Source: an uncultured Lachnospiraceae bacterium | GTDB lineage: Bacteria; Bacillota; Clostridia; Lachnospirales; Lachnospiraceae | Reading direction: 5' to 3' | Assembly: GCA_947629565.1 (NCBI GenBank) | Contig: CANREG010000004.1 | Span: 7,917-71,916 of the forward strand | Length of the DNA stretch: 64,000 nt | Shown: positions 1 to 64,000 of the stretch, in pieces | Layout of the letters: every line of letters starts with the position of its first letter | Numbering within the stretch: position 1 is the first letter of the stretch | Made by a program: the position numbers and the translations under genes | The notes under the pieces: model-generated | What the model was told of the DNA's origin: nothing | The model's input: the letters and a program-made list of their open reading frames with translations, nothing else | The model's database searches: none

Positions 1-285
1 AAAGAGCTGGTTGCAGACGGGGATTTTATGAAGGAATTTGTCTATTATCTGGATAACCATACCTTCTTGGACGAGTTAAAATGCGAGGGCTACGGGCTGA
101 CGGATTTGTATGTGTGGATGTTAGAGCGGTATAACCTGATGCAGGATTACGGGAAAAACGGACCTGACTGCGACAAGGAGGGGCTGGTGTTAGATACCTT
201 TCATCTGATGGCAGAAATGCGGAAGAATCCGGAGGCATACATAAAGTGGTTGGAGGGCGGCTTTGGAATGGATAAGAGATTGTAG
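1..285 (+). CDS. hypothetical protein, probably the 3' end of a gene that starts before the window
   Basis: The frame is open from nt 1 (KELVADGDF precedes the ATG at 28) to TAG 283-285. No motif recognised. Confidence 0.35.
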   Translation, partial: KELVADGDFMKEFVYYLDNHTFLDELKCEGYGLTDLYVWMLERYNLMQDYGKNGPDCDKEGLVLDTFHLMAEMRKNPEAYIKWLEGGFGMDKRL

Positions 286-303
286 GGGAGTGGATCACTC
301 CCC
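285..303. terminator. short GC hairpin shared by two convergent genes
   Basis: GGGGAGTG-GAT-CACTCCCC, an 8-bp stem, overlaps both stop codons (TAG 283-285 on +, TGA 295-297 on -). It is followed by TATTTGTTTT on the + strand. Confidence 0.4.
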
Positions 304-1032
304 TATTTGTTTTCTGGAATAAAGCCGGTAAGACAGCAGGCCGGATAAGACATAAATGATAATCATTGCTATTCCGGCGCCCCATTTAATCTGCCGGGAG
401 AGGGCAGAGTCCTTTGCCAATAATTTCAGTATTGCGTCGGGATTGTTAAATTTATTCATAAGCCCGTTTACATTGCCGAATAAAATAAATATCAGTATGG
501 CAAAGACGGCAATCATCAATAATATGATTCGGATACTGCTGCCTGTCTGAATCCCAAAATAAAAGTAAAAAGGAAGTTCTATTGCGGCGATGATTAAGAA
601 CAGGCTGGTTACAGCCGGAAGCCAGGATATAATTTGCGTCGCCGGGTCTTCTAATATCTCTTTCCAGATAAAATGATTTCCCATAAAAAAGAGAAAGGAA
701 GACAGCACCAAAAGGGTAAAAAATATGCTGAAAATCAATAGGTATTTTGTGGCAACATATCTGCCCCTGCTTACAGGGAGCCCGCGCATATAGGCTTCTA
801 TGCGGGGGCTGAAATCGGTTCCGGCAACGGCTGTGACGACAATTCCCAAAATCAGAAGATATATGGTTAGTGTCTCCATGCAAAAAAGGAGAAATAATAA
901 AACCTCTCTGTCCTCCTGGGCCTCAAAGACGATTAGTATAAGTATAACCGGCACGCAGATACCGGCTGCAATTCCCAACAGCAGTTGAGGGATTCTGGAG
1001 CATATCATATCTTTATAAAATAATCCTTTCAT
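295..1032 (-). CDS. ABC-2 type transporter permease (multi-pass membrane protein)
   Basis: 245 aa with about 6 hydrophobic helices. Its start overlaps the stop of the upstream permease by 4 nt (1029-1032), in an operon with an ABC ATPase and a GntR regulator. Confidence 0.6.
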   Translation of the reverse strand: MKGLFYKDMICSRIPQLLLGIAAGICVPVILILIVFEAQEDREVLLFLLFCMETLTIYLLILGIVVTAVAGTDFSPRIEAYMRGLPVSRGRYVATKYLLIFSIFFTLLVLSSFLFFMGNHFIWKEILEDPATQIISWLPAVTSLFLIIAAIELPFYFYFGIQTGSSIRIILLMIAVFAILIFILFGNVNGLMNKFNNPDAILKLLAKDSALSRQIKWGAGIAMIIIYVLSGLLSYRLYSRKQIGE

Positions 1033-1784
1033 GGGTTACCCTCCTTTTTCTTATAAATCAGACATGAGAAAAAATAAGATGCTAGTGTGGATATAAGGCA
1101 TAAGATATAAAAAGCCGTCTGCCGGGTGGATATCTGGCGGGCCAGTTTCATGCCCGTTTTGATAATCTGTTCCGCTGCCGCCGCATTTGTCATGATATAG
1201 ATAGAAAAAAATGCGTAAAAAATGACCAGAGGCAGGCAGAGAAGAATTTCTATTCTTTTTGGGCCAAAATAATAGTACAAGGGCAGCTCCGCCAGATTAT
1301 ATATTAGCAAAACACAGAATATATTAAAAATCTGCAGGCAGGTTTTTCCAAAAGGGAACGCATCTGTTGCCAGGGATACAAAAAATTCTGCGGCAAAAGC
1401 TCCTGTAAGGCATATTCCTGCCAGAATAAGAAAGGACAGATATCTGGCTCCCACAATCTGTGCGGCAGTAACCGGAAGACTTGTCTGTACCTTGTAAAAG
1501 CCCGCCTTCGTATCTTCAATAAAGCCATTATTTATCATGAAAAGACATCCTGTCGGCAAAATCAGCAGCAACAGGATTCCAACCCGGAAGGATGCAAAAA
1601 ACTGTTCTTCCCCTTGGGGTTCTGCCTTCAATTTCACAAGTATATCTGCAATATTTCCATAGCGGGAGCTTAACACAAATAAAATACTAAGAAGGATGAC
1701 GCCGACAGTTACCGTAAGGCATGTCAGCAGATTTCTTTTTAAAATGTACAAATCCTTTAGCATTAACCCTTTCATTTCCTTCAC
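1029..1784 (-). CDS. ABC-2 type transporter permease
   Basis: 251-aa polytopic membrane protein located 9 nt downstream of the ABC ATPase gene. Confidence 0.6.
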   Translation of the reverse strand: MKEMKGLMLKDLYILKRNLLTCLTVTVGVILLSILFVLSSRYGNIADILVKLKAEPQGEEQFFASFRVGILLLLILPTGCLFMINNGFIEDTKAGFYKVQTSLPVTAAQIVGARYLSFLILAGICLTGAFAAEFFVSLATDAFPFGKTCLQIFNIFCVLLIYNLAELPLYYYFGPKRIEILLCLPLVIFYAFFSIYIMTNAAAAEQIIKTGMKLARQISTRQTAFYILCLISTLASYFFSCLIYKKKEGNP

Positions 1785-1793
1785 CTTCTTTCC

Positions 1794-2645
1794 CTATGCC
1801 GTTACATAAAACAGCATAATCTCCTCAAGGGTTGGAGAATCCATAAGCAAATCAGGGTATTTCTGATGACATTCGCTGCGGTTTTTCACTAAAATCTCCG
1901 CTCCATAGGTTGATTTTTTCACTGCGATAATATCTGCTTTATCCACTCTGTCCAAATCTGCCTTCTTTACCTTTAATAAGCCATGCTGCTCCAAAATCTT
2001 GTCCTTGTTGTCAGACAAAAGAATCCGCCCCTTATCAATAAAGGTTATCTCATCTGCAATCCGTTCTAAGTCACTGATGATATGGGAGGACAAAAAAACA
2101 GTGTGGTTTTCCTCCTCCATAAATGTCTGAAAAATATTCAGCATTTCATTTCGCACAATAGGGTCGAGGCCGCTGGTGGGTTCATCTAAAATCAGCAAAT
2201 CTGCCTTGTGGGACAGGGCAACGGCAATCTGCAGCTTCATTCGCATTCCCCTGGAAAATTTGCCGCATTTTTTTCTGGCGGGCAGTCCGAATCTCTCTAA
2301 ATACTGAAAAAAGACATCTTCCTGCCAGTTGTGGTAGACATTCTTCATCATTCGGTTTAACTGAAAAGGCGTCATGCTGTCATGGTAGCCCATCTCGTCA
2401 AATACTATGCCAATCCTCTCTTTGATTTCCGTCTCTTTTTCCCGGTAATCCATACCAAAAATGCGAATGCTGCCGGAATCTGTGTTAATGATGTTTAACA
2501 GGGAATAAATGGTGGTGGTTTTTCCGGCGCCGTTTTGCCCGATAAAACCGGTTATGCTTCCGGCGGGCACGCATAGGCTGACATTGTCTAAAGAAAAACC
2601 GTCATAGCTTTTGCATAGATTCTCAATTTCAATTACATTTTCCAT
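1794..2645 (-). CDS. ABC transporter ATP-binding protein
   Basis: Walker A GQNGAGKTT, ABC signature FSRGMRMKL and Walker B LLILDEP. Confidence 0.92.
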   Translation of the reverse strand: MENVIEIENLCKSYDGFSLDNVSLCVPAGSITGFIGQNGAGKTTTIYSLLNIINTDSGSIRIFGMDYREKETEIKERIGIVFDEMGYHDSMTPFQLNRMMKNVYHNWQEDVFFQYLERFGLPARKKCGKFSRGMRMKLQIAVALSHKADLLILDEPTSGLDPIVRNEMLNIFQTFMEEENHTVFLSSHIISDLERIADEITFIDKGRILLSDNKDKILEQHGLLKVKKADLDRVDKADIIAVKKSTYGAEILVKNRSECHQKYPDLLMDSPTLEEIMLFYVTA

Positions 2646-2656
2646 AAGTTATCTCC

Positions 2657-3037
2657 TTACTGTTCTCTTTGCTGGTGGATTAGAGTTAAGGTTTCTGTCA
2701 GTTCTTCTAAGGAAAGTCCTGCCATGGCCGCTTTGTCGCAGGTCTCCTCTAAGAGTGCTTGTATCTGGCAGTAAAGTTCTTCTCTTAACAGGTTGGAATT
2801 TGCCTCCCGCACAAAGCTTCCCCTTCCCGTAAAGGATTCGATAAACCCGTCTCTTTCCAATTCTTCATAGGCCCGTTTAGTGGTGATGATACTGATGCGC
2901 AGATCTTTGGCAAGACTTCGCATAGAAGGCAGGGCGTCCCCTTCCTTTAAAACACCGTTCAGTATCATTTCTTTAATCTGTGTCGTAATTTGTTCATAAA
3001 TCGGACTGGTGCTGTTGTTGCTGATAATAATGTCCAT
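2657..3037 (-). CDS. GntR-family (YtrA-like) transcriptional regulator
   Basis: 126 aa. N-terminal PIYEQITTQIKEMILNGVLKEGDALPSMRSLAKDLRISIITTKRAYEELE is a typical GntR winged HTH. The short C-terminus and adjacent ABC genes are typical of the YtrA subfamily. Confidence 0.85.
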   Translation of the reverse strand: MDIIISNNSTSPIYEQITTQIKEMILNGVLKEGDALPSMRSLAKDLRISIITTKRAYEELERDGFIESFTGRGSFVREANSNLLREELYCQIQALLEETCDKAAMAGLSLEELTETLTLIHQQREQ

Positions 3038-3225
3038 TTTTTCCTCCTATTTGTGCACAATGGAATAAATGTATATTGTATATATATCATATAAACAATT
3101 ATGTGTCAAGTGCCTGCGGGAAAAATATATTTGTTAAATTTCTTAAGATGTGCTATAGTATAAAATAATTCAACGCTTTTAAGCGTTAAAGTAACAACCA
3201 ATATAAGAAAAAGAGGAGAGTTATC

Positions 3226-4200
3226 ATGAAAGAGATATCGCATTTAATGGGTTACCGGCAATCTGTAAAGGTAGTGGACGCCACGCTGCGGGATGGCGGT
3301 CTGGTGAATGATTTTTATTTTACGGACGAGTTTGTAAAGGAATTATACAATACCAACATCAAGGCCGGCGTGGATTATATGGAAATGGGCTATAAGGCGG
3401 ATAAGGCCATGTTTGACGAGAGTAAATTTGGGAAATGGAAGTTCTGTAAGGACGAGGATATCCGGGAAATCGTCGGAGATAATAATACGAGTCTGAAGCT
3501 GGCGGTTATGGCTGATGTTGGCCGCTGCAACTACAAGGAGGACATTATCCCCAAGGCGGAAAGCCCGATTGACCTGATTCGGGTGGCAACCTATTTGAAT
3601 ACCATTCCGGCAGCGGTGGATATGATTGAAGACGCGGCGGGTAAGGGCTATGAGGTGACCTGTAATATTATGGCAATTTCCAACGCCCAGGAGGGGGACC
3701 TGCGGACGGCGTTAGACATATTAGGGCAGTCGCCGGTAAATGTATTTTACATTGTGGACAGCTTCGGCGCGCTGTACCCGGAGCAGCTTGCCAGACTGGC
3801 GGATGTATATCTGGAATTTGCGGCCAAGTATGGAAAAAAGGTGGGTATGCACGCCCACAACAATCAACAGCTTGCATTTGCCAATACCATTGAGGCGGTA
3901 GGCGACGGCGTAGACTGGTTAGACGGAACCTACTCCGCTATGGGGCGTGGAGCCGGTAACTGTGCCATGGAGCTTTTGCTGGGCTTTTTGAAGAATCCAA
4001 AGTACAATGTATATCCAGCAATCCAGTTTATTGAGAAATATATGGTGCCCTTAAAGGAGCAGGGTGTTGTGTGGGGCTATGACCTTCAGTATTTGATGAC
4101 CGGATTGTTAAACCAGCACCCGAGAAGTGCCATTGCCTTTACGAAGGATAACCGGAAGGATTATGCGGAGTTTTACAAGGAAGTGGTGGCGCAGGATTAA
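3226..4200 (+). CDS. HMGL-like / pyruvate carboxyltransferase-fold aldolase family protein
   Basis: N-terminal VVDATLRDGG motif typical of the DRE-TIM metallolyase (HMGL-like) family. RBS GAGGAGAG sits 7 nt upstream. Confidence 0.6.
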   Translation: MKEISHLMGYRQSVKVVDATLRDGGLVNDFYFTDEFVKELYNTNIKAGVDYMEMGYKADKAMFDESKFGKWKFCKDEDIREIVGDNNTSLKLAVMADVGRCNYKEDIIPKAESPIDLIRVATYLNTIPAAVDMIEDAAGKGYEVTCNIMAISNAQEGDLRTALDILGQSPVNVFYIVDSFGALYPEQLARLADVYLEFAAKYGKKVGMHAHNNQQLAFANTIEAVGDGVDWLDGTYSAMGRGAGNCAMELLLGFLKNPKYNVYPAIQFIEKYMVPLKEQGVVWGYDLQYLMTGLLNQHPRSAIAFTKDNRKDYAEFYKEVVAQD

Positions 4201-4361
4201 GGGAAAGGGCGCTGTTGTGCATTGGCTTGGAAGGAAACTTCACATTTTGTTAAGGAGCATACATAATATTGATTTCATCGGGGTAATATGTTAATATAAT
4301 TTATACAAAATAAGAGTTATATTCCTGTTTTGTATAATCATTAATTGCCGGGGAAAAGATT

Positions 4362-5579
4362 ATGTATATTAAGCGTGGAATTGAAGGGCAAATTGAATAT
4401 ATGGCGCAGCATTTTCCTGTGGTTATTCTCTGCGGCGCAAGACAGGTGGGGAAAACTACGGTATTGCGGAAAATGAGTGAGAAATTAGGAACGGATATTC
4501 AATATGTGACCTTGGATTATCCTAATATCCGTATGCTCGCCAAAGAGGACCCGGAGTTGTTTTTGCAGCAATATAAGACGCCGCTTATCATTGATGAGAT
4601 TCAATATGCGCCGGAGCTGCTTCCCTATATTAAAATCAGAGTGGACCGGGAACCGGTTTTGGGACAGTATTTTTTAACCGGCTCCCAGACATTTTCCTTG
4701 ATGCAGAATGTGGGTGAGTCTTTAGCGGGGCGGGCGGGAATATTATCTCTATATTCCTTAAGCAGGGCAGAGATTGAAGGAAGAGAAACGGTTCCTTTTC
4801 TGCCGGAAAATGTGAAAGCCAAAGAGTATCCGCATACGGTTTCTGATATTTTTGAGAAAATATATGGAGGCAGTATGCCAAAACGGGTTACGGATGAAGC
4901 GTTAAGCCCGGAGAATTTTTATGGTTCTTATATGCAAACTTATCTGGAACGGGATGTCCGCGCTCTGATTGCAGTCAAGGATGAGATAAAATTTACGAAA
5001 TTTATTTCCTGTCTTGCAGCGAGAACGGGACAGGAACTGGTGCTAAGTGATATTGCAAGAGATGTAGGGATTGACGGGAAAACGGCGGAGGGCTGGCTGT
5101 CGGTTTTGGTATCCTCCGGATTAGTCTATCTGTTGCAGCCCTATTTTCATAACACGATTAAAAGAATTGTAAAAAGGCCCAAACTTTATTTTATGGATAC
5201 AGGATTGGCTTGTTATCTGAGCTTGTGGAACAATCCCAGGGCTTTGGAATTGTCGGCTATGGCCGGGGCAATGTTTGAAACCTATGTGATATCGGAAATC
5301 ATAAAAAGCTATGCCTGTAACGGGCTGGATACAAAAAGCCGTCTATGTTATTATCGGGATAATAACGGAAAAGAGATTGACCTGATTATTGTAGAAAACG
5401 GCAGGCTGCACCCCATTGAAATTAAAAAAACAGCCGTAGTGGGTAAGGAGGCTTTGAAGAATTTTTCTGTTTTGAGTTCTTTCGGTATGGAAGTTGCCCA
5501 GGGCGGAGTGGTGTGTATGTCGCCGGTTGCGGTTCCGTTAGATTCCATGAATAAGGCAATACCTTTAGGGTGTATATAA
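4362..5579 (+). CDS. AAA+ ATPase of the AAA_14/DUF4143 type with a PD-(D/E)xK-like C-terminus
   Basis: Walker A GARQVGKTT and Walker B-like LIIDEIQ. C-terminal GKEIDLIIVENGRLHPIEIKKT resembles an ExD...ExK nuclease-fold motif. Confidence 0.75.
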   Translation: MYIKRGIEGQIEYMAQHFPVVILCGARQVGKTTVLRKMSEKLGTDIQYVTLDYPNIRMLAKEDPELFLQQYKTPLIIDEIQYAPELLPYIKIRVDREPVLGQYFLTGSQTFSLMQNVGESLAGRAGILSLYSLSRAEIEGRETVPFLPENVKAKEYPHTVSDIFEKIYGGSMPKRVTDEALSPENFYGSYMQTYLERDVRALIAVKDEIKFTKFISCLAARTGQELVLSDIARDVGIDGKTAEGWLSVLVSSGLVYLLQPYFHNTIKRIVKRPKLYFMDTGLACYLSLWNNPRALELSAMAGAMFETYVISEIIKSYACNGLDTKSRLCYYRDNNGKEIDLIIVENGRLHPIEIKKTAVVGKEALKNFSVLSSFGMEVAQGGVVCMSPVAVPLDSMNKAIPLGCI

Positions 5580-5612
5580 TGCAGTCTCTAAAATAAGGTG
5601 AGGTAATAAGAA

Positions 5613-6038
5613 ATGCTATCAACAAAAGAATTAGAACAATATATTAAAAATGAAATATCTTGTAAATTGAAAGATGTTAGCTGGGATAAAATAAATTTTA
5701 AAGAAGGAAATGAAAATAGTCCTGAGGGCACATACATTTTTTCAAAAAATGATAAATATCATATTATTTTTGCTGAAAAGGGAAAAATAAGAGAGGATAA
5801 GATTACATCAGAAATAAAAGAAGTTCTCTGGAATGTATTGGATATTATTTCTTTTGATATGGCAATGGAATATGCTATACATAATAGAGTAGAAAATAAA
5901 GATTTTAGACATGCTCTCTTTGAAAAAGAAATTAAAATATATTCTTTATTTGGGGAAGAGTTTGAACAAAAAAAGTGTTTAGAAATAGCAGAAATTTTGG
6001 AGAAAAATCCATACAATGATAGTATAATTGGCTTATAG
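5613..6038 (+). CDS. hypothetical protein (AT-rich orphan)
   Basis: 141 aa, RBS AGGTGAGG upstream, 33 nt after the ATPase gene. Strongly A/T-rich, Lys/Glu/Ile/Asn-rich composition compared with its neighbours. No motif recognised. Confidence 0.5.
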   Translation: MLSTKELEQYIKNEISCKLKDVSWDKINFKEGNENSPEGTYIFSKNDKYHIIFAEKGKIREDKITSEIKEVLWNVLDIISFDMAMEYAIHNRVENKDFRHALFEKEIKIYSLFGEEFEQKKCLEIAEILEKNPYNDSIIGL

Positions 6039-6074
6039 TAGTCAAAGTAATTTTGTAAAAGAGAGGTTTTTTGT

Positions 6075-8072
6075 ATGCCAGAGTTTAAATTACAAGCCCC
6101 CTTCCAGCCTACCGGCGACCAGCCGCAGGCAATCGAGGCTTTAGTTAAAGGCTTTAAAGAGGGCAATCAATTTCAGACGCTTCTTGGTGTTACCGGTTCC
6201 GGCAAGACCTTCACCATGGCCAATGTAATCCAGGCATTGCAGAAGCCAACGCTGGTGATTGCCCACAATAAGACCTTGGCAGCCCAGTTATACAGTGAAT
6301 TTAAAGAGATGTTTCCGGAAAATGCAGTGGAGTATTTTGTGTCTTACTATGATTATTACCAGCCGGAGGCCTATGTTCCTTCTACGGACACTTATATCGA
6401 GAAGGATTCCTCCATTAATGACGAGATAGATAAGCTAAGACATTCTGCGACGGCGGCGTTAATTGAGCGGAAGGATGTTATCGTTATTTCTTCGGTTTCC
6501 TGCATTTACGGCATTGGTTCGCCGGATGACTATGCGGAGATGATGTTAGCGCTTCGGACAGGCATGACCTATGAGTGGGATAAGCTGATATCCGACCTGA
6601 TAGATATTCAGTATGAACGCAATGAAATGGATTTTAAGCGGGGAACCTTCCGGGTGCATGGCGATGTGTTGGAGATTCTTCCCGTATCCACCTTTGAGGA
6701 CGCTATCCGCATTGAATTTTTTGGAGATGAGATAGACCGCATGGTGGAGTTTGACCCGCTGACCGGAGAGGTGAAAAGGGGAATTAACTGCGCCTTTATT
6801 TTTCCGGCTTCCCATTATGTGGTGGCCCAGGATAAGATTGAACGGGCAATAGAGGAGATTGAGGCAGAGCTGGAGGAGCGCATTGCCTATTTCAAGGAAA
6901 ATGACAAGCTGTTAGAGGCCCAGCGTATCAGTGAGCGGACGCATTTTGATATGGAAATGCTTCGGGAGACGGGATTTTGCTCCGGCATTGAGAATTATTC
7001 AAGACCGCTGGCCGGGTTAAAGCCGGGTGCGACGCCCAATACCCTGCTGGAATTTTTTAAGGATGATTTTTTGATGATTATTGACGAGTCCCATATGACG
7101 GTTCCCCAGATTCGGGGTATGTATGCCGGAGACCGTTCCAGAAAGCAGACTCTGGTAGATTTCGGGTTCCGTCTGCCCTCTGCTATGGACAACCGTCCCC
7201 TGCGGTTTGATGAGTTTGAGGAAAAGTTGGACCAGGTTTTGTTTGTGTCTGCTACTCCTTCGGATTATGAGGCGGAGCATGAACTTTTGCGGGCGGAACA
7301 GCTTATCCGTCCGACGGGACTTCTCGACCCGGTGATTGAAGTAAAGCCTGTGGAGGGACAAGTGGACGATTTGTTATCGGAAGTGAATAAGGAAGTGGAG
7401 AAGGGACATAAGGTGTTAGTTACCACGCTGACAAAGCGGATGGCCGAGGATTTGACGGACTATCTGCGGGAGCAGGGGGTAAAGGTCAAATATCTCCATT
7501 CCGATATTGATACCTTAGAGCGGATTGAGATTGTGAGAGACTTGCGGATGGGCGTCTTTGATGTGCTGGTGGGAATTAACCTGCTGCGGGAGGGACTGGA
7601 CATTCCGGAGATTACGCTGGTTGCCATTTTAGATGCGGACAAGGAGGGATTTCTCCGTTCCGAGACTTCGCTGGTGCAGACGGTAGGCCGGGCGGCGCGG
7701 AACAGCGAGGGCCGGGTGATTATGTATGCGGATGAGATTACCCAGTCCATGCGGGTGGCTATAGACGAGACCAACCGCCGGCGGGAGATTCAGGACGCTT
7801 ATAACAAGGAGCATGGCATTACGCCGACAACGATTCAGAAGTCTGTTAGGGATTTGATTACTACGGCAACCGACGAGGATGTGGACGCATTGAACGCCAG
7901 ATACAAGGAAAAAGATGTGGAATCCATGTCCCGAAAAGAGCTTAAGGAAGAAATCAAGAAATATACGAAGAAAATGGAGACTGCGGCGGCGGAGCTTAAC
8001 TTTGAGATGGCGGCGGAATACCGCGACAGGTTGAAGGAGTTAAAGATTGCCCTGCGGGATTATGACGAATAA
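6075..8072 (+). CDS. uvrB: excinuclease ABC subunit B
   Basis: Walker [14 protein letters not shown] box (IIDESHMT), helicase motifs and a C-terminal UVR domain ([18 protein letters not shown]). Confidence 0.97.
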
Positions 8073-8171
8073 TTGGCAATCATATGCGCCCTTAAGGTAT
8101 GGCGGGGGTGCAGCGGGGAATGTCGGCTAAGTACGTCTTTGTAGACAACGGGTAACGGGAGTATAGGAAAA

Positions 8172-9929
8172 ATGGGAGAAGAATATAAAACAAAGGATTT
8201 AATTAAGAGATTTTTGCCATATTACCGGGAGCATATAGGAACGGTGGCGTTAGACTTGTTTTGCGCTGCGCTTACGACCATATGCGAGCTGGTGCTGCCG
8301 CTTATCATGCGCTACATTACCAATCAGGGAATGGAAAATTTGGCGGCCCTTACAGTAAAGACCATTTTGATGTTAGGCTTGCTGTATCTGGGCTTGCGGA
8401 TTATTGACAGCGTCGCCAATTACTATATGGCGGATGTAGGACATGTTATGGGCGCGAGGATTGAGACGAGGATGCGGCAGGACGCCTACACGCATTTGCA
8501 GCAGTTATCCAACACCTACTACAACAATACAAAAGTAGGGCAGATTATGGGGCGTATCACCAATGATTTGTTTGATGTGACGGAATTTGCCCACCACTGT
8601 CCCGAGGAGTTTTTTATTGCGGCTATTAAGACGCTGGCAGGCTTTGTTATTTTATCTGCGGTTAATTTCTGGCTTACGCTGATTATTTTTCTGATTGTGC
8701 CGGTTATGTTTTTTACCTGCATGACTTTGAACCGGAAAATGAAGACGGCATTTTCCAAACAGCGATATCAAATTGGGGAGCTGAACGCCCGCATTGAGGA
8801 CAGCCTTTTGGGGCAGAAGGTGGTAAAGGCTTTTACCAATGAGGATATGGAAAATGAAAAGTTTGCCGCAGACAACCAGCGTTTCTTTGAGATTAAAAAA
8901 GAGACATACAAATATATGGCGGCATTTCAGACTACCACCAGAATGTTTGACGGCGTCATGTATCTTGCGGTCATTATAGCAGGCGGCATTTTTATGGTAA
9001 AGGGACTGGTGCAGCCGGGGGATTTAGTGGCTTATATGCTGTATGTCACCACCCTGATTGCCACCATACGGCGGATTATTGAGTTTGCGGAGCAGTTTCA
9101 GCGGGGCATGACCGGTATTGAGCGTTTTTTGCAGATTATGGATGCGGACATAGATATTTTTGACGAGGAAGGGGCAGTGCCGCTTACGGAGGTGTCCGGT
9201 AATATTGAATTTGATAATGTGAGTTTTGAATATCCGGATGACCACAATCTGGTATTTTCCAATCTGAACCTGTTCATTAAAGCAGGGGAGCGGGTGGCTA
9301 TTGTGGGGCCCTCCGGAGGAGGCAAGACAACGCTGTGCAACTTGATTCCCAGATTTTTTGACATTGACTCCGGCTGTATCCGCTTAGACGGGAAGGATAT
9401 CAGAAGTTATACGCTGAAAAGTTTAAGGCAGCAGATTGGCATTGTCCAGCAGGATGTGTATCTGTTTTCCGGTACGGTGTACGATAACATTTTGTACGGC
9501 AGACCGGAGGCTTCGCGGGAGGAAGTGGAGGAGGCCGCCCGGCTGGCTGGGGCAGACGGATTTATCCGGGAGCTTAAGGACGGCTATGACACCTATATCG
9601 GAGAGCGGGGCGTGAAGCTTTCCGGCGGGCAGAAGCAGCGGTTAAGCATTGCCAGGGTGTTCTTAAAAAATCCGCCCATTTTAATATTGGACGAGGCAAC
9701 CTCCGCGCTGGATAACGAGAGTGAATTTGCAGTCGCCCAATCTTTAGCAAAGCTGTCCGCCGGGAGAACCACCCTTACCATTGCCCACAGGCTGTCCAGT
9801 ATCCGGAACTCTGACCGGATTCTGGTGCTGACTGAGGACGGTATTGTGGAGGAGGGAAACCATGATACGCTGATGGAGAAAAAAGGAATGTATTATCAGT
9901 TTTATACGATGGCGGATAAGTGGCAGTAG
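8172..9929 (+). CDS. ABC exporter, fused permease/ATPase (MsbA/MdlB-like)
   Basis: N-terminal 6-TM domain, Walker A GPSGGGKTT, signature LSGGQKQR and Walker B ILILDEATSALD. Confidence 0.9.
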   Translation: MGEEYKTKDLIKRFLPYYREHIGTVALDLFCAALTTICELVLPLIMRYITNQGMENLAALTVKTILMLGLLYLGLRIIDSVANYYMADVGHVMGARIETRMRQDAYTHLQQLSNTYYNNTKVGQIMGRITNDLFDVTEFAHHCPEEFFIAAIKTLAGFVILSAVNFWLTLIIFLIVPVMFFTCMTLNRKMKTAFSKQRYQIGELNARIEDSLLGQKVVKAFTNEDMENEKFAADNQRFFEIKKETYKYMAAFQTTTRMFDGVMYLAVIIAGGIFMVKGLVQPGDLVAYMLYVTTLIATIRRIIEFAEQFQRGMTGIERFLQIMDADIDIFDEEGAVPLTEVSGNIEFDNVSFEYPDDHNLVFSNLNLFIKAGERVAIVGPSGGGKTTLCNLIPRFFDIDSGCIRLDGKDIRSYTLKSLRQQIGIVQQDVYLFSGTVYDNILYGRPEASREEVEEAARLAGADGFIRELKDGYDTYIGERGVKLSGGQKQRLSIARVFLKNPPILILDEATSALDNESEFAVAQSLAKLSAGRTTLTIAHRLSSIRNSDRILVLTEDGIVEEGNHDTLMEKKGMYYQFYTMADKWQ

Positions 9930-10037
9930 GGAGATTGAAAATTTTAATATAATATTCTGTACTTTTTTATGATTCTTTGTTATACTATACCCGATATGAA
10001 CAAATGTTTGGATATCGTCAACAGAAAGGACAAACCC

Positions 10038-12857
10038 ATGAAACAATACATTACCATCAAGGGTGCCAGAGAGCACAATCTGAAAAATATAGACATCAAG
10101 ATTCCCAGAGACGAGCTGGTGGTGCTGACAGGACTTTCCGGTTCCGGCAAGTCCTCCCTCGCCTTTGATACCATATATGCAGAGGGGCAGAGACGATATA
10201 TGGAGTCTCTGTCTTCTTACGCCAGACAGTTTTTAGGACAGGCAGAGAAGCCGGAGGTGGACAAGATTGAAGGTCTTTCTCCGGCCATTTCCATTGACCA
10301 GAAATCAACCAACCGCAATCCCCGTTCTACGGTGGGGACGGTGACGGAGATATATGATTATTTCCGCCTGCTCTATGCCAGAATCGGGATTCCCCATTGC
10401 CCGAAATGCGGGCGGGAGATTAAGCGGCAGACCGTAGACCAGATGGTAGACGCAGTGATGGAGCTGCCGGAGGGAACCAAGTTTCAGCTGTTAGCGCCGG
10501 TGGTCCGGGGCAGAAAGGGGCGGCATGAGAAGGTGCTCGCCCAGGCTAAGAGGAGCGGTTATGTCAGGGTGTTGGTCGACGGCTCCATGTACGATTTATC
10601 CGAGGAGATTACGCTTGACAAGAATAAAAAGCATGACATTTCCATTGTGGTGGACCGTCTTGTGGTAAAAAAGGGCATAGAGCGGAGATTAAATGATTCC
10701 ATTGAGGCGGTTATGAAACTGGCCGATGGCGTTATGGTGGTAGATGTGGTGGGAGGAACGCCGATTAACATGAGCTCCAGTTTTTCCTGTCCCGACTGCG
10801 GTATCAGCATCGATGAGATTGAGCCGAGAAGTTTTTCTTTTAATAATCCTTTTGGCGCGTGCCCGACCTGTTTTGGCCTGGGTTACAAGATGGAATTTGA
10901 TGTGGATTTGATGATTCCGGACCAGAGTATTTCCATTGCGGATGGCGCTATTGTGGTATTGGGCTGGCAGTCCTGCACCGACAAGAAATCCTATACCAGA
11001 GCAATTTTAGACGCTTTAGCCAAGGAATATAATTTTGACCTGAACACTCCCTTTAACCAGATGTCGGAGGAGGCAAGAAATATTATTCTTTACGGAACCG
11101 GCGGCCATGAGGTAAAGGTGCACTATAAGGGACAGCGAGGCGAAGGCATATATGATGTGGCCTTTGAGGGATTAATCCGCAATGTGCAGCGGCGGTACCG
11201 CGAGGTGGGTTCCGAGTCCATGAAGGAGGAATATGAGAGCTTTATGACCATAACCCCCTGTGACGACTGCGAAGGACAGCGGTTAAAAAAGGAATCTTTG
11301 GCGGTTACTGTGGCAGGAAAGAATATCTATGAGATTACCACTATGTCCATTGATAAGCTGGTGGATTTTTTAGAGCATATGGAGCTTACGGACCGTCAGC
11401 AGTTTATCGGCGGCGGCATATTAAAGGAGATAAAGGCAAGGCTGAATTTTCTGTTAGATGTGGGGTTGAATTATCTTGCCCTGTACCGGCCTACCGGAAC
11501 CCTTTCCGGCGGGGAGGCACAGCGAATCCGGCTGGCTACCCAGATTGGTTCCGGACTGGTGGGCGTGGCGTATATCTTAGACGAACCGAGCATTGGTCTT
11601 CACCAGCGGGACAACAGCAAGCTGATTGCCACCTTAAAGCACCTCAGGGATTTGGGCAATACCTTGATTGTGGTGGAGCATGACGAGGATACCATGTTGG
11701 CGGCGGACCATATTGTAGATATCGGCCCCGGCGCAGGGGAACAGGGCGGGGAAGTGATTGCCCAGGGTACGGCAGCCCAGATTATGAAGAGTAAAAAATC
11801 CATTACCGGCGCTTATCTTTCCGGAAGAATTAAGATTCCGGTGCCGGAGAAACGCAAGGAGCCTACCGGGTGGATTACCGTAAAGGGAGCCAGACAGAAC
11901 AATCTGAAAAATATTGATGTGGCCTTTCCTTTAGGCGTGATGACCTGTGTAACCGGCGTGTCCGGTTCAGGCAAGAGCTCTCTGGTGAATGAGATTTTAT
12001 ATAAGCATTTGGCGAGGGATTTGAACCGCGCCAGAATCAAACCCGGCGACCATGATGATATTGAGGGCTTAGAGCAGTTGGACAAGATTATCAATATCGA
12101 CCAGTCCCCCATTGGAAGGACGCCCCGTTCCAATCCCGCCACCTATACCGGCGTGTTTGACATGATTCGGGATTTGTTTGCGGGGACGAAGGAGGCCAAG
12201 GCAAAGGGATACAAGAAAGGACGGTTTTCCTTTAACATTTCCGGGGGCCGTTGCGAAGCCTGCAAGGGAGACGGCATTATCAAGATTGAGATGCATTTTC
12301 TGCCGGACGTCTATGTGCCCTGCGAAGTCTGCGGCGGCAAGCGGTATAACCGGGAGACGTTGGAGGTTACCTACAAGGGGAAGAATATATTTGATGTGCT
12401 GGATATGACTGTGGATGAGGCGTGTGTGTTCTTCCAGAATGTACCGTCCATTTTGCGGAAGATAGAGACATTAAAGGAAGTGGGCTTGGGATATATCCGG
12501 CTGGGGCAGCCCTCCACGACCTTAAGCGGCGGCGAGGCCCAGCGGGTGAAGCTGGCGACAGAGCTTTCGAGAAGAAGTACAGGCAAGACTATTTATGTCT
12601 TAGACGAGCCGACAACGGGACTGCATTTTGCGGATGTGCATAAGCTGGTGGAGATTTTGCACAGGCTGGCCGAGGGCGGCAATACCGTGGTGGTCATTGA
12701 ACACAATTTAGAGGTAATCAAGACGGCGGATTATATTATCGACATTGGACCGGAGGGCGGCGACCAGGGAGGTACGATTGTGGTTGCAGGAACCCCGGAG
12801 GAAGTAGTACAATGTAAGAAAAGCTATACAGGCCAGTATCTGGAACGGCTGTTGTAG
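10038..12857 (+). CDS. uvrA: excinuclease ABC subunit A
   Basis: Two ABC modules (GLSGSGKSS and GVSGSGKSS, two LSGGEAQR signatures) and zinc-finger Cys clusters. I chose the ATG at 10038 ([29 protein letters not shown]) rather than the longest-ORF start at 9969. Confidence 0.97.
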
Positions 12858-12912
12858 ATGCGAGCTTAGTCAGTAGGGACGCAATATCGATAAAATACAC
12901 AGGAGTGAGAAA

Positions 12913-14328
12913 ATGCGAATGATGACAAGAGACATTAGGGGGAACAGAGGATTTCGGATTGCTTTGGGATTTATGCTATTGGCGGTATGCGCGCTGCTGC
13001 CGTTAAACGTAAAGGCAGCGGGGGTTGATTTTGCCACCGGAGTAGCGCAGCTTCAGGCCAAGTTCCCTCAGGGAAAGTATTGGAACCATGTGGGACAGGC
13101 GGCTGATAATCCGGATGGGTGGACGGATTATCCCTGTACAGAACATAAGACGGCAGGGGTAGATCACATTTATGGAACTGGTGGCTGTACCTGTAATCAT
13201 TTTGCCTGCACAGGACATTTGTTAGCTACCCAGTGTATGGGATTTGCCAATAAGCTGGGGTATGACGTATTTGGAGATACCAAATGGACGAAAGTTTCTA
13301 ATCCGGATGCAACGCAGATTGCCAATATTCAGATTGGTGATATTGTGCGTTTAAATAATGATTCCCATTCTGTCTTTGTGATTGGAAAAAACGGCAATGT
13401 CATAACTGTGGGAGAAGCCAATTATCCCAGAGATTGTCAGATTAATTGGAATCGGCAGGTGGATTTGTCCCAGGATACGGTGACATACTATGAACATGCG
13501 ATTAACTATGAATCTGTAATGGCGAACGGTATCCAACAGCCAATAACGCCGCAGCAACCGGTGACGCCGCAACAGCCAGTGACGCCGCAGCAGCCGGCAA
13601 CGCCTGAACAACCGGCTCCCGGACAGCCGGGGGGAGAGCAGTCTGCTGCTGATTCCGGAGACAATTTCACCGGCTGGAGGTTGGCGGCGGATAACCAGCA
13701 TTATCAATATTTTGAAGGTGGTCGGTTACAGACAGGAAAATGGCTTACCGTCGGGAATAATAAATATTATGTGGATGAATCGGGATACCGTGTCACAGGT
13801 TTTTATAAAATCAAAGAACAGCCCTATTATTTTGATAACGACGGCGTCATGCAAAAAAAGAAATGGATAACGGTTGGCAACGATACTTATTATGTGAATG
13901 AAGACGGTCTCGTCCTGTTAAAACAATGGCTCTATTATGGCAATACCTTGGTTTATGTGACCTCTGACGGCTCCATTGCCAGAAATGAATTAGTCAAAAT
14001 CAGCGGGAAAACCTATTATTTTAATGGAAAGGGCAAGCGCTCGAAGGGCTTTAAGAAGGTCAACGGAAAGTATTATTACTGCAACAGTAAAGGAATTGTG
14101 TTAAAGAAACAGTGGATTAAAAAAGGCGGGAAATCTTATTATCTCCAGAAATCCGGCGTCCGGGCGCAGTCTAAGCTTATAAAGATCGGAAAATACAGAT
14201 ATTATTTTAATAATAAGGGCTATATGGTGAAGAAAAAATACATAGCCTATGACGGTGATGTATACAGAGCAGACAAGTACGGACATTGCAAATTATGCCC
14301 GGATTTGTCGGAGGAAGATATTGAATAA
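12913..14328 (+). CDS. secreted cell-wall-binding-repeat protein with an N-terminal papain-like (CHAP/NlpC-like) domain
   Basis: Signal peptide; candidate Cys/His pair (TQCMGFANKLGY ... GDIVRLNNDSHSVFV); a PQQPVTPQQPVTPQQPATPEQP linker; about 10 CW_binding_1-type repeats (YYFDNDG, YYVNEDG, YYFNGKG...). Confidence 0.75.
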   Translation: MRMMTRDIRGNRGFRIALGFMLLAVCALLPLNVKAAGVDFATGVAQLQAKFPQGKYWNHVGQAADNPDGWTDYPCTEHKTAGVDHIYGTGGCTCNHFACTGHLLATQCMGFANKLGYDVFGDTKWTKVSNPDATQIANIQIGDIVRLNNDSHSVFVIGKNGNVITVGEANYPRDCQINWNRQVDLSQDTVTYYEHAINYESVMANGIQQPITPQQPVTPQQPVTPQQPATPEQPAPGQPGGEQSAADSGDNFTGWRLAADNQHYQYFEGGRLQTGKWLTVGNNKYYVDESGYRVTGFYKIKEQPYYFDNDGVMQKKKWITVGNDTYYVNEDGLVLLKQWLYYGNTLVYVTSDGSIARNELVKISGKTYYFNGKGKRSKGFKKVNGKYYYCNSKGIVLKKQWIKKGGKSYYLQKSGVRAQSKLIKIGKYRYYFNNKGYMVKKKYIAYDGDVYRADKYGHCKLCPDLSEEDIE

Positions 14329-14549
14329 TGTGCTGTAACAGGCTGATTACAATATAATAATAAAATAATGATTTGCAGCAGATAAATTACAATATAATAA
14401 AATAAGCATAATCCTGTAGGGGAATGCTGCAAATTGTCGAGACATAGATAATTTCAGCATAATTTTGTGGACGATACCGGCTATACCGGATATTCATCCC
14501 CCTGTATACTCAATGTATATGCATGAAAGCGATATAGGGAGGACGGAAT

Positions 14550-15266
14550 ATGAAGGAAGAGTATTATCTGATTAAGGAAGCGGCGGCAATGGTAGGAGTG
14601 GAGTCCCATGTTCTCCGTTACTGGGAGGAAGAATTGAAGATGGATATCCATCGCAATGAAATGGGGCATAGATATTATACGAAGAAGGATATTGAGGTGC
14701 TTTCCAAGGTGCGCATTTTAAAGGAAAAGGGATTGCAGCTTAAGGCTATCCGCAATTATCTGGATATGCGCAGGGAGCAGATTGCCAAGGGAGAGGACAA
14801 GCCATCCTCTGATAAAAAGGAGTTTTCTTCTGAGGAGCTGGCAAGGCAGACCAAGGAGGCGGAGCTGGTATCGGTAAAACAGCAGATTCTCTCCAACGAG
14901 GAGAAAATGGAACAGTTCCAGCAGCTTATGAGCCGCATTTTATCGAACGCCATTCAGGAAAACAATGAGCTGATTGGGAAGAGCGCCGGAGAGCATGCGG
15001 CCAATGCGGTAGTTACGCAGATTACCGGAATGACGAAGGAGCAGGAGGCGAGAGCCGAGGAACGGTATCAGAAATTAGACCAGACTCTGCGGGAGATTCA
15101 GAAGGCGAGACAGGAAGCGGCAGCGGCGAATATGCGCCCCATTGACCGCAGACGGCAGAAGCGGCTAAAGCGCAGGAGCAACCAGGCGGTGAACAGTGAG
15201 CCGGTGGAAGCAGCGGAGACGGAAGAACAGGAAAAAGTGCAGGAAGCGGCGGAGAGCGCAGAATAG
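14550..15266 (+). CDS. MerR-family transcriptional regulator with a long charged C-terminal tail
   Basis: N-terminal YLIKEAAAMVGVESHVLRYWEEEL...RYYTKKDIEVLSKVRILKEKGLQLKAIRNYL is a classical MerR HTH. The rest is a Glu/Lys/Gln-rich, coiled-coil-like region. Confidence 0.8.
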   Translation: MKEEYYLIKEAAAMVGVESHVLRYWEEELKMDIHRNEMGHRYYTKKDIEVLSKVRILKEKGLQLKAIRNYLDMRREQIAKGEDKPSSDKKEFSSEELARQTKEAELVSVKQQILSNEEKMEQFQQLMSRILSNAIQENNELIGKSAGEHAANAVVTQITGMTKEQEARAEERYQKLDQTLREIQKARQEAAAANMRPIDRRRQKRLKRRSNQAVNSEPVEAAETEEQEKVQEAAESAE

Positions 15267-15426
15267 TCAAAACAGGAAAATGGCTGATTTTTTGCGCTTG
15301 GGCTTGCATTTTGTTCTGTTTTTGTATAATATAGGTATCTGGGTGGTGCAGGGCAGCACCTTTTTACTGTTACAGAGAATATGACAGACCGATGCGAATA
15401 TATTTTGGAAGAGGAGAATACATAAG

Positions 15427-16359
15427 ATGAAAAATATGATAAATTTCAGCAATTTCAGTAAGGAGGAATTGAATTCCATACTGGAACTGGCTTATGATAT
15501 GAAGAAGAATCCGGATAAATATGCAAAGGCGTTAGCGGGAAAGAAGCTGTATACCCTGTTTGAGAAGACTTCTACCCGTACCTTTCTATCCTTTACTACG
15601 GGAATTACGGAGTTAGGAGGCACCTATTATAACCAGCTTTGGCGGGATTCCAATTTTGTGCTGGGAGAACCGGTATCCGAGATTAAATATGTGTGCCGGA
15701 ATGTGGATATCATTATGGCCCGCTTGATTAAGAATGAAACGGTGGAGCTGTTTAACCGCAATGTGACAGTTCCCTTTATCAATGGCTGCGATTCCACCTA
15801 TCACCCCTGCCAGATTCTGGCGGACGCCCTGACCTTAAAGGAACATTTCGGAAGTCTTAAGGTAAATCTGTTATATATCGGAGCCAAGAACAATGTCTTT
15901 AATTCTTTAGTGGAATTTTTTGCCAAGATGCAGGAGGGGACCATTTACGGCTTAACCCCGTTGGTCAATGATACGGCGGTAGCACCGGATTTCTATGAAA
16001 AGGCGAAAGCAACCGGGCATTATGTGGAATTAGATCCCACCATGTCCATGGAAGAGGCGAAGGACTATGTGGCCCGGATGGATGTGCTTTACACAGATAC
16101 CTGGGTGGACATGGAATTTTTCAATAACCCGGATTATCAGGAGCAGAAAGAGGAGACATTGGCAAAGATGATGCCTTACCAGATTAACCGGGAACTGATT
16201 GCCGGACATAAGGTAAAGGTAATGCACGATATGCCTATGCATGTAGGCTATGAAATCAGCCAGGAGGTCGTAGACGATAATCTGGACGTGATTTTGGATC
16301 AGGCGGAGAACCGCCGGCATGCGGAAAAAGCGGTTATGGTGACGCTGCTTACACAGTAG
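15427..16359 (+). CDS. divergent aspartate/ornithine carbamoyltransferase-family protein (OTC-like, non-canonical active-site motifs)
   Basis: OTC-like over its full length (FEKTSTRT.., HPCQILAD, YTDTW, DQAENRRHAEKAV). It has STRTF instead of STRTR, TDTWVDME instead of DxWxSMG, and MHDMP instead of HCLP. Confidence 0.7.
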   Translation: MKNMINFSNFSKEELNSILELAYDMKKNPDKYAKALAGKKLYTLFEKTSTRTFLSFTTGITELGGTYYNQLWRDSNFVLGEPVSEIKYVCRNVDIIMARLIKNETVELFNRNVTVPFINGCDSTYHPCQILADALTLKEHFGSLKVNLLYIGAKNNVFNSLVEFFAKMQEGTIYGLTPLVNDTAVAPDFYEKAKATGHYVELDPTMSMEEAKDYVARMDVLYTDTWVDMEFFNNPDYQEQKEETLAKMMPYQINRELIAGHKVKVMHDMPMHVGYEISQEVVDDNLDVILDQAENRRHAEKAVMVTLLTQ

Positions 16360-16519
16360 ACAACAGACAGTAAAATCCTGAGAATTTGTTTCTTGGGATT
16401 TTTTTATGTTAGCAATTGTAAAATTAAGATGGATTTTTAAGCCTATCTATAGTATTATAGTAATATATGTGCAAAACTTAGGGCAATTCACTCCCCTTTA
16501 CGGGAGAAAGGATGATTGT

Positions 16520-17899
16520 ATGAGCGAGCGTACAAAGCCATGTATTCCGGAGGTATCCGTATCTCAGGACATGATGACGGTAAAGTTAAGATTGAACTTA
16601 AAGAATGACGGTCCGCAGTTTGACTTGGCAGAGTTAAAGGAACTGCTGCGAAGCCATGACGTTAAGGCCGGTATTATGGATGAGGCAATCGAGGAAATGA
16701 TTGCCCATGATATATATGGCGCCTTTGTGGATGTTGCAAGGGGAAAGCAGCCGGAAAAAGGGCAGGATGGAAGCTATGTCTTTCATTTTGAAAATGCTTC
16801 GGATGAGACCGGGCCGAAGGAATTAGAAGACGGTTCTGTCGAATATATCCATACGAAAGAGTATACCATTGTGGAAGAGGGAGAGCTGTTAGCAGAATAT
16901 GTTCCTGCTACCAACGGAGTGTATGGATATACGGTAGGCAATCAGATGTTGAGCCCGTTGCGGGGAAAGGAGTTGCCGCCTCTGCGCTGCAAGGGCGTCC
17001 GCCGGGAGGACAACAAATATTTTGCCTTGTGTCATGGTAAGGCAGAGTATACGGACAGCGGGATCTATGTCACCAATGTGTTAGAGATAAAAGGCGACGC
17101 AGATATCAGCGTGGGGCATATCAATTTTGACGGGGATGTGCTGATAACCGGAGATGTGAAATCCGGCATAACGGTAAAGGCCACCGGCAATATTGAGATT
17201 AGAGGACATGTTGGCAATTCCATAGTGGAAGCGGGAAAGGATATTATAATCCACAATGGAATGCAGGGCAAATTTTCCGGAAGGCTGCAGGCCGGAGGGG
17301 ATATTTCGTGCAAATTCTTTGAAAACGCCCAGGCGACAGCAGTGGGGAATATCAATGTCCGCACGGTTATGAATTCCAATCTGGAGACCGAGGGCAAGGT
17401 TATCGTAGAAGGTAAAGAGTCTGTGGTGCTTGGCGGTTCCATCTATGCGGTGCAGGGAATCGATGCCAGTGAAGTGGGCAATGAAATGGAGATAGAGACG
17501 ATTTTGGTAGCAGGAACGCTGCCAAAGATGCTGAGGCGGGATATGGAGCTGGCTCAGTTGATTAAGAAGACGGAAGGCGAGGTGGACCTTCTTGACCGTT
17601 CCGCCAAGATTTTGAACCGTATGGATCAGACGAAGGTAGCTAAAGAGACCAGCAACAGAAGGCTTAAGATTATACAGGCTAAGGTCATTAAGACGACGGA
17701 GCTCAAGAAATATCAGGAGGAGAAGATTCGGAGTGAGGCGCTGATTGACAGCGGCAAGCATGCGGAGATTGTGGTGCGCAAGGTGATTTATCCCGGCTGC
17801 GTGATAGAGATTGCAGGCAACAGGCTGCTTTTGAAGGATTCCTTAAGACGGTCAAAATTTGTCTTAAGAGATGGAAGCGTCCGGGCTATCCTGTTATAG
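16520..17899 (+). CDS. FapA/DUF342-family protein (beta-helix repeat protein)
   Basis: Central repeat region GDVLITGDVKSGITVKATGNIEIRGHVGNSIVEAGKDIIIHNG... is typical of DUF342. Start moved to ATG 16520 (MSERTKP, RBS GGGAGAAAGGA). Confidence 0.7.
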   Translation: MSERTKPCIPEVSVSQDMMTVKLRLNLKNDGPQFDLAELKELLRSHDVKAGIMDEAIEEMIAHDIYGAFVDVARGKQPEKGQDGSYVFHFENASDETGPKELEDGSVEYIHTKEYTIVEEGELLAEYVPATNGVYGYTVGNQMLSPLRGKELPPLRCKGVRREDNKYFALCHGKAEYTDSGIYVTNVLEIKGDADISVGHINFDGDVLITGDVKSGITVKATGNIEIRGHVGNSIVEAGKDIIIHNGMQGKFSGRLQAGGDISCKFFENAQATAVGNINVRTVMNSNLETEGKVIVEGKESVVLGGSIYAVQGIDASEVGNEMEIETILVAGTLPKMLRRDMELAQLIKKTEGEVDLLDRSAKILNRMDQTKVAKETSNRRLKIIQAKVIKTTELKKYQEEKIRSEALIDSGKHAEIVVRKVIYPGCVIEIAGNRLLLKDSLRRSKFVLRDGSVRAILL

Positions 17900-17939
17900 C
17901 GGACGGATTGACTCTGGGTGCAAGAGGTGGAGCGGGATC

Positions 17940-18428
17940 ATGAAGATCGATTTCATATTGAATGTGTTGGCCATTATCCTGTTTTTGGGATTTGGCATGG
18001 CGGCATTGATTGCCTTTACGACGATTGACAGGCAGAAGGAGATTGTCATTTTCAGCCGGTACGGAAGGCAGACCGGTCCTTTGGAGATTATATATGTGAA
18101 TCTGGCTTTGCTGCTGGTGGCGGGTATGCTTTATGTGCAAAGCTATCGGTTTCTGCCGGCGCTTATCGCATTTATTCTGTTGATTTTTTTTAACAGCCGG
18201 ATGCAGAGCGGGATTACGCCCGACGGAATATATATTGGAACAACCTATCTGGAATGGGAGAAAATTAGGGGCTACCGGTTTGTGAATAGTGAAATCAGCA
18301 CTCTGGAGATACAGATATATGCCAACCGGAAACGCTATGTGTTAAAATGCGAGAAGCAGTACCGGGAGCAGATTAAGAAATATCTTGAGCAGTATGACAT
18401 TCCTGTGTGGAGTGAAAAGGAGGCGTAG
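17940..18428 (+). CDS. small membrane protein (2-3 TM helices plus a soluble C-terminal domain)
   Basis: [26 protein letters not shown]... The stop TAG 18426-18428 is followed 1 nt later by the pyrB ATG at 18430. Start chosen at ATG 17940. Confidence 0.55.
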
Positions 18429-18429
18429 A

Positions 18430-19353
18430 ATGAGACATTTAATTGACCCCATGGATTTAAGTGTGGAGGAGATTGAGGAGCTGCTGGATTTGGCGGACGA
18501 TATCATTGCTCACAAGGAGAAATATGCAAAGGTCTGCGAGGGGAAAAAGCTGGCGACCTTATTTTTTGAACCAAGTACGAGAACCCGTTTAAGCTTTGAG
18601 GCGGCCATGATGGAGTTAGGGGGCAATGTACTTGGTTTTTCTTCGTCTGATTCTTCTTCCTCCGCCAAGGGCGAAAGCGTGGCGGATACGGTAAAGGTGG
18701 TGTCCTGTTATGCGGACATTATCGCCATGCGGCATCCCAAGGAGGGCGCGCCGCTGTTAGCCTCCTTAAAATCCGACGCCCCCATTATCAATGCCGGTGA
18801 CGGCGGGCACAACCACCCGACGCAGACCTTGACGGACCTGCTGACGATACGGCGGGAGAAGGGAAAGCTTTCCGATGTGACCGTCGGCTTTTGCGGGGAT
18901 TTAAAGTTTGGCCGCACTGTTCATTCTCTGATTAAGGCCCTGTCCCGCTATGAAAATATCCGGTATATTATGATTTCCCCGGTGGAGCTGGAGATTCCCA
19001 AGTATCTGCGGGAGGAGGTATTTGAGCAGAAGGGGATTTCCTATGAACAGGTTCGGACCATTGACGAGGTGATTGACCGGCTGGATATTCTGTATATGAC
19101 CAGGGTGCAGCGGGAGCGGTTCTTTAACGAGGCGGATTATATCCGGTTGAAGGATACCTATATTCTGGATATGCCGAAATTAAAAAACGCCAAGGAAGAT
19201 TTAAGTATTCTCCACCCCCTTCCAAGAGTAAATGAAATCTCGGTGGAGGTGGACGATGATCCGAGGGCCTGCTATTTCAGGCAGGCGCTAAACGGTAAGT
19301 ACGTGCGCATGGCGCTGATTATGAAGCTTTTAGGGATAGAGAAACCGGAGTAG
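18430..19353 (+). CDS. pyrB: aspartate carbamoyltransferase catalytic subunit
   Basis: Canonical motifs [17 protein letters not shown] and LHPLPRV. Start at ATG 18430 ([11 protein letters not shown]). Confidence 0.95.
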
Positions 19354-19364
19354 GAGGGAACCTC

Positions 19365-19802
19365 ATGAAGATAGACAGTATTCAAAACGGAATTGTACTA
19401 GACCATATTACCGCAGGCAAGGCAATGCTGATATATAAATATCTGGGCTTGGATAAATTAGACTGCTCTGTGGCAATCATTCAGAATGCGACCAGCCATA
19501 AAATGGGAAGAAAGGATATTTTGAAGATTGACCATGCGGATTATGATATCAATCTGGATATCTTAGGCTATGTGGACCCGGGAATATCCGTCAGCTTTAT
19601 CAAGGACGGAAAGACCATTGAGAAGAAAAAGGTGGATTTGCCGGAGAGAATCGTCAATGTGGTAAAATGCAAAAATCCCCGCTGTATTACGACTACGGAA
19701 CAGGGGATTCAGCAGATATTTAAATTAGCGGATGCGCAGAAAAGGATTTATCGGTGTATTTACTGTGAAACCGAGGATCAGGGCGAACGCATCAGCTGGT
19801 AA
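19365..19802 (+). CDS. pyrI: aspartate carbamoyltransferase regulatory subunit
   Basis: 145 aa with C-terminal zinc-binding cysteines CKNPRCIT...YRCIYCE. Lies directly after pyrB. RBS AGGAGGG. Confidence 0.9.
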   Translation: MKIDSIQNGIVLDHITAGKAMLIYKYLGLDKLDCSVAIIQNATSHKMGRKDILKIDHADYDINLDILGYVDPGISVSFIKDGKTIEKKKVDLPERIVNVVKCKNPRCITTTEQGIQQIFKLADAQKRIYRCIYCETEDQGERISW

Positions 19803-19845
19803 TCATTAAGAAATTATTAATTTTTAGCTTTTATCCAGAAAAAAG

Positions 19846-19873
19846 TTTACAAATTTTCTAATCATGTTATAAT
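19846..19873 (+). promoter_or_regulatory. putative sigma-A promoter of murA
   Basis: -35 TTTACA (19846-19851), 16-nt spacer, extended -10 TGtTATAAT (-10 at 19868-19873). Confidence 0.5.
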
Positions 19874-19925
19874 CAGAATGATTAAGTCTATAGAATCATA
19901 GACAAGCCTAATAAGGGGTGCACTA

Positions 19926-21227
19926 ATGGAACAGTATGTTATAAAAGGAGGCAATCCGTTAGTCGGAGAGGTTTCCATAGCGGGAGCAAAGAATGCGGCG
20001 TTAGGAATTTTAGCTGCGGCAATTATGACCGATGAAGAGGTTGTTGTTGAAAATGTTCCCAACGTAAGAGATACAAGAGTTTTATTGCAGGCGATTGAGG
20101 GAATTGGCGCAAGAGTCAGCTATATAGATGAACACACGGTAAAGATTTGCGGGGGAACAATCAATCCTAAAGCGGATAACTGCGTAGATGATGAATTTAT
20201 CCGGAGAATCCGGGCGTCTTACTATCTGTTGGGCGCTATGCTCGGCAAGTATAAGAAATCCAGCGTGGCGCTACCGGGAGGCTGTAATATTGGCAGCCGT
20301 CCGATTGATTTACATATTAAGGGATTTCGGGCGTTAGGCGCAGATGTGGATATCCGGAACAGCATGATTCATGTGGAGGCAGAACATTTAGTGGGCAACC
20401 ATATCTACATGGATGTGGTATCTGTGGGTGCCACTATTAATGTGATGATGGCGGCGGCTTTAGCGGAAGGTAAGACTACTATAGAGAATGCGGCCAAGGA
20501 GCCCCACATTGTAGATGTGGCCAACTTTTTGAACAGTATGGGCGCCAATATCAAGGGCGCAGGTACGGATGTGATCCGGATTCGCGGCGTGGAGAAGTTA
20601 AGCGGTACGGAGTATTCGATTATACCGGATCAGATAGAGGCGGGAACCTTTATGGCGGCGGCTGCCGCAACAAAGGGCGACATTACCATTAAGAACGTAA
20701 TCCCCAAGCATTTAGAGGCAATTTCCTCCAAGCTCAAAGAGATTGGGGCAGTGGTTATGGAGTATGATGATGCGGTGCGGGTGGTCAGCAATCACCGGCT
20801 GCGCTCTACCAATATTAAGACCTTGCCCTATCCCGGATTTCCAACGGATATGCAGCCGCAGATGGCTGTGGTGCTGGCGTTGTCGGAAGGAACCTCCATT
20901 ATCACGGAGAGTATTTTTGAGAACCGGTTCAAGTATGTGGATGAACTGTTCCGCATGGGCGGTCAGATTAAGGTAGAGGGCAATACGGCGATTATCGACG
21001 GCGTGGATAATTTTTTGGGCGCCAATATTGTAGCGCCGGATTTGCGGGCCGGAGCGGCTTTGGTAATAGCCGGATTGGTAGCGGACGGTTATACGATTGT
21101 GGAGGATATTAAGTATATCCAGCGGGGATATGAGGATTTTGACGAGAAGCTCCGCGCCTTGGGCGGTCAGATTGAGATTGTGGAGACCGATAAGGATATC
21201 CGGAAATTTAAGCTGAAGGTGGGCTGA
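19926..21227 (+). CDS. murA: UDP-N-acetylglucosamine 1-carboxyvinyltransferase
   Basis: 433 aa. GAKNAAL near the N-terminus, catalytic-loop PGGCNIGSRPIDLH and a typical EPSP/MurA-fold sequence throughout. Confidence 0.95.
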   Translation: MEQYVIKGGNPLVGEVSIAGAKNAALGILAAAIMTDEEVVVENVPNVRDTRVLLQAIEGIGARVSYIDEHTVKICGGTINPKADNCVDDEFIRRIRASYYLLGAMLGKYKKSSVALPGGCNIGSRPIDLHIKGFRALGADVDIRNSMIHVEAEHLVGNHIYMDVVSVGATINVMMAAALAEGKTTIENAAKEPHIVDVANFLNSMGANIKGAGTDVIRIRGVEKLSGTEYSIIPDQIEAGTFMAAAAATKGDITIKNVIPKHLEAISSKLKEIGAVVMEYDDAVRVVSNHRLRSTNIKTLPYPGFPTDMQPQMAVVLALSEGTSIITESIFENRFKYVDELFRMGGQIKVEGNTAIIDGVDNFLGANIVAPDLRAGAALVIAGLVADGYTIVEDIKYIQRGYEDFDEKLRALGGQIEIVETDKDIRKFKLKVG

Positions 21228-21368
21228 TAAAGAGAGGCGCATGCCGATATAATTAAACTAACACAAATACGTTTATAACTAACACAAGTTAGAAATACGA
21301 CAGAGAATGTGCTATTATCAATATTAGGTATTGATAGTAGCATTTTTTATTTTGAAGGAGATGGTGTA

Positions 21369-22055
21369 TTGCATAATATTTTATTGCTGAGGGAGAAGTC
21401 CGAAATCGGCAGCCACGTGAAGGATTATGTTCGGCTTGGAGGGTACTCTGTGGTGGAGGTGGAGCTGCACCCCCAACACAGGGAGAAGGTGCTGGATTTG
21501 CTGCAGAGAGCCAAGCTGGTTCTGGTGGAGAGCAGTCAGGTTCAGTCCTGCTTTGAACTGTGCAGGCAGATACGGGATTTGACGCAGATACCGATTATTG
21601 TTCTGTCAAGATGTAATGGGGAATGGGAGAAGATTAAGATTTTTGAGGCCGGCGCAGACGATTACTTAGTGGAACCCTATTCGCAGATGGAACTGGTAGC
21701 CAGAATACGGGTACATATCGAGCGCTATGACCGGCTGACAAGACCATTTGGCACGTTGAGGATACGGGAACTGGAAATTAACCTTTATGAACGGAGAGTG
21801 TATCTGCAGGGGGAACAGGTTTTGATGCGTCTTAAGGAATTTGATATCCTGCTGTATATGGCGCAGCGCCTTAACGAGGTGATTACGAAGGAGGATATTT
21901 ATATGGCTGTCTGGAAGGACAATCAGGTAGTGCATAACTTTTGTAATACAGTGGCGGTTCATGTAAAACGGGTTCGGGAGAAAATTGAAAATGATATTGA
22001 AAATCCTCAATATATCCAGACCGTATGGGGCGAGGGATATCGGATGCCGGGGTAA
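21369..22055 (+). CDS. atypical (phospho-acceptor-less) OmpR-family response-regulator-like transcription factor
   Basis: Receiver-like N-domain plus an OmpR winged-helix C-domain (TVAVHVKRVREKIE...IQTVWGEGYRM). Probable TTG start at 21369, 7 nt after RBS GAAGGAG. The longest-ORF GTG start at 21309 is less likely. Confidence 0.75.
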   Translation: MHNILLLREKSEIGSHVKDYVRLGGYSVVEVELHPQHREKVLDLLQRAKLVLVESSQVQSCFELCRQIRDLTQIPIIVLSRCNGEWEKIKIFEAGADDYLVEPYSQMELVARIRVHIERYDRLTRPFGTLRIRELEINLYERRVYLQGEQVLMRLKEFDILLYMAQRLNEVITKEDIYMAVWKDNQVVHNFCNTVAVHVKRVREKIENDIENPQYIQTVWGEGYRMPG

Positions 22056-22157
22056 GGGATTGACAGATGAAGCGATTCATATTAGCATTGAATCGATAGA
22101 GCGCAGAGGCGCGCATATCTTTTTAAGAATATGAGAAAGAATATAATATTTGAGGTT

Positions 22158-22865
22158 ATGAAAGTGAAAGTGGAGATTTTATATGAAGACAGCGAAATCC
22201 TTGTCTGCGTGAAGCCGTATGGCATGCCGGTGCAGGCGGATAAGAGCCGGGACACGGATTTGTTAAGTTACCTGAAGACCTATATTTTTGAAAAGGAAGA
22301 ATTAGAGGAGGAGCCTTATCTTGCATTGGTTCACCGTCTGGACCGTCCGGTAGGCGGGGTAATGGTTTTTGCCAGGACGCAGAAAGCGGCGGCGGCCCTC
22401 TCGGATCAGGTGCAGGACGGCGCTATGGTCAAGTACTATCAGGCGGTGCTGACCGGACAGCTGCCGGAGGAAGCGGGAGAGTTGGAGGATTATCTGCTAA
22501 AGGACGCTAAGACCAACACTTCTAAGGTGGTAAAGAAAGGAACCAAAGGAGCGAAATGGGCAAGCCTGGAATACGAAGTGTTAGATGAATTTGAAACGGA
22601 CAAGGGAATCTTGTCCTATGTGCTGATTCAGCTTCACACGGGAAGACATCATCAAATCCGGGTACAGCTTGCTGCGCGGGGAGCCGGTATCTATGGGGAT
22701 ACCAAGTATAATCCGCTGTTTGCAGGAGCGGCGAAGCAATATCAGCAGATTGCCTTGTTTGCTACCCGCCTGGAATTTGCGCACCCGGCAACCGGGGAGC
22801 ATATGGTATTTAAGGCGGAGCCGGAGGGCGAAGCGTTTGATGTAATAGAACTGGACGAATTTTAA
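22158..22865 (+). CDS. RluA-family pseudouridine synthase
   Basis: Catalytic motif HRLDRPVGGVMVFA and a conserved HQIR motif. Start chosen at ATG 22158 (GAGG RBS); an alternative is 22131. Confidence 0.85.
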   Translation: MKVKVEILYEDSEILVCVKPYGMPVQADKSRDTDLLSYLKTYIFEKEELEEEPYLALVHRLDRPVGGVMVFARTQKAAAALSDQVQDGAMVKYYQAVLTGQLPEEAGELEDYLLKDAKTNTSKVVKKGTKGAKWASLEYEVLDEFETDKGILSYVLIQLHTGRHHQIRVQLAARGAGIYGDTKYNPLFAGAAKQYQQIALFATRLEFAHPATGEHMVFKAEPEGEAFDVIELDEF

Positions 22866-23027
22866 CAGATTTAAGCAAAAAGTCCCAACCTCTCAGGTGC
22901 TGGGAGCATATCACATAAAAGATACCGCCAAACCATGAATGACAGAATGGGTGAAAGGGCAAGATACATAGTATAGACGGCGAAAGCCGATTTTGCGGGA
23001 ACCTGATTCGGGAAAGGACAGATTGGT

Positions 23028-24113
23028 TTGGAAGATAGACTTATAGAAGGAAAACAGTGGAAGAATTGGCTGACCGGCGCGGGAATCGCAGTGGGAATTT
23101 ATCTGGTATTCCGGTATATCCTGCCGCTGGTGTGGCCCTTTGTAATTGCGGGCATTGTTTCGGTATTTTATTATCCGTTATTGCGGAAATGGTTGAAAGA
23201 CCGGGAAATTTGGAGCGGACGAAAAAAGCAGTGGGCGTTAGCGCTGGCGGTTGTCCTGCTCTATTTTATTTTGCTCTGCCTGCTCTTTTGTCTGGCGGCT
23301 TATCTGTTCCGGCAGGGACAGAGCATTTTTCTCAATTTTCCCTTTTATCAGGCAAAGGCTGTGTGCCTGTTTAAAAACTGCTGCTGTCAGTTAGACGCCT
23401 TTTTGCATATGGACAGGGGTATGTGCTATGAATACATTAAAAATGCGGCGGGAAATATGTGGAGCAATCCGGATTGGAATGTGCTTCCCAGAGTGACCGG
23501 TTATTCTGTGCAGATGGCGGGGCAGCTGTTCCGGTTTGCATTTGAAATCTTTATCACGGTCATTGCCACATTTTTTATCATACAGGACTATGAACAGATT
23601 CGGAGCAGACTGCTTTTGTCGGAAGACGGCAGGGGGATTTGCAGGGTGCTCTGGAAATGCCGGGAAACCTTTCGCACGTATATGAAAGCCCAGGGCTTGA
23701 TTATGCTGTTGGACGGCGTAATCTGCACGGCGGCTTTTTTCATCATTCGTCAGCCCTATTATTTAGTGTTGGGACCTCTGACTGCGATTGTGGACGCCTT
23801 TCCTGTGCTGGGAGCCGGACTGGTGCTGATTCCCTGTATTTTCTATCTGCTGTTTGCCGGAGAGCTTGGAAAAGGGGCGGTGCTGTTTGCTGCTTATCTT
23901 ATCTGTCTGATGACCAGACAGATTACAGAGCCGAAAATGATTGGAAATAAGGTGGGCATGAATCCGCTGCTGACAATCATAAGCATGTATGCAGGCTTTC
24001 AGCTGTTCGGCGTGAGCGGTTTTCTGCTGGGGCCTGTGGGAGTGCTGATTGGAAAAGAGACATACCGGCTTTTAAGGAGGCGGAGGACAGAAAAGGATTT
24101 GTATATTTCCTGA
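23028..24113 (+). CDS. AI-2E (PerM) family transporter, YtvI-like sporulation membrane protein
   Basis: 361-aa polytopic protein with the AI-2E family layout. TTG start at 23028. The YtvI assignment is tentative. Confidence 0.6.
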   Translation: MEDRLIEGKQWKNWLTGAGIAVGIYLVFRYILPLVWPFVIAGIVSVFYYPLLRKWLKDREIWSGRKKQWALALAVVLLYFILLCLLFCLAAYLFRQGQSIFLNFPFYQAKAVCLFKNCCCQLDAFLHMDRGMCYEYIKNAAGNMWSNPDWNVLPRVTGYSVQMAGQLFRFAFEIFITVIATFFIIQDYEQIRSRLLLSEDGRGICRVLWKCRETFRTYMKAQGLIMLLDGVICTAAFFIIRQPYYLVLGPLTAIVDAFPVLGAGLVLIPCIFYLLFAGELGKGAVLFAAYLICLMTRQITEPKMIGNKVGMNPLLTIISMYAGFQLFGVSGFLLGPVGVLIGKETYRLLRRRRTEKDLYIS

Positions 24114-24272
24114 GCCGATTTTCGGTCATTTACTGTGGAAGACTTTTTTGCATGGTTGGATATAGAAAGGATATATGCGCGTATTAAAATAGAACCATAA
24201 TATAGCTTTGCCTGTATCACATCAGATATTTTATTACACGCTTATTGGGGCCGGAGCGGAAAGGAGGTTTTT

Positions 24273-24959
24273 ATGAATTATCACATTCTTTTAGTGGAGG
24301 ACGATCCCCGGATACGGGAACTGATTGAGGATTATTTTTCAGAAAAAAGCGGCGGGCAGATTCGCATTTCTGCTGCCGCAGACGGGGACCGGGCTATGGA
24401 AATGATATACGAGCAGGAGTATGATCTGGTGTTTCTCGATGTGATGCTGCCGGGAACCGATGGGTTTACCATCTGCCGGGAGATAAGGAGGGAGAGTATC
24501 TGCCCTATTATTTTTCTGACGGCGCGGGGACGGGAGGAGGATATTTTATACGGCTATGACTTAGGCTGCGACGACTATGTGGTAAAGCCTTTTTCCTTAG
24601 CGGAGCTTTATGCCAAGGCAGGCGCCCTCCTAAAGCGCGCCAAGGGATTAGTCGGGACCGAGGAATTGCTCTGCGGCGATATCGCCTTAAACCCTGCAAC
24701 ATTTCAGGTGACGGTTAAAGGAGAAAATGTAGAACTGCCCCCAAAGGAATACGCCATATTAAAATATCTGATAGAGCGAAAGGGACGGGTAGTGAAACGG
24801 GAGGAGCTGTTACTCCGCCTTTGGGGGTATGAGTATGAGGGCAATGAACGGACGATAGACAATCATATCAAAAAGCTGAGAAAGCTCTTAGGCGGAGCCG
24901 GAAGTCAGATTAAGACAGTCATTACAAAGGGATACAAGCTGGAGGAGGGATCGGTATGA
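24273..24959 (+). CDS. OmpR-family response regulator (canonical)
   Basis: ILLVEDD, phospho-acceptor context DLVFLDVMLPG, KPF, and a winged-helix C-terminus (IDNHIKKLRKLL...GYKL). Confidence 0.92.
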   Translation: MNYHILLVEDDPRIRELIEDYFSEKSGGQIRISAAADGDRAMEMIYEQEYDLVFLDVMLPGTDGFTICREIRRESICPIIFLTARGREEDILYGYDLGCDDYVVKPFSLAELYAKAGALLKRAKGLVGTEELLCGDIALNPATFQVTVKGENVELPPKEYAILKYLIERKGRVVKREELLLRLWGYEYEGNERTIDNHIKKLRKLLGGAGSQIKTVITKGYKLEEGSV

Positions 24960-26650
24960 AAAAAAGGGGAAAAAGAAAAAAGGGAAAAAACAAGTACATA
25001 TATGGTTTGCATAAACCGGTATTTGGGAAAATTTTTGCCGGAAAACTGATTGGATTTCTCGTTCTTGCAGTTTTACTGGCATGGGTGGGCACCCGGGTTG
25101 CCATCACATATTATCTCAGGGAGAGGGAGCAGGGCTTTCAGATGAGCTTTGAGATGGCCATATCTAATATACAGAATATTTTTGAGGAATTGGGAGAAAA
25201 GGAGATTAAGACAGAAGACAGTGGGACTTCGGGAGGATTGCTACCGTCAGGTTCAGGGGATTTGGCCGCGAATGACCGCATAGAAACGGCTCTGCGGTGG
25301 ACGCTTATCGCAATAAACAGTCATGAGGAGTATCACGGTTCCTTTGCCTTGTATGACAGTAATCTGGAAAAGGAACTGGCGAATACGGAGGGGATGGCGT
25401 TTATCCTGTGGCCCGGCATACATGGAGAGTTCTACCGCTGTCCCTATGCGGATATGGCGGAGGTTGCGGAGGATTATAGTAAATATGGGGAAGATGAAAA
25501 TGTGGAGGTGCGGATTAAGGATTTTTATATAAAAGACTATCAGTTTTGGCCGGGAAAAGTATCTCTGGTAAAGACAATACCGGGGAAGGGAGAGGAGGTT
25601 ATCAGGGAATATGATTATACGCCTGACGACGTCACAGATTATACCCGGATAACCGATGAAGAAAGCATGGAACCAATTATGTGGCCTGAGGAAGATAATG
25701 TGCAGGCTAAGGCAAGGATTTTACAGTTTGTTGAGGAGGCAAAAAGCAGCGGGGGAGACCGTCAGGCAGTAGAGACGCAGGGTACAGCCTGGTACACTTT
25801 TGGGGGAATAGAAATCCTTAGCGGAGAAAAGATTAACGTGGCTGATAAGACATATTATCTGGAGGGGGCGGTTCATTACAATATTTTTGAGGACTACGGG
25901 TGGCAGATTTGCCTGATTTATGGATTCCTTTTGCTGGCCGCCATCATCGTTTCTTTTATTATTGCCTATCGCGCCTTTACCGTGGAGCAGGGGCATTACC
26001 AGATGGAGCGCTACAGGCGGGATACGGCCAACGCCATGGCCCATGATCTGAAAACACCGCTGACGGCGATTTCCGGCTATGCGGAGAGCCTGAAAGAAAA
26101 TATCCGTCCGGAAAAGCGGGATTACTATGTCGACGCCATTTATGAAAACGCCATGTATATGAACCGGTTAGTCGGTAATATCTTAGACCTTGCGAAAATT
26201 GAAAATCGAGCGGGTGCGCCGGAATTAACGGAGGTCAGTCTGCGGGAGATCACAAAAGAGGCATTGAAAAAATATGCGCTGTTAGCGGAGGAACGAGGGA
26301 TTACCTTTGAACTGGAAGGAAACACGGTGGTTGAGGCAGACGAAGGAATGGCGGTTCAGATAGTGGAAAACCTGATTAGTAATTGCGTGAAGTACGCTGA
26401 GACAAATACAGCGGTTACGATTAAAATGAGCGATAAGTCCTATGAGGTGTGCAATGTCGTGGAGGAGGAACCGGAGATTCCCGCCGGGGAGCTTTGGAAA
26501 CCGTTTGTGAAGGGAAGTAACAGCCGGACGGGCAATCAGGGTACGGGTATCGGGCTTACCATTGTAAAGAATCTTGCGGAGATAAACGGATTTTCCCTCA
26601 CGCTTTCCTGTGAGGATAAAGAGTTCAGGGCAGTGTTAAAGCAATCCTAA
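24956..26650 (+). CDS. sensor histidine kinase
   Basis: Its start overlaps the regulator's stop (ATGA). Two TM segments flank a periplasmic-type domain of about 280 aa. H-box AHDLKTPLTAI, N box and G box (GTGIGLTIV). Confidence 0.88.
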   Translation: MKKRGKRKKGKNKYIYGLHKPVFGKIFAGKLIGFLVLAVLLAWVGTRVAITYYLREREQGFQMSFEMAISNIQNIFEELGEKEIKTEDSGTSGGLLPSGSGDLAANDRIETALRWTLIAINSHEEYHGSFALYDSNLEKELANTEGMAFILWPGIHGEFYRCPYADMAEVAEDYSKYGEDENVEVRIKDFYIKDYQFWPGKVSLVKTIPGKGEEVIREYDYTPDDVTDYTRITDEESMEPIMWPEEDNVQAKARILQFVEEAKSSGGDRQAVETQGTAWYTFGGIEILSGEKINVADKTYYLEGAVHYNIFEDYGWQICLIYGFLLLAAIIVSFIIAYRAFTVEQGHYQMERYRRDTANAMAHDLKTPLTAISGYAESLKENIRPEKRDYYVDAIYENAMYMNRLVGNILDLAKIENRAGAPELTEVSLREITKEALKKYALLAEERGITFELEGNTVVEADEGMAVQIVENLISNCVKYAETNTAVTIKMSDKSYEVCNVVEEEPEIPAGELWKPFVKGSNSRTGNQGTGIGLTIVKNLAEINGFSLTLSCEDKEFRAVLKQS

Positions 26651-26711
26651 ACGGTCAGGCGTGTCAAAGACAGCTTACCGGAAGTGTCTTGTAAATATTG
26701 TTTTATAACGT

Positions 26712-26787
26712 ATCAGCCCCCTGTTTGAATCAGTCGGCCTTTCTTCCATAGGCCGTATCATTTAACAGGGGGCTGATTTGGTTTTTT
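26712..26787. terminator. long compound hairpin between the convergent kinase and thrS genes
   Basis: ATCAGCCCCCTGTT (26712-26725) pairs with AACAGGGGGCTGAT (26764-26777). There is an inner CGGCC..GGCCG stem. TTGGTTTTTT follows on the + strand. Confidence 0.7.
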
Positions 26788-26838
26788 AATTCATTTGTGT
26801 CAAGGCGCGCCTGATAACATGGTTGCGTTATTGCGCCT

Positions 26839-28812
26839 TTATTTCTCCATCTGTGTCAGGGACTTAGTACGGATTTCCTCGCATATCTTCTGAATGAAGG
26901 TATCAAGCGCCATAGCGCCCAAATCTCCGTCCTCGCCCCGTTTTCTTACGGATACGGTCTGGCTCTCCGCTTCGTTTGCACCCACAATCAGCATATAAGG
27001 CAGCTTTTGCAGCCGGGCTTCCCGAATCTTGTAGCCAATCTTTTCTGACCGGTCATCTAAGGTGGCAAGAATACCGTTCTTTTTCAACTCTTTTAAAATT
27101 TCTTCGCCGTAGGCGTGGAACTTCTCGGAGATGGGAAGAATCCGCACCTGCTCCGGTGCCAGCCAGGTTGGGAAGGCGCCGGCATATTTCTCAATCAGCC
27201 ACGCTAACGTTCTCTCATAGCAGCCCATGGAGGTACGGTGGATAATGTATGGCCGTTTCTTTTCTCCGTCCTTATCCACATAGTACATATCAAAACGCTC
27301 GGCTAAGAACATGTCTAACTGGATAGTAATCATGGTGTCTTCCTTGCCGTACACATTTTTTGCCTGAATATCCAGCTTCGGCCCGTAAAATGCAGCCTCT
27401 CCCTCTTCTTCCGTGTAGTCGATGCCAATCTCGTCTAAGATTACGCGCATCGCATCCTGTACTTTATCCCAGTCCTCGGCAGTCCCCAGATATTTATCCG
27501 CATCATTGGGATCCCATTTTGACATGCGGTAGGTGACGTCCTCTTCCACGCCTAATGTGGTCAGGCAGTATTTTGCCAGACGGACGCAGTTCTTAAACTC
27601 GTCGGCAATCTGTTCCGGGGTACAGATTAAATGGCCCTCGGAAATGGTAAACTGCCTTACTCTGGTAAGACCATGCATTTCCCCGGAGTCCTCGTTGCGG
27701 AACAGGGTAGAGGTCTCGCCCATGCGGTAGGGCAGATCCCGGTAGCTTTTCTGCTTTGCCTTGTACACAAAATACTGGAAGGGGCAGGTCATGGGACGCA
27801 GAGCCAGAATATCCTGGCCGGAGGCGGATACGCCGTTCTCGTCCTCATCATCATTTAACACGAACATGCCGTCCTTATAGTGATACCAGTGGTCGGATAG
27901 CTTGTATAAATCGGATTTAGCCATCAGCGGAGTTTTGGTTCTGACATAACCCCACTCATTGTCCTCTAAATCTTCAATCCATCTCTGCAATGTCTGTATA
28001 ATCTTGGCGCCCTTCGGCATCATCAGGGGAAGTCCCTGGCCGATGATGTCCACAGTCGTAAACAGCTCTAACTCGCGGCCTAAGCGGTTATGGTCGCGCT
28101 TTTTGATGTTTTCCAAAAATTCCAGCCGCTTTTCCAAGTCCTCCTTTTTGGTGTAGGCGGTTCCGTAAATGCGCGTCAGCATTTTGTTGTCGGAATTGCC
28201 TCTCCAGTAAGCGCCGGAGGAGGAGGTCAGCTTAAAGAACTTCACCGGTTTGGTGCTCATCAAGTGCGGACCGGCGCAAAGGTCGGTGAAATCGCCCTGC
28301 TCGTAAAAGCTTAAAACAGCATCTTCCGGCAGGTCGTTAATCAGCTCCACCTTGTAAGGCTCCTGCCGCTCCTCCATAAAATGAATTGCCTCTGCTCTGG
28401 GGAGCGTATAGCTGGTAATGGGAATGTTCTCTTTGACAATTTTCTTCATCTCGGCTTCAATCTTGTCTAATTCCTCGCGGCCTAAGGAGGGCATGTCAAA
28501 ATCATAGTAAAAGCCCTCGTCAATAGCCGGGCCGATTGTACATTTGGCGTCCGGATAAAGCCGCTTAACCGCCTGCGCTAAAATATGGGCGGCTGTGTGG
28601 CGGAACGCTTTCTTTCCGGCCTCGTCGTCAAAGGTTAAGATATTCAGGGTGCAGTCCTTATCCACAACGGTACGCAGGTCTACCACCTGTCCGTCTACTT
28701 CACCGGCGCAGGCCACTCTGGCAAGGCCCTCGCTGATATCCTTTGCAATGTCCAATACGCTTAAGCTTTCCGCATATTCTTTAGAAGAACCGTCTTTTAA
28801 AGTAATCTTCAT
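26839..28812 (-). CDS. thrS: threonine--tRNA ligase
   Basis: 657 aa. TGS domain at the N-terminus, editing-domain HTAAH motif, class II core and anticodon-binding domain. A Thr T-box lies upstream. Confidence 0.97.
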   Translation of the reverse strand: MKITLKDGSSKEYAESLSVLDIAKDISEGLARVACAGEVDGQVVDLRTVVDKDCTLNILTFDDEAGKKAFRHTAAHILAQAVKRLYPDAKCTIGPAIDEGFYYDFDMPSLGREELDKIEAEMKKIVKENIPITSYTLPRAEAIHFMEERQEPYKVELINDLPEDAVLSFYEQGDFTDLCAGPHLMSTKPVKFFKLTSSSGAYWRGNSDNKMLTRIYGTAYTKKEDLEKRLEFLENIKKRDHNRLGRELELFTTVDIIGQGLPLMMPKGAKIIQTLQRWIEDLEDNEWGYVRTKTPLMAKSDLYKLSDHWYHYKDGMFVLNDDEDENGVSASGQDILALRPMTCPFQYFVYKAKQKSYRDLPYRMGETSTLFRNEDSGEMHGLTRVRQFTISEGHLICTPEQIADEFKNCVRLAKYCLTTLGVEEDVTYRMSKWDPNDADKYLGTAEDWDKVQDAMRVILDEIGIDYTEEEGEAAFYGPKLDIQAKNVYGKEDTMITIQLDMFLAERFDMYYVDKDGEKKRPYIIHRTSMGCYERTLAWLIEKYAGAFPTWLAPEQVRILPISEKFHAYGEEILKELKKNGILATLDDRSEKIGYKIREARLQKLPYMLIVGANEAESQTVSVRKRGEDGDLGAMALDTFIQKICEEIRTKSLTQMEK

Positions 28813-29054
28813 TATTTTTTACTTCCTTTCCTTTTCTTTTCATTTTCGCAGTCAACGCCGTTTCCGTTATTGGAAATATTGACATAAATTCCCTTTTTAA
28901 TCGGGGAAAATAAAAATCCGCATACGGTTCCCATCAATACACAGAGGGAAACTAAAGATAACAAAGACTTGCGGGGAAAAGAAACTTCCTCCTCAAAAAA
29001 ATCCTTTACGGCGTCTGCGGCGCTGCATACATAATCCTTGATTGTCTCTAACAT
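28812..29054 (-). CDS. small single-pass membrane protein, translationally coupled to thrS
   Basis: 80 aa (MLETIKDYV...LLSLVSLCVLMGTVCGFLF...KKRKGSKK). Strong RBS GGAAAGGAG 7 nt upstream of ATG 29054. Its stop overlaps the thrS start (TAATG at 28810-28814). Confidence 0.5.
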   Translation of the reverse strand: MLETIKDYVCSAADAVKDFFEEEVSFPRKSLLSLVSLCVLMGTVCGFLFSPIKKGIYVNISNNGNGVDCENEKKRKGSKK

Positions 29055-29073
29055 ACCAAATCTCCTTTCCATT

Positions 29074-29318
29074 AAAAAATCCCTGACACAGCATAAGCTG
29101 CGCCAGGGACGATATCTCGCGGTTCCACCCCGGTTCCTGTGATTGCGCACATACAAATCACAGACACTTCATTCTGACGATATCGGAGTCACCGGCCTGT
29201 ATTAAAGGCTGCTCGGAGGTGGTGTTCAAAGGGTTTCCTTTGGGCTGCTTCCAGCAAGCGCAGCTCTCTCTGAAAAAGAAAACCAATCTACTGTCCTCGT
29301 CATCGCATTCTCATATAA
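29074..29318 (-). promoter_or_regulatory. T-box leader (Thr specifier) with intrinsic terminator
   Basis: On the minus strand: stem I with CAGAGAGAGC...; GAACACCACCTCCGAG carries tandem ACC (Thr) codons (plus coordinates 29218-29223); T-box sequence GGGGTGGAACCGCGAG (plus 29118-29134); terminator GTCCCTGGCGCAGCTTATGCTGTGTCAGGGATTTTTT (plus 29074-29110). Confidence 0.85.
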
Positions 29319-29325
29319 TACCTAA

Positions 29326-29354
29326 ATTGTAGACGAAACCTTCCCTAAAGTCAA
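29326..29354 (-). promoter_or_regulatory. sigma-A promoter of the T-box / small ORF / thrS operon
   Basis: Minus-strand TTGACT (plus 29349-29354), 17-nt spacer, TACAAT (plus 29326-29331). Confidence 0.65.
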
Positions 29355-29373
29355 GCCCTGTTTGACGGATATC

Positions 29374-29597
29374 CGTGCAAAGAAGTGTCTGAGCGCCGGG
29401 GAAGGGGTGTTGGGCAAACATCGTGCAGCCACGCTTTCGCTCTGTTGAAAACGCAGCGGTACATAAGCGGAGGCCCTGTTCATTATGTGATGAATAGCAA
29501 ATTTTCCATAGGGCCTCCGCAAGTACCGGCGTTTTCAAAGGGGCTGCTGATGTTTCCCAACTACCCCTCCCCACGGCGCGAGTTCTTCGGGAGCACG
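29374..29597. repeat. long-hairpin repeat element, copy A (full length, about 224 bp)
   Basis: Imperfect palindrome from CGTGC (29374) to GCACG (29597). The core hairpin at 29445-29538 has a 34-nt loop. The core is about 95% identical to the reverse complement of 54491-54616. Confidence 0.85.
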
Positions 29598-29692
29598 TGC
29601 AATAACACAGGCAAAACCGGCAGGCGGCAGGATTTCTTAAAACCGAAACCAGTGCAGGAAAAACAGGATAGGATTCTTCGGCGGCGGCAGAT

Positions 29693-29728
29693 ATAAAAAT
29701 TGGCGGATAACATAGGATATCCGCCAAT
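29693..29728 (-). terminator. intrinsic terminator of GH25 paralog 1
   Basis: Minus strand: ATTGGCGGATA-loop-TATCCGCCAAT, an 11-bp stem, followed by TTTTTAT. It lies 14 nt after the stop codon. Confidence 0.8.
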
Positions 29729-29741
29729 GGTAAAATTAAAT

Positions 29742-32093
29742 TTATATGAGTTTCAGGTAGGGGGATGCTATCCAGCCCTTGTAGGTTTTGCCGCTCTTTT
29801 TGAAGGTTACCTGATACCAGGTGACGCCCTTCTTGGTCTTGGTTTTTAAGACGGTCACTTTCTGGTTTTTCTTTAGAGTGGTTAGCTTTTTGGAGGAAGT
29901 GCCGACTGATTTATGGACATTTACAATATTTGTTTTGGTAACTTTACCGGTCATTTTAATGGTAACTTTAGAGGCCCGAACAAATCCTGTGTAGGTCTTG
30001 CCCTTGGATTTGTAGGACACCCTGTACCATGTGGCGTTTTTATCATCTTTTGTGCTATATGTAACAGTCATTGAAGTATTTTTTGCAGGGGTGGAAACTA
30101 CCGCATCGGCTGAGGAGGCTGACGCATAAAGCTTAGTTCCTTTTTTGGCAATTGCTTTTTTGCTGTATCCCAGTTTGGTATAAATAGCCGCTACGGGTGA
30201 ATAAGGGCTGTAGTAAGTTTCTCCACCGGAATTTTTATAACTGCGCACTTTATAATAATAACATTGTCCTCTTGTCAGACCGGTATTCTTGTAAGTAACC
30301 GTTGAATTCGTTGAAATTTGCTGAATCATTTGGTAGGTTCCGTTTAAAGAGGCCGATCTCCAGATCTGATAGCCGGTTGCTTCCGCATCTTTTGTCCATT
30401 GCAGGGTGATGTGCGTCTTGGAACGTTTCTTGGCTTTGACCGTGAGAGCTGTTTGGGAAAATTGGGAAATAATATTAAATTGAATTTTTTTCTCTCCGCA
30501 AAATCTACCTAAACCGGTAACTGTAATGGTAGCAACTCCCGGTTTGATGTTATCTGAATATTGCACGGTATAATCCAAGCCTTCTGTCAATGTGTTTCCC
30601 AAATAGGAGATAGAAACAGGAGGGGTAATCGCATTTCCTGAATATGCCTGATCCGGAATCGTGGAAAACTGAGCGTTAGCAATGTTGCAGGGAACAATAT
30701 TAAATGGAATTTCTTTCTTTGTGCCATAATAATCGCCCTTACCGGTAACTGTAATGGTAGCAACTCCCGGTTCCGTGTTATCTGAATATTGTACGGTATA
30801 ATCCAAGCCTTCTGTCAATGGTTTTCCCAAATAGGAGATAGAAACAGGAGGAGTAATCGCATTTCCTGAATATGCCTGATCCGGAATCGTGGAAAACTGA
30901 GCATCAGCAATGTTGTAACGAAAAATATTAAAATGAATTTTTTTCTCTCCTAAAAATTTGCCCTTACCGGTAACCGTAATGGTAGCAACTCCCGGTTTGA
31001 TGTTATCTGAATATTGCACGGTATAATCCGAGCCGTTTGTCAATGTGTTTCCCAAATAGGAGATAGAAACAGGAGGGGTAATCGCATTTCCTGAATATTC
31101 CTGATCTGAAATGGGAGAAAACCGGGCAGTAACAATGAGAATGCTGTCTGGGGTAAAAGATTTTTCTTGTGCATAGTAAAAATTCATATCTACATTTCCG
31201 GATATGCCGTTGACTTTGCCCTGGGAGCTGTACTGCCAGAAGTCAAAGGTGCCGGAATAGTCCGTGTTGGTGGTATAATGTGCCAGCCAGATTCGGTATC
31301 CGGCGTCGGTAATGGTGCTTGCATTAAGCTGACTATTTAACATGCTTTTGTTGGCATAGACCATGGGGGTATATCCGGCGTCTGCAATGGTTTTACAGAA
31401 AGCCATGCATACTTTCGTGGCTTCCTCTTTGGAAAGCTTGGCTTTTTTCAAGCGGCCGCCACCGCTGACATCGCTTGCATATTCATAATCCATGATTAAC
31501 GGCATGGAAATCCGGTAGGAGTCGATATGCTGCAAAATGTAATTCGCTTCCTCCTCAGCTTCCTCAGGAGTGATTGCCTGAGAAAAAATGTAAACGCCTA
31601 CCGGAACGCCTGCGGCATTGGCGTTTTGCATATTCTGGTCAAAATATATATCTTTGGTACTCTCATTTAAAATGCCTGCGTCTCCATAGCCGCGGTATCC
31701 CACGCGGACAAAAGCAAAATCAATGCCGGCGTTTTTTACGGCAGTCCAGTCAATATTCCCCTGCCATTGGCTGACGTCAATGCCGTTTACAACCGGGCGA
31801 CCTGTAAAGATATCCTGATGGCTGTAGGTGGAATTGGTAAAGGGGCTGTCAGTATCGAAGGTGCCAGACCTGCCGATTCCTGCCTTTGAGGGCGCTGTTT
31901 TCCCCAAATCCTTTTGGGTGTCTTCTCCGTAAAACTCGGCAGGGATATTCCTGCCGGAAAGCCTTCCGGCTCCGGGATCATCTGCCGCCATATCATTTTG
32001 AGCCGCATAGGAGATAGGGGCAGACATAATTACTAATAGTGTAAAAATGGCAATCGTGAAAATAACATGTGATAGTCTAAAGTTTTTAGTCAT
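29742..32093 (-). CDS. secreted GH25 muramidase with 3 Ig-like repeats, an Fn3 domain and two SH3-like domains
   Basis: Signal peptide; GH25 signature NGIDVSQWQGNIDWTAVKNAGIDFAFVRVGYRG; three 75-76-aa repeats (AYSGNAITPPVSISYLG..DYTVQYSDN..GVATITVTG.G); an Fn3 domain (GYQIWRS...YYYKVRSY); C-terminal SH3-like pair (WYRVSY.., WYQVTF..GWIASPYLKL). Confidence 0.9.
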   Translation of the reverse strand: MTKNFRLSHVIFTIAIFTLLVIMSAPISYAAQNDMAADDPGAGRLSGRNIPAEFYGEDTQKDLGKTAPSKAGIGRSGTFDTDSPFTNSTYSHQDIFTGRPVVNGIDVSQWQGNIDWTAVKNAGIDFAFVRVGYRGYGDAGILNESTKDIYFDQNMQNANAAGVPVGVYIFSQAITPEEAEEEANYILQHIDSYRISMPLIMDYEYASDVSGGGRLKKAKLSKEEATKVCMAFCKTIADAGYTPMVYANKSMLNSQLNASTITDAGYRIWLAHYTTNTDYSGTFDFWQYSSQGKVNGISGNVDMNFYYAQEKSFTPDSILIVTARFSPISDQEYSGNAITPPVSISYLGNTLTNGSDYTVQYSDNIKPGVATITVTGKGKFLGEKKIHFNIFRYNIADAQFSTIPDQAYSGNAITPPVSISYLGKPLTEGLDYTVQYSDNTEPGVATITVTGKGDYYGTKKEIPFNIVPCNIANAQFSTIPDQAYSGNAITPPVSISYLGNTLTEGLDYTVQYSDNIKPGVATITVTGLGRFCGEKKIQFNIISQFSQTALTVKAKKRSKTHITLQWTKDAEATGYQIWRSASLNGTYQMIQQISTNSTVTYKNTGLTRGQCYYYKVRSYKNSGGETYYSPYSPVAAIYTKLGYSKKAIAKKGTKLYASASSADAVVSTPAKNTSMTVTYSTKDDKNATWYRVSYKSKGKTYTGFVRASKVTIKMTGKVTKTNIVNVHKSVGTSSKKLTTLKKNQKVTVLKTKTKKGVTWYQVTFKKSGKTYKGWIASPYLKLI
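30480..31150. repeat. three near-identical tandem coding repeats of 225-228 bp inside GH25 paralog 1
   Basis: CCGGTAAC(T/C)GTAATGGTAGCAACTCCCGG recurs at 30514, 30742 and 30967, with long identical flanking runs. Confidence 0.9.
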
Positions 32094-32135
32094 ATTTATT
32101 TAGTCAACTCCTTTCAAAGAATATTTTTATTTGCG

Positions 32136-32197
32136 TCGAGGGGAGGGGCTGCATGATGTTTGCCCAACACCCCTTCCCCGGCGCTCAGACACTTCTT
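32136..32197. repeat. long-hairpin repeat element, copy B (internally deleted, about 60 bp)
   Basis: The reverse complement of 32147-32197 matches copy A at 29380-29430 with 1 mismatch. It is then joined directly to the CCCCTCCCC end of the opposite arm. It overlaps the stop codon of GH25 paralog 2 by 2 nt. Confidence 0.8.
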
Positions 32198-34049
32198 ACT
32201 GAAGTTTCAGGTAGGGGGATGCTATCCAGCCCTTGTAGGTTTTGCCGCTCTTTTTGAAGGTTACCTGATACCAGGTGACGCCCTTCTTGGTCTTGGTCTT
32301 TAGGACGGTTACCTTTTTGTTTTTCTTTAGGGTGGTCAGCTTTTTGGAGGAAATGCTGGCGGATTTCCGGACATTTACAATGCCGGTATTCGCCACTTTT
32401 CCGGTCATGTTAATCGTAACGCTGGAGGCAGTAACACACCCGGTATAGGTCTGTCCGCCTGCATTATAGGATACCCGGTACCATGTTGTGCCGTCATTAT
32501 CTTTTGCGCTGTATAATACGTTCATGGTGGCGCCGGTTCCCGGTGTGGAAACGGGTGCGCTTTCCGTAGACTCTGATTCATACAGGGTAGTCCAGCTCTT
32601 GGCAATGGCTTTTCTGGAATATCCCAGATTCGTGTAAAGAACAGTTACCGGAGAGAAATCACTGTAATAGGTGGTGCCGCCGGATTTCATGTAACTGCGT
32701 ACCTTGTAGTAATATCCCTGTCCCTTATTGAGTCCCGTATTCTTATAGGTATTTGTGGAGCCGCTGGAAATTTTCTTGATTTTCTTGTAGGTTCCGTTTA
32801 AAGAGGTGGCTCTCCAAATCTGATATCCGTCTGCTTTTGTATTTTTAGTCCACTTTAAGGTGATGTAAGTGGAGGAGCGTTTTTTTGCCTTTACCGAAGA
32901 TACCCGCTTGGGAAGAATCTGAAATTCCAGTTTGACGCTTCCGCAGAATTGGTTAATGCCGGTAACGGTAGCTGTGGCGGTTCCGAAGTCCTTGTTGTCC
33001 TTGTATTGCACGGTATAGTCGATGCCTTCCGTCAACGGCCACCCCATATAAGAGATACTGATCGGCGGGGTAATGCTGTCGCCGGTATAAGCCTGATTGG
33101 GAATCGGTGCAATGGTAGCGGTGGCAATCGGTATGCCCGCCGGAATGAAATTATCCCCTTCTCTTGCATAGTAAAAATTCATATCCACATTTCCGGTAAT
33201 GCCGCTTACCGCTCCGGAGGAGCTGTACTGCCAGAAGTCAAAGGTGCCGGCATAATCCGTGTTGGTGGTATAATGGGCCAGCCAGATCCGGTATCCGGCG
33301 TCGGTAATGGTGCTTGCATTAAGCTGATTATCTAACATGCTTTTGTTGGCATAGACCATGGGGGTATAGCCTGCAGCCGCAATGGTGTTACAGAAGGCCA
33401 TACAGACTTCCGTGGCCTGCGCCTTGGAAAGCTTGGCTTTTTTAATCCTGCCGCCACTGCTATCGTCGCTTGCATATTCATAGTCCATGATTAACGGCAT
33501 GGAAATCTGGTAGGCGCCGATGTGCTGCAAAATGTAAGTCGCTTCCTCCACAGCTTCTGCAGGGGTGATTGCCTGGGAAAAAATGTAAATGCCTACCGGA
33601 ACGCCTGCGGCATTGGCGTTTTGCATATTCTGGTCAAAATATACATCTTTGGTACTCTCATTTAAAGTGCCTGCATCTCCATAGCCACGGTACCCCACAC
33701 GGACAAAAGCAAATTCAATGCCGGCTGCTTTCACAGCAGCCCAGTCAATATTTTTCTGCCACTGGCTGATATCAATACCGTTGGCAATCCGGCGTCCTGC
33801 AAAAATATCCTGATGGCTGTAGGCGGAATTGGTAAAGGGGCTGATGGTATCAAAAGTGCCGTACCGGGCAATTCTTGCAATTGGCCCTGCGTCCTCCCCG
33901 TAAAATTCGGCGGGGATGTTCCTGCCGGAAAGCCTTCCGGCTCCCGGATCGTCATTAGCTGCACGGCAGGTCAGCCCTGCGCCGGTTATGAATAATGTAA
34001 ATAAAGTAATCGTAGAAATAAGGCGTAATAATCTGTAATGCTTAGTCAT
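32196..34049 (-). CDS. secreted GH25 muramidase paralog (1 Ig-like repeat, Fn3, two SH3-like domains)
   Basis: Same architecture as 29742-32093 but with a single Ig-like repeat. Long DNA tracts are identical or nearly identical to the paralog. Confidence 0.9.
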   Translation of the reverse strand: MTKHYRLLRLISTITLFTLFITGAGLTCRAANDDPGAGRLSGRNIPAEFYGEDAGPIARIARYGTFDTISPFTNSAYSHQDIFAGRRIANGIDISQWQKNIDWAAVKAAGIEFAFVRVGYRGYGDAGTLNESTKDVYFDQNMQNANAAGVPVGIYIFSQAITPAEAVEEATYILQHIGAYQISMPLIMDYEYASDDSSGGRIKKAKLSKAQATEVCMAFCNTIAAAGYTPMVYANKSMLDNQLNASTITDAGYRIWLAHYTTNTDYAGTFDFWQYSSSGAVSGITGNVDMNFYYAREGDNFIPAGIPIATATIAPIPNQAYTGDSITPPISISYMGWPLTEGIDYTVQYKDNKDFGTATATVTGINQFCGSVKLEFQILPKRVSSVKAKKRSSTYITLKWTKNTKADGYQIWRATSLNGTYKKIKKISSGSTNTYKNTGLNKGQGYYYKVRSYMKSGGTTYYSDFSPVTVLYTNLGYSRKAIAKSWTTLYESESTESAPVSTPGTGATMNVLYSAKDNDGTTWYRVSYNAGGQTYTGCVTASSVTINMTGKVANTGIVNVRKSASISSKKLTTLKKNKKVTVLKTKTKKGVTWYQVTFKKSGKTYKGWIASPYLKLQ

Positions 34050-34246
34050 ATTTTCCTGTGACTCCTTTCTCGTATTGTGCTTTATCTCGCATTTCGTAAT
34101 GAATAATCTTTTCTATCATAACGCATAATAAAGAAGATTACCAGTAAAAAGTAGAAGAAATGTGTGGAATCATAGTGAAAATAAGGCTGGAAACAAATAG
34201 CAATACAGGATGGCAGAAAAAATTTGGTAAAAAATGAAAAAAATGC

Positions 34247-34275
34247 TTGCATTTTACCGGCGTATCATTTATAAT
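34247..34275 (+). promoter_or_regulatory. sigma-A promoter of tRNA-Lys
   Basis: TTGCAT (34247-34252), 17-nt spacer, TATAAT (34270-34275). It lies about 40 nt upstream of the tRNA. Confidence 0.7.
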
Positions 34276-34313
34276 CATCAATGTTGTTGCAACAGCACGC
34301 AATTACATCTTAC

Positions 34314-34386
34314 GGGCCGCTAGCTCATTTGGTAGAGCACCTGACTCTTAATCAGGGTGTGCGGGGTTCGAGCCCCCGGCGGCCCA
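34314..34386 (+). tRNA. tRNA-Lys (anticodon CUU)
   Basis: 73-nt cloverleaf. Acceptor stem GGGCCGC/GCGGCCC, D arm GCTC..GAGC, anticodon stem CCTGA/TCAGG with loop CTCTTAA, T arm CGGGG-TTCGAGC-CCCCG. CCA is not encoded. Confidence 0.95.
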
Positions 34387-34581
34387 CGCAAGGAATCAAT
34401 TTGATGTCTTCGCACATTGGGTTGGTTCTTTTTTTGTGCAAAATCACAGTAAAATTTGTAAGTTTTTACGGAAAAAATTCATTGTTTGAAAAAAGATATA
34501 TTGGTATAATTAAATTTAGCCTAAATTTGATTTAGAACGGAGCAAATTGAATAAAAAATGAACAAAACAGGAGCGATGCAG

Positions 34582-35457
34582 ATGAAAAGCAGATGGAAAT
34601 ATAGCCTCATTTTGTGCATTATGTGTCTGATGATCCTGCTGCCGGGGGAAACGGCGCAGGCGTCTAAGTCTGTAACCGGTACATGCAGCTATGATGACGC
34701 CTATAGCGTGCTGCAGATTGTTAACCGACAGCGGAAGAAGAACGGCGCTAAAGCCCTCAAGATGGACAGCGAGCTTTTAGCGGCGGCCATGCTCAGGGCG
34801 GCGGAAACGACTGTGAAATTTGATCATTACAGACCGAACGGAACCATGTGTTTTACCGTGAGCAGCAAGGTCTATGCGGAGAATATTGCGTGGAATTACC
34901 AATCTCCGGAGGCGGTAATGAAGGGTTGGATGAATTCTGCCGGGCACAAGAAGAACATACTGAATAAGAGTTATAAGTCTGTAGGAATCGGATGCTTTAT
35001 TAAGGACGGGCAAAGATACTGGGTGCAGTGTTTTGGCTATGCAAAAGGCGACAAGGCAGTGAATCCGGGTAATTGCAGGAATACCTATCAGGTTGCCACG
35101 TCGGCGTCCGGGGATACGGAGCTGACAGCGTCGGAGCCGATTAATCCGTTGACAACCAAGCTGTCAGCGAAGGCCGTCGGAGGCAAGGGCAGGCTGACGG
35201 TAACCTGGTCTGTAAAAGGCGGCGTCAGCGGTTATGAGCTGCAGATATCAACCGACAAGCGTTTTGCAAAAGCGGAGACCTACGAGGCGGGCAGGAACAG
35301 TACCGGCAAGACAATTAAGAAGTATAATAAGAAGAAACTACAGGCTAAGAAACGGTATTATATCCGAATCCGGGCTTATATAGACGGACAGGACGAAACC
35401 GGCAACGCCGTAAGACAGTACAGTAAGTGGAAACAGCTAAGCGGAAGGACAAAGTAG
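34582..35457 (+). CDS. secreted CAP/SCP (YkwD-like) domain protein with a C-terminal Fn3-like module
   Basis: Signal peptide MKSRWKYSLILCIMCLMILLPGETAQA. CAP motifs (ENIAWNYQSPEAVMKGWMNSAGHKKNIL, SVGIGCF). Tail GYELQIS...RYYIRIRAY. Start chosen at ATG 34582; the longest ORF starts at 34558. Confidence 0.85.
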   Translation: MKSRWKYSLILCIMCLMILLPGETAQASKSVTGTCSYDDAYSVLQIVNRQRKKNGAKALKMDSELLAAAMLRAAETTVKFDHYRPNGTMCFTVSSKVYAENIAWNYQSPEAVMKGWMNSAGHKKNILNKSYKSVGIGCFIKDGQRYWVQCFGYAKGDKAVNPGNCRNTYQVATSASGDTELTASEPINPLTTKLSAKAVGGKGRLTVTWSVKGGVSGYELQISTDKRFAKAETYEAGRNSTGKTIKKYNKKKLQAKKRYYIRIRAYIDGQDETGNAVRQYSKWKQLSGRTK

Positions 35458-35502
35458 GAGGATATGGTTACGAAGTAACATTTATTAAGGAAGGAGTAAA
35501 GT

Positions 35503-38500
35503 ATGAAGAAGGGTGCAGCAAGTATGAGAAACAGAATCAGCGCATGGATATTGACGCTGGTCATGATTGTGGGGCTGGTGGCAGTCCCGGCGGGGGAAGC
35601 GCAGGCGGAAGAAACTCCCACATGGAATTTATCCGTGGCAAGCGGCAGCAGCGAAAATTCTGTAACGATGGTTAAGAATGGGTTTGGTGAAGATTATATT
35701 GGCGATGTCCCGTTTGATACACCGTCGGTAGCGCAATCCAAAAGTGCATTACAATCTAATGGGATAACTTCTATGGAGGTCAAGCTGACGGTAAAATCCT
35801 TTACGGCAGACTCCGGAAGTAACGCTCCCAGTGTTATGTTGTATGCGCAGCCGGGAGAAGATGGCAAATGGGAATGGAATGCATCTGACGGGGTTAAATT
35901 GGTTGCTGACCAACAGATTACATTGACCTATGATTTTAGTGGAATGAACTGGGGCGGTGGTTCCACAATGGGGCATTTGGGGATCCGTTTTGCAAATTGT
36001 GCTAATGGTTCTACGGTTTCCTTTACCATAGATTCTGCCAAGCTGATTGGCGGCGGTTCCCAGGGCGGTGAAATAGAAACCGGCGGCAATACCTCAAATG
36101 AGGTTACGGCGACGATAACCAAACTAAGTGGTAACTCAGATTGGGCAGAGTTTAACTATTCTGTAACTAACGGCACAGATTCTCCCATCAGCGGGATTCA
36201 GATTAAGGTACCGGCAAACGGCACGGTTAATAATTTAAAGGGATTTAATTGCAGCGCCCAATACAGCGGAGGCTATATTATTATATCCCATACGAAGGTG
36301 TTAGAGGCGGGCACGACCTATACCTGTGATGTAAATACTAAATTTGGTTTTGCAGGCGGGGCGTCATTGGGAACTCCGGTTGTGGAATTTACATATGGGG
36401 AAGACGGCGGCGGAACTTCGTCGGGAGCCCTGAACTATGAGCTTACCGGCGAGACGAAGAATGTAGCATTTGATGAGACGCCGGTAGGAAAGCATGGAAA
36501 GTTAAGGCTCGAGCAGATAAAGGGGTACACTGCGCCAGTCATAGTTGATGAGAATGGAGAGCCTTTCCAATTGCGGGGGGCAAGCACCCACGGAATGCAT
36601 TGGGAGGACGCAGGAGGACCATTTGTGAATAAGGGCGCTTTCCAGTCTCTCAGGGATGAGTGGGGCGTTAATATGGTGCGTCTGGTAAGTTATGTGACGC
36701 AGGGAGGATACACGGAAGGAAAGAGCGATGTGCTGGATAACAAGATCCAGACTGGCGTTGAGGCCGCAACAGACCTTGGCATGTATGTTATTATCGACTG
36801 GCATATACACCATGAGAATCCTCATGATACGAAATCGAAGGCGCAAGAATTTTTTACGAAATATGCCACTATGTATAAAGATTATGACAATGTAATCTTT
36901 GAGATTTGTAATGAGCCCACAGGAGTGGAATGGTATAATGGCTCTGGCGGCGATTTATACTCCTATTGTAAAGATATTGCAACAACTATTCGGAATTGTG
37001 GCAGTAAAGCCCTCATTGTCTGCGGAACCAATACATGGTCGCAGGATGTAGATGACGTGGCGCAGAAACCGTTGGAAAAAGATGGATTCGAGAATATTTT
37101 GTATACCTTTCATTTTTACTCCGGTTCCCATTATGATAATTTAATGGATAAGGTACGGACGGCTACCGCAGCAGGAACTCCGATTTTTGTAACGGAGTTT
37201 GGTATATGTGACGCAAGCGGCAACACGAATTTTGATACGGCCAATGCAGATAAGTGGATAGCGCTGTGCGATCAGAATAATATAAGCTATTGCTGCTGGA
37301 GTCTGAGCAATAAGAATGAATCAGCCTCCTATTTGAAACCCGAATGTGGTAAAACCCAGGGAGGTTGGACAGAAGGGGATTTGGCAACCACCGGAATCTG
37401 GCTGGTGAATACTTACCGATCACATCAGGATAAAGAGGAGAACACGGATACCTCAAAGGGAGAAATCAGCGTTTCTATTGTTCCGCAATCCGGTCAATTG
37501 GATGCTGTGGCAGAGGGATATAGTGACCCGGGTAGTTTTGTCATAACAGTAACGAATTCCGGAAATAAGGAACTAACGGATTTATCGGCTGCATTTGGCC
37601 GCGGAGCCAATACAAGCTTTGAGATTACGAAGAATTTTGAAAGCACAACATTAGATGCCGGTGATACGACTACATTGGAGATTTCTCTGAAAAATGGCAA
37701 ATCGGCAGGAACATACAGTGATTCTGTAATCATAAAAAGCGGTTCCATGAAAAAAGCGCTGAATATTAAGCAGGAAGTGTCGGAAACCATTGTACCGGTT
37801 GAGAGCGTAACGGTAACTCCTGCAAAATTGTCTATGGTAAAGGGTGATACAAGTAAGCTGACGGCAACGGTATTACCGGCGGAAGCAACCAATAAACAGG
37901 TTCGTTGGAGTTCGTCTGCGCCAGAGGTTGCCGAGGTGTCAGCAGACGGAACGGTGACTGCGGTAGGCACCGGGGAGGCAAAGGTAACTGCTACAACGGT
38001 AGATGGTGGAGAGAAAGCTACATGTACGGTTACTGTTACCAATCCGATTAAGGATTTTACAATTGAGCCAACAGAAGTATCTTTATATGTGGGGGAGAGC
38101 AAAACAATTACGGTAACTCCGATACCTGCTGATGCAGATCCTTATAAAGTAACGTGGAAAAGTGATGCAGAGGGTGTTGCCGAGGTAGATGCAGATGGTA
38201 AGATTACGGCAAAGGCGAAAGGAACCGCAAAGATTACAGCTACCATCGACTCTATAACCAAGACCTGTAATGTGACGGTATCCGTTCCTCTTGAAGGAAT
38301 TCAATTTGAGCAGGCTGAAGTAGCGTTGAAAAAGGGCGAAACAACAGAATTAAACCTGATTCCCGAACCGGAGGGGGCAATTATTAAGTCCGTAAAGTAC
38401 ACATCTGAAAAGCCGTCTGTGGCAACTGTTTCTTCAGAGGGAGAGGTTACAGCGGTTGCTTCCGGTACAACAACGATTACTGCAGAATCAGAAGGAAAGA

Positions 38501-40932
38501 TTGCCAAATGTACGGTTACTGTTACCACGCCGGTAACAGGCGTGAAATTTATAGAAAATGCAGATAAGATAGAGTTAGAAGTAAATGAAACTTTTGATTT
38601 ATCCAAGAAATATGAAGTTATTCCGAAAGATGCGGATAATAAAGAGGTAAACTGGGAAAGCAGTGATGAGACAAAAGTAACAGTTACAGAGGAAGGTTTG
38701 GTGACTGCGGTAGGAAAGACAGATAAGGGCAAACCGGTAACGATAACAATCACCACAGTCGATGGGGACTATAAAGCGGAAAGTCAGGTTAGTGTTGTTG
38801 GCGTCAAGGTCACCGGTATTACATTGGAACAATCTACACTGTCTGTCAATGTTGTTGATAAGATTGATTTAAAGGAGGAGTTGGCTCCGAAGGTAGAACC
38901 GGCTACTGCCGATGATGCAACAATTACATGGAAATCTTCCGATACAGATGTAGCAGAGGTAGATGCATCAGGAATCTTAACGGCAAAGAAGGCAGGGGAG
39001 GCGGTTATTACAGCGCAGGCCGGTAATTGTACAGCAACCTGTACTGTTACCGTACAAAAGAACCCCCAGGCTACACCTTCCGTAACGCTTACGAAGGTTT
39101 CCCGAACCAGCTACAGCATCACGGTATCCGCTGCTTTATCATCAGCACAGGAGAACACAAGCGGGCAGTTAGAGTTATCAATTGATAGTGGCAAGTCATG
39201 GGAGAAGGTAGACGAGAAGAATCAGGTTACTTTTTCCGGCTTAAAGGAATTTACGCCATATACCGTCAAGGCGCGGCTGGCTGCAACGGATGCATATGAG
39301 GCAAGCGAACCGGCGAAAGAAGACCTGACAGTGTACACTCTGGTAAAGGATCCATATACGGTTGATGTATCCAAATTTGCAGATAAAGATATGGCTAAAG
39401 AGTATGCAGACGCCCTCCGTACAGCGGATAATAAAGAACCAACTGTTGCCTATGACGCAGACGAGAAGAAGCTTACTTTATCAGAACCCGGTGAGAAATA
39501 TACCATAACCGGCGATAATGAAGATCTAACCATTGTGACCGGCACAGGCAATTATGATATGACGTTAAAGGACGCCACAGTGAAAGAGGTGGAAGCGTCT
39601 GCCTCCGGCGCGGTGGATATGGAGATTCAGGGACAGGTAACTGTAAAAGACGGAGTTACCGCCTCCGGAGATACGGATATTACCATACACGGACAGAGCA
39701 GACAGGATAAGCTGACCACGCCTTTTGTCAGCACAGAGGGAGACCTTACCGTTAAGCAGGTAACGGTGGAGGCGGACGCTGCGCAGACAGAAAAACCGGC
39801 GTTGGCGGGCGATACGGTAACGATAGACGACGCCGCCGTAAATGCAGCCGGAGGAATCGGCAAACCAGCCGTAGAGGGCAATGAAGTAGATTTAAAGAAT
39901 AATCCGGAACTGCAATTAAAATCCGATGCGGGACAAAAAGGAATCGATGCGAAAGATATTGTAATTGAGGATAAGGCGGATGTTACTTTTTCCGGAGAGG
40001 AAAAGGATAAATATTCTGTTCCGCCGGTAGACTCAAACGGCAATCCGTATGAAGAGCAGAAGAACCCGGAGGAGCAGAAGGATCCGGTTAAACCACAGGA
40101 GCCTGCAGATGACAAGACAGCAATCACTTCCATCACGGTTTCCCTTCCGGCGGCAACCATGGAAGTAGGGGACGCAGTTAAGGCGACGGCGACGGTGCAG
40201 CCTGCAAATGCAGATAATGAGGTTTTGTGGTCCAGCTCTAATTCCAATGTATTGACGGTTTCAGATACGGGAATGGTGACGGCGATAGCGGCCGGAACGG
40301 CGGACGTGATTGCGACGGCCGCAGACGGCAGCGGGAAAAGCGGAAGATTCACAGTTACGGTAGTTGATACGGAAGAAGATGAGGATGATTCCGTGGAGGC
40401 CACGGGACTGGCAGTAACCGCTTCCGTAAAAGGCGCCGGAGAGATTCCGGTTAAGGGAACCATGAAGCTGGCCCTTAAAAAGAAGCTGACCTTGAATGTG
40501 GAATTTTTACCGGAGGATGCAGAGGAGGAAGACGTAACCTTTACCAGCAGCAATCCGAAGGTTGCCCAGGTCAACGACGAAGGCACGGTAACGGGAAAGA
40601 AAGCAGGAAAGGCTGTTATTACCGTGAAATCTGACAGCGGCCTTCAGAAAACGGTTAAGATTCAGGTGATGAAGAAACCTGTATCCAAGGTAAAGATTAA
40701 GGCATCAAAGACAACAATTAAGGTTAAAAAGACAGTTAAATTAAAGGCTGTGGTGACGCCAAATAAAAAACTGGCAAGCAATGGAATTTTCTGGAAATCA
40801 AGCAACCCGAAGATTGCCACGGTGTCAGCGTCCGGCGTGGTGAAGGGCGTTAAGAAGGGCAAGGTGAAGATTACGGCAGTTGCCACAGACGGCAGCGGCA
40901 AAAAGGCGACTGTAACCATTAAAATTAATTAA
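35503..40932 (+). CDS. giant secreted GH5 (cellulase-family) glycoside hydrolase with many Big_2 Ig-like domains
   Basis: 1809 aa with a signal peptide. GH5 motifs RGASTHGMHW, NVIFEICNEP (acid/base Glu) and PIFVTEFG (nucleophile Glu). At least 9 Big_2-type repeats (V.W.SS...VA.V...G.VTA...G.A.ITA). No LPXTG motif. Confidence 0.85.
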   Translation: MKKGAASMRNRISAWILTLVMIVGLVAVPAGEAQAEETPTWNLSVASGSSENSVTMVKNGFGEDYIGDVPFDTPSVAQSKSALQSNGITSMEVKLTVKSFTADSGSNAPSVMLYAQPGEDGKWEWNASDGVKLVADQQITLTYDFSGMNWGGGSTMGHLGIRFANCANGSTVSFTIDSAKLIGGGSQGGEIETGGNTSNEVTATITKLSGNSDWAEFNYSVTNGTDSPISGIQIKVPANGTVNNLKGFNCSAQYSGGYIIISHTKVLEAGTTYTCDVNTKFGFAGGASLGTPVVEFTYGEDGGGTSSGALNYELTGETKNVAFDETPVGKHGKLRLEQIKGYTAPVIVDENGEPFQLRGASTHGMHWEDAGGPFVNKGAFQSLRDEWGVNMVRLVSYVTQGGYTEGKSDVLDNKIQTGVEAATDLGMYVIIDWHIHHENPHDTKSKAQEFFTKYATMYKDYDNVIFEICNEPTGVEWYNGSGGDLYSYCKDIATTIRNCGSKALIVCGTNTWSQDVDDVAQKPLEKDGFENILYTFHFYSGSHYDNLMDKVRTATAAGTPIFVTEFGICDASGNTNFDTANADKWIALCDQNNISYCCWSLSNKNESASYLKPECGKTQGGWTEGDLATTGIWLVNTYRSHQDKEENTDTSKGEISVSIVPQSGQLDAVAEGYSDPGSFVITVTNSGNKELTDLSAAFGRGANTSFEITKNFESTTLDAGDTTTLEISLKNGKSAGTYSDSVIIKSGSMKKALNIKQEVSETIVPVESVTVTPAKLSMVKGDTSKLTATVLPAEATNKQVRWSSSAPEVAEVSADGTVTAVGTGEAKVTATTVDGGEKATCTVTVTNPIKDFTIEPTEVSLYVGESKTITVTPIPADADPYKVTWKSDAEGVAEVDADGKITAKAKGTAKITATIDSITKTCNVTVSVPLEGIQFEQAEVALKKGETTELNLIPEPEGAIIKSVKYTSEKPSVATVSSEGEVTAVASGTTTITAESEGKIAKCTVTVTTPVTGVKFIENADKIELEVNETFDLSKKYEVIPKDADNKEVNWESSDETKVTVTEEGLVTAVGKTDKGKPVTITITTVDGDYKAESQVSVVGVKVTGITLEQSTLSVNVVDKIDLKEELAPKVEPATADDATITWKSSDTDVAEVDASGILTAKKAGEAVITAQAGNCTATCTVTVQKNPQATPSVTLTKVSRTSYSITVSAALSSAQENTSGQLELSIDSGKSWEKVDEKNQVTFSGLKEFTPYTVKARLAATDAYEASEPAKEDLTVYTLVKDPYTVDVSKFADKDMAKEYADALRTADNKEPTVAYDADEKKLTLSEPGEKYTITGDNEDLTIVTGTGNYDMTLKDATVKEVEASASGAVDMEIQGQVTVKDGVTASGDTDITIHGQSRQDKLTTPFVSTEGDLTVKQVTVEADAAQTEKPALAGDTVTIDDAAVNAAGGIGKPAVEGNEVDLKNNPELQLKSDAGQKGIDAKDIVIEDKADVTFSGEEKDKYSVPPVDSNGNPYEEQKNPEEQKDPVKPQEPADDKTAITSITVSLPAATMEVGDAVKATATVQPANADNEVLWSSSNSNVLTVSDTGMVTAIAAGTADVIATAADGSGKSGRFTVTVVDTEEDEDDSVEATGLAVTASVKGAGEIPVKGTMKLALKKKLTLNVEFLPEDAEEEDVTFTSSNPKVAQVNDEGTVTGKKAGKAVITVKSDSGLQKTVKIQVMKKPVSKVKIKASKTTIKVKKTVKLKAVVTPNKKLASNGIFWKSSNPKIATVSASGVVKGVKKGKVKITAVATDGSGKKATVTIKIN

Positions 40933-41003
40933 AAATTAAGACTATAATATATATAACTTAGTTAAAAATTAACTAAATATTGGGTTATATACGTGTGGAA
41001 GCA

Positions 41004-41044
41004 GGAAAAAAAGCCGATATTTGAAGATATTCGGCTTTTTTCCT
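41004..41044 (+). terminator. intrinsic terminator after the GH5 gene
   Basis: GGAAAAAAAGCCGATAT-loop-ATATTCGGCTTTTTTCC, a stem with one bulge followed by a U-tract. Confidence 0.7.
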
Positions 41045-41072
41045 TGCAATTAAAGAGAACAAGTAGTATAAT
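41044..41072 (+). promoter_or_regulatory. sigma-A promoter of the 869-aa Fn3 protein gene
   Basis: TTGCAA (41044-41049), 17-nt spacer, TATAAT (41067-41072). Confidence 0.65.
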
Positions 41073-41132
41073 AATCACGTTGTAATTTATCAGACAGAGA
41101 AAAATTGTCTAATCACAAAAAGGAGGATAAGT

Positions 41133-43742
41133 ATGAAAAGACGCAAATTATTAACAGGTATTTCTACTGCAGCAGTCGCTTTGGCGCTGTGCATGGGAAT
41201 TACCGGTACGGTACAGGCGGCTAAGACAACTGACGCCAGTGCTGTACAGACAGAGGTAACACAGGTTGGCGCACCGGCGGCTCCTGCATTTTATTTAAGG
41301 CAGACGAAAGCCGTAGGCCAAAAGACAACAGGCTGGTATTTTGACTATAGCTTAGCTCCGGGGCATCAGTTATGGATTAATGTGTATGACCCCGCATACC
41401 CTACAAAAAGTGAAACCGGTGAATATAAAAAAGAGAGCATCGATAAGTTAGGCAGAGAATATTTTTATACTGACAATTATAGGAAGTACTATAATCAGAA
41501 TTATTCACCATATTTATTGTCGGCGTCTGACTTTACACCGGGTAAAAAGAGTGTTGTAGCATATGATTTTGATTCTGCTGGATATGAAGCAGCAGAAGCT
41601 ACTGTGGATGAGCGATATGAAGCTGCAGTGGAGGCATATGAAGCAGCATATGATGCATATTGGGATGGCGCCTCTCCCACTGCGCCAGTCTATCCGGAAT
41701 ACGAGGATTTTGAGCCGAAGATGGCTGATTATATAAGTCCGGCGTCTGCTCCGGTTTCTATTGAAGTGACGATGCAGGCTGGTTTAGATGCAGTTATTAA
41801 GTCAACATCTATCCAGCTGTCAATGACGGGTGAGGACAAAGCAACCGGTTTTGAAGTATACCGCAAGATTGGTAAGAAATTCAAAAAAGTTGCGACAGTG
41901 GCAAGCGATACATACGAGGATAAGGGGCTTCTTTCAAAGACAGAGTATTCTTATAAGGTTCGTCCGTATTATAAGAATCCATATACAGGCGTGATTACCT
42001 ATGGCAAATATACACAGAAAGAGTTTGTTACAAAGGGCAGCGCATTAAAGTTAAAGCTGGCTGTCAAGGGCAAGAAGAATGTGAAGCTTACCTGGAAAAA
42101 GGTAAGCGGCGCAGCAAAGTATGAAGTATATAGGAGAGCAAGTGGTTCTGCAAGTTCTGTTAAGGCTAAGGGTGAGTATGATGGATATGGTCAATGGCAA
42201 TTGTTAAAAACACTTGGCAAGAGCAAAAAGTCATATGTCGATAAGAAGACCGTGGCGAACGAAGACTACGAATACCTTGTGCGGGCTGTGCTTTCGGCTG
42301 ACAAGAAGGTAAAGGGCGATAAAACGATTACGGTAGAGGATGCGGTAAGTGTCAGCTTTGCTTTTGACGCACCTATGATGGATACCAGCTATGCAGATGC
42401 ATATGGTAATGTAACAGTAGAATGGGAAAAGGCTTATGGAATAGACGGCTATGCAATTTTGGCAAGCAGTCCTCTGATGAATGACGAAGGCGTACAGTAT
42501 AGTTGGTCTGCTTGGCAAGACACAGGTATCAGATTAGGCAAAAATGTTACTAAGCATAAATTTATGGTCCAGCAAATAGCGGCTAAGTCAAATCGTATTT
42601 ACTATGACGATGGCGAATATGATTACTACACTGTGACTCCTTACCAGAAAATATATTGTGTGCAGTATAAACTGGTTTCTTATAAAGGTAACCAGATAAG
42701 CGAGAACGGTATAGAGGTTTATCCGAGTGCAACTGCCGGATTAGTGAAGACTGTAACTGCCAAGCCGGTTGCCAATGGCGTACAGGTATCATGGACTCCG
42801 GTAGCAGGAGCATCATATTATAACGTATATCGTATTCCGGAAAAAAGATTATTGAAGAACAATGATATTGGCGGATATGAGCTTCCGAGCGGGGCTGAAT
42901 TAGTTACAGAGTATGTTGGGGCAGCCGCTCCTGTAGCAGTAGATGTGGCAGCATATAATGCTAAAATTGATGCAGACCGGGCAGCTAGAGAGGCTGGTAC
43001 TATTACACAAGGTCCATACTTGTATGAAAGTGATAAGCTTGATGCAACGAAAGCATATTATTATCAGAATTATTCATATGCGCAGACAAATATTGTAAAT
43101 ACTTCTATGATAGATTATTATGGAGATATTTATGCTTCAGGTTATAGGGGGATTAGTGATGGTGTCAATGAGTCACGTTATTATTTCCCAACCTATGAAA
43201 AGGAGGAAAGCAATCGGCCTCAAGAGGGCGTGAGTTATCAGTATTATGTAGTCGCATGTTTTGACTCAGCCAAGACTGCAGCTGATTATCCTAGCGCAGA
43301 ATCTTTTGCAAGCGCCTCTGAATTGTGGGGTATGGTACCGGGCACAACTACTGGTACTTTGGTTGGAACAAAAGTTCTTTGGAACAATCAACCTACTGTG
43401 AAAACAGCAGGCTGCGGCAAGGTTGGCCAGGCTACCTTTACTACTGTGAAGGCTCCGGGAAAGGTTAAGATTAAGTCTGTTAAGGCATCTAAGGGCGCCG
43501 TAACCATTAAGATTAAGAAGAAGGTAAAAGATGCAACTGGATATAAGATTTATCGTTCTACTAAGAAGAAGGGTAAATACTTATGTGTAGGCATAATGGC
43601 AAAGAAGAAGACCAGCTTCAAGGATACCGGATTAGAGAAGGGCAAGACTTATTACTACAAGGTTGTAGCAGTGTCTACTGCAGCATCCGGTGCGGATATT
43701 GAGGGCAAGGCTTCTAAGCCGAAATCTGTTAAGGTTAAATAA
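41133..43742 (+). CDS. secreted Fn3-repeat protein
   Basis: Signal peptide (..GTVQAAK). Several Fn3-like modules (GFEVYRK..YSYKVRPY; KYEVYRRASG; YYNVYRIP; GYKIYRST..YYYKVVAV). RBS AAAGGAGG. Confidence 0.75.
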   Translation: MKRRKLLTGISTAAVALALCMGITGTVQAAKTTDASAVQTEVTQVGAPAAPAFYLRQTKAVGQKTTGWYFDYSLAPGHQLWINVYDPAYPTKSETGEYKKESIDKLGREYFYTDNYRKYYNQNYSPYLLSASDFTPGKKSVVAYDFDSAGYEAAEATVDERYEAAVEAYEAAYDAYWDGASPTAPVYPEYEDFEPKMADYISPASAPVSIEVTMQAGLDAVIKSTSIQLSMTGEDKATGFEVYRKIGKKFKKVATVASDTYEDKGLLSKTEYSYKVRPYYKNPYTGVITYGKYTQKEFVTKGSALKLKLAVKGKKNVKLTWKKVSGAAKYEVYRRASGSASSVKAKGEYDGYGQWQLLKTLGKSKKSYVDKKTVANEDYEYLVRAVLSADKKVKGDKTITVEDAVSVSFAFDAPMMDTSYADAYGNVTVEWEKAYGIDGYAILASSPLMNDEGVQYSWSAWQDTGIRLGKNVTKHKFMVQQIAAKSNRIYYDDGEYDYYTVTPYQKIYCVQYKLVSYKGNQISENGIEVYPSATAGLVKTVTAKPVANGVQVSWTPVAGASYYNVYRIPEKRLLKNNDIGGYELPSGAELVTEYVGAAAPVAVDVAAYNAKIDADRAAREAGTITQGPYLYESDKLDATKAYYYQNYSYAQTNIVNTSMIDYYGDIYASGYRGISDGVNESRYYFPTYEKEESNRPQEGVSYQYYVVACFDSAKTAADYPSAESFASASELWGMVPGTTTGTLVGTKVLWNNQPTVKTAGCGKVGQATFTTVKAPGKVKIKSVKASKGAVTIKIKKKVKDATGYKIYRSTKKKGKYLCVGIMAKKKTSFKDTGLEKGKTYYYKVVAVSTAASGADIEGKASKPKSVKVK

Positions 43743-43795
43743 TTTAACCCGGATTTATAAAATAATCACAGAGTTAATTTAACACACAAATTATA

Positions 43796-43837
43796 TAGTG
43801 CCGCTGTGGCGTTCAGCCATGGCGGCACTATTTTTTT
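43796..43837 (+). terminator. intrinsic terminator
   Basis: TAGTGCCGC (43796-43804) pairs with GCGGCACTA (43822-43830), followed by TTTTTTT. Confidence 0.8.
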
Positions 43838-44090
43838 ATGCCGGAATCAATCTGTTTGAAATAAGGATGCCATAATTCTGCCAGCTTTAGGCAATGGGCG
43901 GTTCATATTAATGTATTACAATAAGATGTATTGTATTAACTGTTTTACAACTCTGCCCCCTTAGGCTTAAAATAAAAGTAACCGGAAAAGAAGGAAGAAA
44001 CGCTGAAGTGTTCGTTGGAGGAGGCCTGTAGAATAGCAGGCGCCAGCCTGAATGAATACGAGGCGGCCAAAGAGCTGCAGAAATGAAATG

Positions 44091-44114
44091 CCCGCCACTG
44101 ATAAGAGTGGCGGG
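44091..44114. terminator. 9-bp GC-rich hairpin downstream of the minus-strand membrane-protein gene
   Basis: CCCGCCACT-GATAAG-AGTGGCGGG. Both flanks are only moderately U-rich. Confidence 0.5.
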
Positions 44115-44149
44115 TATTTCACTTCCGGACATTCGATACAAGATAAGGA

Positions 44150-45628
44150 TTAATTGGAAGCAGCAAATAGGGCGGCAATCTCCTCCGGCGTAAGCTGCTT
44201 GTTAGGATCATTAGATATAGGTTGTATGTTGACCGGTTCTTTCTTTGGAGCCGGTTCAGCAGCAGCAAATAGGGCAGCAATCTCATCCGGCGTAAGCTGT
44301 TTGTTGGGATCATCGGATATAGGAGTTACAACTGGCTCCGGCGCTGTTTCTGCCTTTGGCTCTTTTTTGGGAGCAGGCTCGGCAGCAGCAAACAAAGCGG
44401 CAATTTCATCCGGTGAAAGCTGCTTGTTGGGATCATCCCCTAAATCGCCGATTGTCTTAAACGGTGTGGATTCCTCTACAGGCTCTTTTTCGGCTGCCGT
44501 ATTAGGAACAGTCGTTTCTGCGGGTTCTTCTATAGCTGCCGTATCAGGAATAGTCGTTTCTGCGGGTTCTTCTATAGCTGTTGTATCAGGAACAGTCGTT
44601 TCTGCAGATCCTTCCGTATCCTCTGCAATAAAGTCTGCAGCATTAGCATTGTCTTCCGCTGCTTCCTGTCCGTCAGATTTACCAACCACCGTAAAGGTAG
44701 GAGTAAATGCCTCTGCAGTTTCGGCAATATCGCTATTTTCTGTGTCTGCCGTGAAGGATTCTGAAGGCTCATCTTCATCGGCTGCCGCTTCGGTTATCGG
44801 TTCCTCCATTGTTTCTGCTGTTGGCTCTGCAATTGCTTTTTCTGTAGCTTCTGTCAGTTCGTCGGCTGCCGGTTCTGTAACCATATCCTCTGCCGGCGCT
44901 GCCTGCATGGTTTCAGGGGCAAAAGCATTTGGCATATTGCCCATTGGTTGTATATTGGAGGCAAACTGGATATGCTGGATGCTGTTGGACACATTTTGTA
45001 ATTCTCTTGCTATACTGTTAAGCTGTACGCCCATTTCTTGGTCCATGTTGCCGGATTGACTCTTTAAGTATTCTACAATATCTCCCAAAGTGTTGACGAT
45101 GTCCGAATTATCCGGCTGCAGCTGGTCAAATCCCTGTACCATTGTGTCGCTTAACTGGTTTCTCAAATCCTTAATGGTAGAAATCACCTTGGTAGTATTG
45201 CTCTGGTCATATTTAATCATCAGCTTGGTAGCTTTGTTGTGGGCGTTGGAAAGAGAAATCAGATTCTTATAGAGGGCTTCCTGGCTTTCACTGTAATTGT
45301 TCTCCAGAGTAGCCACGCTTTGAGCCGCCTTGCGGGTATACAGGTAGGTGGCTTTCCCAATCTGCGACTGCACGCCGCTCATGGCCTCAATCTGATTGGC
45401 AATGCCGTCTACGGAATTCTTTATCTGTACATTCAGGGATTTATTCCTCATGGTGGCAAAGGAAATAATGCTCTGTGTCAGAATAAAAGCGCAGATTAAA
45501 AATAATGCGCTCATGCCGATTACCGCAAAAAAAATATTGTGATACATAATCAAAGTATAGATTAATCCAATGCCGGACGTCAGGGTGGCCAGTACCCAGA
45601 CTGCAAGCTTATTGTCCTGTTTGCTCAT
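44150..45628 (-). CDS. membrane-anchored helical protein with an acidic low-complexity region and three C-terminal EIDAL-like repeats
   Basis: Two N-terminal TM helices, a helical domain of about 170 aa and an Ala/Glu/Thr/Pro-rich spacer. Then 3 repeats: DDPNKQL(S/T)P(D/E)EIAALFAA(A/S). RBS GGAGGG. Confidence 0.75.
   Translation of the reverse strand: MSKQDNKLAVWVLATLTSGIGLIYTLIMYHNIFFAVIGMSALFLICAFILTQSIISFATMRNKSLNVQIKNSVDGIANQIEAMSGVQSQIGKATYLYTRKAAQSVATLENNYSESQEALYKNLISLSNAHNKATKLMIKYDQSNTTKVISTIKDLRNQLSDTMVQGFDQLQPDNSDIVNTLGDIVEYLKSQSGNMDQEMGVQLNSIARELQNVSNSIQHIQFASNIQPMGNMPNAFAPETMQAAPAEDMVTEPAADELTEATEKAIAEPTAETMEEPITEAAADEDEPSESFTADTENSDIAETAEAFTPTFTVVGKSDGQEAAEDNANAADFIAEDTEGSAETTVPDTTAIEEPAETTIPDTAAIEEPAETTVPNTAAEKEPVEESTPFKTIGDLGDDPNKQLSPDEIAALFAAAEPAPKKEPKAETAPEPVVTPISDDPNKQLTPDEIAALFAAAEPAPKKEPVNIQPISNDPNKQLTPEEIAALFAASN
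44153..44455. repeat. coding repeats that specify the three DPNKQL(S/T)PxEIAALFAAA motifs
   Basis: GCAGCAAATAGGGC(G/A)GCAATCTC(C/A)TCCGG(C/T)G.AAGCTG.TTGTT.GGATCAT recurs three times on the plus strand. Confidence 0.85.
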
Positions 45629-45783
45629 AGTGTTTCCCTCCGTTATCGTAGCTTTCCTGATATAGCGTTATCATAATGTACAAATTATGCTATTTTCACT
45701 GGGTATATTATACATGAAAAATAAAAATTCGTAAAGAGAAACAATACGGAGGATAATGGGCTTGGCGTTCAGCGAGTTTTTAG

Positions 45784-45812
45784 TTGAATAGCAAACCGGG
45801 TTGGGGTATAAT
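45784..45812 (+). promoter_or_regulatory. sigma-A promoter of the cysQ-like gene
   Basis: TTGAAT (45784-45789), 17-nt spacer, TATAAT (45807-45812). Confidence 0.65.
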
Positions 45813-45880
45813 GTGTGCAAATCGGTTCTGCCTGTTTTGGCGCGGCATGTGTTGAGCGGAGCATGTGTTGAGCAGATAAT

Positions 45881-45910
45881 ATGCGGACTGTCCGCATTGC
45901 CGTTTATTTT
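45881..45910 (+). terminator. terminator-like hairpin inside the cysQ-like leader (possible attenuator)
   Basis: ATGCGGA-CTG-TCCGCAT, then TGCCGTTTATTTTT. It sits between the promoter and the RBS. Confidence 0.4.
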
Positions 45911-45940
45911 TGAAAATGGAATGTTAAAAGGAGAGGGATT

Positions 45941-46732
45941 ATGAATCAGAAAGAGGTATTACAGGTATTAAAGGAGCTGGCAGTAAAGGCCGGGTTAAAG
46001 ATTATGGAGATTTACAATACGGATTTTCAGGTGGATTACAAGGAGGATTCCTCGCCCCTGACGGCGGCGGACAAAGCCGCGAACGCCATTATTGTGGAGG
46101 GCTTGCAAAAGCATTTTCCGGACTGCGCCATTCTTTCCGAGGAGCTTAAGGATGACAAGAGCCGGAGGGACAACGACTATTGCTTTATTGTGGATCCTTT
46201 AGACGGCACGAAGGAATTTGTAAAGCGCAATGGGGAATTTACGGTTAATATTGCTCTGGTCTGCCGGCAAAAGCCCATAGTGGGGGTAATCTATGTGCCT
46301 GTGACAAAGGATTTATATTACGCCGCTAAGGAGGAGGGCGCCTATAAGCAGGACGGGGCAAACGGTAGCGTCAAGAGGCTTTCCGTATCGGATAAGCTGG
46401 ACCATTTAATCTGGGTGGGCAGCAAATCCCACTCCACAGAAAAGGAGGAAAATCTGATTGCCGCGCACCAAAACCGGATTTCAGAGACCATTTCTGCCGG
46501 GAGCTCCCTAAAAGGCTGTCTGGTGGCGGAGCAAAGGGCGGATGTGTATTACCGCTTCGGCCTTACCTGTGAATGGGATACGGCGGCCATGCATTGCATT
46601 GCGGAGACGGCGGGGGCCATTGTGCGGCAGATGGATAATACGGAGCTACTGTACAACCGAGAGAATACCTTGAACGACAAAGGCTTTTTCATTGTGAACC
46701 GCAGGGAGAATATATGGGTTGATATGGGTTGA
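45941..46732 (+). CDS. inositol-monophosphatase-family protein, 3'(2'),5'-bisphosphate nucleotidase (CysQ)-like
   Basis: Motifs ILSEE, VDPLDGTKEF and WDTAA. Confidence 0.8.
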   Translation: MNQKEVLQVLKELAVKAGLKIMEIYNTDFQVDYKEDSSPLTAADKAANAIIVEGLQKHFPDCAILSEELKDDKSRRDNDYCFIVDPLDGTKEFVKRNGEFTVNIALVCRQKPIVGVIYVPVTKDLYYAAKEEGAYKQDGANGSVKRLSVSDKLDHLIWVGSKSHSTEKEENLIAAHQNRISETISAGSSLKGCLVAEQRADVYYRFGLTCEWDTAAMHCIAETAGAIVRQMDNTELLYNRENTLNDKGFFIVNRRENIWVDMG

Positions 46733-46808
46733 AAATGGACGATGAATGGTGTATAGTCTATTATATAAGGGAAAAATAATAAATGTGTAGAAACAGGAGG
46801 TACGGATT

Positions 46809-48353
46809 TTGGACTGGAATGAAGCGATAGAGGATTTGGAAGGCCGCCGCAGACAGGCGAGGCTTGGCGGCGGACAGGCCGCCATTGATAAGCAGCATGA
46901 GAAGGGAAAGCTGACTGCCAGGGAGAGACTGGATTTGTTGTTTGACGAGGGTACTTTTGTGGAGGTCAATGACCTGGTGGAGTCCCGCATTGACGATTTC
47001 GGTCTGGACAAGAAGCGAGCGCCCGGCGACGGCGTAGTTACCGGTTACGGCAAGGTGAACGGCAGAACCGTATTTGCCTGTTCCGAGGACTTTACGGTAA
47101 TCGGGGGAAGCCTTGGGGAGTACCATTCCCGCAAGATTGTGAATATTCAGGATATGGCGCTTAAGATGCGCTGTCCGATAGTTACGATTAATGACAGCGG
47201 CGGAGCGCGGATTGAAGAAGGGATTGATTCGCTAAGCGGATATTCCGGCATATTTGAGCGCAATACCATTGCCTCCGGCGTGATTCCGCAGATTACTGTG
47301 ATCTTGGGGCCCTGCTCTGGCGGCGCATGTTATTCTCCTGCAATCTGCGATTATATTTTTGTGGTAGACGAGATTAGTAAAATGTTCATTACCGGTCCCC
47401 AGGTGGTAAAGACGGTAATCGGGGAGGAGCTTACGCCGGAGGAGTTGGGCGGAGCCATGACGCATGCCGCCAAATCCGGTGTGGCGCATTTCCTCTATAA
47501 GAGCGAAAAGAACTGTCTTGGAGGCGTGCGGGAGTTGCTTTCTTATCTCCCCGACAACAACCAGTCGCCGCTGCCGGTCAAACCGGGCAGAAGCGTGGAC
47601 CAGTGCAAAAACCTTGTCAACATCGTGCCGGACAATAAGAAGAAAAGCTATGACGTTCATGATGTTATCAATACCATGATTGACCGGGACAGCTTTTTTG
47701 AGGTACAGAAGAACTGGGCAAAAAATGCGGTGGTTGGCTTTGGCAGAATGGAGGGCAATACGGTGGGATTTGTCTGCAATCAGGCGAATTTCAAGGGCGG
47801 CTCTTTGGATATCGATGCTTCAGACAAGATGGCCAGATTTATCCGGTTTTGCGACTGCTTTAATATTCCATTGGTTTCCCTGATTGATGTGCCTGCATTT
47901 TTGCCGGGCTCCGAGCAGGAACACAACGGAATTATCCGGCACGGGGCAAAGATTTTATATGCCTTTTCCGAGGCGACGGTTCCCAAGATTTCCCTGATTA
48001 TGCGGAAGGCTTACGGCGGCGCTTACATTGCAATGAACTCCAAGCAGATGGGGGCGGATATTGTGTATGCATGGCCCATTGCCGAGATTGCGGTTATGGG
48101 CGCGGAAGGCGCGATTAACATTGTGGGAAGAAAGCAGATTCAGGCGGCGGAGAATCCGGAGGCTAAGCGGGCGGAGCTGATTGACGAGTACAGCGATAAG
48201 TTTTTAAACCCCTATATTGCGGCGAAGAGAGGTTTTGTGGACGAGGTAATCCGTCCGGACGAGACCAAGAAGAAGATTATGGCGGCGTTAGACGCCCTTA
48301 AGACGAAAGAGGTACAAAGGCCATACAAGAAGCATGGCAACATACCTTTATAA
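46809..48353 (+). CDS. acyl-CoA carboxylase carboxyltransferase (beta) subunit / methylmalonyl-CoA carboxyltransferase-like
   Basis: 514 aa. Typical KLTARERLDLL, GVVTGYGKVNGR, SGGARIEEG and the second-half motifs. TTG start at 46809 with RBS CAGGAGG. Confidence 0.9.
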   Translation: MDWNEAIEDLEGRRRQARLGGGQAAIDKQHEKGKLTARERLDLLFDEGTFVEVNDLVESRIDDFGLDKKRAPGDGVVTGYGKVNGRTVFACSEDFTVIGGSLGEYHSRKIVNIQDMALKMRCPIVTINDSGGARIEEGIDSLSGYSGIFERNTIASGVIPQITVILGPCSGGACYSPAICDYIFVVDEISKMFITGPQVVKTVIGEELTPEELGGAMTHAAKSGVAHFLYKSEKNCLGGVRELLSYLPDNNQSPLPVKPGRSVDQCKNLVNIVPDNKKKSYDVHDVINTMIDRDSFFEVQKNWAKNAVVGFGRMEGNTVGFVCNQANFKGGSLDIDASDKMARFIRFCDCFNIPLVSLIDVPAFLPGSEQEHNGIIRHGAKILYAFSEATVPKISLIMRKAYGGAYIAMNSKQMGADIVYAWPIAEIAVMGAEGAINIVGRKQIQAAENPEAKRAELIDEYSDKFLNPYIAAKRGFVDEVIRPDETKKKIMAALDALKTKEVQRPYKKHGNIPL

Positions 48354-48371
48354 AAAAGGAGAAGAGAAAAG

Positions 48372-49409
48372 ATGAATAAGAAACAGACCACCTGGTTTAT
48401 TGTGGCAGCCGTTATCTTTATTGTGGGCGGTATTGCCAGCGTGTTGACCAACGCCCTTTCTGAGCGGTTGGCGGCAGACAGTGAGGAGCAGATGACTTCC
48501 AGTTTTGGAAGCATTATGGATAGCCTGTATGGAACGGGGGATGTGTCCGCCATGTTGGCGGATATGCCGAAAGGCGAAGATTTTATCGCAGTCCTTCCCA
48601 TAGAGGGAACCATTCAGGCGTCCGGCGGCGCCAGCATTTACAGCGGGGAAGGTTATAATCATGATCTGCTGATGGCGTATGTGAATAAACTGATAGACAA
48701 CGACGCAAACAAGGGCATTATCCTGCGTTTAGATACGCCGGGCGGAACGGTTTATGAGGCCGACGAGCTTTATCTGAAGCTGATGGAGTATAAGGAAAAG
48801 ACCGGGCGGCCAATCTGGGCATACATGGAGAGTATGTGCTGCTCCGGCGGCGTATACATTGCCTCCTCTTCTGACGAGCAGTACGCCAACCGGATTACCA
48901 CAACCGGCTCTATCGGCGTTATCATGTCAAATTATGACATGTCGGGACTTTACAAGAAATTGGGCATTAAGGAAGTAAATATTGTATCTGCGGAGAATAA
49001 GGACATGGGTTCTGCCGGAAAGCCGATGACCAGCGAACAGAAGGCAATCTACCAGTCTGTAGTTGACGAGTATTACGAGCAGTTTGTGGGAATTGTGGCA
49101 AAGGGACGGAATATGTCTGAAGCGGAAGTAAAGAAGCTGGCTGACGGAAGAATCTATACGGCGAAACAGGCGGTGGAGAACGGACTGATTGACGGTATCA
49201 AGACCTCGGAGGAATTTGACGCCTATGTGAAGGAAACCAGCGGCGTGGATTTGTTCTACGAGCCGAAAAGCTCCGGCGGTTATCTTTCCAGCCTGATGGG
49301 TTCTGTAAAGCCGGAGAAGGAGAAGACCGAGGCAGAGGTACTTGTTGATTTGATGAACCAGTTAGGAAGCGGGGTGCCAATGTATTATGCAAAACCAATC
49401 GGAGAATAA
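48372..49409 (+). CDS. sppA: signal peptide peptidase SppA (36K type)
   Basis: N-terminal TM anchor and ClpP/crotonase-fold motifs (LRLDTPGGTVYEA, CCSGGVYIASSSD). Confidence 0.8.
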   Translation: MNKKQTTWFIVAAVIFIVGGIASVLTNALSERLAADSEEQMTSSFGSIMDSLYGTGDVSAMLADMPKGEDFIAVLPIEGTIQASGGASIYSGEGYNHDLLMAYVNKLIDNDANKGIILRLDTPGGTVYEADELYLKLMEYKEKTGRPIWAYMESMCCSGGVYIASSSDEQYANRITTTGSIGVIMSNYDMSGLYKKLGIKEVNIVSAENKDMGSAGKPMTSEQKAIYQSVVDEYYEQFVGIVAKGRNMSEAEVKKLADGRIYTAKQAVENGLIDGIKTSEEFDAYVKETSGVDLFYEPKSSGGYLSSLMGSVKPEKEKTEAEVLVDLMNQLGSGVPMYYAKPIGE

Positions 49410-50166
49410 GGCGTATGCCGGTTTCTTTGTCAGGCTTGTCGCCTACGCCATTGACAGTATGCTGGCTGCGCTGCTGGTGAGCATTGTCAAGCTTCCCCTG
49501 TCGATAGCAGCTTCTGCCGGAGCCGGTTTTTTGAAAGCGAACTTCATCTTTCACTATTCCCTTTTGGATGTGCTGGGTTATATTGGGGTTGCCGCATATT
49601 TTGTGCTGCTGACGTATTTTGCCCATGGAACGCCTGGCAAGCTACTGTTCCGCCTGCGGGTGGTTACGGAAGACAGGGAATGGACGTTTTTAAATATCCT
49701 GTACCGGGAAACGGTGGGCAGATTTTTGTCCTCCCTGCTGTGCATCGGGTATCTGGCTATTATCGTGACAGAGAAAAAGCAGGGATTTCATGATATGCTT
49801 TCCGACACCTATGTAGTATATGCAGGCATGGCGCCGGTGGCAAAGCCGGAGGCAGAGACCTCTTTTGTGCGGCTGGGTAAGCCGGAACCCGCAGACAGCG
49901 CCGTTTCCTTGCAGGCGGATAAAGCGGGCGAAGAATCTTCTTTGCAGGCGGGCAAAGCGGGCGAAGAATCTTCCTTGCAGCCGGGTAAAGCGGTTGGCGG
50001 AGAATCTTCTTTGCAGTCAGGCAAGGCGGAGTCTCTTAACGGCCAGGGAACCGGGACTGCGGGTGAAACAACTGCGCCGATCTATCATACAAGGTCTGCT
50101 TTTGAGATGCAGGAGAGCCACCCGATATCAGTGGAACCGGATGCCGGAGCAGACGGGGATGTGTAG
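49387..50166 (+). CDS. RDD-family membrane protein with a repeat-containing C-terminal tail
   Basis: YAGFFVRLVAYAIDS..., HDMLSDTYVV. The tail has 11-12-aa tandem repeats LQA(D/G)KAGEESS. It overlaps the sppA 3' end by 23 nt. Confidence 0.7.
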   Translation: MQNQSENKAYAGFFVRLVAYAIDSMLAALLVSIVKLPLSIAASAGAGFLKANFIFHYSLLDVLGYIGVAAYFVLLTYFAHGTPGKLLFRLRVVTEDREWTFLNILYRETVGRFLSSLLCIGYLAIIVTEKKQGFHDMLSDTYVVYAGMAPVAKPEAETSFVRLGKPEPADSAVSLQADKAGEESSLQAGKAGEESSLQPGKAVGGESSLQSGKAESLNGQGTGTAGETTAPIYHTRSAFEMQESHPISVEPDAGADGDV

Positions 50167-50330
50167 TATTGATTGGGGGGACGAGAGGTGTTTGGCAGAT
50201 AATTCGTGTAATTATATAAGGCTTAATAATGTTTTTGTCAGAATTGAGCATAATACTAAATAAATGTTAAAAAAAGAGTTAATGAACTCAAATATGAAAT
50301 AAGTAGCAAGAGTTAAGAGAAGGTGTGTGC

Positions 50331-51836
50331 ATGACAATAGAAGAACTTAAAAGACTTATCAATACAGGTGAAAAAGTTGATATTGAATTTAAGAAATCAC
50401 ATGATAAATTGAATAGAGATTTATATGAGACAGTATGTTCTTTTAGCAATAGAGATGGTGGACACATTTTTCTTGGTATAGTCGATGAAACAAGGGAAAT
50501 ATGTGGGATTAATCCTGATAAAATTGATAAAATGAAGAAAGAGTTCACGACAGCTATTAATAATTCTAAAAAAATTAACCCTCCTATGTATCTTGTTCCA
50601 GAGGATTATGAAATTGATGGAAAGAAGATTATATATATTTATGTGCCAAAGGGTACACAGGTGAGACGGGTAAATGGCCGCATTTTTGACAGAACATATG
50701 AAGGCGATATTGATATTACAGACAATGCAGAATTAGTTTATAAATTGTATGCGAGAAAACAAAACACATATTTTGTAAATAAGGTATATTCAAATTTGGG
50801 ACTGGAATTTTTGGATTTTGACGTTATCAGAAGAGCAAAAAAACTGGCATTGGCAAGGGTAGATAATCATGCATGGACCAATATGGATGAAGAAGAAATT
50901 CTCAGGAGTTCAGGTTTGATTTTAACAGATCCAGATACAGGAAAGGAAGGAATTACTCTTGCTGCAATACTACTTTTTGGTAAAGATAGTACAATTATGT
51001 CGGTATTACCGCAATACAAGACAGATGCAATTTACAGAGTAAAAAATATGGATCGCTATGATGATAGAGAAGTTGTTATAACAAATCTTATAGACAGTTT
51101 CCGTCTTTTAATGGATTTTGGTAAAAAGCATTTAAATGATGTTTTTGTGACGGAAGGAGATCAAAGTATAAGTGCAAGAGATAAAATCCTTAGAGAAGTT
51201 GTGTCAAATATCTTAGTGCATAGGGATTATTCTAATGGATATACAGCCCAGTTTGTAATAGAGAGAGATAAGTTATATACCAAGAATAGTAATTTGCCAC
51301 ATGGACATGGTGAGTTACAGCTCAATAAATTTGATCCATTTCCAAAGAATCCACTAATTTCTAAAGTATTTAGAGAAGTTGGATATGCCGATGAATTGGG
51401 TTCAGGAATGAGAAACGCCAACAAATACACAAAATTATATTCAGGTGGAACGCCAATTTTTGTTGAAGATGATATTTTTGAAATAGTTATTCCAATAGAA
51501 GCAGTTGCCGAGTTACAGGTTGGGGGAAGTGGCACTCAGGATGGCACCCAGGATGGCACTCGGAATGGCACTCAGGATGGCACCCAGAATGGCGCTTGGA
51601 ATGGCACTCAGCAACGGAATGGCACTCAGGATGGCACTCAGAATGGCACTCAGGATGGCACTCAGCAACGGATAATGGAACTGATATTAGAAAACCCAAA
51701 GATTACGAGAAGAGAAATGGCAAGGCGACTTAATGTTAGTCTTAGGACGTTGCAAAGAATATTAAATAAAATGCCTACAGTAAATTATGAAGGAACAGGA
51801 ATAAATGGTCATTGGCAGATTGATAGGGATTTATAA
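50331..51836 (+). CDS. AlbA_2 (Schlafen-like) / ATPase-like / wHTH putative DNA-binding protein with a GTQ(D/N) tetrapeptide repeat linker
   Basis: N-terminal [11 protein letters not shown]...[13 protein letters not shown] is typical of AlbA_2. A central HATPase_c_4-like region ([22 protein letters not shown]) and a C-terminal wHTH ([21 protein letters not shown]) follow. AT-rich. Confidence 0.7.
51531..51670. repeat. 12-bp tandem coding repeat (about 11 units, GGCAC(T/C)CAG(G/A)AT)
   Basis: GGCACTCAGGAT GGCACCCAGGAT GGCACTCGGAAT ... encodes [47 protein letters not shown]. Confidence 0.9.
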
Positions 51837-51940
51837 CCAGCGTCCGCCGGTATCCATAAATCATATAAGGGTATTTGAATAAAAATAGAAATGCCGTCAA
51901 TCCTATGAAAAGAAGCACATAAGGATTGGGGGCATTTTTT

Positions 51941-52690
51941 GTGACAAAAAAAGCAAAGACAAGTTTTTTAATCTTGGTATGGAGCATTGTTGCCATACAG
52001 ATGTATGTAAATTATCAGGAGCAGGAAAACCGGTTAAATCGGACGGTAACGGCTTTTTCTGTGATAGACGACAGCATGACTCGGGAATGGGTGCGGGGAT
52101 GCGGTTATTTCGGCGAGATGGAGATTTCAGAAGAGCTTTGCCAGAAAATGCTTAAAAATCTGGCCAATAAGCTGGGGATAACAGACGGATACGCCCTGGA
52201 AAAGGTGCAGGGGGAATCCGGTAACGGCATGGCCCTGACGAAAAAAGGAAAGCAGGCGGATACCAGGCTGCAGATTCTTGGTATGCCGCAGACAGAAGGA
52301 GAACCCCGTCAATATGTTTCCGTAGAGATTTCTACCGGTGAGGGGGCGAAGGAGGCGTGGAAGCTCTATAAGAAAGTGGAACGGATTTATGAGGAACTGG
52401 GCATGGATGGAAATGTCAGCTTTGAGTCGGAAATGGAACGGGAGGGAGACTATGTAACCGGCAATCGGGAAGCGCCGATTCGTGAAATTCTGGATTTGAC
52501 GGACGCAAAGCAGGTAGATGCAGTCCGGGGAAACGGCATTTGTACGGTATACGGGTACACAAAAAAAGTAGACTCCTATATTACGCTTAACGGGGAGAAA
52601 GTCAATCTTCAGATTGCCCTGTTCTATGATGAAAATACAGATTCTACCCATATCAAAATCGGAATACCGATTGTCAATTCATCTTTTTAA
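51941..52690 (+). CDS. membrane-anchored protein, possibly YwmB/DUF1779-like
   Basis: GTG start at 51941 gives TKKAKTSFLILVWSIVAIQ as an N-terminal anchor. The family call is tentative. Confidence 0.45.
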   Translation: MTKKAKTSFLILVWSIVAIQMYVNYQEQENRLNRTVTAFSVIDDSMTREWVRGCGYFGEMEISEELCQKMLKNLANKLGITDGYALEKVQGESGNGMALTKKGKQADTRLQILGMPQTEGEPRQYVSVEISTGEGAKEAWKLYKKVERIYEELGMDGNVSFESEMEREGDYVTGNREAPIREILDLTDAKQVDAVRGNGICTVYGYTKKVDSYITLNGEKVNLQIALFYDENTDSTHIKIGIPIVNSSF

Positions 52691-52763
52691 AAAATTTTTT
52701 ATAATCTGCCATAGTCTGGCGCCCCTGTGTAGTAAGCTTTTTACATGGAAAGGGGTGATAACA

Positions 52764-52871
52764 ATGCAGAAGTTTAAGAAGATTTTCAGTGATGTTTGTG
52801 TGTATGCCATAAGTCTGATTTCCATTTGCGTATTTTTTAACGAGGTGTTCCAATGGTTGATGTATGTATAG
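52764..52871 (+). CDS. 35-aa hydrophobic peptide
   Basis: MQKFKKIFSDVCVYAISLISICVFFNEVFQWLMYV. Strong RBS AAGGGGTG 6 nt upstream. A hairpin terminator lies about 30 nt downstream. Confidence 0.35.
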   Translation: MQKFKKIFSDVCVYAISLISICVFFNEVFQWLMYV

Positions 52872-52900
52872 GCATAAGAGAGCAGCCACACAGATAAGAA

Positions 52901-52925
52901 AGCCGTAGCGTTATTCGCTGCGGCT
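52901..52925. terminator. 10-bp hairpin between convergent genes
   Basis: AGCCGTAGCG-TTATT-CGCTGCGGCT, followed by TATATTTTA. Confidence 0.6.
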
Positions 52926-53007
52926 TATATTTTAAGCAGTGTTTCTTTCAAAAAAGAAGAGAGGACCTATTCTTTAATCCATTCCATCCATGGTGGTAAT
53001 TCATATA

Positions 53008-53400
53008 TTATCTAAGTTCATATGGAAAAACAAGTATATCATCATATTTTGCTGAAAATGATACGAAATCACCTTTTTCAATTTTTGTATCGTTTTCAAC
53101 ATCTATCATTTCAAGCCAATCTGTATCTAATCTGATATAATACACTTCCTCATCTATATCTTCGCAATATCCATCAAAATGAACGATACCATTATCAGAG
53201 TTGACTTTCATCCCTGAGTATTCGTCATTTTTAGAAATTTTTTCGTAATACCCGGTAATGGTTAATTCAGCGAAATACTCTCTATTAACAACAGGAAGGA
53301 GGTCGCTTTTCCATATTCCTTTGAGATTACCGATTTCGGCGACACCGTCTATTATGGTTTTGTTCGCCGCAAACTCAATGGTTTTTATTCGTAGCCTCAT
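53008..53400 (-). CDS. hypothetical protein (AT-rich orphan)
   Basis: 130-aa acidic protein with no motif recognised. Composition is much more AT-rich than the flanks. Confidence 0.5.
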   Translation of the reverse strand: MRLRIKTIEFAANKTIIDGVAEIGNLKGIWKSDLLPVVNREYFAELTITGYYEKISKNDEYSGMKVNSDNGIVHFDGYCEDIDEEVYYIRLDTDWLEMIDVENDTKIEKGDFVSFSAKYDDILVFPYELR

Positions 53401-53524
53401 TATCTCTCACTTCCTCACATCATGCATTTGAAACGGTATCCACTGTTACGGTTCTATGAAGTCTTGTATTAACACCTTTTAAAGCCCATTGAAAAAAGCT
53501 TCAAAAATAAAACAGGGGAAACGC

Positions 53525-54172
53525 CTACAGCTTGGAGTAACCGTAGCTGTTCACAATCGCTTCAATCCGCTGTCCGGCCTGACAGAACGGGCACTGGTTA
53601 TGCGGATAGGTCTTGTATTCCGGAATATCCTCTAACTTGAACAGGGTGTGAATCTGCTGTCCGGCAATTACCTTGTTGGCGGAGAAGATAGCGGAGATAC
53701 CGGCTACGATGCCGCCGTAATAAGACAGGCACTCAAGGCTTCGCTCAATGGTCCGTCCGGTGGTGGCGGAAGCCAACAGGAATAACACATGCTTGCCCTT
53801 AATCATGGGTTGCAGATTATCCCGGAAAATCATCTGTCCTACAGAGTTAAACTCCGGCGTAACAACATAGATAGCCTTGTGCTGGTTCATGGACATGATT
53901 CCGCAGTTGGTCAGCTCCTCTGCAAGATAGGAACCGATTACCTCCGTACCGTCCATACAGATAATCGTGTCCACAACGGTTGTCCCGACATACTCGCTGG
54001 CGATGGATTTGGCGGCGGCCCTTGCCATACTCTGGCGGGATTTCAATACCGTCATATCAATGTAGTGGGTAATGTGGGAATGGTTTGTGGCAAAATGCCC
54101 AGGGATTACAGTAATCTTAACACTGTTATTATAACTTGAATTAATGGTCATTGCCTGATGTGCAAATGTCAT
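53525..54172 (-). CDS. phosphoribosyltransferase-fold protein lacking the acidic PRPP-motif residues
   Basis: Start moved to ATG 54172 (RBS AAAAGGAGG). PRPP-loop-like KHVLFLLASATTGRT, where canonical type I PRTases have ..(D/E)D..TTG.T. C-terminal CPFC. Confidence 0.6.
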   Translation of the reverse strand: MTFAHQAMTINSSYNNSVKITVIPGHFATNHSHITHYIDMTVLKSRQSMARAAAKSIASEYVGTTVVDTIICMDGTEVIGSYLAEELTNCGIMSMNQHKAIYVVTPEFNSVGQMIFRDNLQPMIKGKHVLFLLASATTGRTIERSLECLSYYGGIVAGISAIFSANKVIAGQQIHTLFKLEDIPEYKTYPHNQCPFCQAGQRIEAIVNSYGYSKL

Positions 54173-54430
54173 AGCAATCCTCCTTTTCATCTCATATTTT
54201 AATCTTCTGTCTCTTATTCTACCCTTTTTTATCCCGTATTTCAAGGATATGTTTCCATTCTTCCCACTTTCTTCTTACTTTATATATAAAAATATCAGAT
54301 AGCTTCTGTCTTCACCGCCACCTCGCTACATATCTTTTTTTTTATTTTATATTATAGAAATATTATCACAGGATAAAATTTTCGCTTTTTCATACGGATT
54401 TTAATTTATAGAATTTCCGCCGCCAAACTG

Positions 54431-54685
54431 TCCCGCATATTTAATTGTACGTGCTCATGAATAACCTTCACCGGGAAGGGGGCCGGAAACATCTAAAGCC
54501 CCTTTGAAAACGCCGGTACTTGCGGAGGCTCTATGCAAAATTTGCTATTCAACACATAATGAACAGGGCCTCCGCTTATGTACCGCTGCGTTTTCAACAG
54601 AGCGCAAGCGTGGCTTAAGATGTTTCCTGTCCCCTTTCCCGGCACATAGACATTTCTTCGCACGTACAATTAAATATGCGGGACA
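54431..54685. repeat. long-hairpin repeat element, copy C (full length, 255 bp, perfect 25-bp terminal inverted repeats)
   Basis: GTCCCGCATATTTAATTGTACGTGC (54431-54455) is the exact reverse complement of 54661-54685. The interior is an imperfect palindrome whose core is the reverse complement of copy A. Confidence 0.9.
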
Positions 54686-54822
54686 GTCCCTTGACAAAAA
54701 AATATACTTAATAATTTTGTAATATGTTGTGGTTTGTCAAAAATAATTGGTACATATTGTGTTTTTGACGAAAATACAAAGAATATACTAGATTTTGGAA
54801 ACGATTATTTGTTGAATAAAGG

Positions 54823-54851
54823 TTGACATAATCAAAAAAGTATGCAATAAT
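54823..54851 (+). promoter_or_regulatory. putative sigma-A promoter of the SleB-like hydrolase gene
   Basis: TTGACA (54823-54828), 17-nt spacer, TGcAATAAT (-10 at 54846-54851). Confidence 0.5.
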
Positions 54852-54970
54852 GTTACAAATTTGTTACAAAAACATTGCGGAATTACAGCAACGATTCCGG
54901 ATTTTGCAGCAGATTATCTAGCAAATCAAAAAGTGAACCTTATGAAAATAAGGGTTCGGAGGTGTAAAAA

Positions 54971-55486
54971 GTGAAAAAAATAGTAACCGTAATTGTAGCA
55001 GGGCTTATGTTATGTATGATGTTAAGTGTATCCTGTGAAGCAGCTACAACCAAAGCTACTACAAAAGCAAAGAAAACAGAAAGTGAATATACCGCCAAAG
55101 AGCTTCGCTATATGACAAGTATTATTTACTGCGAGGCAAGAGGCGAAAGCTATGCAGGCCAGAAGGCAGTGGGAATTGTGGTAATGAATCGGGTAAGAAG
55201 CAATAAGTATCCTGATGAGATAAAGGATGTGATTTACCAGAGAGGGCAGTTTTCACCGGTGAGCAACGGGCATATGAAAAGGGCTTTGAAGCTTTACGAT
55301 GCACAGAACAAAAAAGGCAGCTTTGATGATGCGATGACTTCCTGCATGAAGGCGGCGAAGGAAACGCTGTCAGGCTCCACCACAGTCAAGGTAAACGGTA
55401 AAGAAAAACAAATGAAAAAATATCTATTTTTCTCCCGGCACATTGCGAATGCAAAGTACCAGTTGGGAGCGCATCAATTTAAATAA
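54971..55486 (+). CDS. cell wall hydrolase, SleB-like (Hydrolase_2 family)
   Basis: Signal peptide. IIYCEARGESYAGQKAVGIVVMNRVRSNKYPDEIKDVIYQRGQFSPV is the family hallmark. GTG start with RBS GGAGGTG. Confidence 0.85.
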   Translation: MKKIVTVIVAGLMLCMMLSVSCEAATTKATTKAKKTESEYTAKELRYMTSIIYCEARGESYAGQKAVGIVVMNRVRSNKYPDEIKDVIYQRGQFSPVSNGHMKRALKLYDAQNKKGSFDDAMTSCMKAAKETLSGSTTVKVNGKEKQMKKYLFFSRHIANAKYQLGAHQFK

Positions 55487-55620
55487 TAGATTTGGAGATA
55501 CAGATTCGTCAGTTTGGCGGATCTGTATTTCTTTTGGGGAAAATGTCTATTTTATGGACGAAGCTAATATAAATAAATATGGAAGTCATAGATCAAGTAA
55601 AATGCAGGATGGGATAGAAT

Positions 55621-56040
55621 ATGAAGCGATGCAGGTACATATTTATTCTTACGATACTGGGCGTGTTTATATTATCGGCCCTGACGGGCTGCCGTTTGGA
55701 GGAAACGGAGGAGACCAAAATCAAGGATTTGGACTATACAATTTGTGACGAGAGCAAGCTGCCGGACGCCTTGGTGGAACTGATTCACGAAAAGAGGAAG
55801 GAGCCCTTTAAGCTGACTTACCGGACGAAGGATTATCTCTATATTGTGGTGGGCTACGGCGCACAGGACCGCACCGACCTGAATGTGACGATGACAGAGC
55901 TTTATCTGACAAAAAATGCAATCTTTGTAGATACGGACCTGGTGGCCGTGGAGGACACGACTTTGGAGGACAATCTGGTGTCCTATCCGTGGATTGCCGT
56001 AAAATGCGAGCTTTATGATGTGGAGGTGAATTTCCGTTAG
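55621..56040 (+). CDS. lipoprotein (possibly PrcB-like)
   Basis: Lipobox LTGC after a hydrophobic signal. The family assignment is tentative. Confidence 0.6.
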   Translation: MKRCRYIFILTILGVFILSALTGCRLEETEETKIKDLDYTICDESKLPDALVELIHEKRKEPFKLTYRTKDYLYIVVGYGAQDRTDLNVTMTELYLTKNAIFVDTDLVAVEDTTLEDNLVSYPWIAVKCELYDVEVNFR

Positions 56041-56112
56041 GCTGGTCTTTTTTTTGTTGGTCAGGCATATAATGGAGGATAGATGAAATATCAGTATTTA
56101 TAAGGAGGCAGT

Positions 56113-57663
56113 ATGGAATTAGTTAAACGGAATATTCATAATTTTTCATGGAAGGTAAAAAATGCAATGCAGTTTACGATAGATGATACCATTAATATTC
56201 CCGAGAATTTAATGGATATGGAGCGGCTGATACTGGTAAAGGGAAATGTGGTGCTAGACGATACCCAGGCGATGGTGGACCGGTTTCAGATAAAGGGCAC
56301 CTTAAATTACCAGATTCTATACAGCGCCGACAAGGACAACAGTGCTTTTGACACGCTGAACGGCAAAGTGCCCTTTGTGGAATACATCAATGCGGACGGC
56401 ACCAATGAAGACGATTACATAGAAGCGCATTTATGCTTAAATGATCTGACCGTTACCATGCTGCATTCCAGAAAAATCAGCCTGAAGGCTTTGGTGGGCG
56501 TTGACTATCAGGTGAAGGAAAATGAGAATTTTGATGCGGTTACGGATGTGGAACAGGGAGACAATGCGGAGATTTTGGACGGCACCATTTCCATGATGAG
56601 CTTGCAGCTCCAGAAGAAGGAGCGGATTCAGGTGGATGAGCAGGTGGAGATTCCGGCCAATAAGCCGAATATTTATCAGGTGATTTGGAAGAGCATGGCG
56701 CTCACGAAGGCGCAGATTAAACCGGCGGACGGGTATCTTATGGCCAGCGGCAACTTAAATGTCTTTTTGGTGTATACGGCGGAGGAGGATAATATGCCGC
56801 TGCAATACTTTACCATGGAGGTGCCGTTTGAGCAGAAGATTACAGAGGACCTTTCCAGCGAGGATATGATTTCGGGTAGCGTCTTAAGCCTGGATCAGTA
56901 TCATATCACGGTGGTGCCGGACGAAAGCGGCGAAGACCGTTTGATTGATCTGTCTGCAGAGTTCACTGTGGAAATCAAGCTTTATGGAAATGAGGAAATG
57001 AAGCTGGTGCGCGACGCCTACTCAACGGATGTGGAGATTAAGCCGAAGTGGAAGACCTTTACGATTCAGCATTTACTGCTGCGCAACTGCGCTAAGACCA
57101 AGGTAACGGATATTGTGGATATGCCGAAGCAGCAGTCCGTTTTGCAGATTTGCAATGTGGAGGGCTCTGTCTCCATCGACGATACGGAGCGGACGGCGAA
57201 GGGGATTATGGTAGAGGGCGTGGTTGGCACCCAGATTACCTACCTCAACAAGGAAGAAAATGGGGCCCTTGCCTCTGTGACCTTTGACATTCCTTTTTCC
57301 TATGAGATAGAGATTAACGGTATGCGGGATGAGATCAGCTATTCCATTGTGCCGTTCTTAGACCAGATTACCGCCCTGCAGCAGAGCGACACCCAGATTG
57401 AGATTAAGGCGGAGGTATCTTTGGAGGTGCTGGCGTTCACCAATGAAAAGGCAAAGGCCGTGCTGGATGTAGAGGTGGAGCCGATTGACTTAGAGCGGAA
57501 GAAGGAGCTGCCGGGCGTGATTGGCTATGTGGTAAAAAAAGACGATACCCTGTGGAGTATCGCCAAGAAATATTACACAACCGTTGACCGGATTAAGGAA
57601 ATCAACGGGCTGGATTCGGATCAGATTCATGAGGGAGATAAGCTGATCATTGTCAAAGAATAA
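56113..57663 (+). CDS. LysM-domain protein with a repeated N-terminal SPOCS/DUF3794-like region
   Basis: C-terminal LysM (YVVKKDDTLWSIAKKYYTTVDRIKEINGLDSDQIHEGDKLIIV). The N-terminal family call is tentative. RBS AAGGAGG. Confidence 0.7.
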   Translation: MELVKRNIHNFSWKVKNAMQFTIDDTINIPENLMDMERLILVKGNVVLDDTQAMVDRFQIKGTLNYQILYSADKDNSAFDTLNGKVPFVEYINADGTNEDDYIEAHLCLNDLTVTMLHSRKISLKALVGVDYQVKENENFDAVTDVEQGDNAEILDGTISMMSLQLQKKERIQVDEQVEIPANKPNIYQVIWKSMALTKAQIKPADGYLMASGNLNVFLVYTAEEDNMPLQYFTMEVPFEQKITEDLSSEDMISGSVLSLDQYHITVVPDESGEDRLIDLSAEFTVEIKLYGNEEMKLVRDAYSTDVEIKPKWKTFTIQHLLLRNCAKTKVTDIVDMPKQQSVLQICNVEGSVSIDDTERTAKGIMVEGVVGTQITYLNKEENGALASVTFDIPFSYEIEINGMRDEISYSIVPFLDQITALQQSDTQIEIKAEVSLEVLAFTNEKAKAVLDVEVEPIDLERKKELPGVIGYVVKKDDTLWSIAKKYYTTVDRIKEINGLDSDQIHEGDKLIIVKE

Positions 57664-57667
57664 TAAT

Positions 57668-58753
57668 TTATAAAATTTCAATAATACTAAGGTCCGGGTG
57701 GAGAGTCAGGTCTAAATATTCTCCATCCACCAGCAGACTGGGGCGGGATACGGCAGTTTTGTTTGTCAGAATAATCTCGCCTTTTCTGTTGTCGCTCAGC
57801 AGAACCGTATTGTGCAGGTAGGTGTCGGAAATCCCCTGTAAAAATGGAAGGAGGTATTTGGGATCGTATTTGGCGTAGCCCTCCTCCTCAAACATGCGGA
57901 TAACCGCAAAGGGGCAGATGCCCTCCCGATAGCACCGGTTGGCCGTCATGGCCTCATATATATCCACAATGGTAATCAGCTTTGCCAGTTCATTAATCTT
58001 ATAGCCCTTAAGTCCCATGGGATAGCCGCTGCCGTCGCATTTTTCGTGGTGGAGCAGCGCCGCCTGCGCAATGTTCTCGCTGACGCCTTTTTCCTTTAAC
58101 AGCTTGTACCCCTTGGTGGTATGTCCCTTAATGATTTCAAATTCTTCCCGGGTGAGCCGCCCCGGTTTTTTGATAATCTCCGGCGGCGTCAGCACCTTGC
58201 CGATATCGTGGAGCATACCGGCAACCGTCAGTAACTTGAGGTCTTCATCGCTGAACTTAAGCCAGCGGCCTAAAATGTTGGCAAGCATGGCGACATTCAG
58301 AGAATGGGCGTAGGTGGAATCGTCAAAGTACCGGATATTGCTTAGGATATCCATAAGCTGGTAGGTGTTGGTCTCGCCCGCCATCATCTCATTGGCGGAG
58401 GTGAACAAATCGTCAATATCCACCTCTTTGTTCCGGCTGGCAATGTCGTTGAGGGCGTAGGTAAAAGTCTCCGTCTGCTCTTTAAAATTCTCCTCGAATT
58501 CCTTAAAATCTTCGCTTTCCCGAACTTTCTCGGAGTGTGTCTGGACAGGCAGCGTCAGGGTAGCCATATTCTGGCGGGATACATCCTTGCCGTACACAGC
58601 TACAGAGACGATGGAGGAATACCTTAAAATATTCAGTACCTCATCATCAATTATCGTTCCCCTGGGGATCAATAGCTGGGAACCCCGGTAGACGTCTTCT
58701 GCCAACGTCATGCCAAGCGTTACCCTGTGAAGCATGATCTGTATGATGTTCAT
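57668..58753 (-). CDS. HD-GYP domain protein (putative cyclic-di-GMP phosphodiesterase)
   Basis: HDIGK and HHEKCDGSGYP motifs. N-terminal domain of about 130 aa with unknown function. Confidence 0.85.
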   Translation of the reverse strand: MNIIQIMLHRVTLGMTLAEDVYRGSQLLIPRGTIIDDEVLNILRYSSIVSVAVYGKDVSRQNMATLTLPVQTHSEKVRESEDFKEFEENFKEQTETFTYALNDIASRNKEVDIDDLFTSANEMMAGETNTYQLMDILSNIRYFDDSTYAHSLNVAMLANILGRWLKFSDEDLKLLTVAGMLHDIGKVLTPPEIIKKPGRLTREEFEIIKGHTTKGYKLLKEKGVSENIAQAALLHHEKCDGSGYPMGLKGYKINELAKLITIVDIYEAMTANRCYREGICPFAVIRMFEEEGYAKYDPKYLLPFLQGISDTYLHNTVLLSDNRKGEIILTNKTAVSRPSLLVDGEYLDLTLHPDLSIIEIL

Positions 58754-58965
58754 TTGAAATCCCCTTTCCGTCCAATCCTTTTATGTGATGCTCTGTCTAT
58801 GGACTCATTACTCACAGAAAAATAAAGCCGTCGTGTTGCCGCTTTCTTTAGATTATAAAAAAACCTGTGTAGAAAGTCAATTACATCTTGACCAATACTA
58901 CATTATAGAGTATGATGGGTAAGAACTGTAAAATATCAGTTTTCAGTCAGAATTGCAAAAGAAAC

Positions 58966-59126
58966 TTCTCTTATTCAGAGTGGTGGAGTCAGAAGGGACG
59001 AAGAAGCCACGGCAACCCCGGAAAGGAAGGTGCCGGCCTGAAGCGAGCGGTAGTACGCATCGATCAATAAGAGGATTTGAACATAAGAATTACCGGACTT
59101 CAAATCCTTGGATTTGAAGTTTTTTA
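58966..59126 (+). promoter_or_regulatory. SAM-I (S-box) riboswitch with intrinsic terminator
   Basis: TTCTCTTATTCAGAGTGGTGGAGTCAGAAGGGACGAAGAAGCCACGGCAACC...GGTGCCGGCC...GATCAATAAGAGG matches the S-box consensus (P1 CTCTTAT/ATAAGAG). Terminator ACTTCAAATC-CTTG-GATTTGAAGT plus TTTTT lies at 59097-59125. Confidence 0.9.
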
Positions 59127-59154
59127 TTGCAAAAACTAAAGGAGGATTTTTACT

Positions 59155-60342
59155 ATGGAGAAATTGTTGTTTACGTCTGAGTCCGTAACAGAAGGACATC
59201 CCGACAAAATTTGCGACCAGATTTCCGACGCCGTATTGGACGCCTTAATGGCGCAGGATCCGAACAGCCGCGTTGCCTGTGAAACTTCGATTACCACAGG
59301 TCTTGTACTGGTTATGGGAGAAATTTCCACCAATGCCTATGTGGATATTCAGAAGATTGTGCGGGACACAATCCGGGAGATAGGCTATGACCGGGCAAAA
59401 TACGGTTTTGACTGCGATACCTGCGGCGTGATTACCGCCATTGACGAGCAGTCCAGCGACATTGCCATGGGCGTGGACAAGGCTTTAGAGGCAAAGGAAA
59501 ACCAGATGAGCGATGCGGATATTGAGGCCATTGGCGCAGGCGACCAGGGCATGATGTTCGGCTACGCCACCAACGAGACGGAGGAGTATATGCCGTATCC
59601 AATCAGTCTGGCGCACAAGCTGGCGAGAAGGCTTACGGAGGTCCGGAAAAACGGAACCCTTCCGTATCTTCGTCCAGACGGAAAGACGCAGGTATCCGTA
59701 GAATATGACGAGGCGGGCAAGCCGGTCCGCTTAGAGGCAGTGGTGCTTTCCACACAGCATGATGCGGAGGTATCACAGGAGCAGATTCATGAGGATATCA
59801 AGAAATATGTATTTGATGCGGTGTTACCGGCAGAAATGGTGGATGGGGATACAAAGTTCTTTATCAACCCCACCGGACGCTTTGTCATCGGCGGCCCGAA
59901 CGGGGATTCCGGCCTTACGGGGCGTAAGATTATTGTCGATACCTACGGCGGCTACGCCCGTCATGGCGGCGGCGCATTTTCCGGCAAGGACTGTACCAAG
60001 GTAGACCGCTCTGCGGCATATGCCGCCAGATATGTGGCAAAAAATATTGTGGCAGCAGGATTGGCAGACAAATGCGAGATTCAGCTTTCCTATGCGATTG
60101 GCGTGGCGAGACCGACCTCTGTCCGGGTGGACACTTTTGGCACAGGCAAGCTCGACGAGTTAAAGCTGGTGGAAATTGTGCGGGAAAACTTTGACCTTCG
60201 CCCGGCGGGCATTATCAAGATGTTAGACCTGCGCCGCCCGATTTATAAGCAGACTGCGGCATACGGTCATTTTGGACGGACAGACTTAGATTTGCCATGG
60301 GAGAAGCTTGACATGGTGGACAAGTTAAAGAGTTATCTGTAA
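59155..60342 (+). CDS. metK: methionine adenosyltransferase
   Basis: [34 protein letters not shown], and GGGAFSGKD. Confidence 0.97.
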
Positions 60343-61022
60343 TGGGAAAGAAAGCATTTATATTTGATTTCAATGGAACAATGGTAATGGACTCCTATAT
60401 GCATGAGACGGCATGGCGGCATTATGTGGAAATCCTCTGCGGGCGCAGCGTGCCGGAGGAGGAGTTTAAAAAGCATGTCCATGGGAAAACCTCGGCTATG
60501 ATTCTGGCTCATTTTCTGGGGGAGGAAAGCCTTCCGCCGCAGGAGGTGATGCGCTATTCCGAGGAAAAGGAGCGGTATTACCGGAAGCTTTGCATGGAAC
60601 ATAAGGAGCGGTTTCATCTGACGGAGGGACTTGAGCCGTTTCTTGACGAAGCGAAGGCCGCCCATATTCCCATGGCTATTGCCACTGCCGCCAATCTGGC
60701 AAACATTGATTTTTACTTTGCACATTTTAACCTGGAAAAATGGTTTGCAAGAAAGCAGGTGGTCTATGACGACGGCAGCCTTAAGGGAAAGCCGGACCCG
60801 GATATCTATCTCCGGGCCATGGAGACTTTACATGCGGCGCCTTCGGACTGCGTTGTGTTTGAAGACGCGGTTTCCGGCGTGCTCTCCGCCCACAGTGCCG
60901 GAGCGGGAAAGATTGTCGGCGTATACGGGGACAGCAGCCGGGAATTGTTAGAGGAAACCGGGCTGGTGAATCGGTGTATCCGCACTTTCCGGGAGATTGG
61001 CGTCAGGGAGATATGCGAGTGA
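60342..61022 (+). CDS. HAD-superfamily hydrolase (beta-phosphoglucomutase-like subfamily)
   Basis: Motif I FIFDFNGTM and motif IV FEDAVSG. Its start overlaps the metK stop (TAATG). Confidence 0.8.
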   Translation: MGKKAFIFDFNGTMVMDSYMHETAWRHYVEILCGRSVPEEEFKKHVHGKTSAMILAHFLGEESLPPQEVMRYSEEKERYYRKLCMEHKERFHLTEGLEPFLDEAKAAHIPMAIATAANLANIDFYFAHFNLEKWFARKQVVYDDGSLKGKPDPDIYLRAMETLHAAPSDCVVFEDAVSGVLSAHSAGAGKIVGVYGDSSRELLEETGLVNRCIRTFREIGVREICE

Positions 61023-61201
61023 ACAGGATTTAATGATATATGCCGGTGAACATGAATTAAAAAATGCAGGCTCTGCGCCGGTGCTGATATTTGTACCCTT
61101 GCAGGAATTTTATAAAATGATATAATGATATTGCTTTATGCGCACAATATGAAAGAATCATAAATGTTTCACAGCGATTAAAATGATAGGAGGATAAAGA
61201 T

Positions 61202-61744
61202 ATGGCAGACTTAAAAGGAACAAAGACAGAGGCAAACCTGATGGCGGCTTTTGCCGGTGAATCACAGGCGAGAAATAAGTATACCTATTATGCCAGTAAG
61301 GCAAAGAAGGACGGGTATAATCAGATTGCAGACATTTTTTTGGAAACTGCAAATAACGAGAAAGAGCATGCAAAGATGTGGTTTAAACTTCTTCACGGCG
61401 GCGCTGTACCGGGAACGGTGGATAACTTAAAGGATGCAGCCGAGGGAGAAAATTACGAGTGGACGGATATGTATGCGGAGTTTGCAAAGACAGCCAGAGA
61501 GGAAGGCTTTGAGGATATTGCCAAATCTTTTGAAATGGTAGCTGCTATCGAGAAGACCCATGAGGAGAGATACCGCAAGCTGTTAGCCAATATTGAGGGC
61601 GGTCTGGTATTTTCCAGAGACGGAGATATGATTTGGGAGTGTTCGAACTGCGGTCATATCCATATTGGAAAGGAGGCTCCGGAGGTATGTCCGGTCTGCG
61701 AGCATCCGCAGAGTTATTTTAAGCTGAGAGCAGAAAATTATTGA
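61202..61744 (+). CDS. rbr: rubrerythrin
   Basis: Ferritin-like di-iron domain (ESQARNKY..., [16 protein letters not shown]) plus a C-terminal rubredoxin CxxC...CxxC (CSNCGH, CPVCEHP). Confidence 0.92.
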
Positions 61745-61784
61745 TAGATATGTAGGCGATTGCCGAAGGAAAAGGAGATTGATT

Positions 61785-62609
61785 ATGAATAAGGCAGAGC
61801 TTCAGCAAAAAGCAAACCAGTTGAGAAAGCACATTGTAGCTTCCCTCCATGCCGCCAAAAGCGGGCATCCGGGAGGCTCCCTGTCTGCGGCGGATATAAT
61901 GACTTATTTATATTATGAGGAGATGAATATTGATCCGAAAAAGCCGGAAAAGGAAGACAGGGACCGTTTTGTATTGTCCAAGGGACATGTGGCGCCTGCG
62001 CTTTACGGCGTTCTTGCCATGAAGGGATATTTTCCGGAGGAGGAGCTGTTAAAGCTGCGCAAGACTGGCGAGATGCTTCAGGGGCATCCCGATATGAAGG
62101 GAACGCCGGGAGTGGATATGTCTGCGGGTTCTCTGGGACAGGGCGTGTCCGTTGCAGTGGGAATGGCTCTTTCCGCAAAACTTTCCGGTGAGCAGTACCG
62201 GGTGTATACCCTGTTAGGCGACGGTGAGATTGAAGAAGGACAGGTCTGGGAGGCAGCTATGTTTGCCGGGCATAGGAAACTGGATAATCTGGTGGTTATC
62301 GTGGACAACAATGATTTGCAGATTGACGGAAGTGTGGCGGACGTCTGCTCCCCATATCCGATTGCAGATAAATTCAAGGCGTTTAACTTCCATGTCGTTG
62401 AGATTGACGGACATGATTTTGACGCGATTGAGGCGGCATTTAAAGAGGCAAGGCAGACGAAGGGAATGCCGACAGCCATTATCGCAAAGACCGTAAAGGG
62501 AAAGGGCGTGTCCTTTATGGAGAACCAGGTTTCATGGCACGGCGCGGCGCCCAATGATGAACAGTACGAAACGGCAATGGCGGAATTAGAAAAGGCAGGT
62601 GAAGCGTAA
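61785..62609 (+). CDS. transketolase, N-terminal subunit
   Basis: SGHPGGSLS, GHVAPALY and GSLGQG, the TPP-binding motifs. Start at ATG 61785 (RBS AAGGAG, 7-nt spacing). Confidence 0.92.
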   Translation: MNKAELQQKANQLRKHIVASLHAAKSGHPGGSLSAADIMTYLYYEEMNIDPKKPEKEDRDRFVLSKGHVAPALYGVLAMKGYFPEEELLKLRKTGEMLQGHPDMKGTPGVDMSAGSLGQGVSVAVGMALSAKLSGEQYRVYTLLGDGEIEEGQVWEAAMFAGHRKLDNLVVIVDNNDLQIDGSVADVCSPYPIADKFKAFNFHVVEIDGHDFDAIEAAFKEARQTKGMPTAIIAKTVKGKGVSFMENQVSWHGAAPNDEQYETAMAELEKAGEA

Positions 62610-63547
62610 TGGCAGATGTGAAGAAGATTGCTACCCGGGAAAGCTATGGCAATGCTTTGGTGGAGTTAGGCAGGGAATATCCGGATTTATTGGTGTTAGA
62701 TGCAGATTTGGCGGCTGCCACCAAGACCGGGATTTTTAAAAAGGAATTTCCCGAACGCCATATCGACTGCGGTATTGCAGAGTGTAATATGATGGGAATT
62801 GCGGCGGGCCTGTCTTTGACCGGAAAGGTGCCGTTTGCTTCCAGCTTTGCCATGTTTGCGGCGGGCAGGGCCTATGAGCAGGTGCGCAACACCATAGGTT
62901 ATCCCAAGTTGAATGTGAAGATTGGCGCCACCCATGCGGGAATTTCTGTGGGCGAGGACGGGGCAACCCACCAGTGTAATGAGGATATTGCCCTGATGCG
63001 CACGATTCCCAATATGGTGATTATTAACCCATGTGATGATGTGGAGGCGAGGGCGGCAGTACGGGCAGCATATGAGCATAAAGGCCCGGTGTATCTTCGT
63101 TTTGGCCGTCTGGCCGCGCCTGTGATTAATGACAGGCCGGATTATAAATTCGAGCTTGGCAGGGGCGTAACCCTTCGGGAAGGAAAGGATATTACCATTG
63201 TGGCGACAGGCCTTGAGGTTAATTTTGCCTTAGAGGCCGCAAAGATGCTTGCGGATGACGGTGTTGATGTAAGGGTAATCAATATCCATACCATTAAGCC
63301 TATCGATAAGGATATTATCGTTAAGGCGGCGAAGGAGACGAAAAAGCTGTTCACTGTGGAGGAACACTCTGTTATCGGCGGTCTTGGCTCTGCCGTATGC
63401 GATGTGGTATGTGAAAATGCTCCGGTTCCGGTCTATAAGATTGGCATGCGTGACCGGTACGGCGAGTCCGGCCCGGCTGTGGAGCTTCTGCATAAATATG
63501 AACTGGATGCGGAGGGAATCTATAAGCAGGTGAAGGGAAATCTGTAG
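62609..63547 (+). CDS. transketolase, C-terminal subunit
   Basis: Pyrimidine-binding and C-terminal domains (IAECNMMGIAAGL, GATHQ). Its start overlaps the upstream stop (TAATG). Confidence 0.92.
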   Translation: MADVKKIATRESYGNALVELGREYPDLLVLDADLAAATKTGIFKKEFPERHIDCGIAECNMMGIAAGLSLTGKVPFASSFAMFAAGRAYEQVRNTIGYPKLNVKIGATHAGISVGEDGATHQCNEDIALMRTIPNMVIINPCDDVEARAAVRAAYEHKGPVYLRFGRLAAPVINDRPDYKFELGRGVTLREGKDITIVATGLEVNFALEAAKMLADDGVDVRVINIHTIKPIDKDIIVKAAKETKKLFTVEEHSVIGGLGSAVCDVVCENAPVPVYKIGMRDRYGESGPAVELLHKYELDAEGIYKQVKGNL

Positions 63548-63567
63548 GATAGATTGCAGAATATACG

Positions 63568-63670
63568 AAAAAAATCAAGTTTTTGCACTGAAATGCAAAA
63601 ACTTGATTTTTTTTGGAGTTTATGCACTGAAGTGCAAAAACTTGGTTTTTTTTGAAGTTTATGCACTGAC
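63568..63670. repeat. bidirectional terminator hairpin embedded in a 39-bp tandem repeat (2.2 copies)
   Basis: AAAAAATCAAGTTTTTGCA-CTGAAA-TGCAAAAACTTGATTTTTT. The unit GCACTGAA(A/G)TGCAAAAACTTG(A/G)TTTTTTTTG(G/A)AGTTTAT sits at 63585-63623 and 63624-63662, with a partial third copy. Confidence 0.8.
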
Positions 63671-63683
63671 AGATGGAAAAATA

Positions 63684-64000
63684 TTACAGTTCGAGACTGT
63701 TTTCCTGTAACAGAAAATCAAAAATACTCATAGTTGTAATGCCATATTCATCTCTTTGAATGTGAATAACGTCCTTTACAATGATGATCTTTTTAAATGA
63801 ATCATTTACGCTTAAAAGAGACGCCTTTTCCTGCTTTGCTTTTTCTTCGCTCGGAAGGTTTAATGCAGACTGAATATAATAGCGTTTACTTCCCATATTT
63901 GCAATAAAATCGATTTCCAACTGCTTTTTTTCCTGCCTGCCGTCGGCTGTACGGTTCCTTTTGGCAACAACGCCTACATCTATCTGATATCCCCGCATAC
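63684..64000 (-). CDS. C-terminal part of a second AAA+/DUF4143-type ATPase (5' end outside the window)
   Basis: KQLEIDFIANMGSKRYYIQSALN...IIIVKD... resembles the C-terminal nuclease-fold region of the family seen at 4362-5579. The frame is still open at the window edge. Confidence 0.6.
   Translation of the reverse strand, partial: MRGYQIDVGVVAKRNRTADGRQEKKQLEIDFIANMGSKRYYIQSALNLPSEEKAKQEKASLLSVNDSFKKIIIVKDVIHIQRDEYGITTMSIFDFLLQENSLEL

Follow-up and report, generated by a model that had tools for sequence, protein, structure and literature searches.

What kind of element is the imperfect palindrome of about 224 bp that lies at positions 29374..29597 (+ strand) of the window, i.e., of the whole 64-kb stretch of DNA analysed here? 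Bacterial intergenic palindromic repeats (REP, ERIC, MITEs) are common, and the movement of most of them is poorly understood. The original prediction short-listed a structured RNA, a DNA cruciform or a MITE with a protein partner. The palindrome, designated copy A, is a decayed member of an undescribed, non-coding hairpin repeat family with a unit of about 0.5 kb. The family stands out by its large size and by the unusually clean split between an invariant module of ~125 nt and ~200 bp of helix in which only the pairing is kept. It offers a natural test case for whether the complementarity of long hairpins is kept by structural selection or by template switching during replication, and for what reads such hairpins; its general importance is limited by its narrow distribution (two gut Lachnospiraceae lineages).

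Extent and parts of copy A

The palindrome is present as described and folds into one long hairpin. Folded as RNA, the + strand reaches -125.4 kcal/mol (z -9.9) and the - strand -124.6 kcal/mol (z -10.1); with DNA parameters the value is -72.7 kcal/mol (z -9.45). No shuffled sequence equals any of these values, and the palindrome is indeed not a random one. The unit size had to be revised, as the 224 bp are only the still-paired part of a truncated remnant. The full extent of copy A is approximately 29363..29741 (+ strand; nhmmer and alignment with contig L012), and it represents a ~0.5-kb element from which the left outer arm has been deleted and in which the right arm is complete. Model positions 171-538 of an nhmmer profile derived from six full copies align to 29355-29727. 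About 150 nt of the left arm have been deleted; this arm is still present in L012, a contig of the same species. L012 and the window have GGATATCCG in common beside the thrS promoter, after which L012 continues with the left outer arm and the window without it. Contig L012 itself terminates within the element.

The right outer arm (29598..29741, + strand), which was aligned to the right arms of all copies in the metagenome-assembled genome (MAG) described below, is unpaired because the left-arm deletion removed its partner. It includes the conserved motif GGCGGCAGGATTTCTTAAAACCGAAACCAGTGCAGGAAAAA (29623-29663, + strand) and a hairpin with a T run that resembles an intrinsic terminator (29699..29728, - strand; an 11-bp stem, then TTTTATATCT, in the terminator scan). 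The latter lies 13 nt past the stop codon of the GH25 gene at 29742..32093. Canonical terminator-like hairpins in the outer arm were found in two of eight copies, namely copy A and L006b, whose hairpin GGCGGATA...TATCCGCC is homologous to that of copy A. Inward-facing terminators in both outer arms were considered as a family feature and dropped, as they are clear only in these two copies.

The conserved core module occupies 29427..29557 (+ strand) and is composed of the stems TTGAAAACGC, CGGTAC and GCGGAGG, with fixed internal loops and a variable apical segment. As predicted, it recurs in inverted orientation in the window, at 54485..54615 (- strand, the core of copy C), where 131 nt are 95% complementary to it. 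One side of the core carries the bulge ACGCTTTCGCTCTG (29431..29444, + strand), which has a 2-bp mini-hairpin inside and is unpaired in every fold. Conservation of this one-sided bulge, which had been claimed from copies A and C, extends to all 10 copies of the family alignment (consensus ACGCTT(T/G)CGCTC(T/C)G, with one base deleted in copy L003). The apical loop segment (29477..29510, + strand) was likewise thought to be constrained in sequence, a view that did not survive the addition of eight more copies. Its 34 nt are conserved between copies A and C only; no other segment of the family is conserved as little, and the columns to which it corresponds (163-200 of alignment A2) are almost without conserved positions. 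In other copies it forms a small covarying hairpin of its own, and its closing pairs 161/202 and 162/201 covary (AU, CG, GC). The constraint resides in the flanking stem, the bulge and the internal-loop module.

Regarding the genomic context, the predicted placement beside the thrS T-box promoter was confirmed. The thrS T-box (RF00230) was found at 29102-29312 on the minus strand (96.4 bits), and its leader promoter, TTGACT-17-TACAAT, at 29326..29354 (- strand), outside the element. The -35 box is separated by 19 nt from the start of the palindrome, which lies upstream of it, and by 8-19 nt from the end of copy A. The promoter is conserved in relatives that do not carry the element.

Two further family pieces are located in the window. 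Copy B (32147..32197, - strand) is a 51-nt left-arm fragment that is inverted relative to copy A and 98% complementary to 29380-29430; in the nhmmer profile it matches model positions 192-244 (E 3e-13). The fragment overlaps the stop codon of the GH25 gene at 32196..34049, and it stops where the bulge would start. Copy C extends over 54350..54687 (- strand; nhmmer model positions 168-507 and arm alignment) and consists of a 261-nt hairpin (54427-54687; -140.1 kcal/mol, z -13.3) and a decayed right outer arm (54350-54426).

Copies in other genomes and their surroundings

An exact 24-mer of the core was found at seven loci, all of them in the MAG CANQMR01. The nhmmer profile added an eighth copy in this MAG, besides copies A, B and C of the window, which gives 11 copies or fragments in total and bears out the proposal of a multi-copy family; the 64-kb window thus contains three family pieces, and one other genome contains eight or more. 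CANQMR01 is a rabbit-gut Lachnospiraceae genome assembled with metaSPAdes. Intact hairpins span 493-586 nt, with RNA folding energies of -327 to -398 kcal/mol for the full copies; with DNA parameters, the full copy L004 reaches -236.7 kcal/mol (z -31.7). Products of decay comprise copy A with its left-arm deletion relative to L012, the 51-nt copy B and the 174-nt copy L007.

The two gut Lachnospiraceae genomes were the only carriers among everything searched. A blastn search (word size 11) with copy A against phages yielded no match, two exact-pattern scans of viral contigs gave 0 matches, and the JGI metagenomes gave 0 matches in an exact-pattern scan and with a structure-style gapped pattern. 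When the MAG loci were compared with the window, the element was the only substantial nucleotide similarity, the other two matches covering 172 nt (69%) and 47 nt (83%). No copy was found at the A site in seven loci of relatives with 93-94% ThrS identity, nor at the C site in loci with 91% and 85% SipL identity, where the spacer is ~270-390 nt shorter; at neither locus was there a clean empty site alignable at base-pair resolution. Mobility of the element is suggested by this presence and absence between species, not by polymorphism within a population.

The copies sit singly in intergenic DNA of ordinary housekeeping regions. In seven MAG copies the base of the hairpin lies between -33 and +23 nt from the stop codon of an inward-reading gene. 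Four copies are in forward and four in reverse orientation relative to the inward-reading gene. Relative to the majority gene direction, tallied against the ORF lists as a proxy for replication, the element strand is the same in five cases and opposite in six; there is no orientation bias against either flanking transcription or majority gene direction.

The element has no coding role, in agreement with the original prediction: the reading frames over it are broken by the variable loop, and a chimeric six-frame query against 5.8 billion proteins retrieved no matching predicted protein. No transposase-like domain was detected in 40 ORFs of the window, as had been stated, and no integrase domain either. 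Among 60 ORFs scanned (~115 kb), no mobilising enzyme, relaxase, integrase or Y1_Tnp-type domain was found, and no parent IS or transposase with matching ends.

Two kinds of constraint on the hairpin

The family alignment comprises 10 copies from two genomes, the arms having been aligned by BLAST and anchored dynamic programming. All 10 copies are 97-100% identical in the core, which measures ~125 nt and includes the asymmetric bulge and the internal loops, both of them fixed; nearly every column outside the apical segment is invariant. Identity between copies is 82-98% in the inner unit (~337 nt) and 56-70% in the outer arms (outer 110 nt), against a shuffle baseline of 58%, whereas the outer arms within one copy are 75-87% complementary. 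Across the 10 copies, 98.2% of the cells pair, and double (compensatory) changes occur in 18 of 83 pairs, compared with 7.4 +/- 1.7 in shuffles (0 of 500 reach the observed value) and at most 5 in slid controls, so that the predicted covariation of the arms stands. Constraint of two kinds is thereby shown: near-invariance of a central module of ~125 nt, and pairing only on the arms. The possibility that the outer arms are inverted duplications of the host flank was rejected, as every copy has the landmarks CCGCC...GGCGG and GGCGGATAA at the same spacing, which makes the outer arms diverged sequence of the element itself.

One explanation for this pattern is neutral palindromic debris, i.e., a functionless old foldback repeat kept palindromic by template switching, with its core kept by gene conversion. 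Template switching creates and maintains hairpins (PMC8794818, PMC5941160), and truncated and partly deleted copies do exist. Copies L006a and L006b lie 6 kb apart and share 98% identity over the inner unit but only 65-70% over the outer arms, which resembles a conversion tract. We nevertheless consider this explanation highly improbable. Two genomes with almost no other nucleotide similarity share the core at 97-100% identity, and conservation drops stepwise along structural modules, not with distance. Template switching would erase the bulge and the internal loops, yet both are kept in every copy; they have therefore not been erased by arm homogenisation, which implies single-stranded reading. 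The near-identity of the core despite randomised arms suggests that each locus is under selection or that the copies undergo gene conversion, and it is not simple selfish spread.

A structured RNA is a possible, albeit rather doubtful, reading: either a hairpin acting in cis in the flanking 3' or 5' UTRs (for processing or stability, e.g., as an RNase III substrate) or an independent rod-like ncRNA with a protein-binding core. Covarying helices together with conserved internal loops and a conserved bulge are a classic RNA signature. The forward strand folds better in seven of seven full copies (by 2-23 kcal/mol), G.U cells number 19 in the forward versus 6 in the reverse reading, and the U.G pair 130/229 is kept in eight of the nine copies with letters there. 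However, one pair alone accounts for 8 of the 19 forward G.U cells, and the G.U versus A.C counts lean forward only weakly and are not decisive for the strand of action. As the hairpin starts within ~30 nt of the upstream gene's stop codon, read-through would transcribe it, and in copy C the promoter-like TTGACA-18-AATTAT (54740-54711) points into the element. Against this, no conserved sigma-70 promoter was found inside or beside the element, and the even split of orientations relative to the inward-reading gene makes a strand-specific cis-acting RNA role unlikely. In either orientation, T5 stands before the inner hairpin and A5 behind it; as an A run rather than a T run follows it, the inner hairpin is not itself an intrinsic terminator. 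A scan against Rfam gave no match over the element in the window at gathering score, and with permissive E-values only a 10-bit chance match to snoR9 for copy A and none for the full copy L004, which is in line with the original prediction, where the element was not recognised as any RNA family.

Taken alone, the covariation is no pointer to RNA. Arm mismatches of the G.U type show no clear strand bias (31 vs 24), and the outer arms, though unrelated between copies, contain perfect complementary runs of 38-60 nt, which resemble DNA-templated homogenisation. The arm pattern fits template switching at the DNA level at least as well as it fits RNA.

Comparison with known systems and preferred reading

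According to PMC10969869 (citing Hulton 1991 and Wilson & Sharp 2006), ERIC/IRU sequences are non-coding intergenic imperfect palindromes found in either orientation and often at gene 3' ends; their central inverted repeat is most conserved, their copy number depends on the lineage, and their mechanism of mobilisation is described there as not known. The hairpin repeat shares this architecture, as its imperfect palindrome has an inverted repeat conserved at the centre and occurs between genes in either orientation. ERIC sequences, however, measure ~127 bp and are gammaproteobacterial, whereas the hairpin repeat measures ~500-590 bp and occurs in Lachnospiraceae; a blastn search (word size 11) with a full copy found no match in 5,426 E. 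coli genomes, and the likeness is architectural only.

REPINs are non-autonomous long hairpins whose pairing is kept between copies and which are thought to move as single-stranded DNA hairpins by means of an enzyme that is present in single copy and acts in trans (PMC3116915, PMC6006769). The hairpin repeat likewise forms long hairpins with pairing preserved between copies, but it is about five times larger than a REPIN. A REPIN has conserved REP units of 20-40 nt at both ends and a variable middle, whereas here the centre is conserved and the ends are variable; moreover, no Y1/HUH (RAYT) gene was present in the 60 ORFs.

Classical MITEs (Correia, RUP, BOX, SPRITE, bcr1, QMITE2) are small, non-coding, multi-copy and intergenic and fold stably into hairpins; some are located in 3' UTRs or act as terminator mimics, and RNase III cuts Correia hairpins (PMC10969869). 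The hairpin repeat agrees with these in being small, non-coding, multi-copy and present or absent between related genomes. It differs in that MITE pairing is limited to the termini, whereas the hairpin repeat pairs over its full length; among the 60 ORFs, no parent IS was found. Its termini differ in every copy, so that no conserved terminal inverted repeats are seen, and no direct repeat was found at the boundaries of six full copies, where the boundaries are set only by the end of arm complementarity and very short duplications could escape. With copy-specific termini and no visible target duplication, the hairpin repeat does not follow the MITE rule that the transposase recognises the ends. 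The short-list of the original prediction still holds; the classical MITE hallmarks (termini, target duplications) were not found.

Integron attC sites and the attP(+) site of CTX phage function in the folded hairpin, and conserved extrahelical bases give them strand specificity. The attC sites form cassette arrays beside intI and carry R''/L''...L'/R' boxes ending in GTTRRRY; copies of the hairpin repeat are single and dispersed. In sso-type sites the hairpin stems need only pair, strand specificity being given by conserved bulged bases and a few sequence blocks (PMC5703833, PMC4598088). The ssoA-type origin combines RSB and CS-6 (TAGCGT) blocks in ~160 nt of folded single-stranded DNA of a rolling-circle replicon (PMC4598088). 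Like attC, attP(+) and ssoA sites, the hairpin repeat has pairing-only stems and a conserved bulge; those sites, however, measure 60-300 nt and are tied to an integrase, phage or plasmid, whereas the hairpin repeat is dispersed in chromosomal housekeeping regions.

A DNA-level function, of the host or of the element, via folded single-stranded DNA or a cruciform, either as a recombination site (like attC or CTX-phage attP) or as an RNA-polymerase priming or promoter hairpin (sso-like), is a very unlikely reading. It would agree with the conserved extrahelical bases on one arm, as used for strand choice by attC- and sso-type sites, with a hairpin that is equally stable with DNA parameters and with the lack of orientation bias relative to transcription. 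The reverse strand of the bulge, GAGCGAAAGCGT, contains two 5-of-6 matches to the sso CS-6 box (PMC4598088); this resemblance is at chance level (about 0.1). No integrase or relaxase was found nearby, the copies stand among chromosomal housekeeping genes and not in cassette arrays, a plasmid or an ICE, blastn (word size 11) with copy A and a full copy found no similarity to any of 72,556 plasmids, and the element strand is divided almost evenly relative to the replication proxy.

Our preferred reading, held with about even confidence, is that the element is a foldback repeat, non-autonomous and active as a single-stranded hairpin, whose invariant core is read by a putative partner. The element would have spread by insertion and would work or propagate as a single-stranded hairpin, be it extruded or replicative single-stranded DNA, or RNA. 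The invariant asymmetric core would be the module that a trans-acting protein recognises, be it a host factor or an enzyme that mobilises the element; if such a partner exists, the core is a ready-made bait for it. The arms would need only to zip up, their complementarity probably being kept by selection for the hairpin, with template switching in the quasipalindrome during replication presumably helping to keep it. The element may land, or be retained, at the 3' ends of genes. The conserved centre with variable ends is the opposite of the classical MITE pattern and counts against this preferred reading. The same holds for the negative search for a mobilising enzyme among the 60 ORFs, the copy-specific termini with no visible target duplication, the near-identity of the core in copies with randomised arms, the restriction to two genomes among everything searched, and the lack of a clean empty site. 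A broader idea, which we think unlikely, is a so far unrecognised class of element: a rod-like hairpin of ~0.5 kb around an invariant asymmetric module, which would propagate or act with no terminal recognition sequences. It might do so via an intermediate of folded single-stranded DNA, the centre of which a putative enzyme would read, or as a family of long rod-shaped RNAs with a conserved centre, its arms being continuously re-templated on each other.

The chance that the hairpins are assembly artefacts or chance palindromes is practically negligible. Hairpins do break assemblies, and one contig ends inside the element; yet three assemblies made independently of each other (the window, the metaSPAdes MAG and a Logan contig) show the same architecture, the copies of the window and the MAG lie deep inside long contigs, and the z-scores of the folds range from -10 to -32. 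In practical terms, the element breaks short-read assemblies and yields spurious ORFs.

Extent and copies of the hairpin element

The segment 29374-29597 has the palindromic sequence originally predicted and folds into a single long, slightly irregular hairpin. Folded as RNA, the + strand reaches -125.4 kcal/mol (z -9.9) and the - strand -124.6 kcal/mol (z -10.1); DNA parameters give -72.7 kcal/mol (z -9.45), and every shuffle folds less well. A repeat finder recovered the expected inverted second copy (29427-29557 versus 54485-54615, 131 nt, 95%), and copy C as a whole forms a hairpin of 261 nt (54427-54687, z -13.3). The same tool returned a third piece that had escaped the prediction, 32147-32197, which is 98% complementary to 29380-29430. 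This piece, copy B, comprises 51 nt of the left arm; it covers the stop codon of the lysozyme gene upstream and breaks off at the point where the bulge would start. It is 98% identical to the left arm of copy A, inverted and 2.7 kb away, whereas the surrounding gene copies share only ~82% identity with each other, which points to a recent local event (template switch or conversion) postdating the gene duplication.

A 24-nt string from the core was scanned against 185,579 species (one genome per species) and yielded seven loci, all within one MAG, CANQMR01 (uncultured Lachnospiraceae, sample labelled 'Lapin'). A profile built from these copies located copies A, B and C within the window and an eighth copy in CANQMR01. 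The MAG copies have arms of 222-272 nt, hairpins of 493-586 nt and folding energies as RNA of -327 to -398 kcal/mol; one of them, L004, reaches -236.7 kcal/mol as DNA (z -31.7). The size of 224 bp first assigned to the element falls far short of these palindromes. Aligned to the profile, copy A spans model positions 171-538 (window 29355-29727). Its right arm is whole and contains the conserved motif GGCGGCAGGATTTCTTAAAACCGAAACCAGTGCAGGAAAAA (29623-29663); its left outer arm is missing. The missing arm is present at exactly the same position, adjoining the thrS promoter, in a 3.3-kb Logan contig of the same species (L012; ThrS 99% identical), whose end falls within the element. Copy A has therefore arisen by deletion, and its true extent is ~29363-29741. 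Sequence has likewise been lost from copy C (model positions 168-507) and from MAG copy L007 (174 nt). Three independently truncated copies break (window 29374-29380, window 32197 and L007 ~5092-5111) within ~10 nt of one element site, the GCACGTGC/GAAGAAG internal-loop region, possibly a site of fragility or cleavage. The family is real as a non-random hairpin repeat, has stronger support than the first sequence reading could give it, and is larger than first described; that it is an artefact is scarcely conceivable.

Conservation, pairing and strand

An alignment of ten copies showed three tiers of conservation. In the core (AAACATC to GATGTTT, minus the apical segment) nearly all columns are invariant, among them the internal loops ATAA/AA and AG, and the one-sided bulge ACGCTT(T/G)CGCTC(T/C)G, whose conservation had been predicted, is kept in 10/10 copies. 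The inner unit (~337 nt, TTTCCYGACAYGCGG to CAGTGCRGRAAA) shows 82-98% identity among copies. The outer arms (outer 110 nt per side) show 56-70% identity among copies (shuffle baseline 58%) and are 75-87% complementary within a single copy. Because the landmarks CCGCC/GGCGG and GGCGGATAA recur in them at fixed distances, they represent diverged element sequence, and host flank is excluded.

The apical segment (~36 nt), described earlier as a constrained loop, is on the contrary the least conserved part across the ten copies, and folds into a small covarying hairpin of its own. In the RNAalifold consensus 98.2% of cells are paired. Covariation of the arms is borne out: both sides changed in 18/83 pairs, as compared with 7.4 +/- 1.7 in shuffles (0/500 reaching 18) and with at most 5 pairs when the partner columns were slid as a control. 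Within the invariant core, pair 134/225 shows one compensatory change, from G-C to A-U. The central module is thus strongly constrained in sequence, the arms only to pair. MAG locus L006 holds two copies, L006a and L006b (587-1172 and 6662-7158), with the same orientation and a distance of 6 kb between them; their inner 337 nt are 98% identical and their outer arms only 65-70%, a contrast which suggests gene conversion confined to the conserved part.

Template switching during replication of quasipalindromes yields long perfect arm runs (PMC8794818, PMC5941160). The outer arms of MAG copies L001 and L004 contain perfect complementary runs of 38-60 nt although arms are unrelated between copies, which is the pattern expected from this process. 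That the family is palindromic debris without a function, kept homogeneous by template switching and conversion, is nevertheless improbable: template switching would erase bulges too, and the retention of bulge and internal loops in 10/10 copies means that they are selected. Both exist only in the single-stranded fold. A site that acts as folded ssDNA, like attC or sso, is similarly improbable; the reverse strand of the bulge has two 5-of-6 matches to the sso CS-6 box, but these are at chance level and plasmid similarity is lacking.

The forward strand, defined as the + strand of copy A, is the more stable by 2-23 kcal/mol in 7/7 full copies. The consensus helices contain 19 G.U cells versus 6 A.C cells (G.U on the opposite strand), with 8 of the 19 supplied by one conserved U.G pair; arm-versus-arm alignments of nine copies gave 31 G.T and 24 A.C mismatches, most mismatches being of neither type. 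Relative to the gene reading into it the element is forward in four cases and reverse in four, and relative to the majority gene direction it is the same in five and opposite in six (tally from ORF lists). No conserved promoter was found inside or adjoining the element. The inner hairpin is flanked by T5...A5 in both readings and so is itself no terminator; only copy A (29728-29699) and L006b have a canonical terminator-like hairpin in the outer arm. A structured RNA (UTR hairpin or rod-like non-coding RNA) is a possible but less likely reading.

Genomic context, distribution and affinities

The flanking genes are ordinary: GH25 lysozymes, thrS, a SleB-like hydrolase and SipL in the window, and ppk1/infC, a ZIP transporter with purE, a small alarmone synthetase, an ABC exporter, mazF/corC, a Mur ligase, a radical-SAM enzyme and icd in the MAG. 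For the seven MAG copies into which a gene reads, the base of the hairpin is placed -33 to +23 nt from that gene's stop codon; copy A ends 3-14 nt from the GH25 gene stop codon. Both the T-box (29102-29312, minus strand) and the promoter of thrS (TTGACT-17-TACAAT, 29354-29326) are located as the original prediction placed them.

At seven loci with ThrS 93-94% identical the GH25-to-thrS spacer is short and the element profile had no match; it had none either at loci with SipL 91% and 85% identical (21.5 kb each), where the spacer at the copy C site is ~270-390 nt shorter. The element is gained or lost between close relatives, and truncated remnants are left. Between the MAG loci and the window it is the sole nucleotide similarity besides two marginal matches (172 nt at 69%, 47 nt at 83%). 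Searches of viral contigs, JGI metagenomes, plasmids and phages, as well as of E. coli genomes and the protein collection, gave nothing related, and an Rfam search was without match, in line with the earlier statement that it was not recognised as any RNA family. The family consists of multi-copy, non-coding hairpins specific to two lineages; its anatomy is striking and its covariation strong, and its known distribution is very narrow.

Nearest in architecture are ERIC, which shares the conserved central inverted repeat, intergenic location, either orientation and unknown mobility, and the REPINs, hairpin repeats thought to be mobile as ssDNA; functionally, the element may resemble Correia-/SPRITE-type MITEs at gene 3' ends (PMC10969869, PMC3116915). 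It is, however, four to five times the size of ERIC or REPIN, and its conserved centre and variable ends are the opposite of the MITE pattern. Terminal inverted repeats and target-site duplications were tested for in the element and were not found. Membership in the ERIC, REPIN and Correia/SPRITE families is ruled out by these missing repeats and duplications, by the lack of sequence similarity to E. coli, plasmid or phage records and of an Rfam match, and by size, and we rate the element among the bacterial intergenic palindromic repeats, as a variant outside the named families.

The best reading, to which we give about an even chance, is an inserted non-autonomous foldback repeat. It would have spread by insertion with a preference for gene 3' ends and would act or propagate as a single-stranded hairpin; the invariant asymmetric core would be the site read by a putative trans-acting protein, and arm complementarity would be upheld by structural selection together with template switching. 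This reading is weakened by the lack of an enzyme as well as of terminal repeats and target duplications, and by the un-MITE-like conserved centre and variable ends. Transposase, recombinase, HUH or reverse-transcriptase domains were found in 0/60 scanned ORFs (window and MAG), in line with the prediction that the window holds no transposase. The core is also kept in old copies, which hints at a per-locus function or inter-copy gene conversion.

Other features of the window

Tandem GH25 + SH3_3 lysozyme paralogues of 783 and 617 aa occupy 29742-34049 (minus strand), where relatives have one; the first contains three tandem 225-228-nt repeats (30468-31137). Element sequence is found past both GH25 stops, with copy A ~13 nt beyond the first and copy B overlapping the other, so the hairpin may have been involved in the duplication. 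The stretch separating thrS from the T-box terminator contains an ORF of ~80 aa (28812-29060, minus strand) that has a hydrophobic stretch and a lysine-rich tail and is apparently co-regulated with thrS; it is kept in L012 (415-657) and in a further locus, L013 (2440-2679), and is missing from relatives of the L008 type.

An ORF at 50325-51836 (+ strand) combines a Schlafen AlbA_2 domain with a winged-helix domain and carries a 12-nt tandem repeat (51525-51680); it looks inserted, since the flanking RDD and SpoIIT genes are adjacent in the relatives' loci L015 and L017. In-frame tandem repeats were also observed in the RDD-family gene 49387..50166 (33-nt units, 49894-50029) and in the ORF 44150..45628 (minus strand; 44133-44614, units of 42 nt and ~110 nt). 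At 63555-63665 a hairpin resembling a rho-independent terminator (GTTTTTGCACTGAAATGCAAAAAC, then a T run) is present as a tandem duplication. It follows the ORF 62609..63547, which synteny with L015 identifies as the gene for the transketolase C-terminal subunit. A tRNA gene is located at 34314-34386, and a SAM riboswitch (58968-59073) lies upstream of the S-adenosylmethionine synthetase gene (59155..60342).
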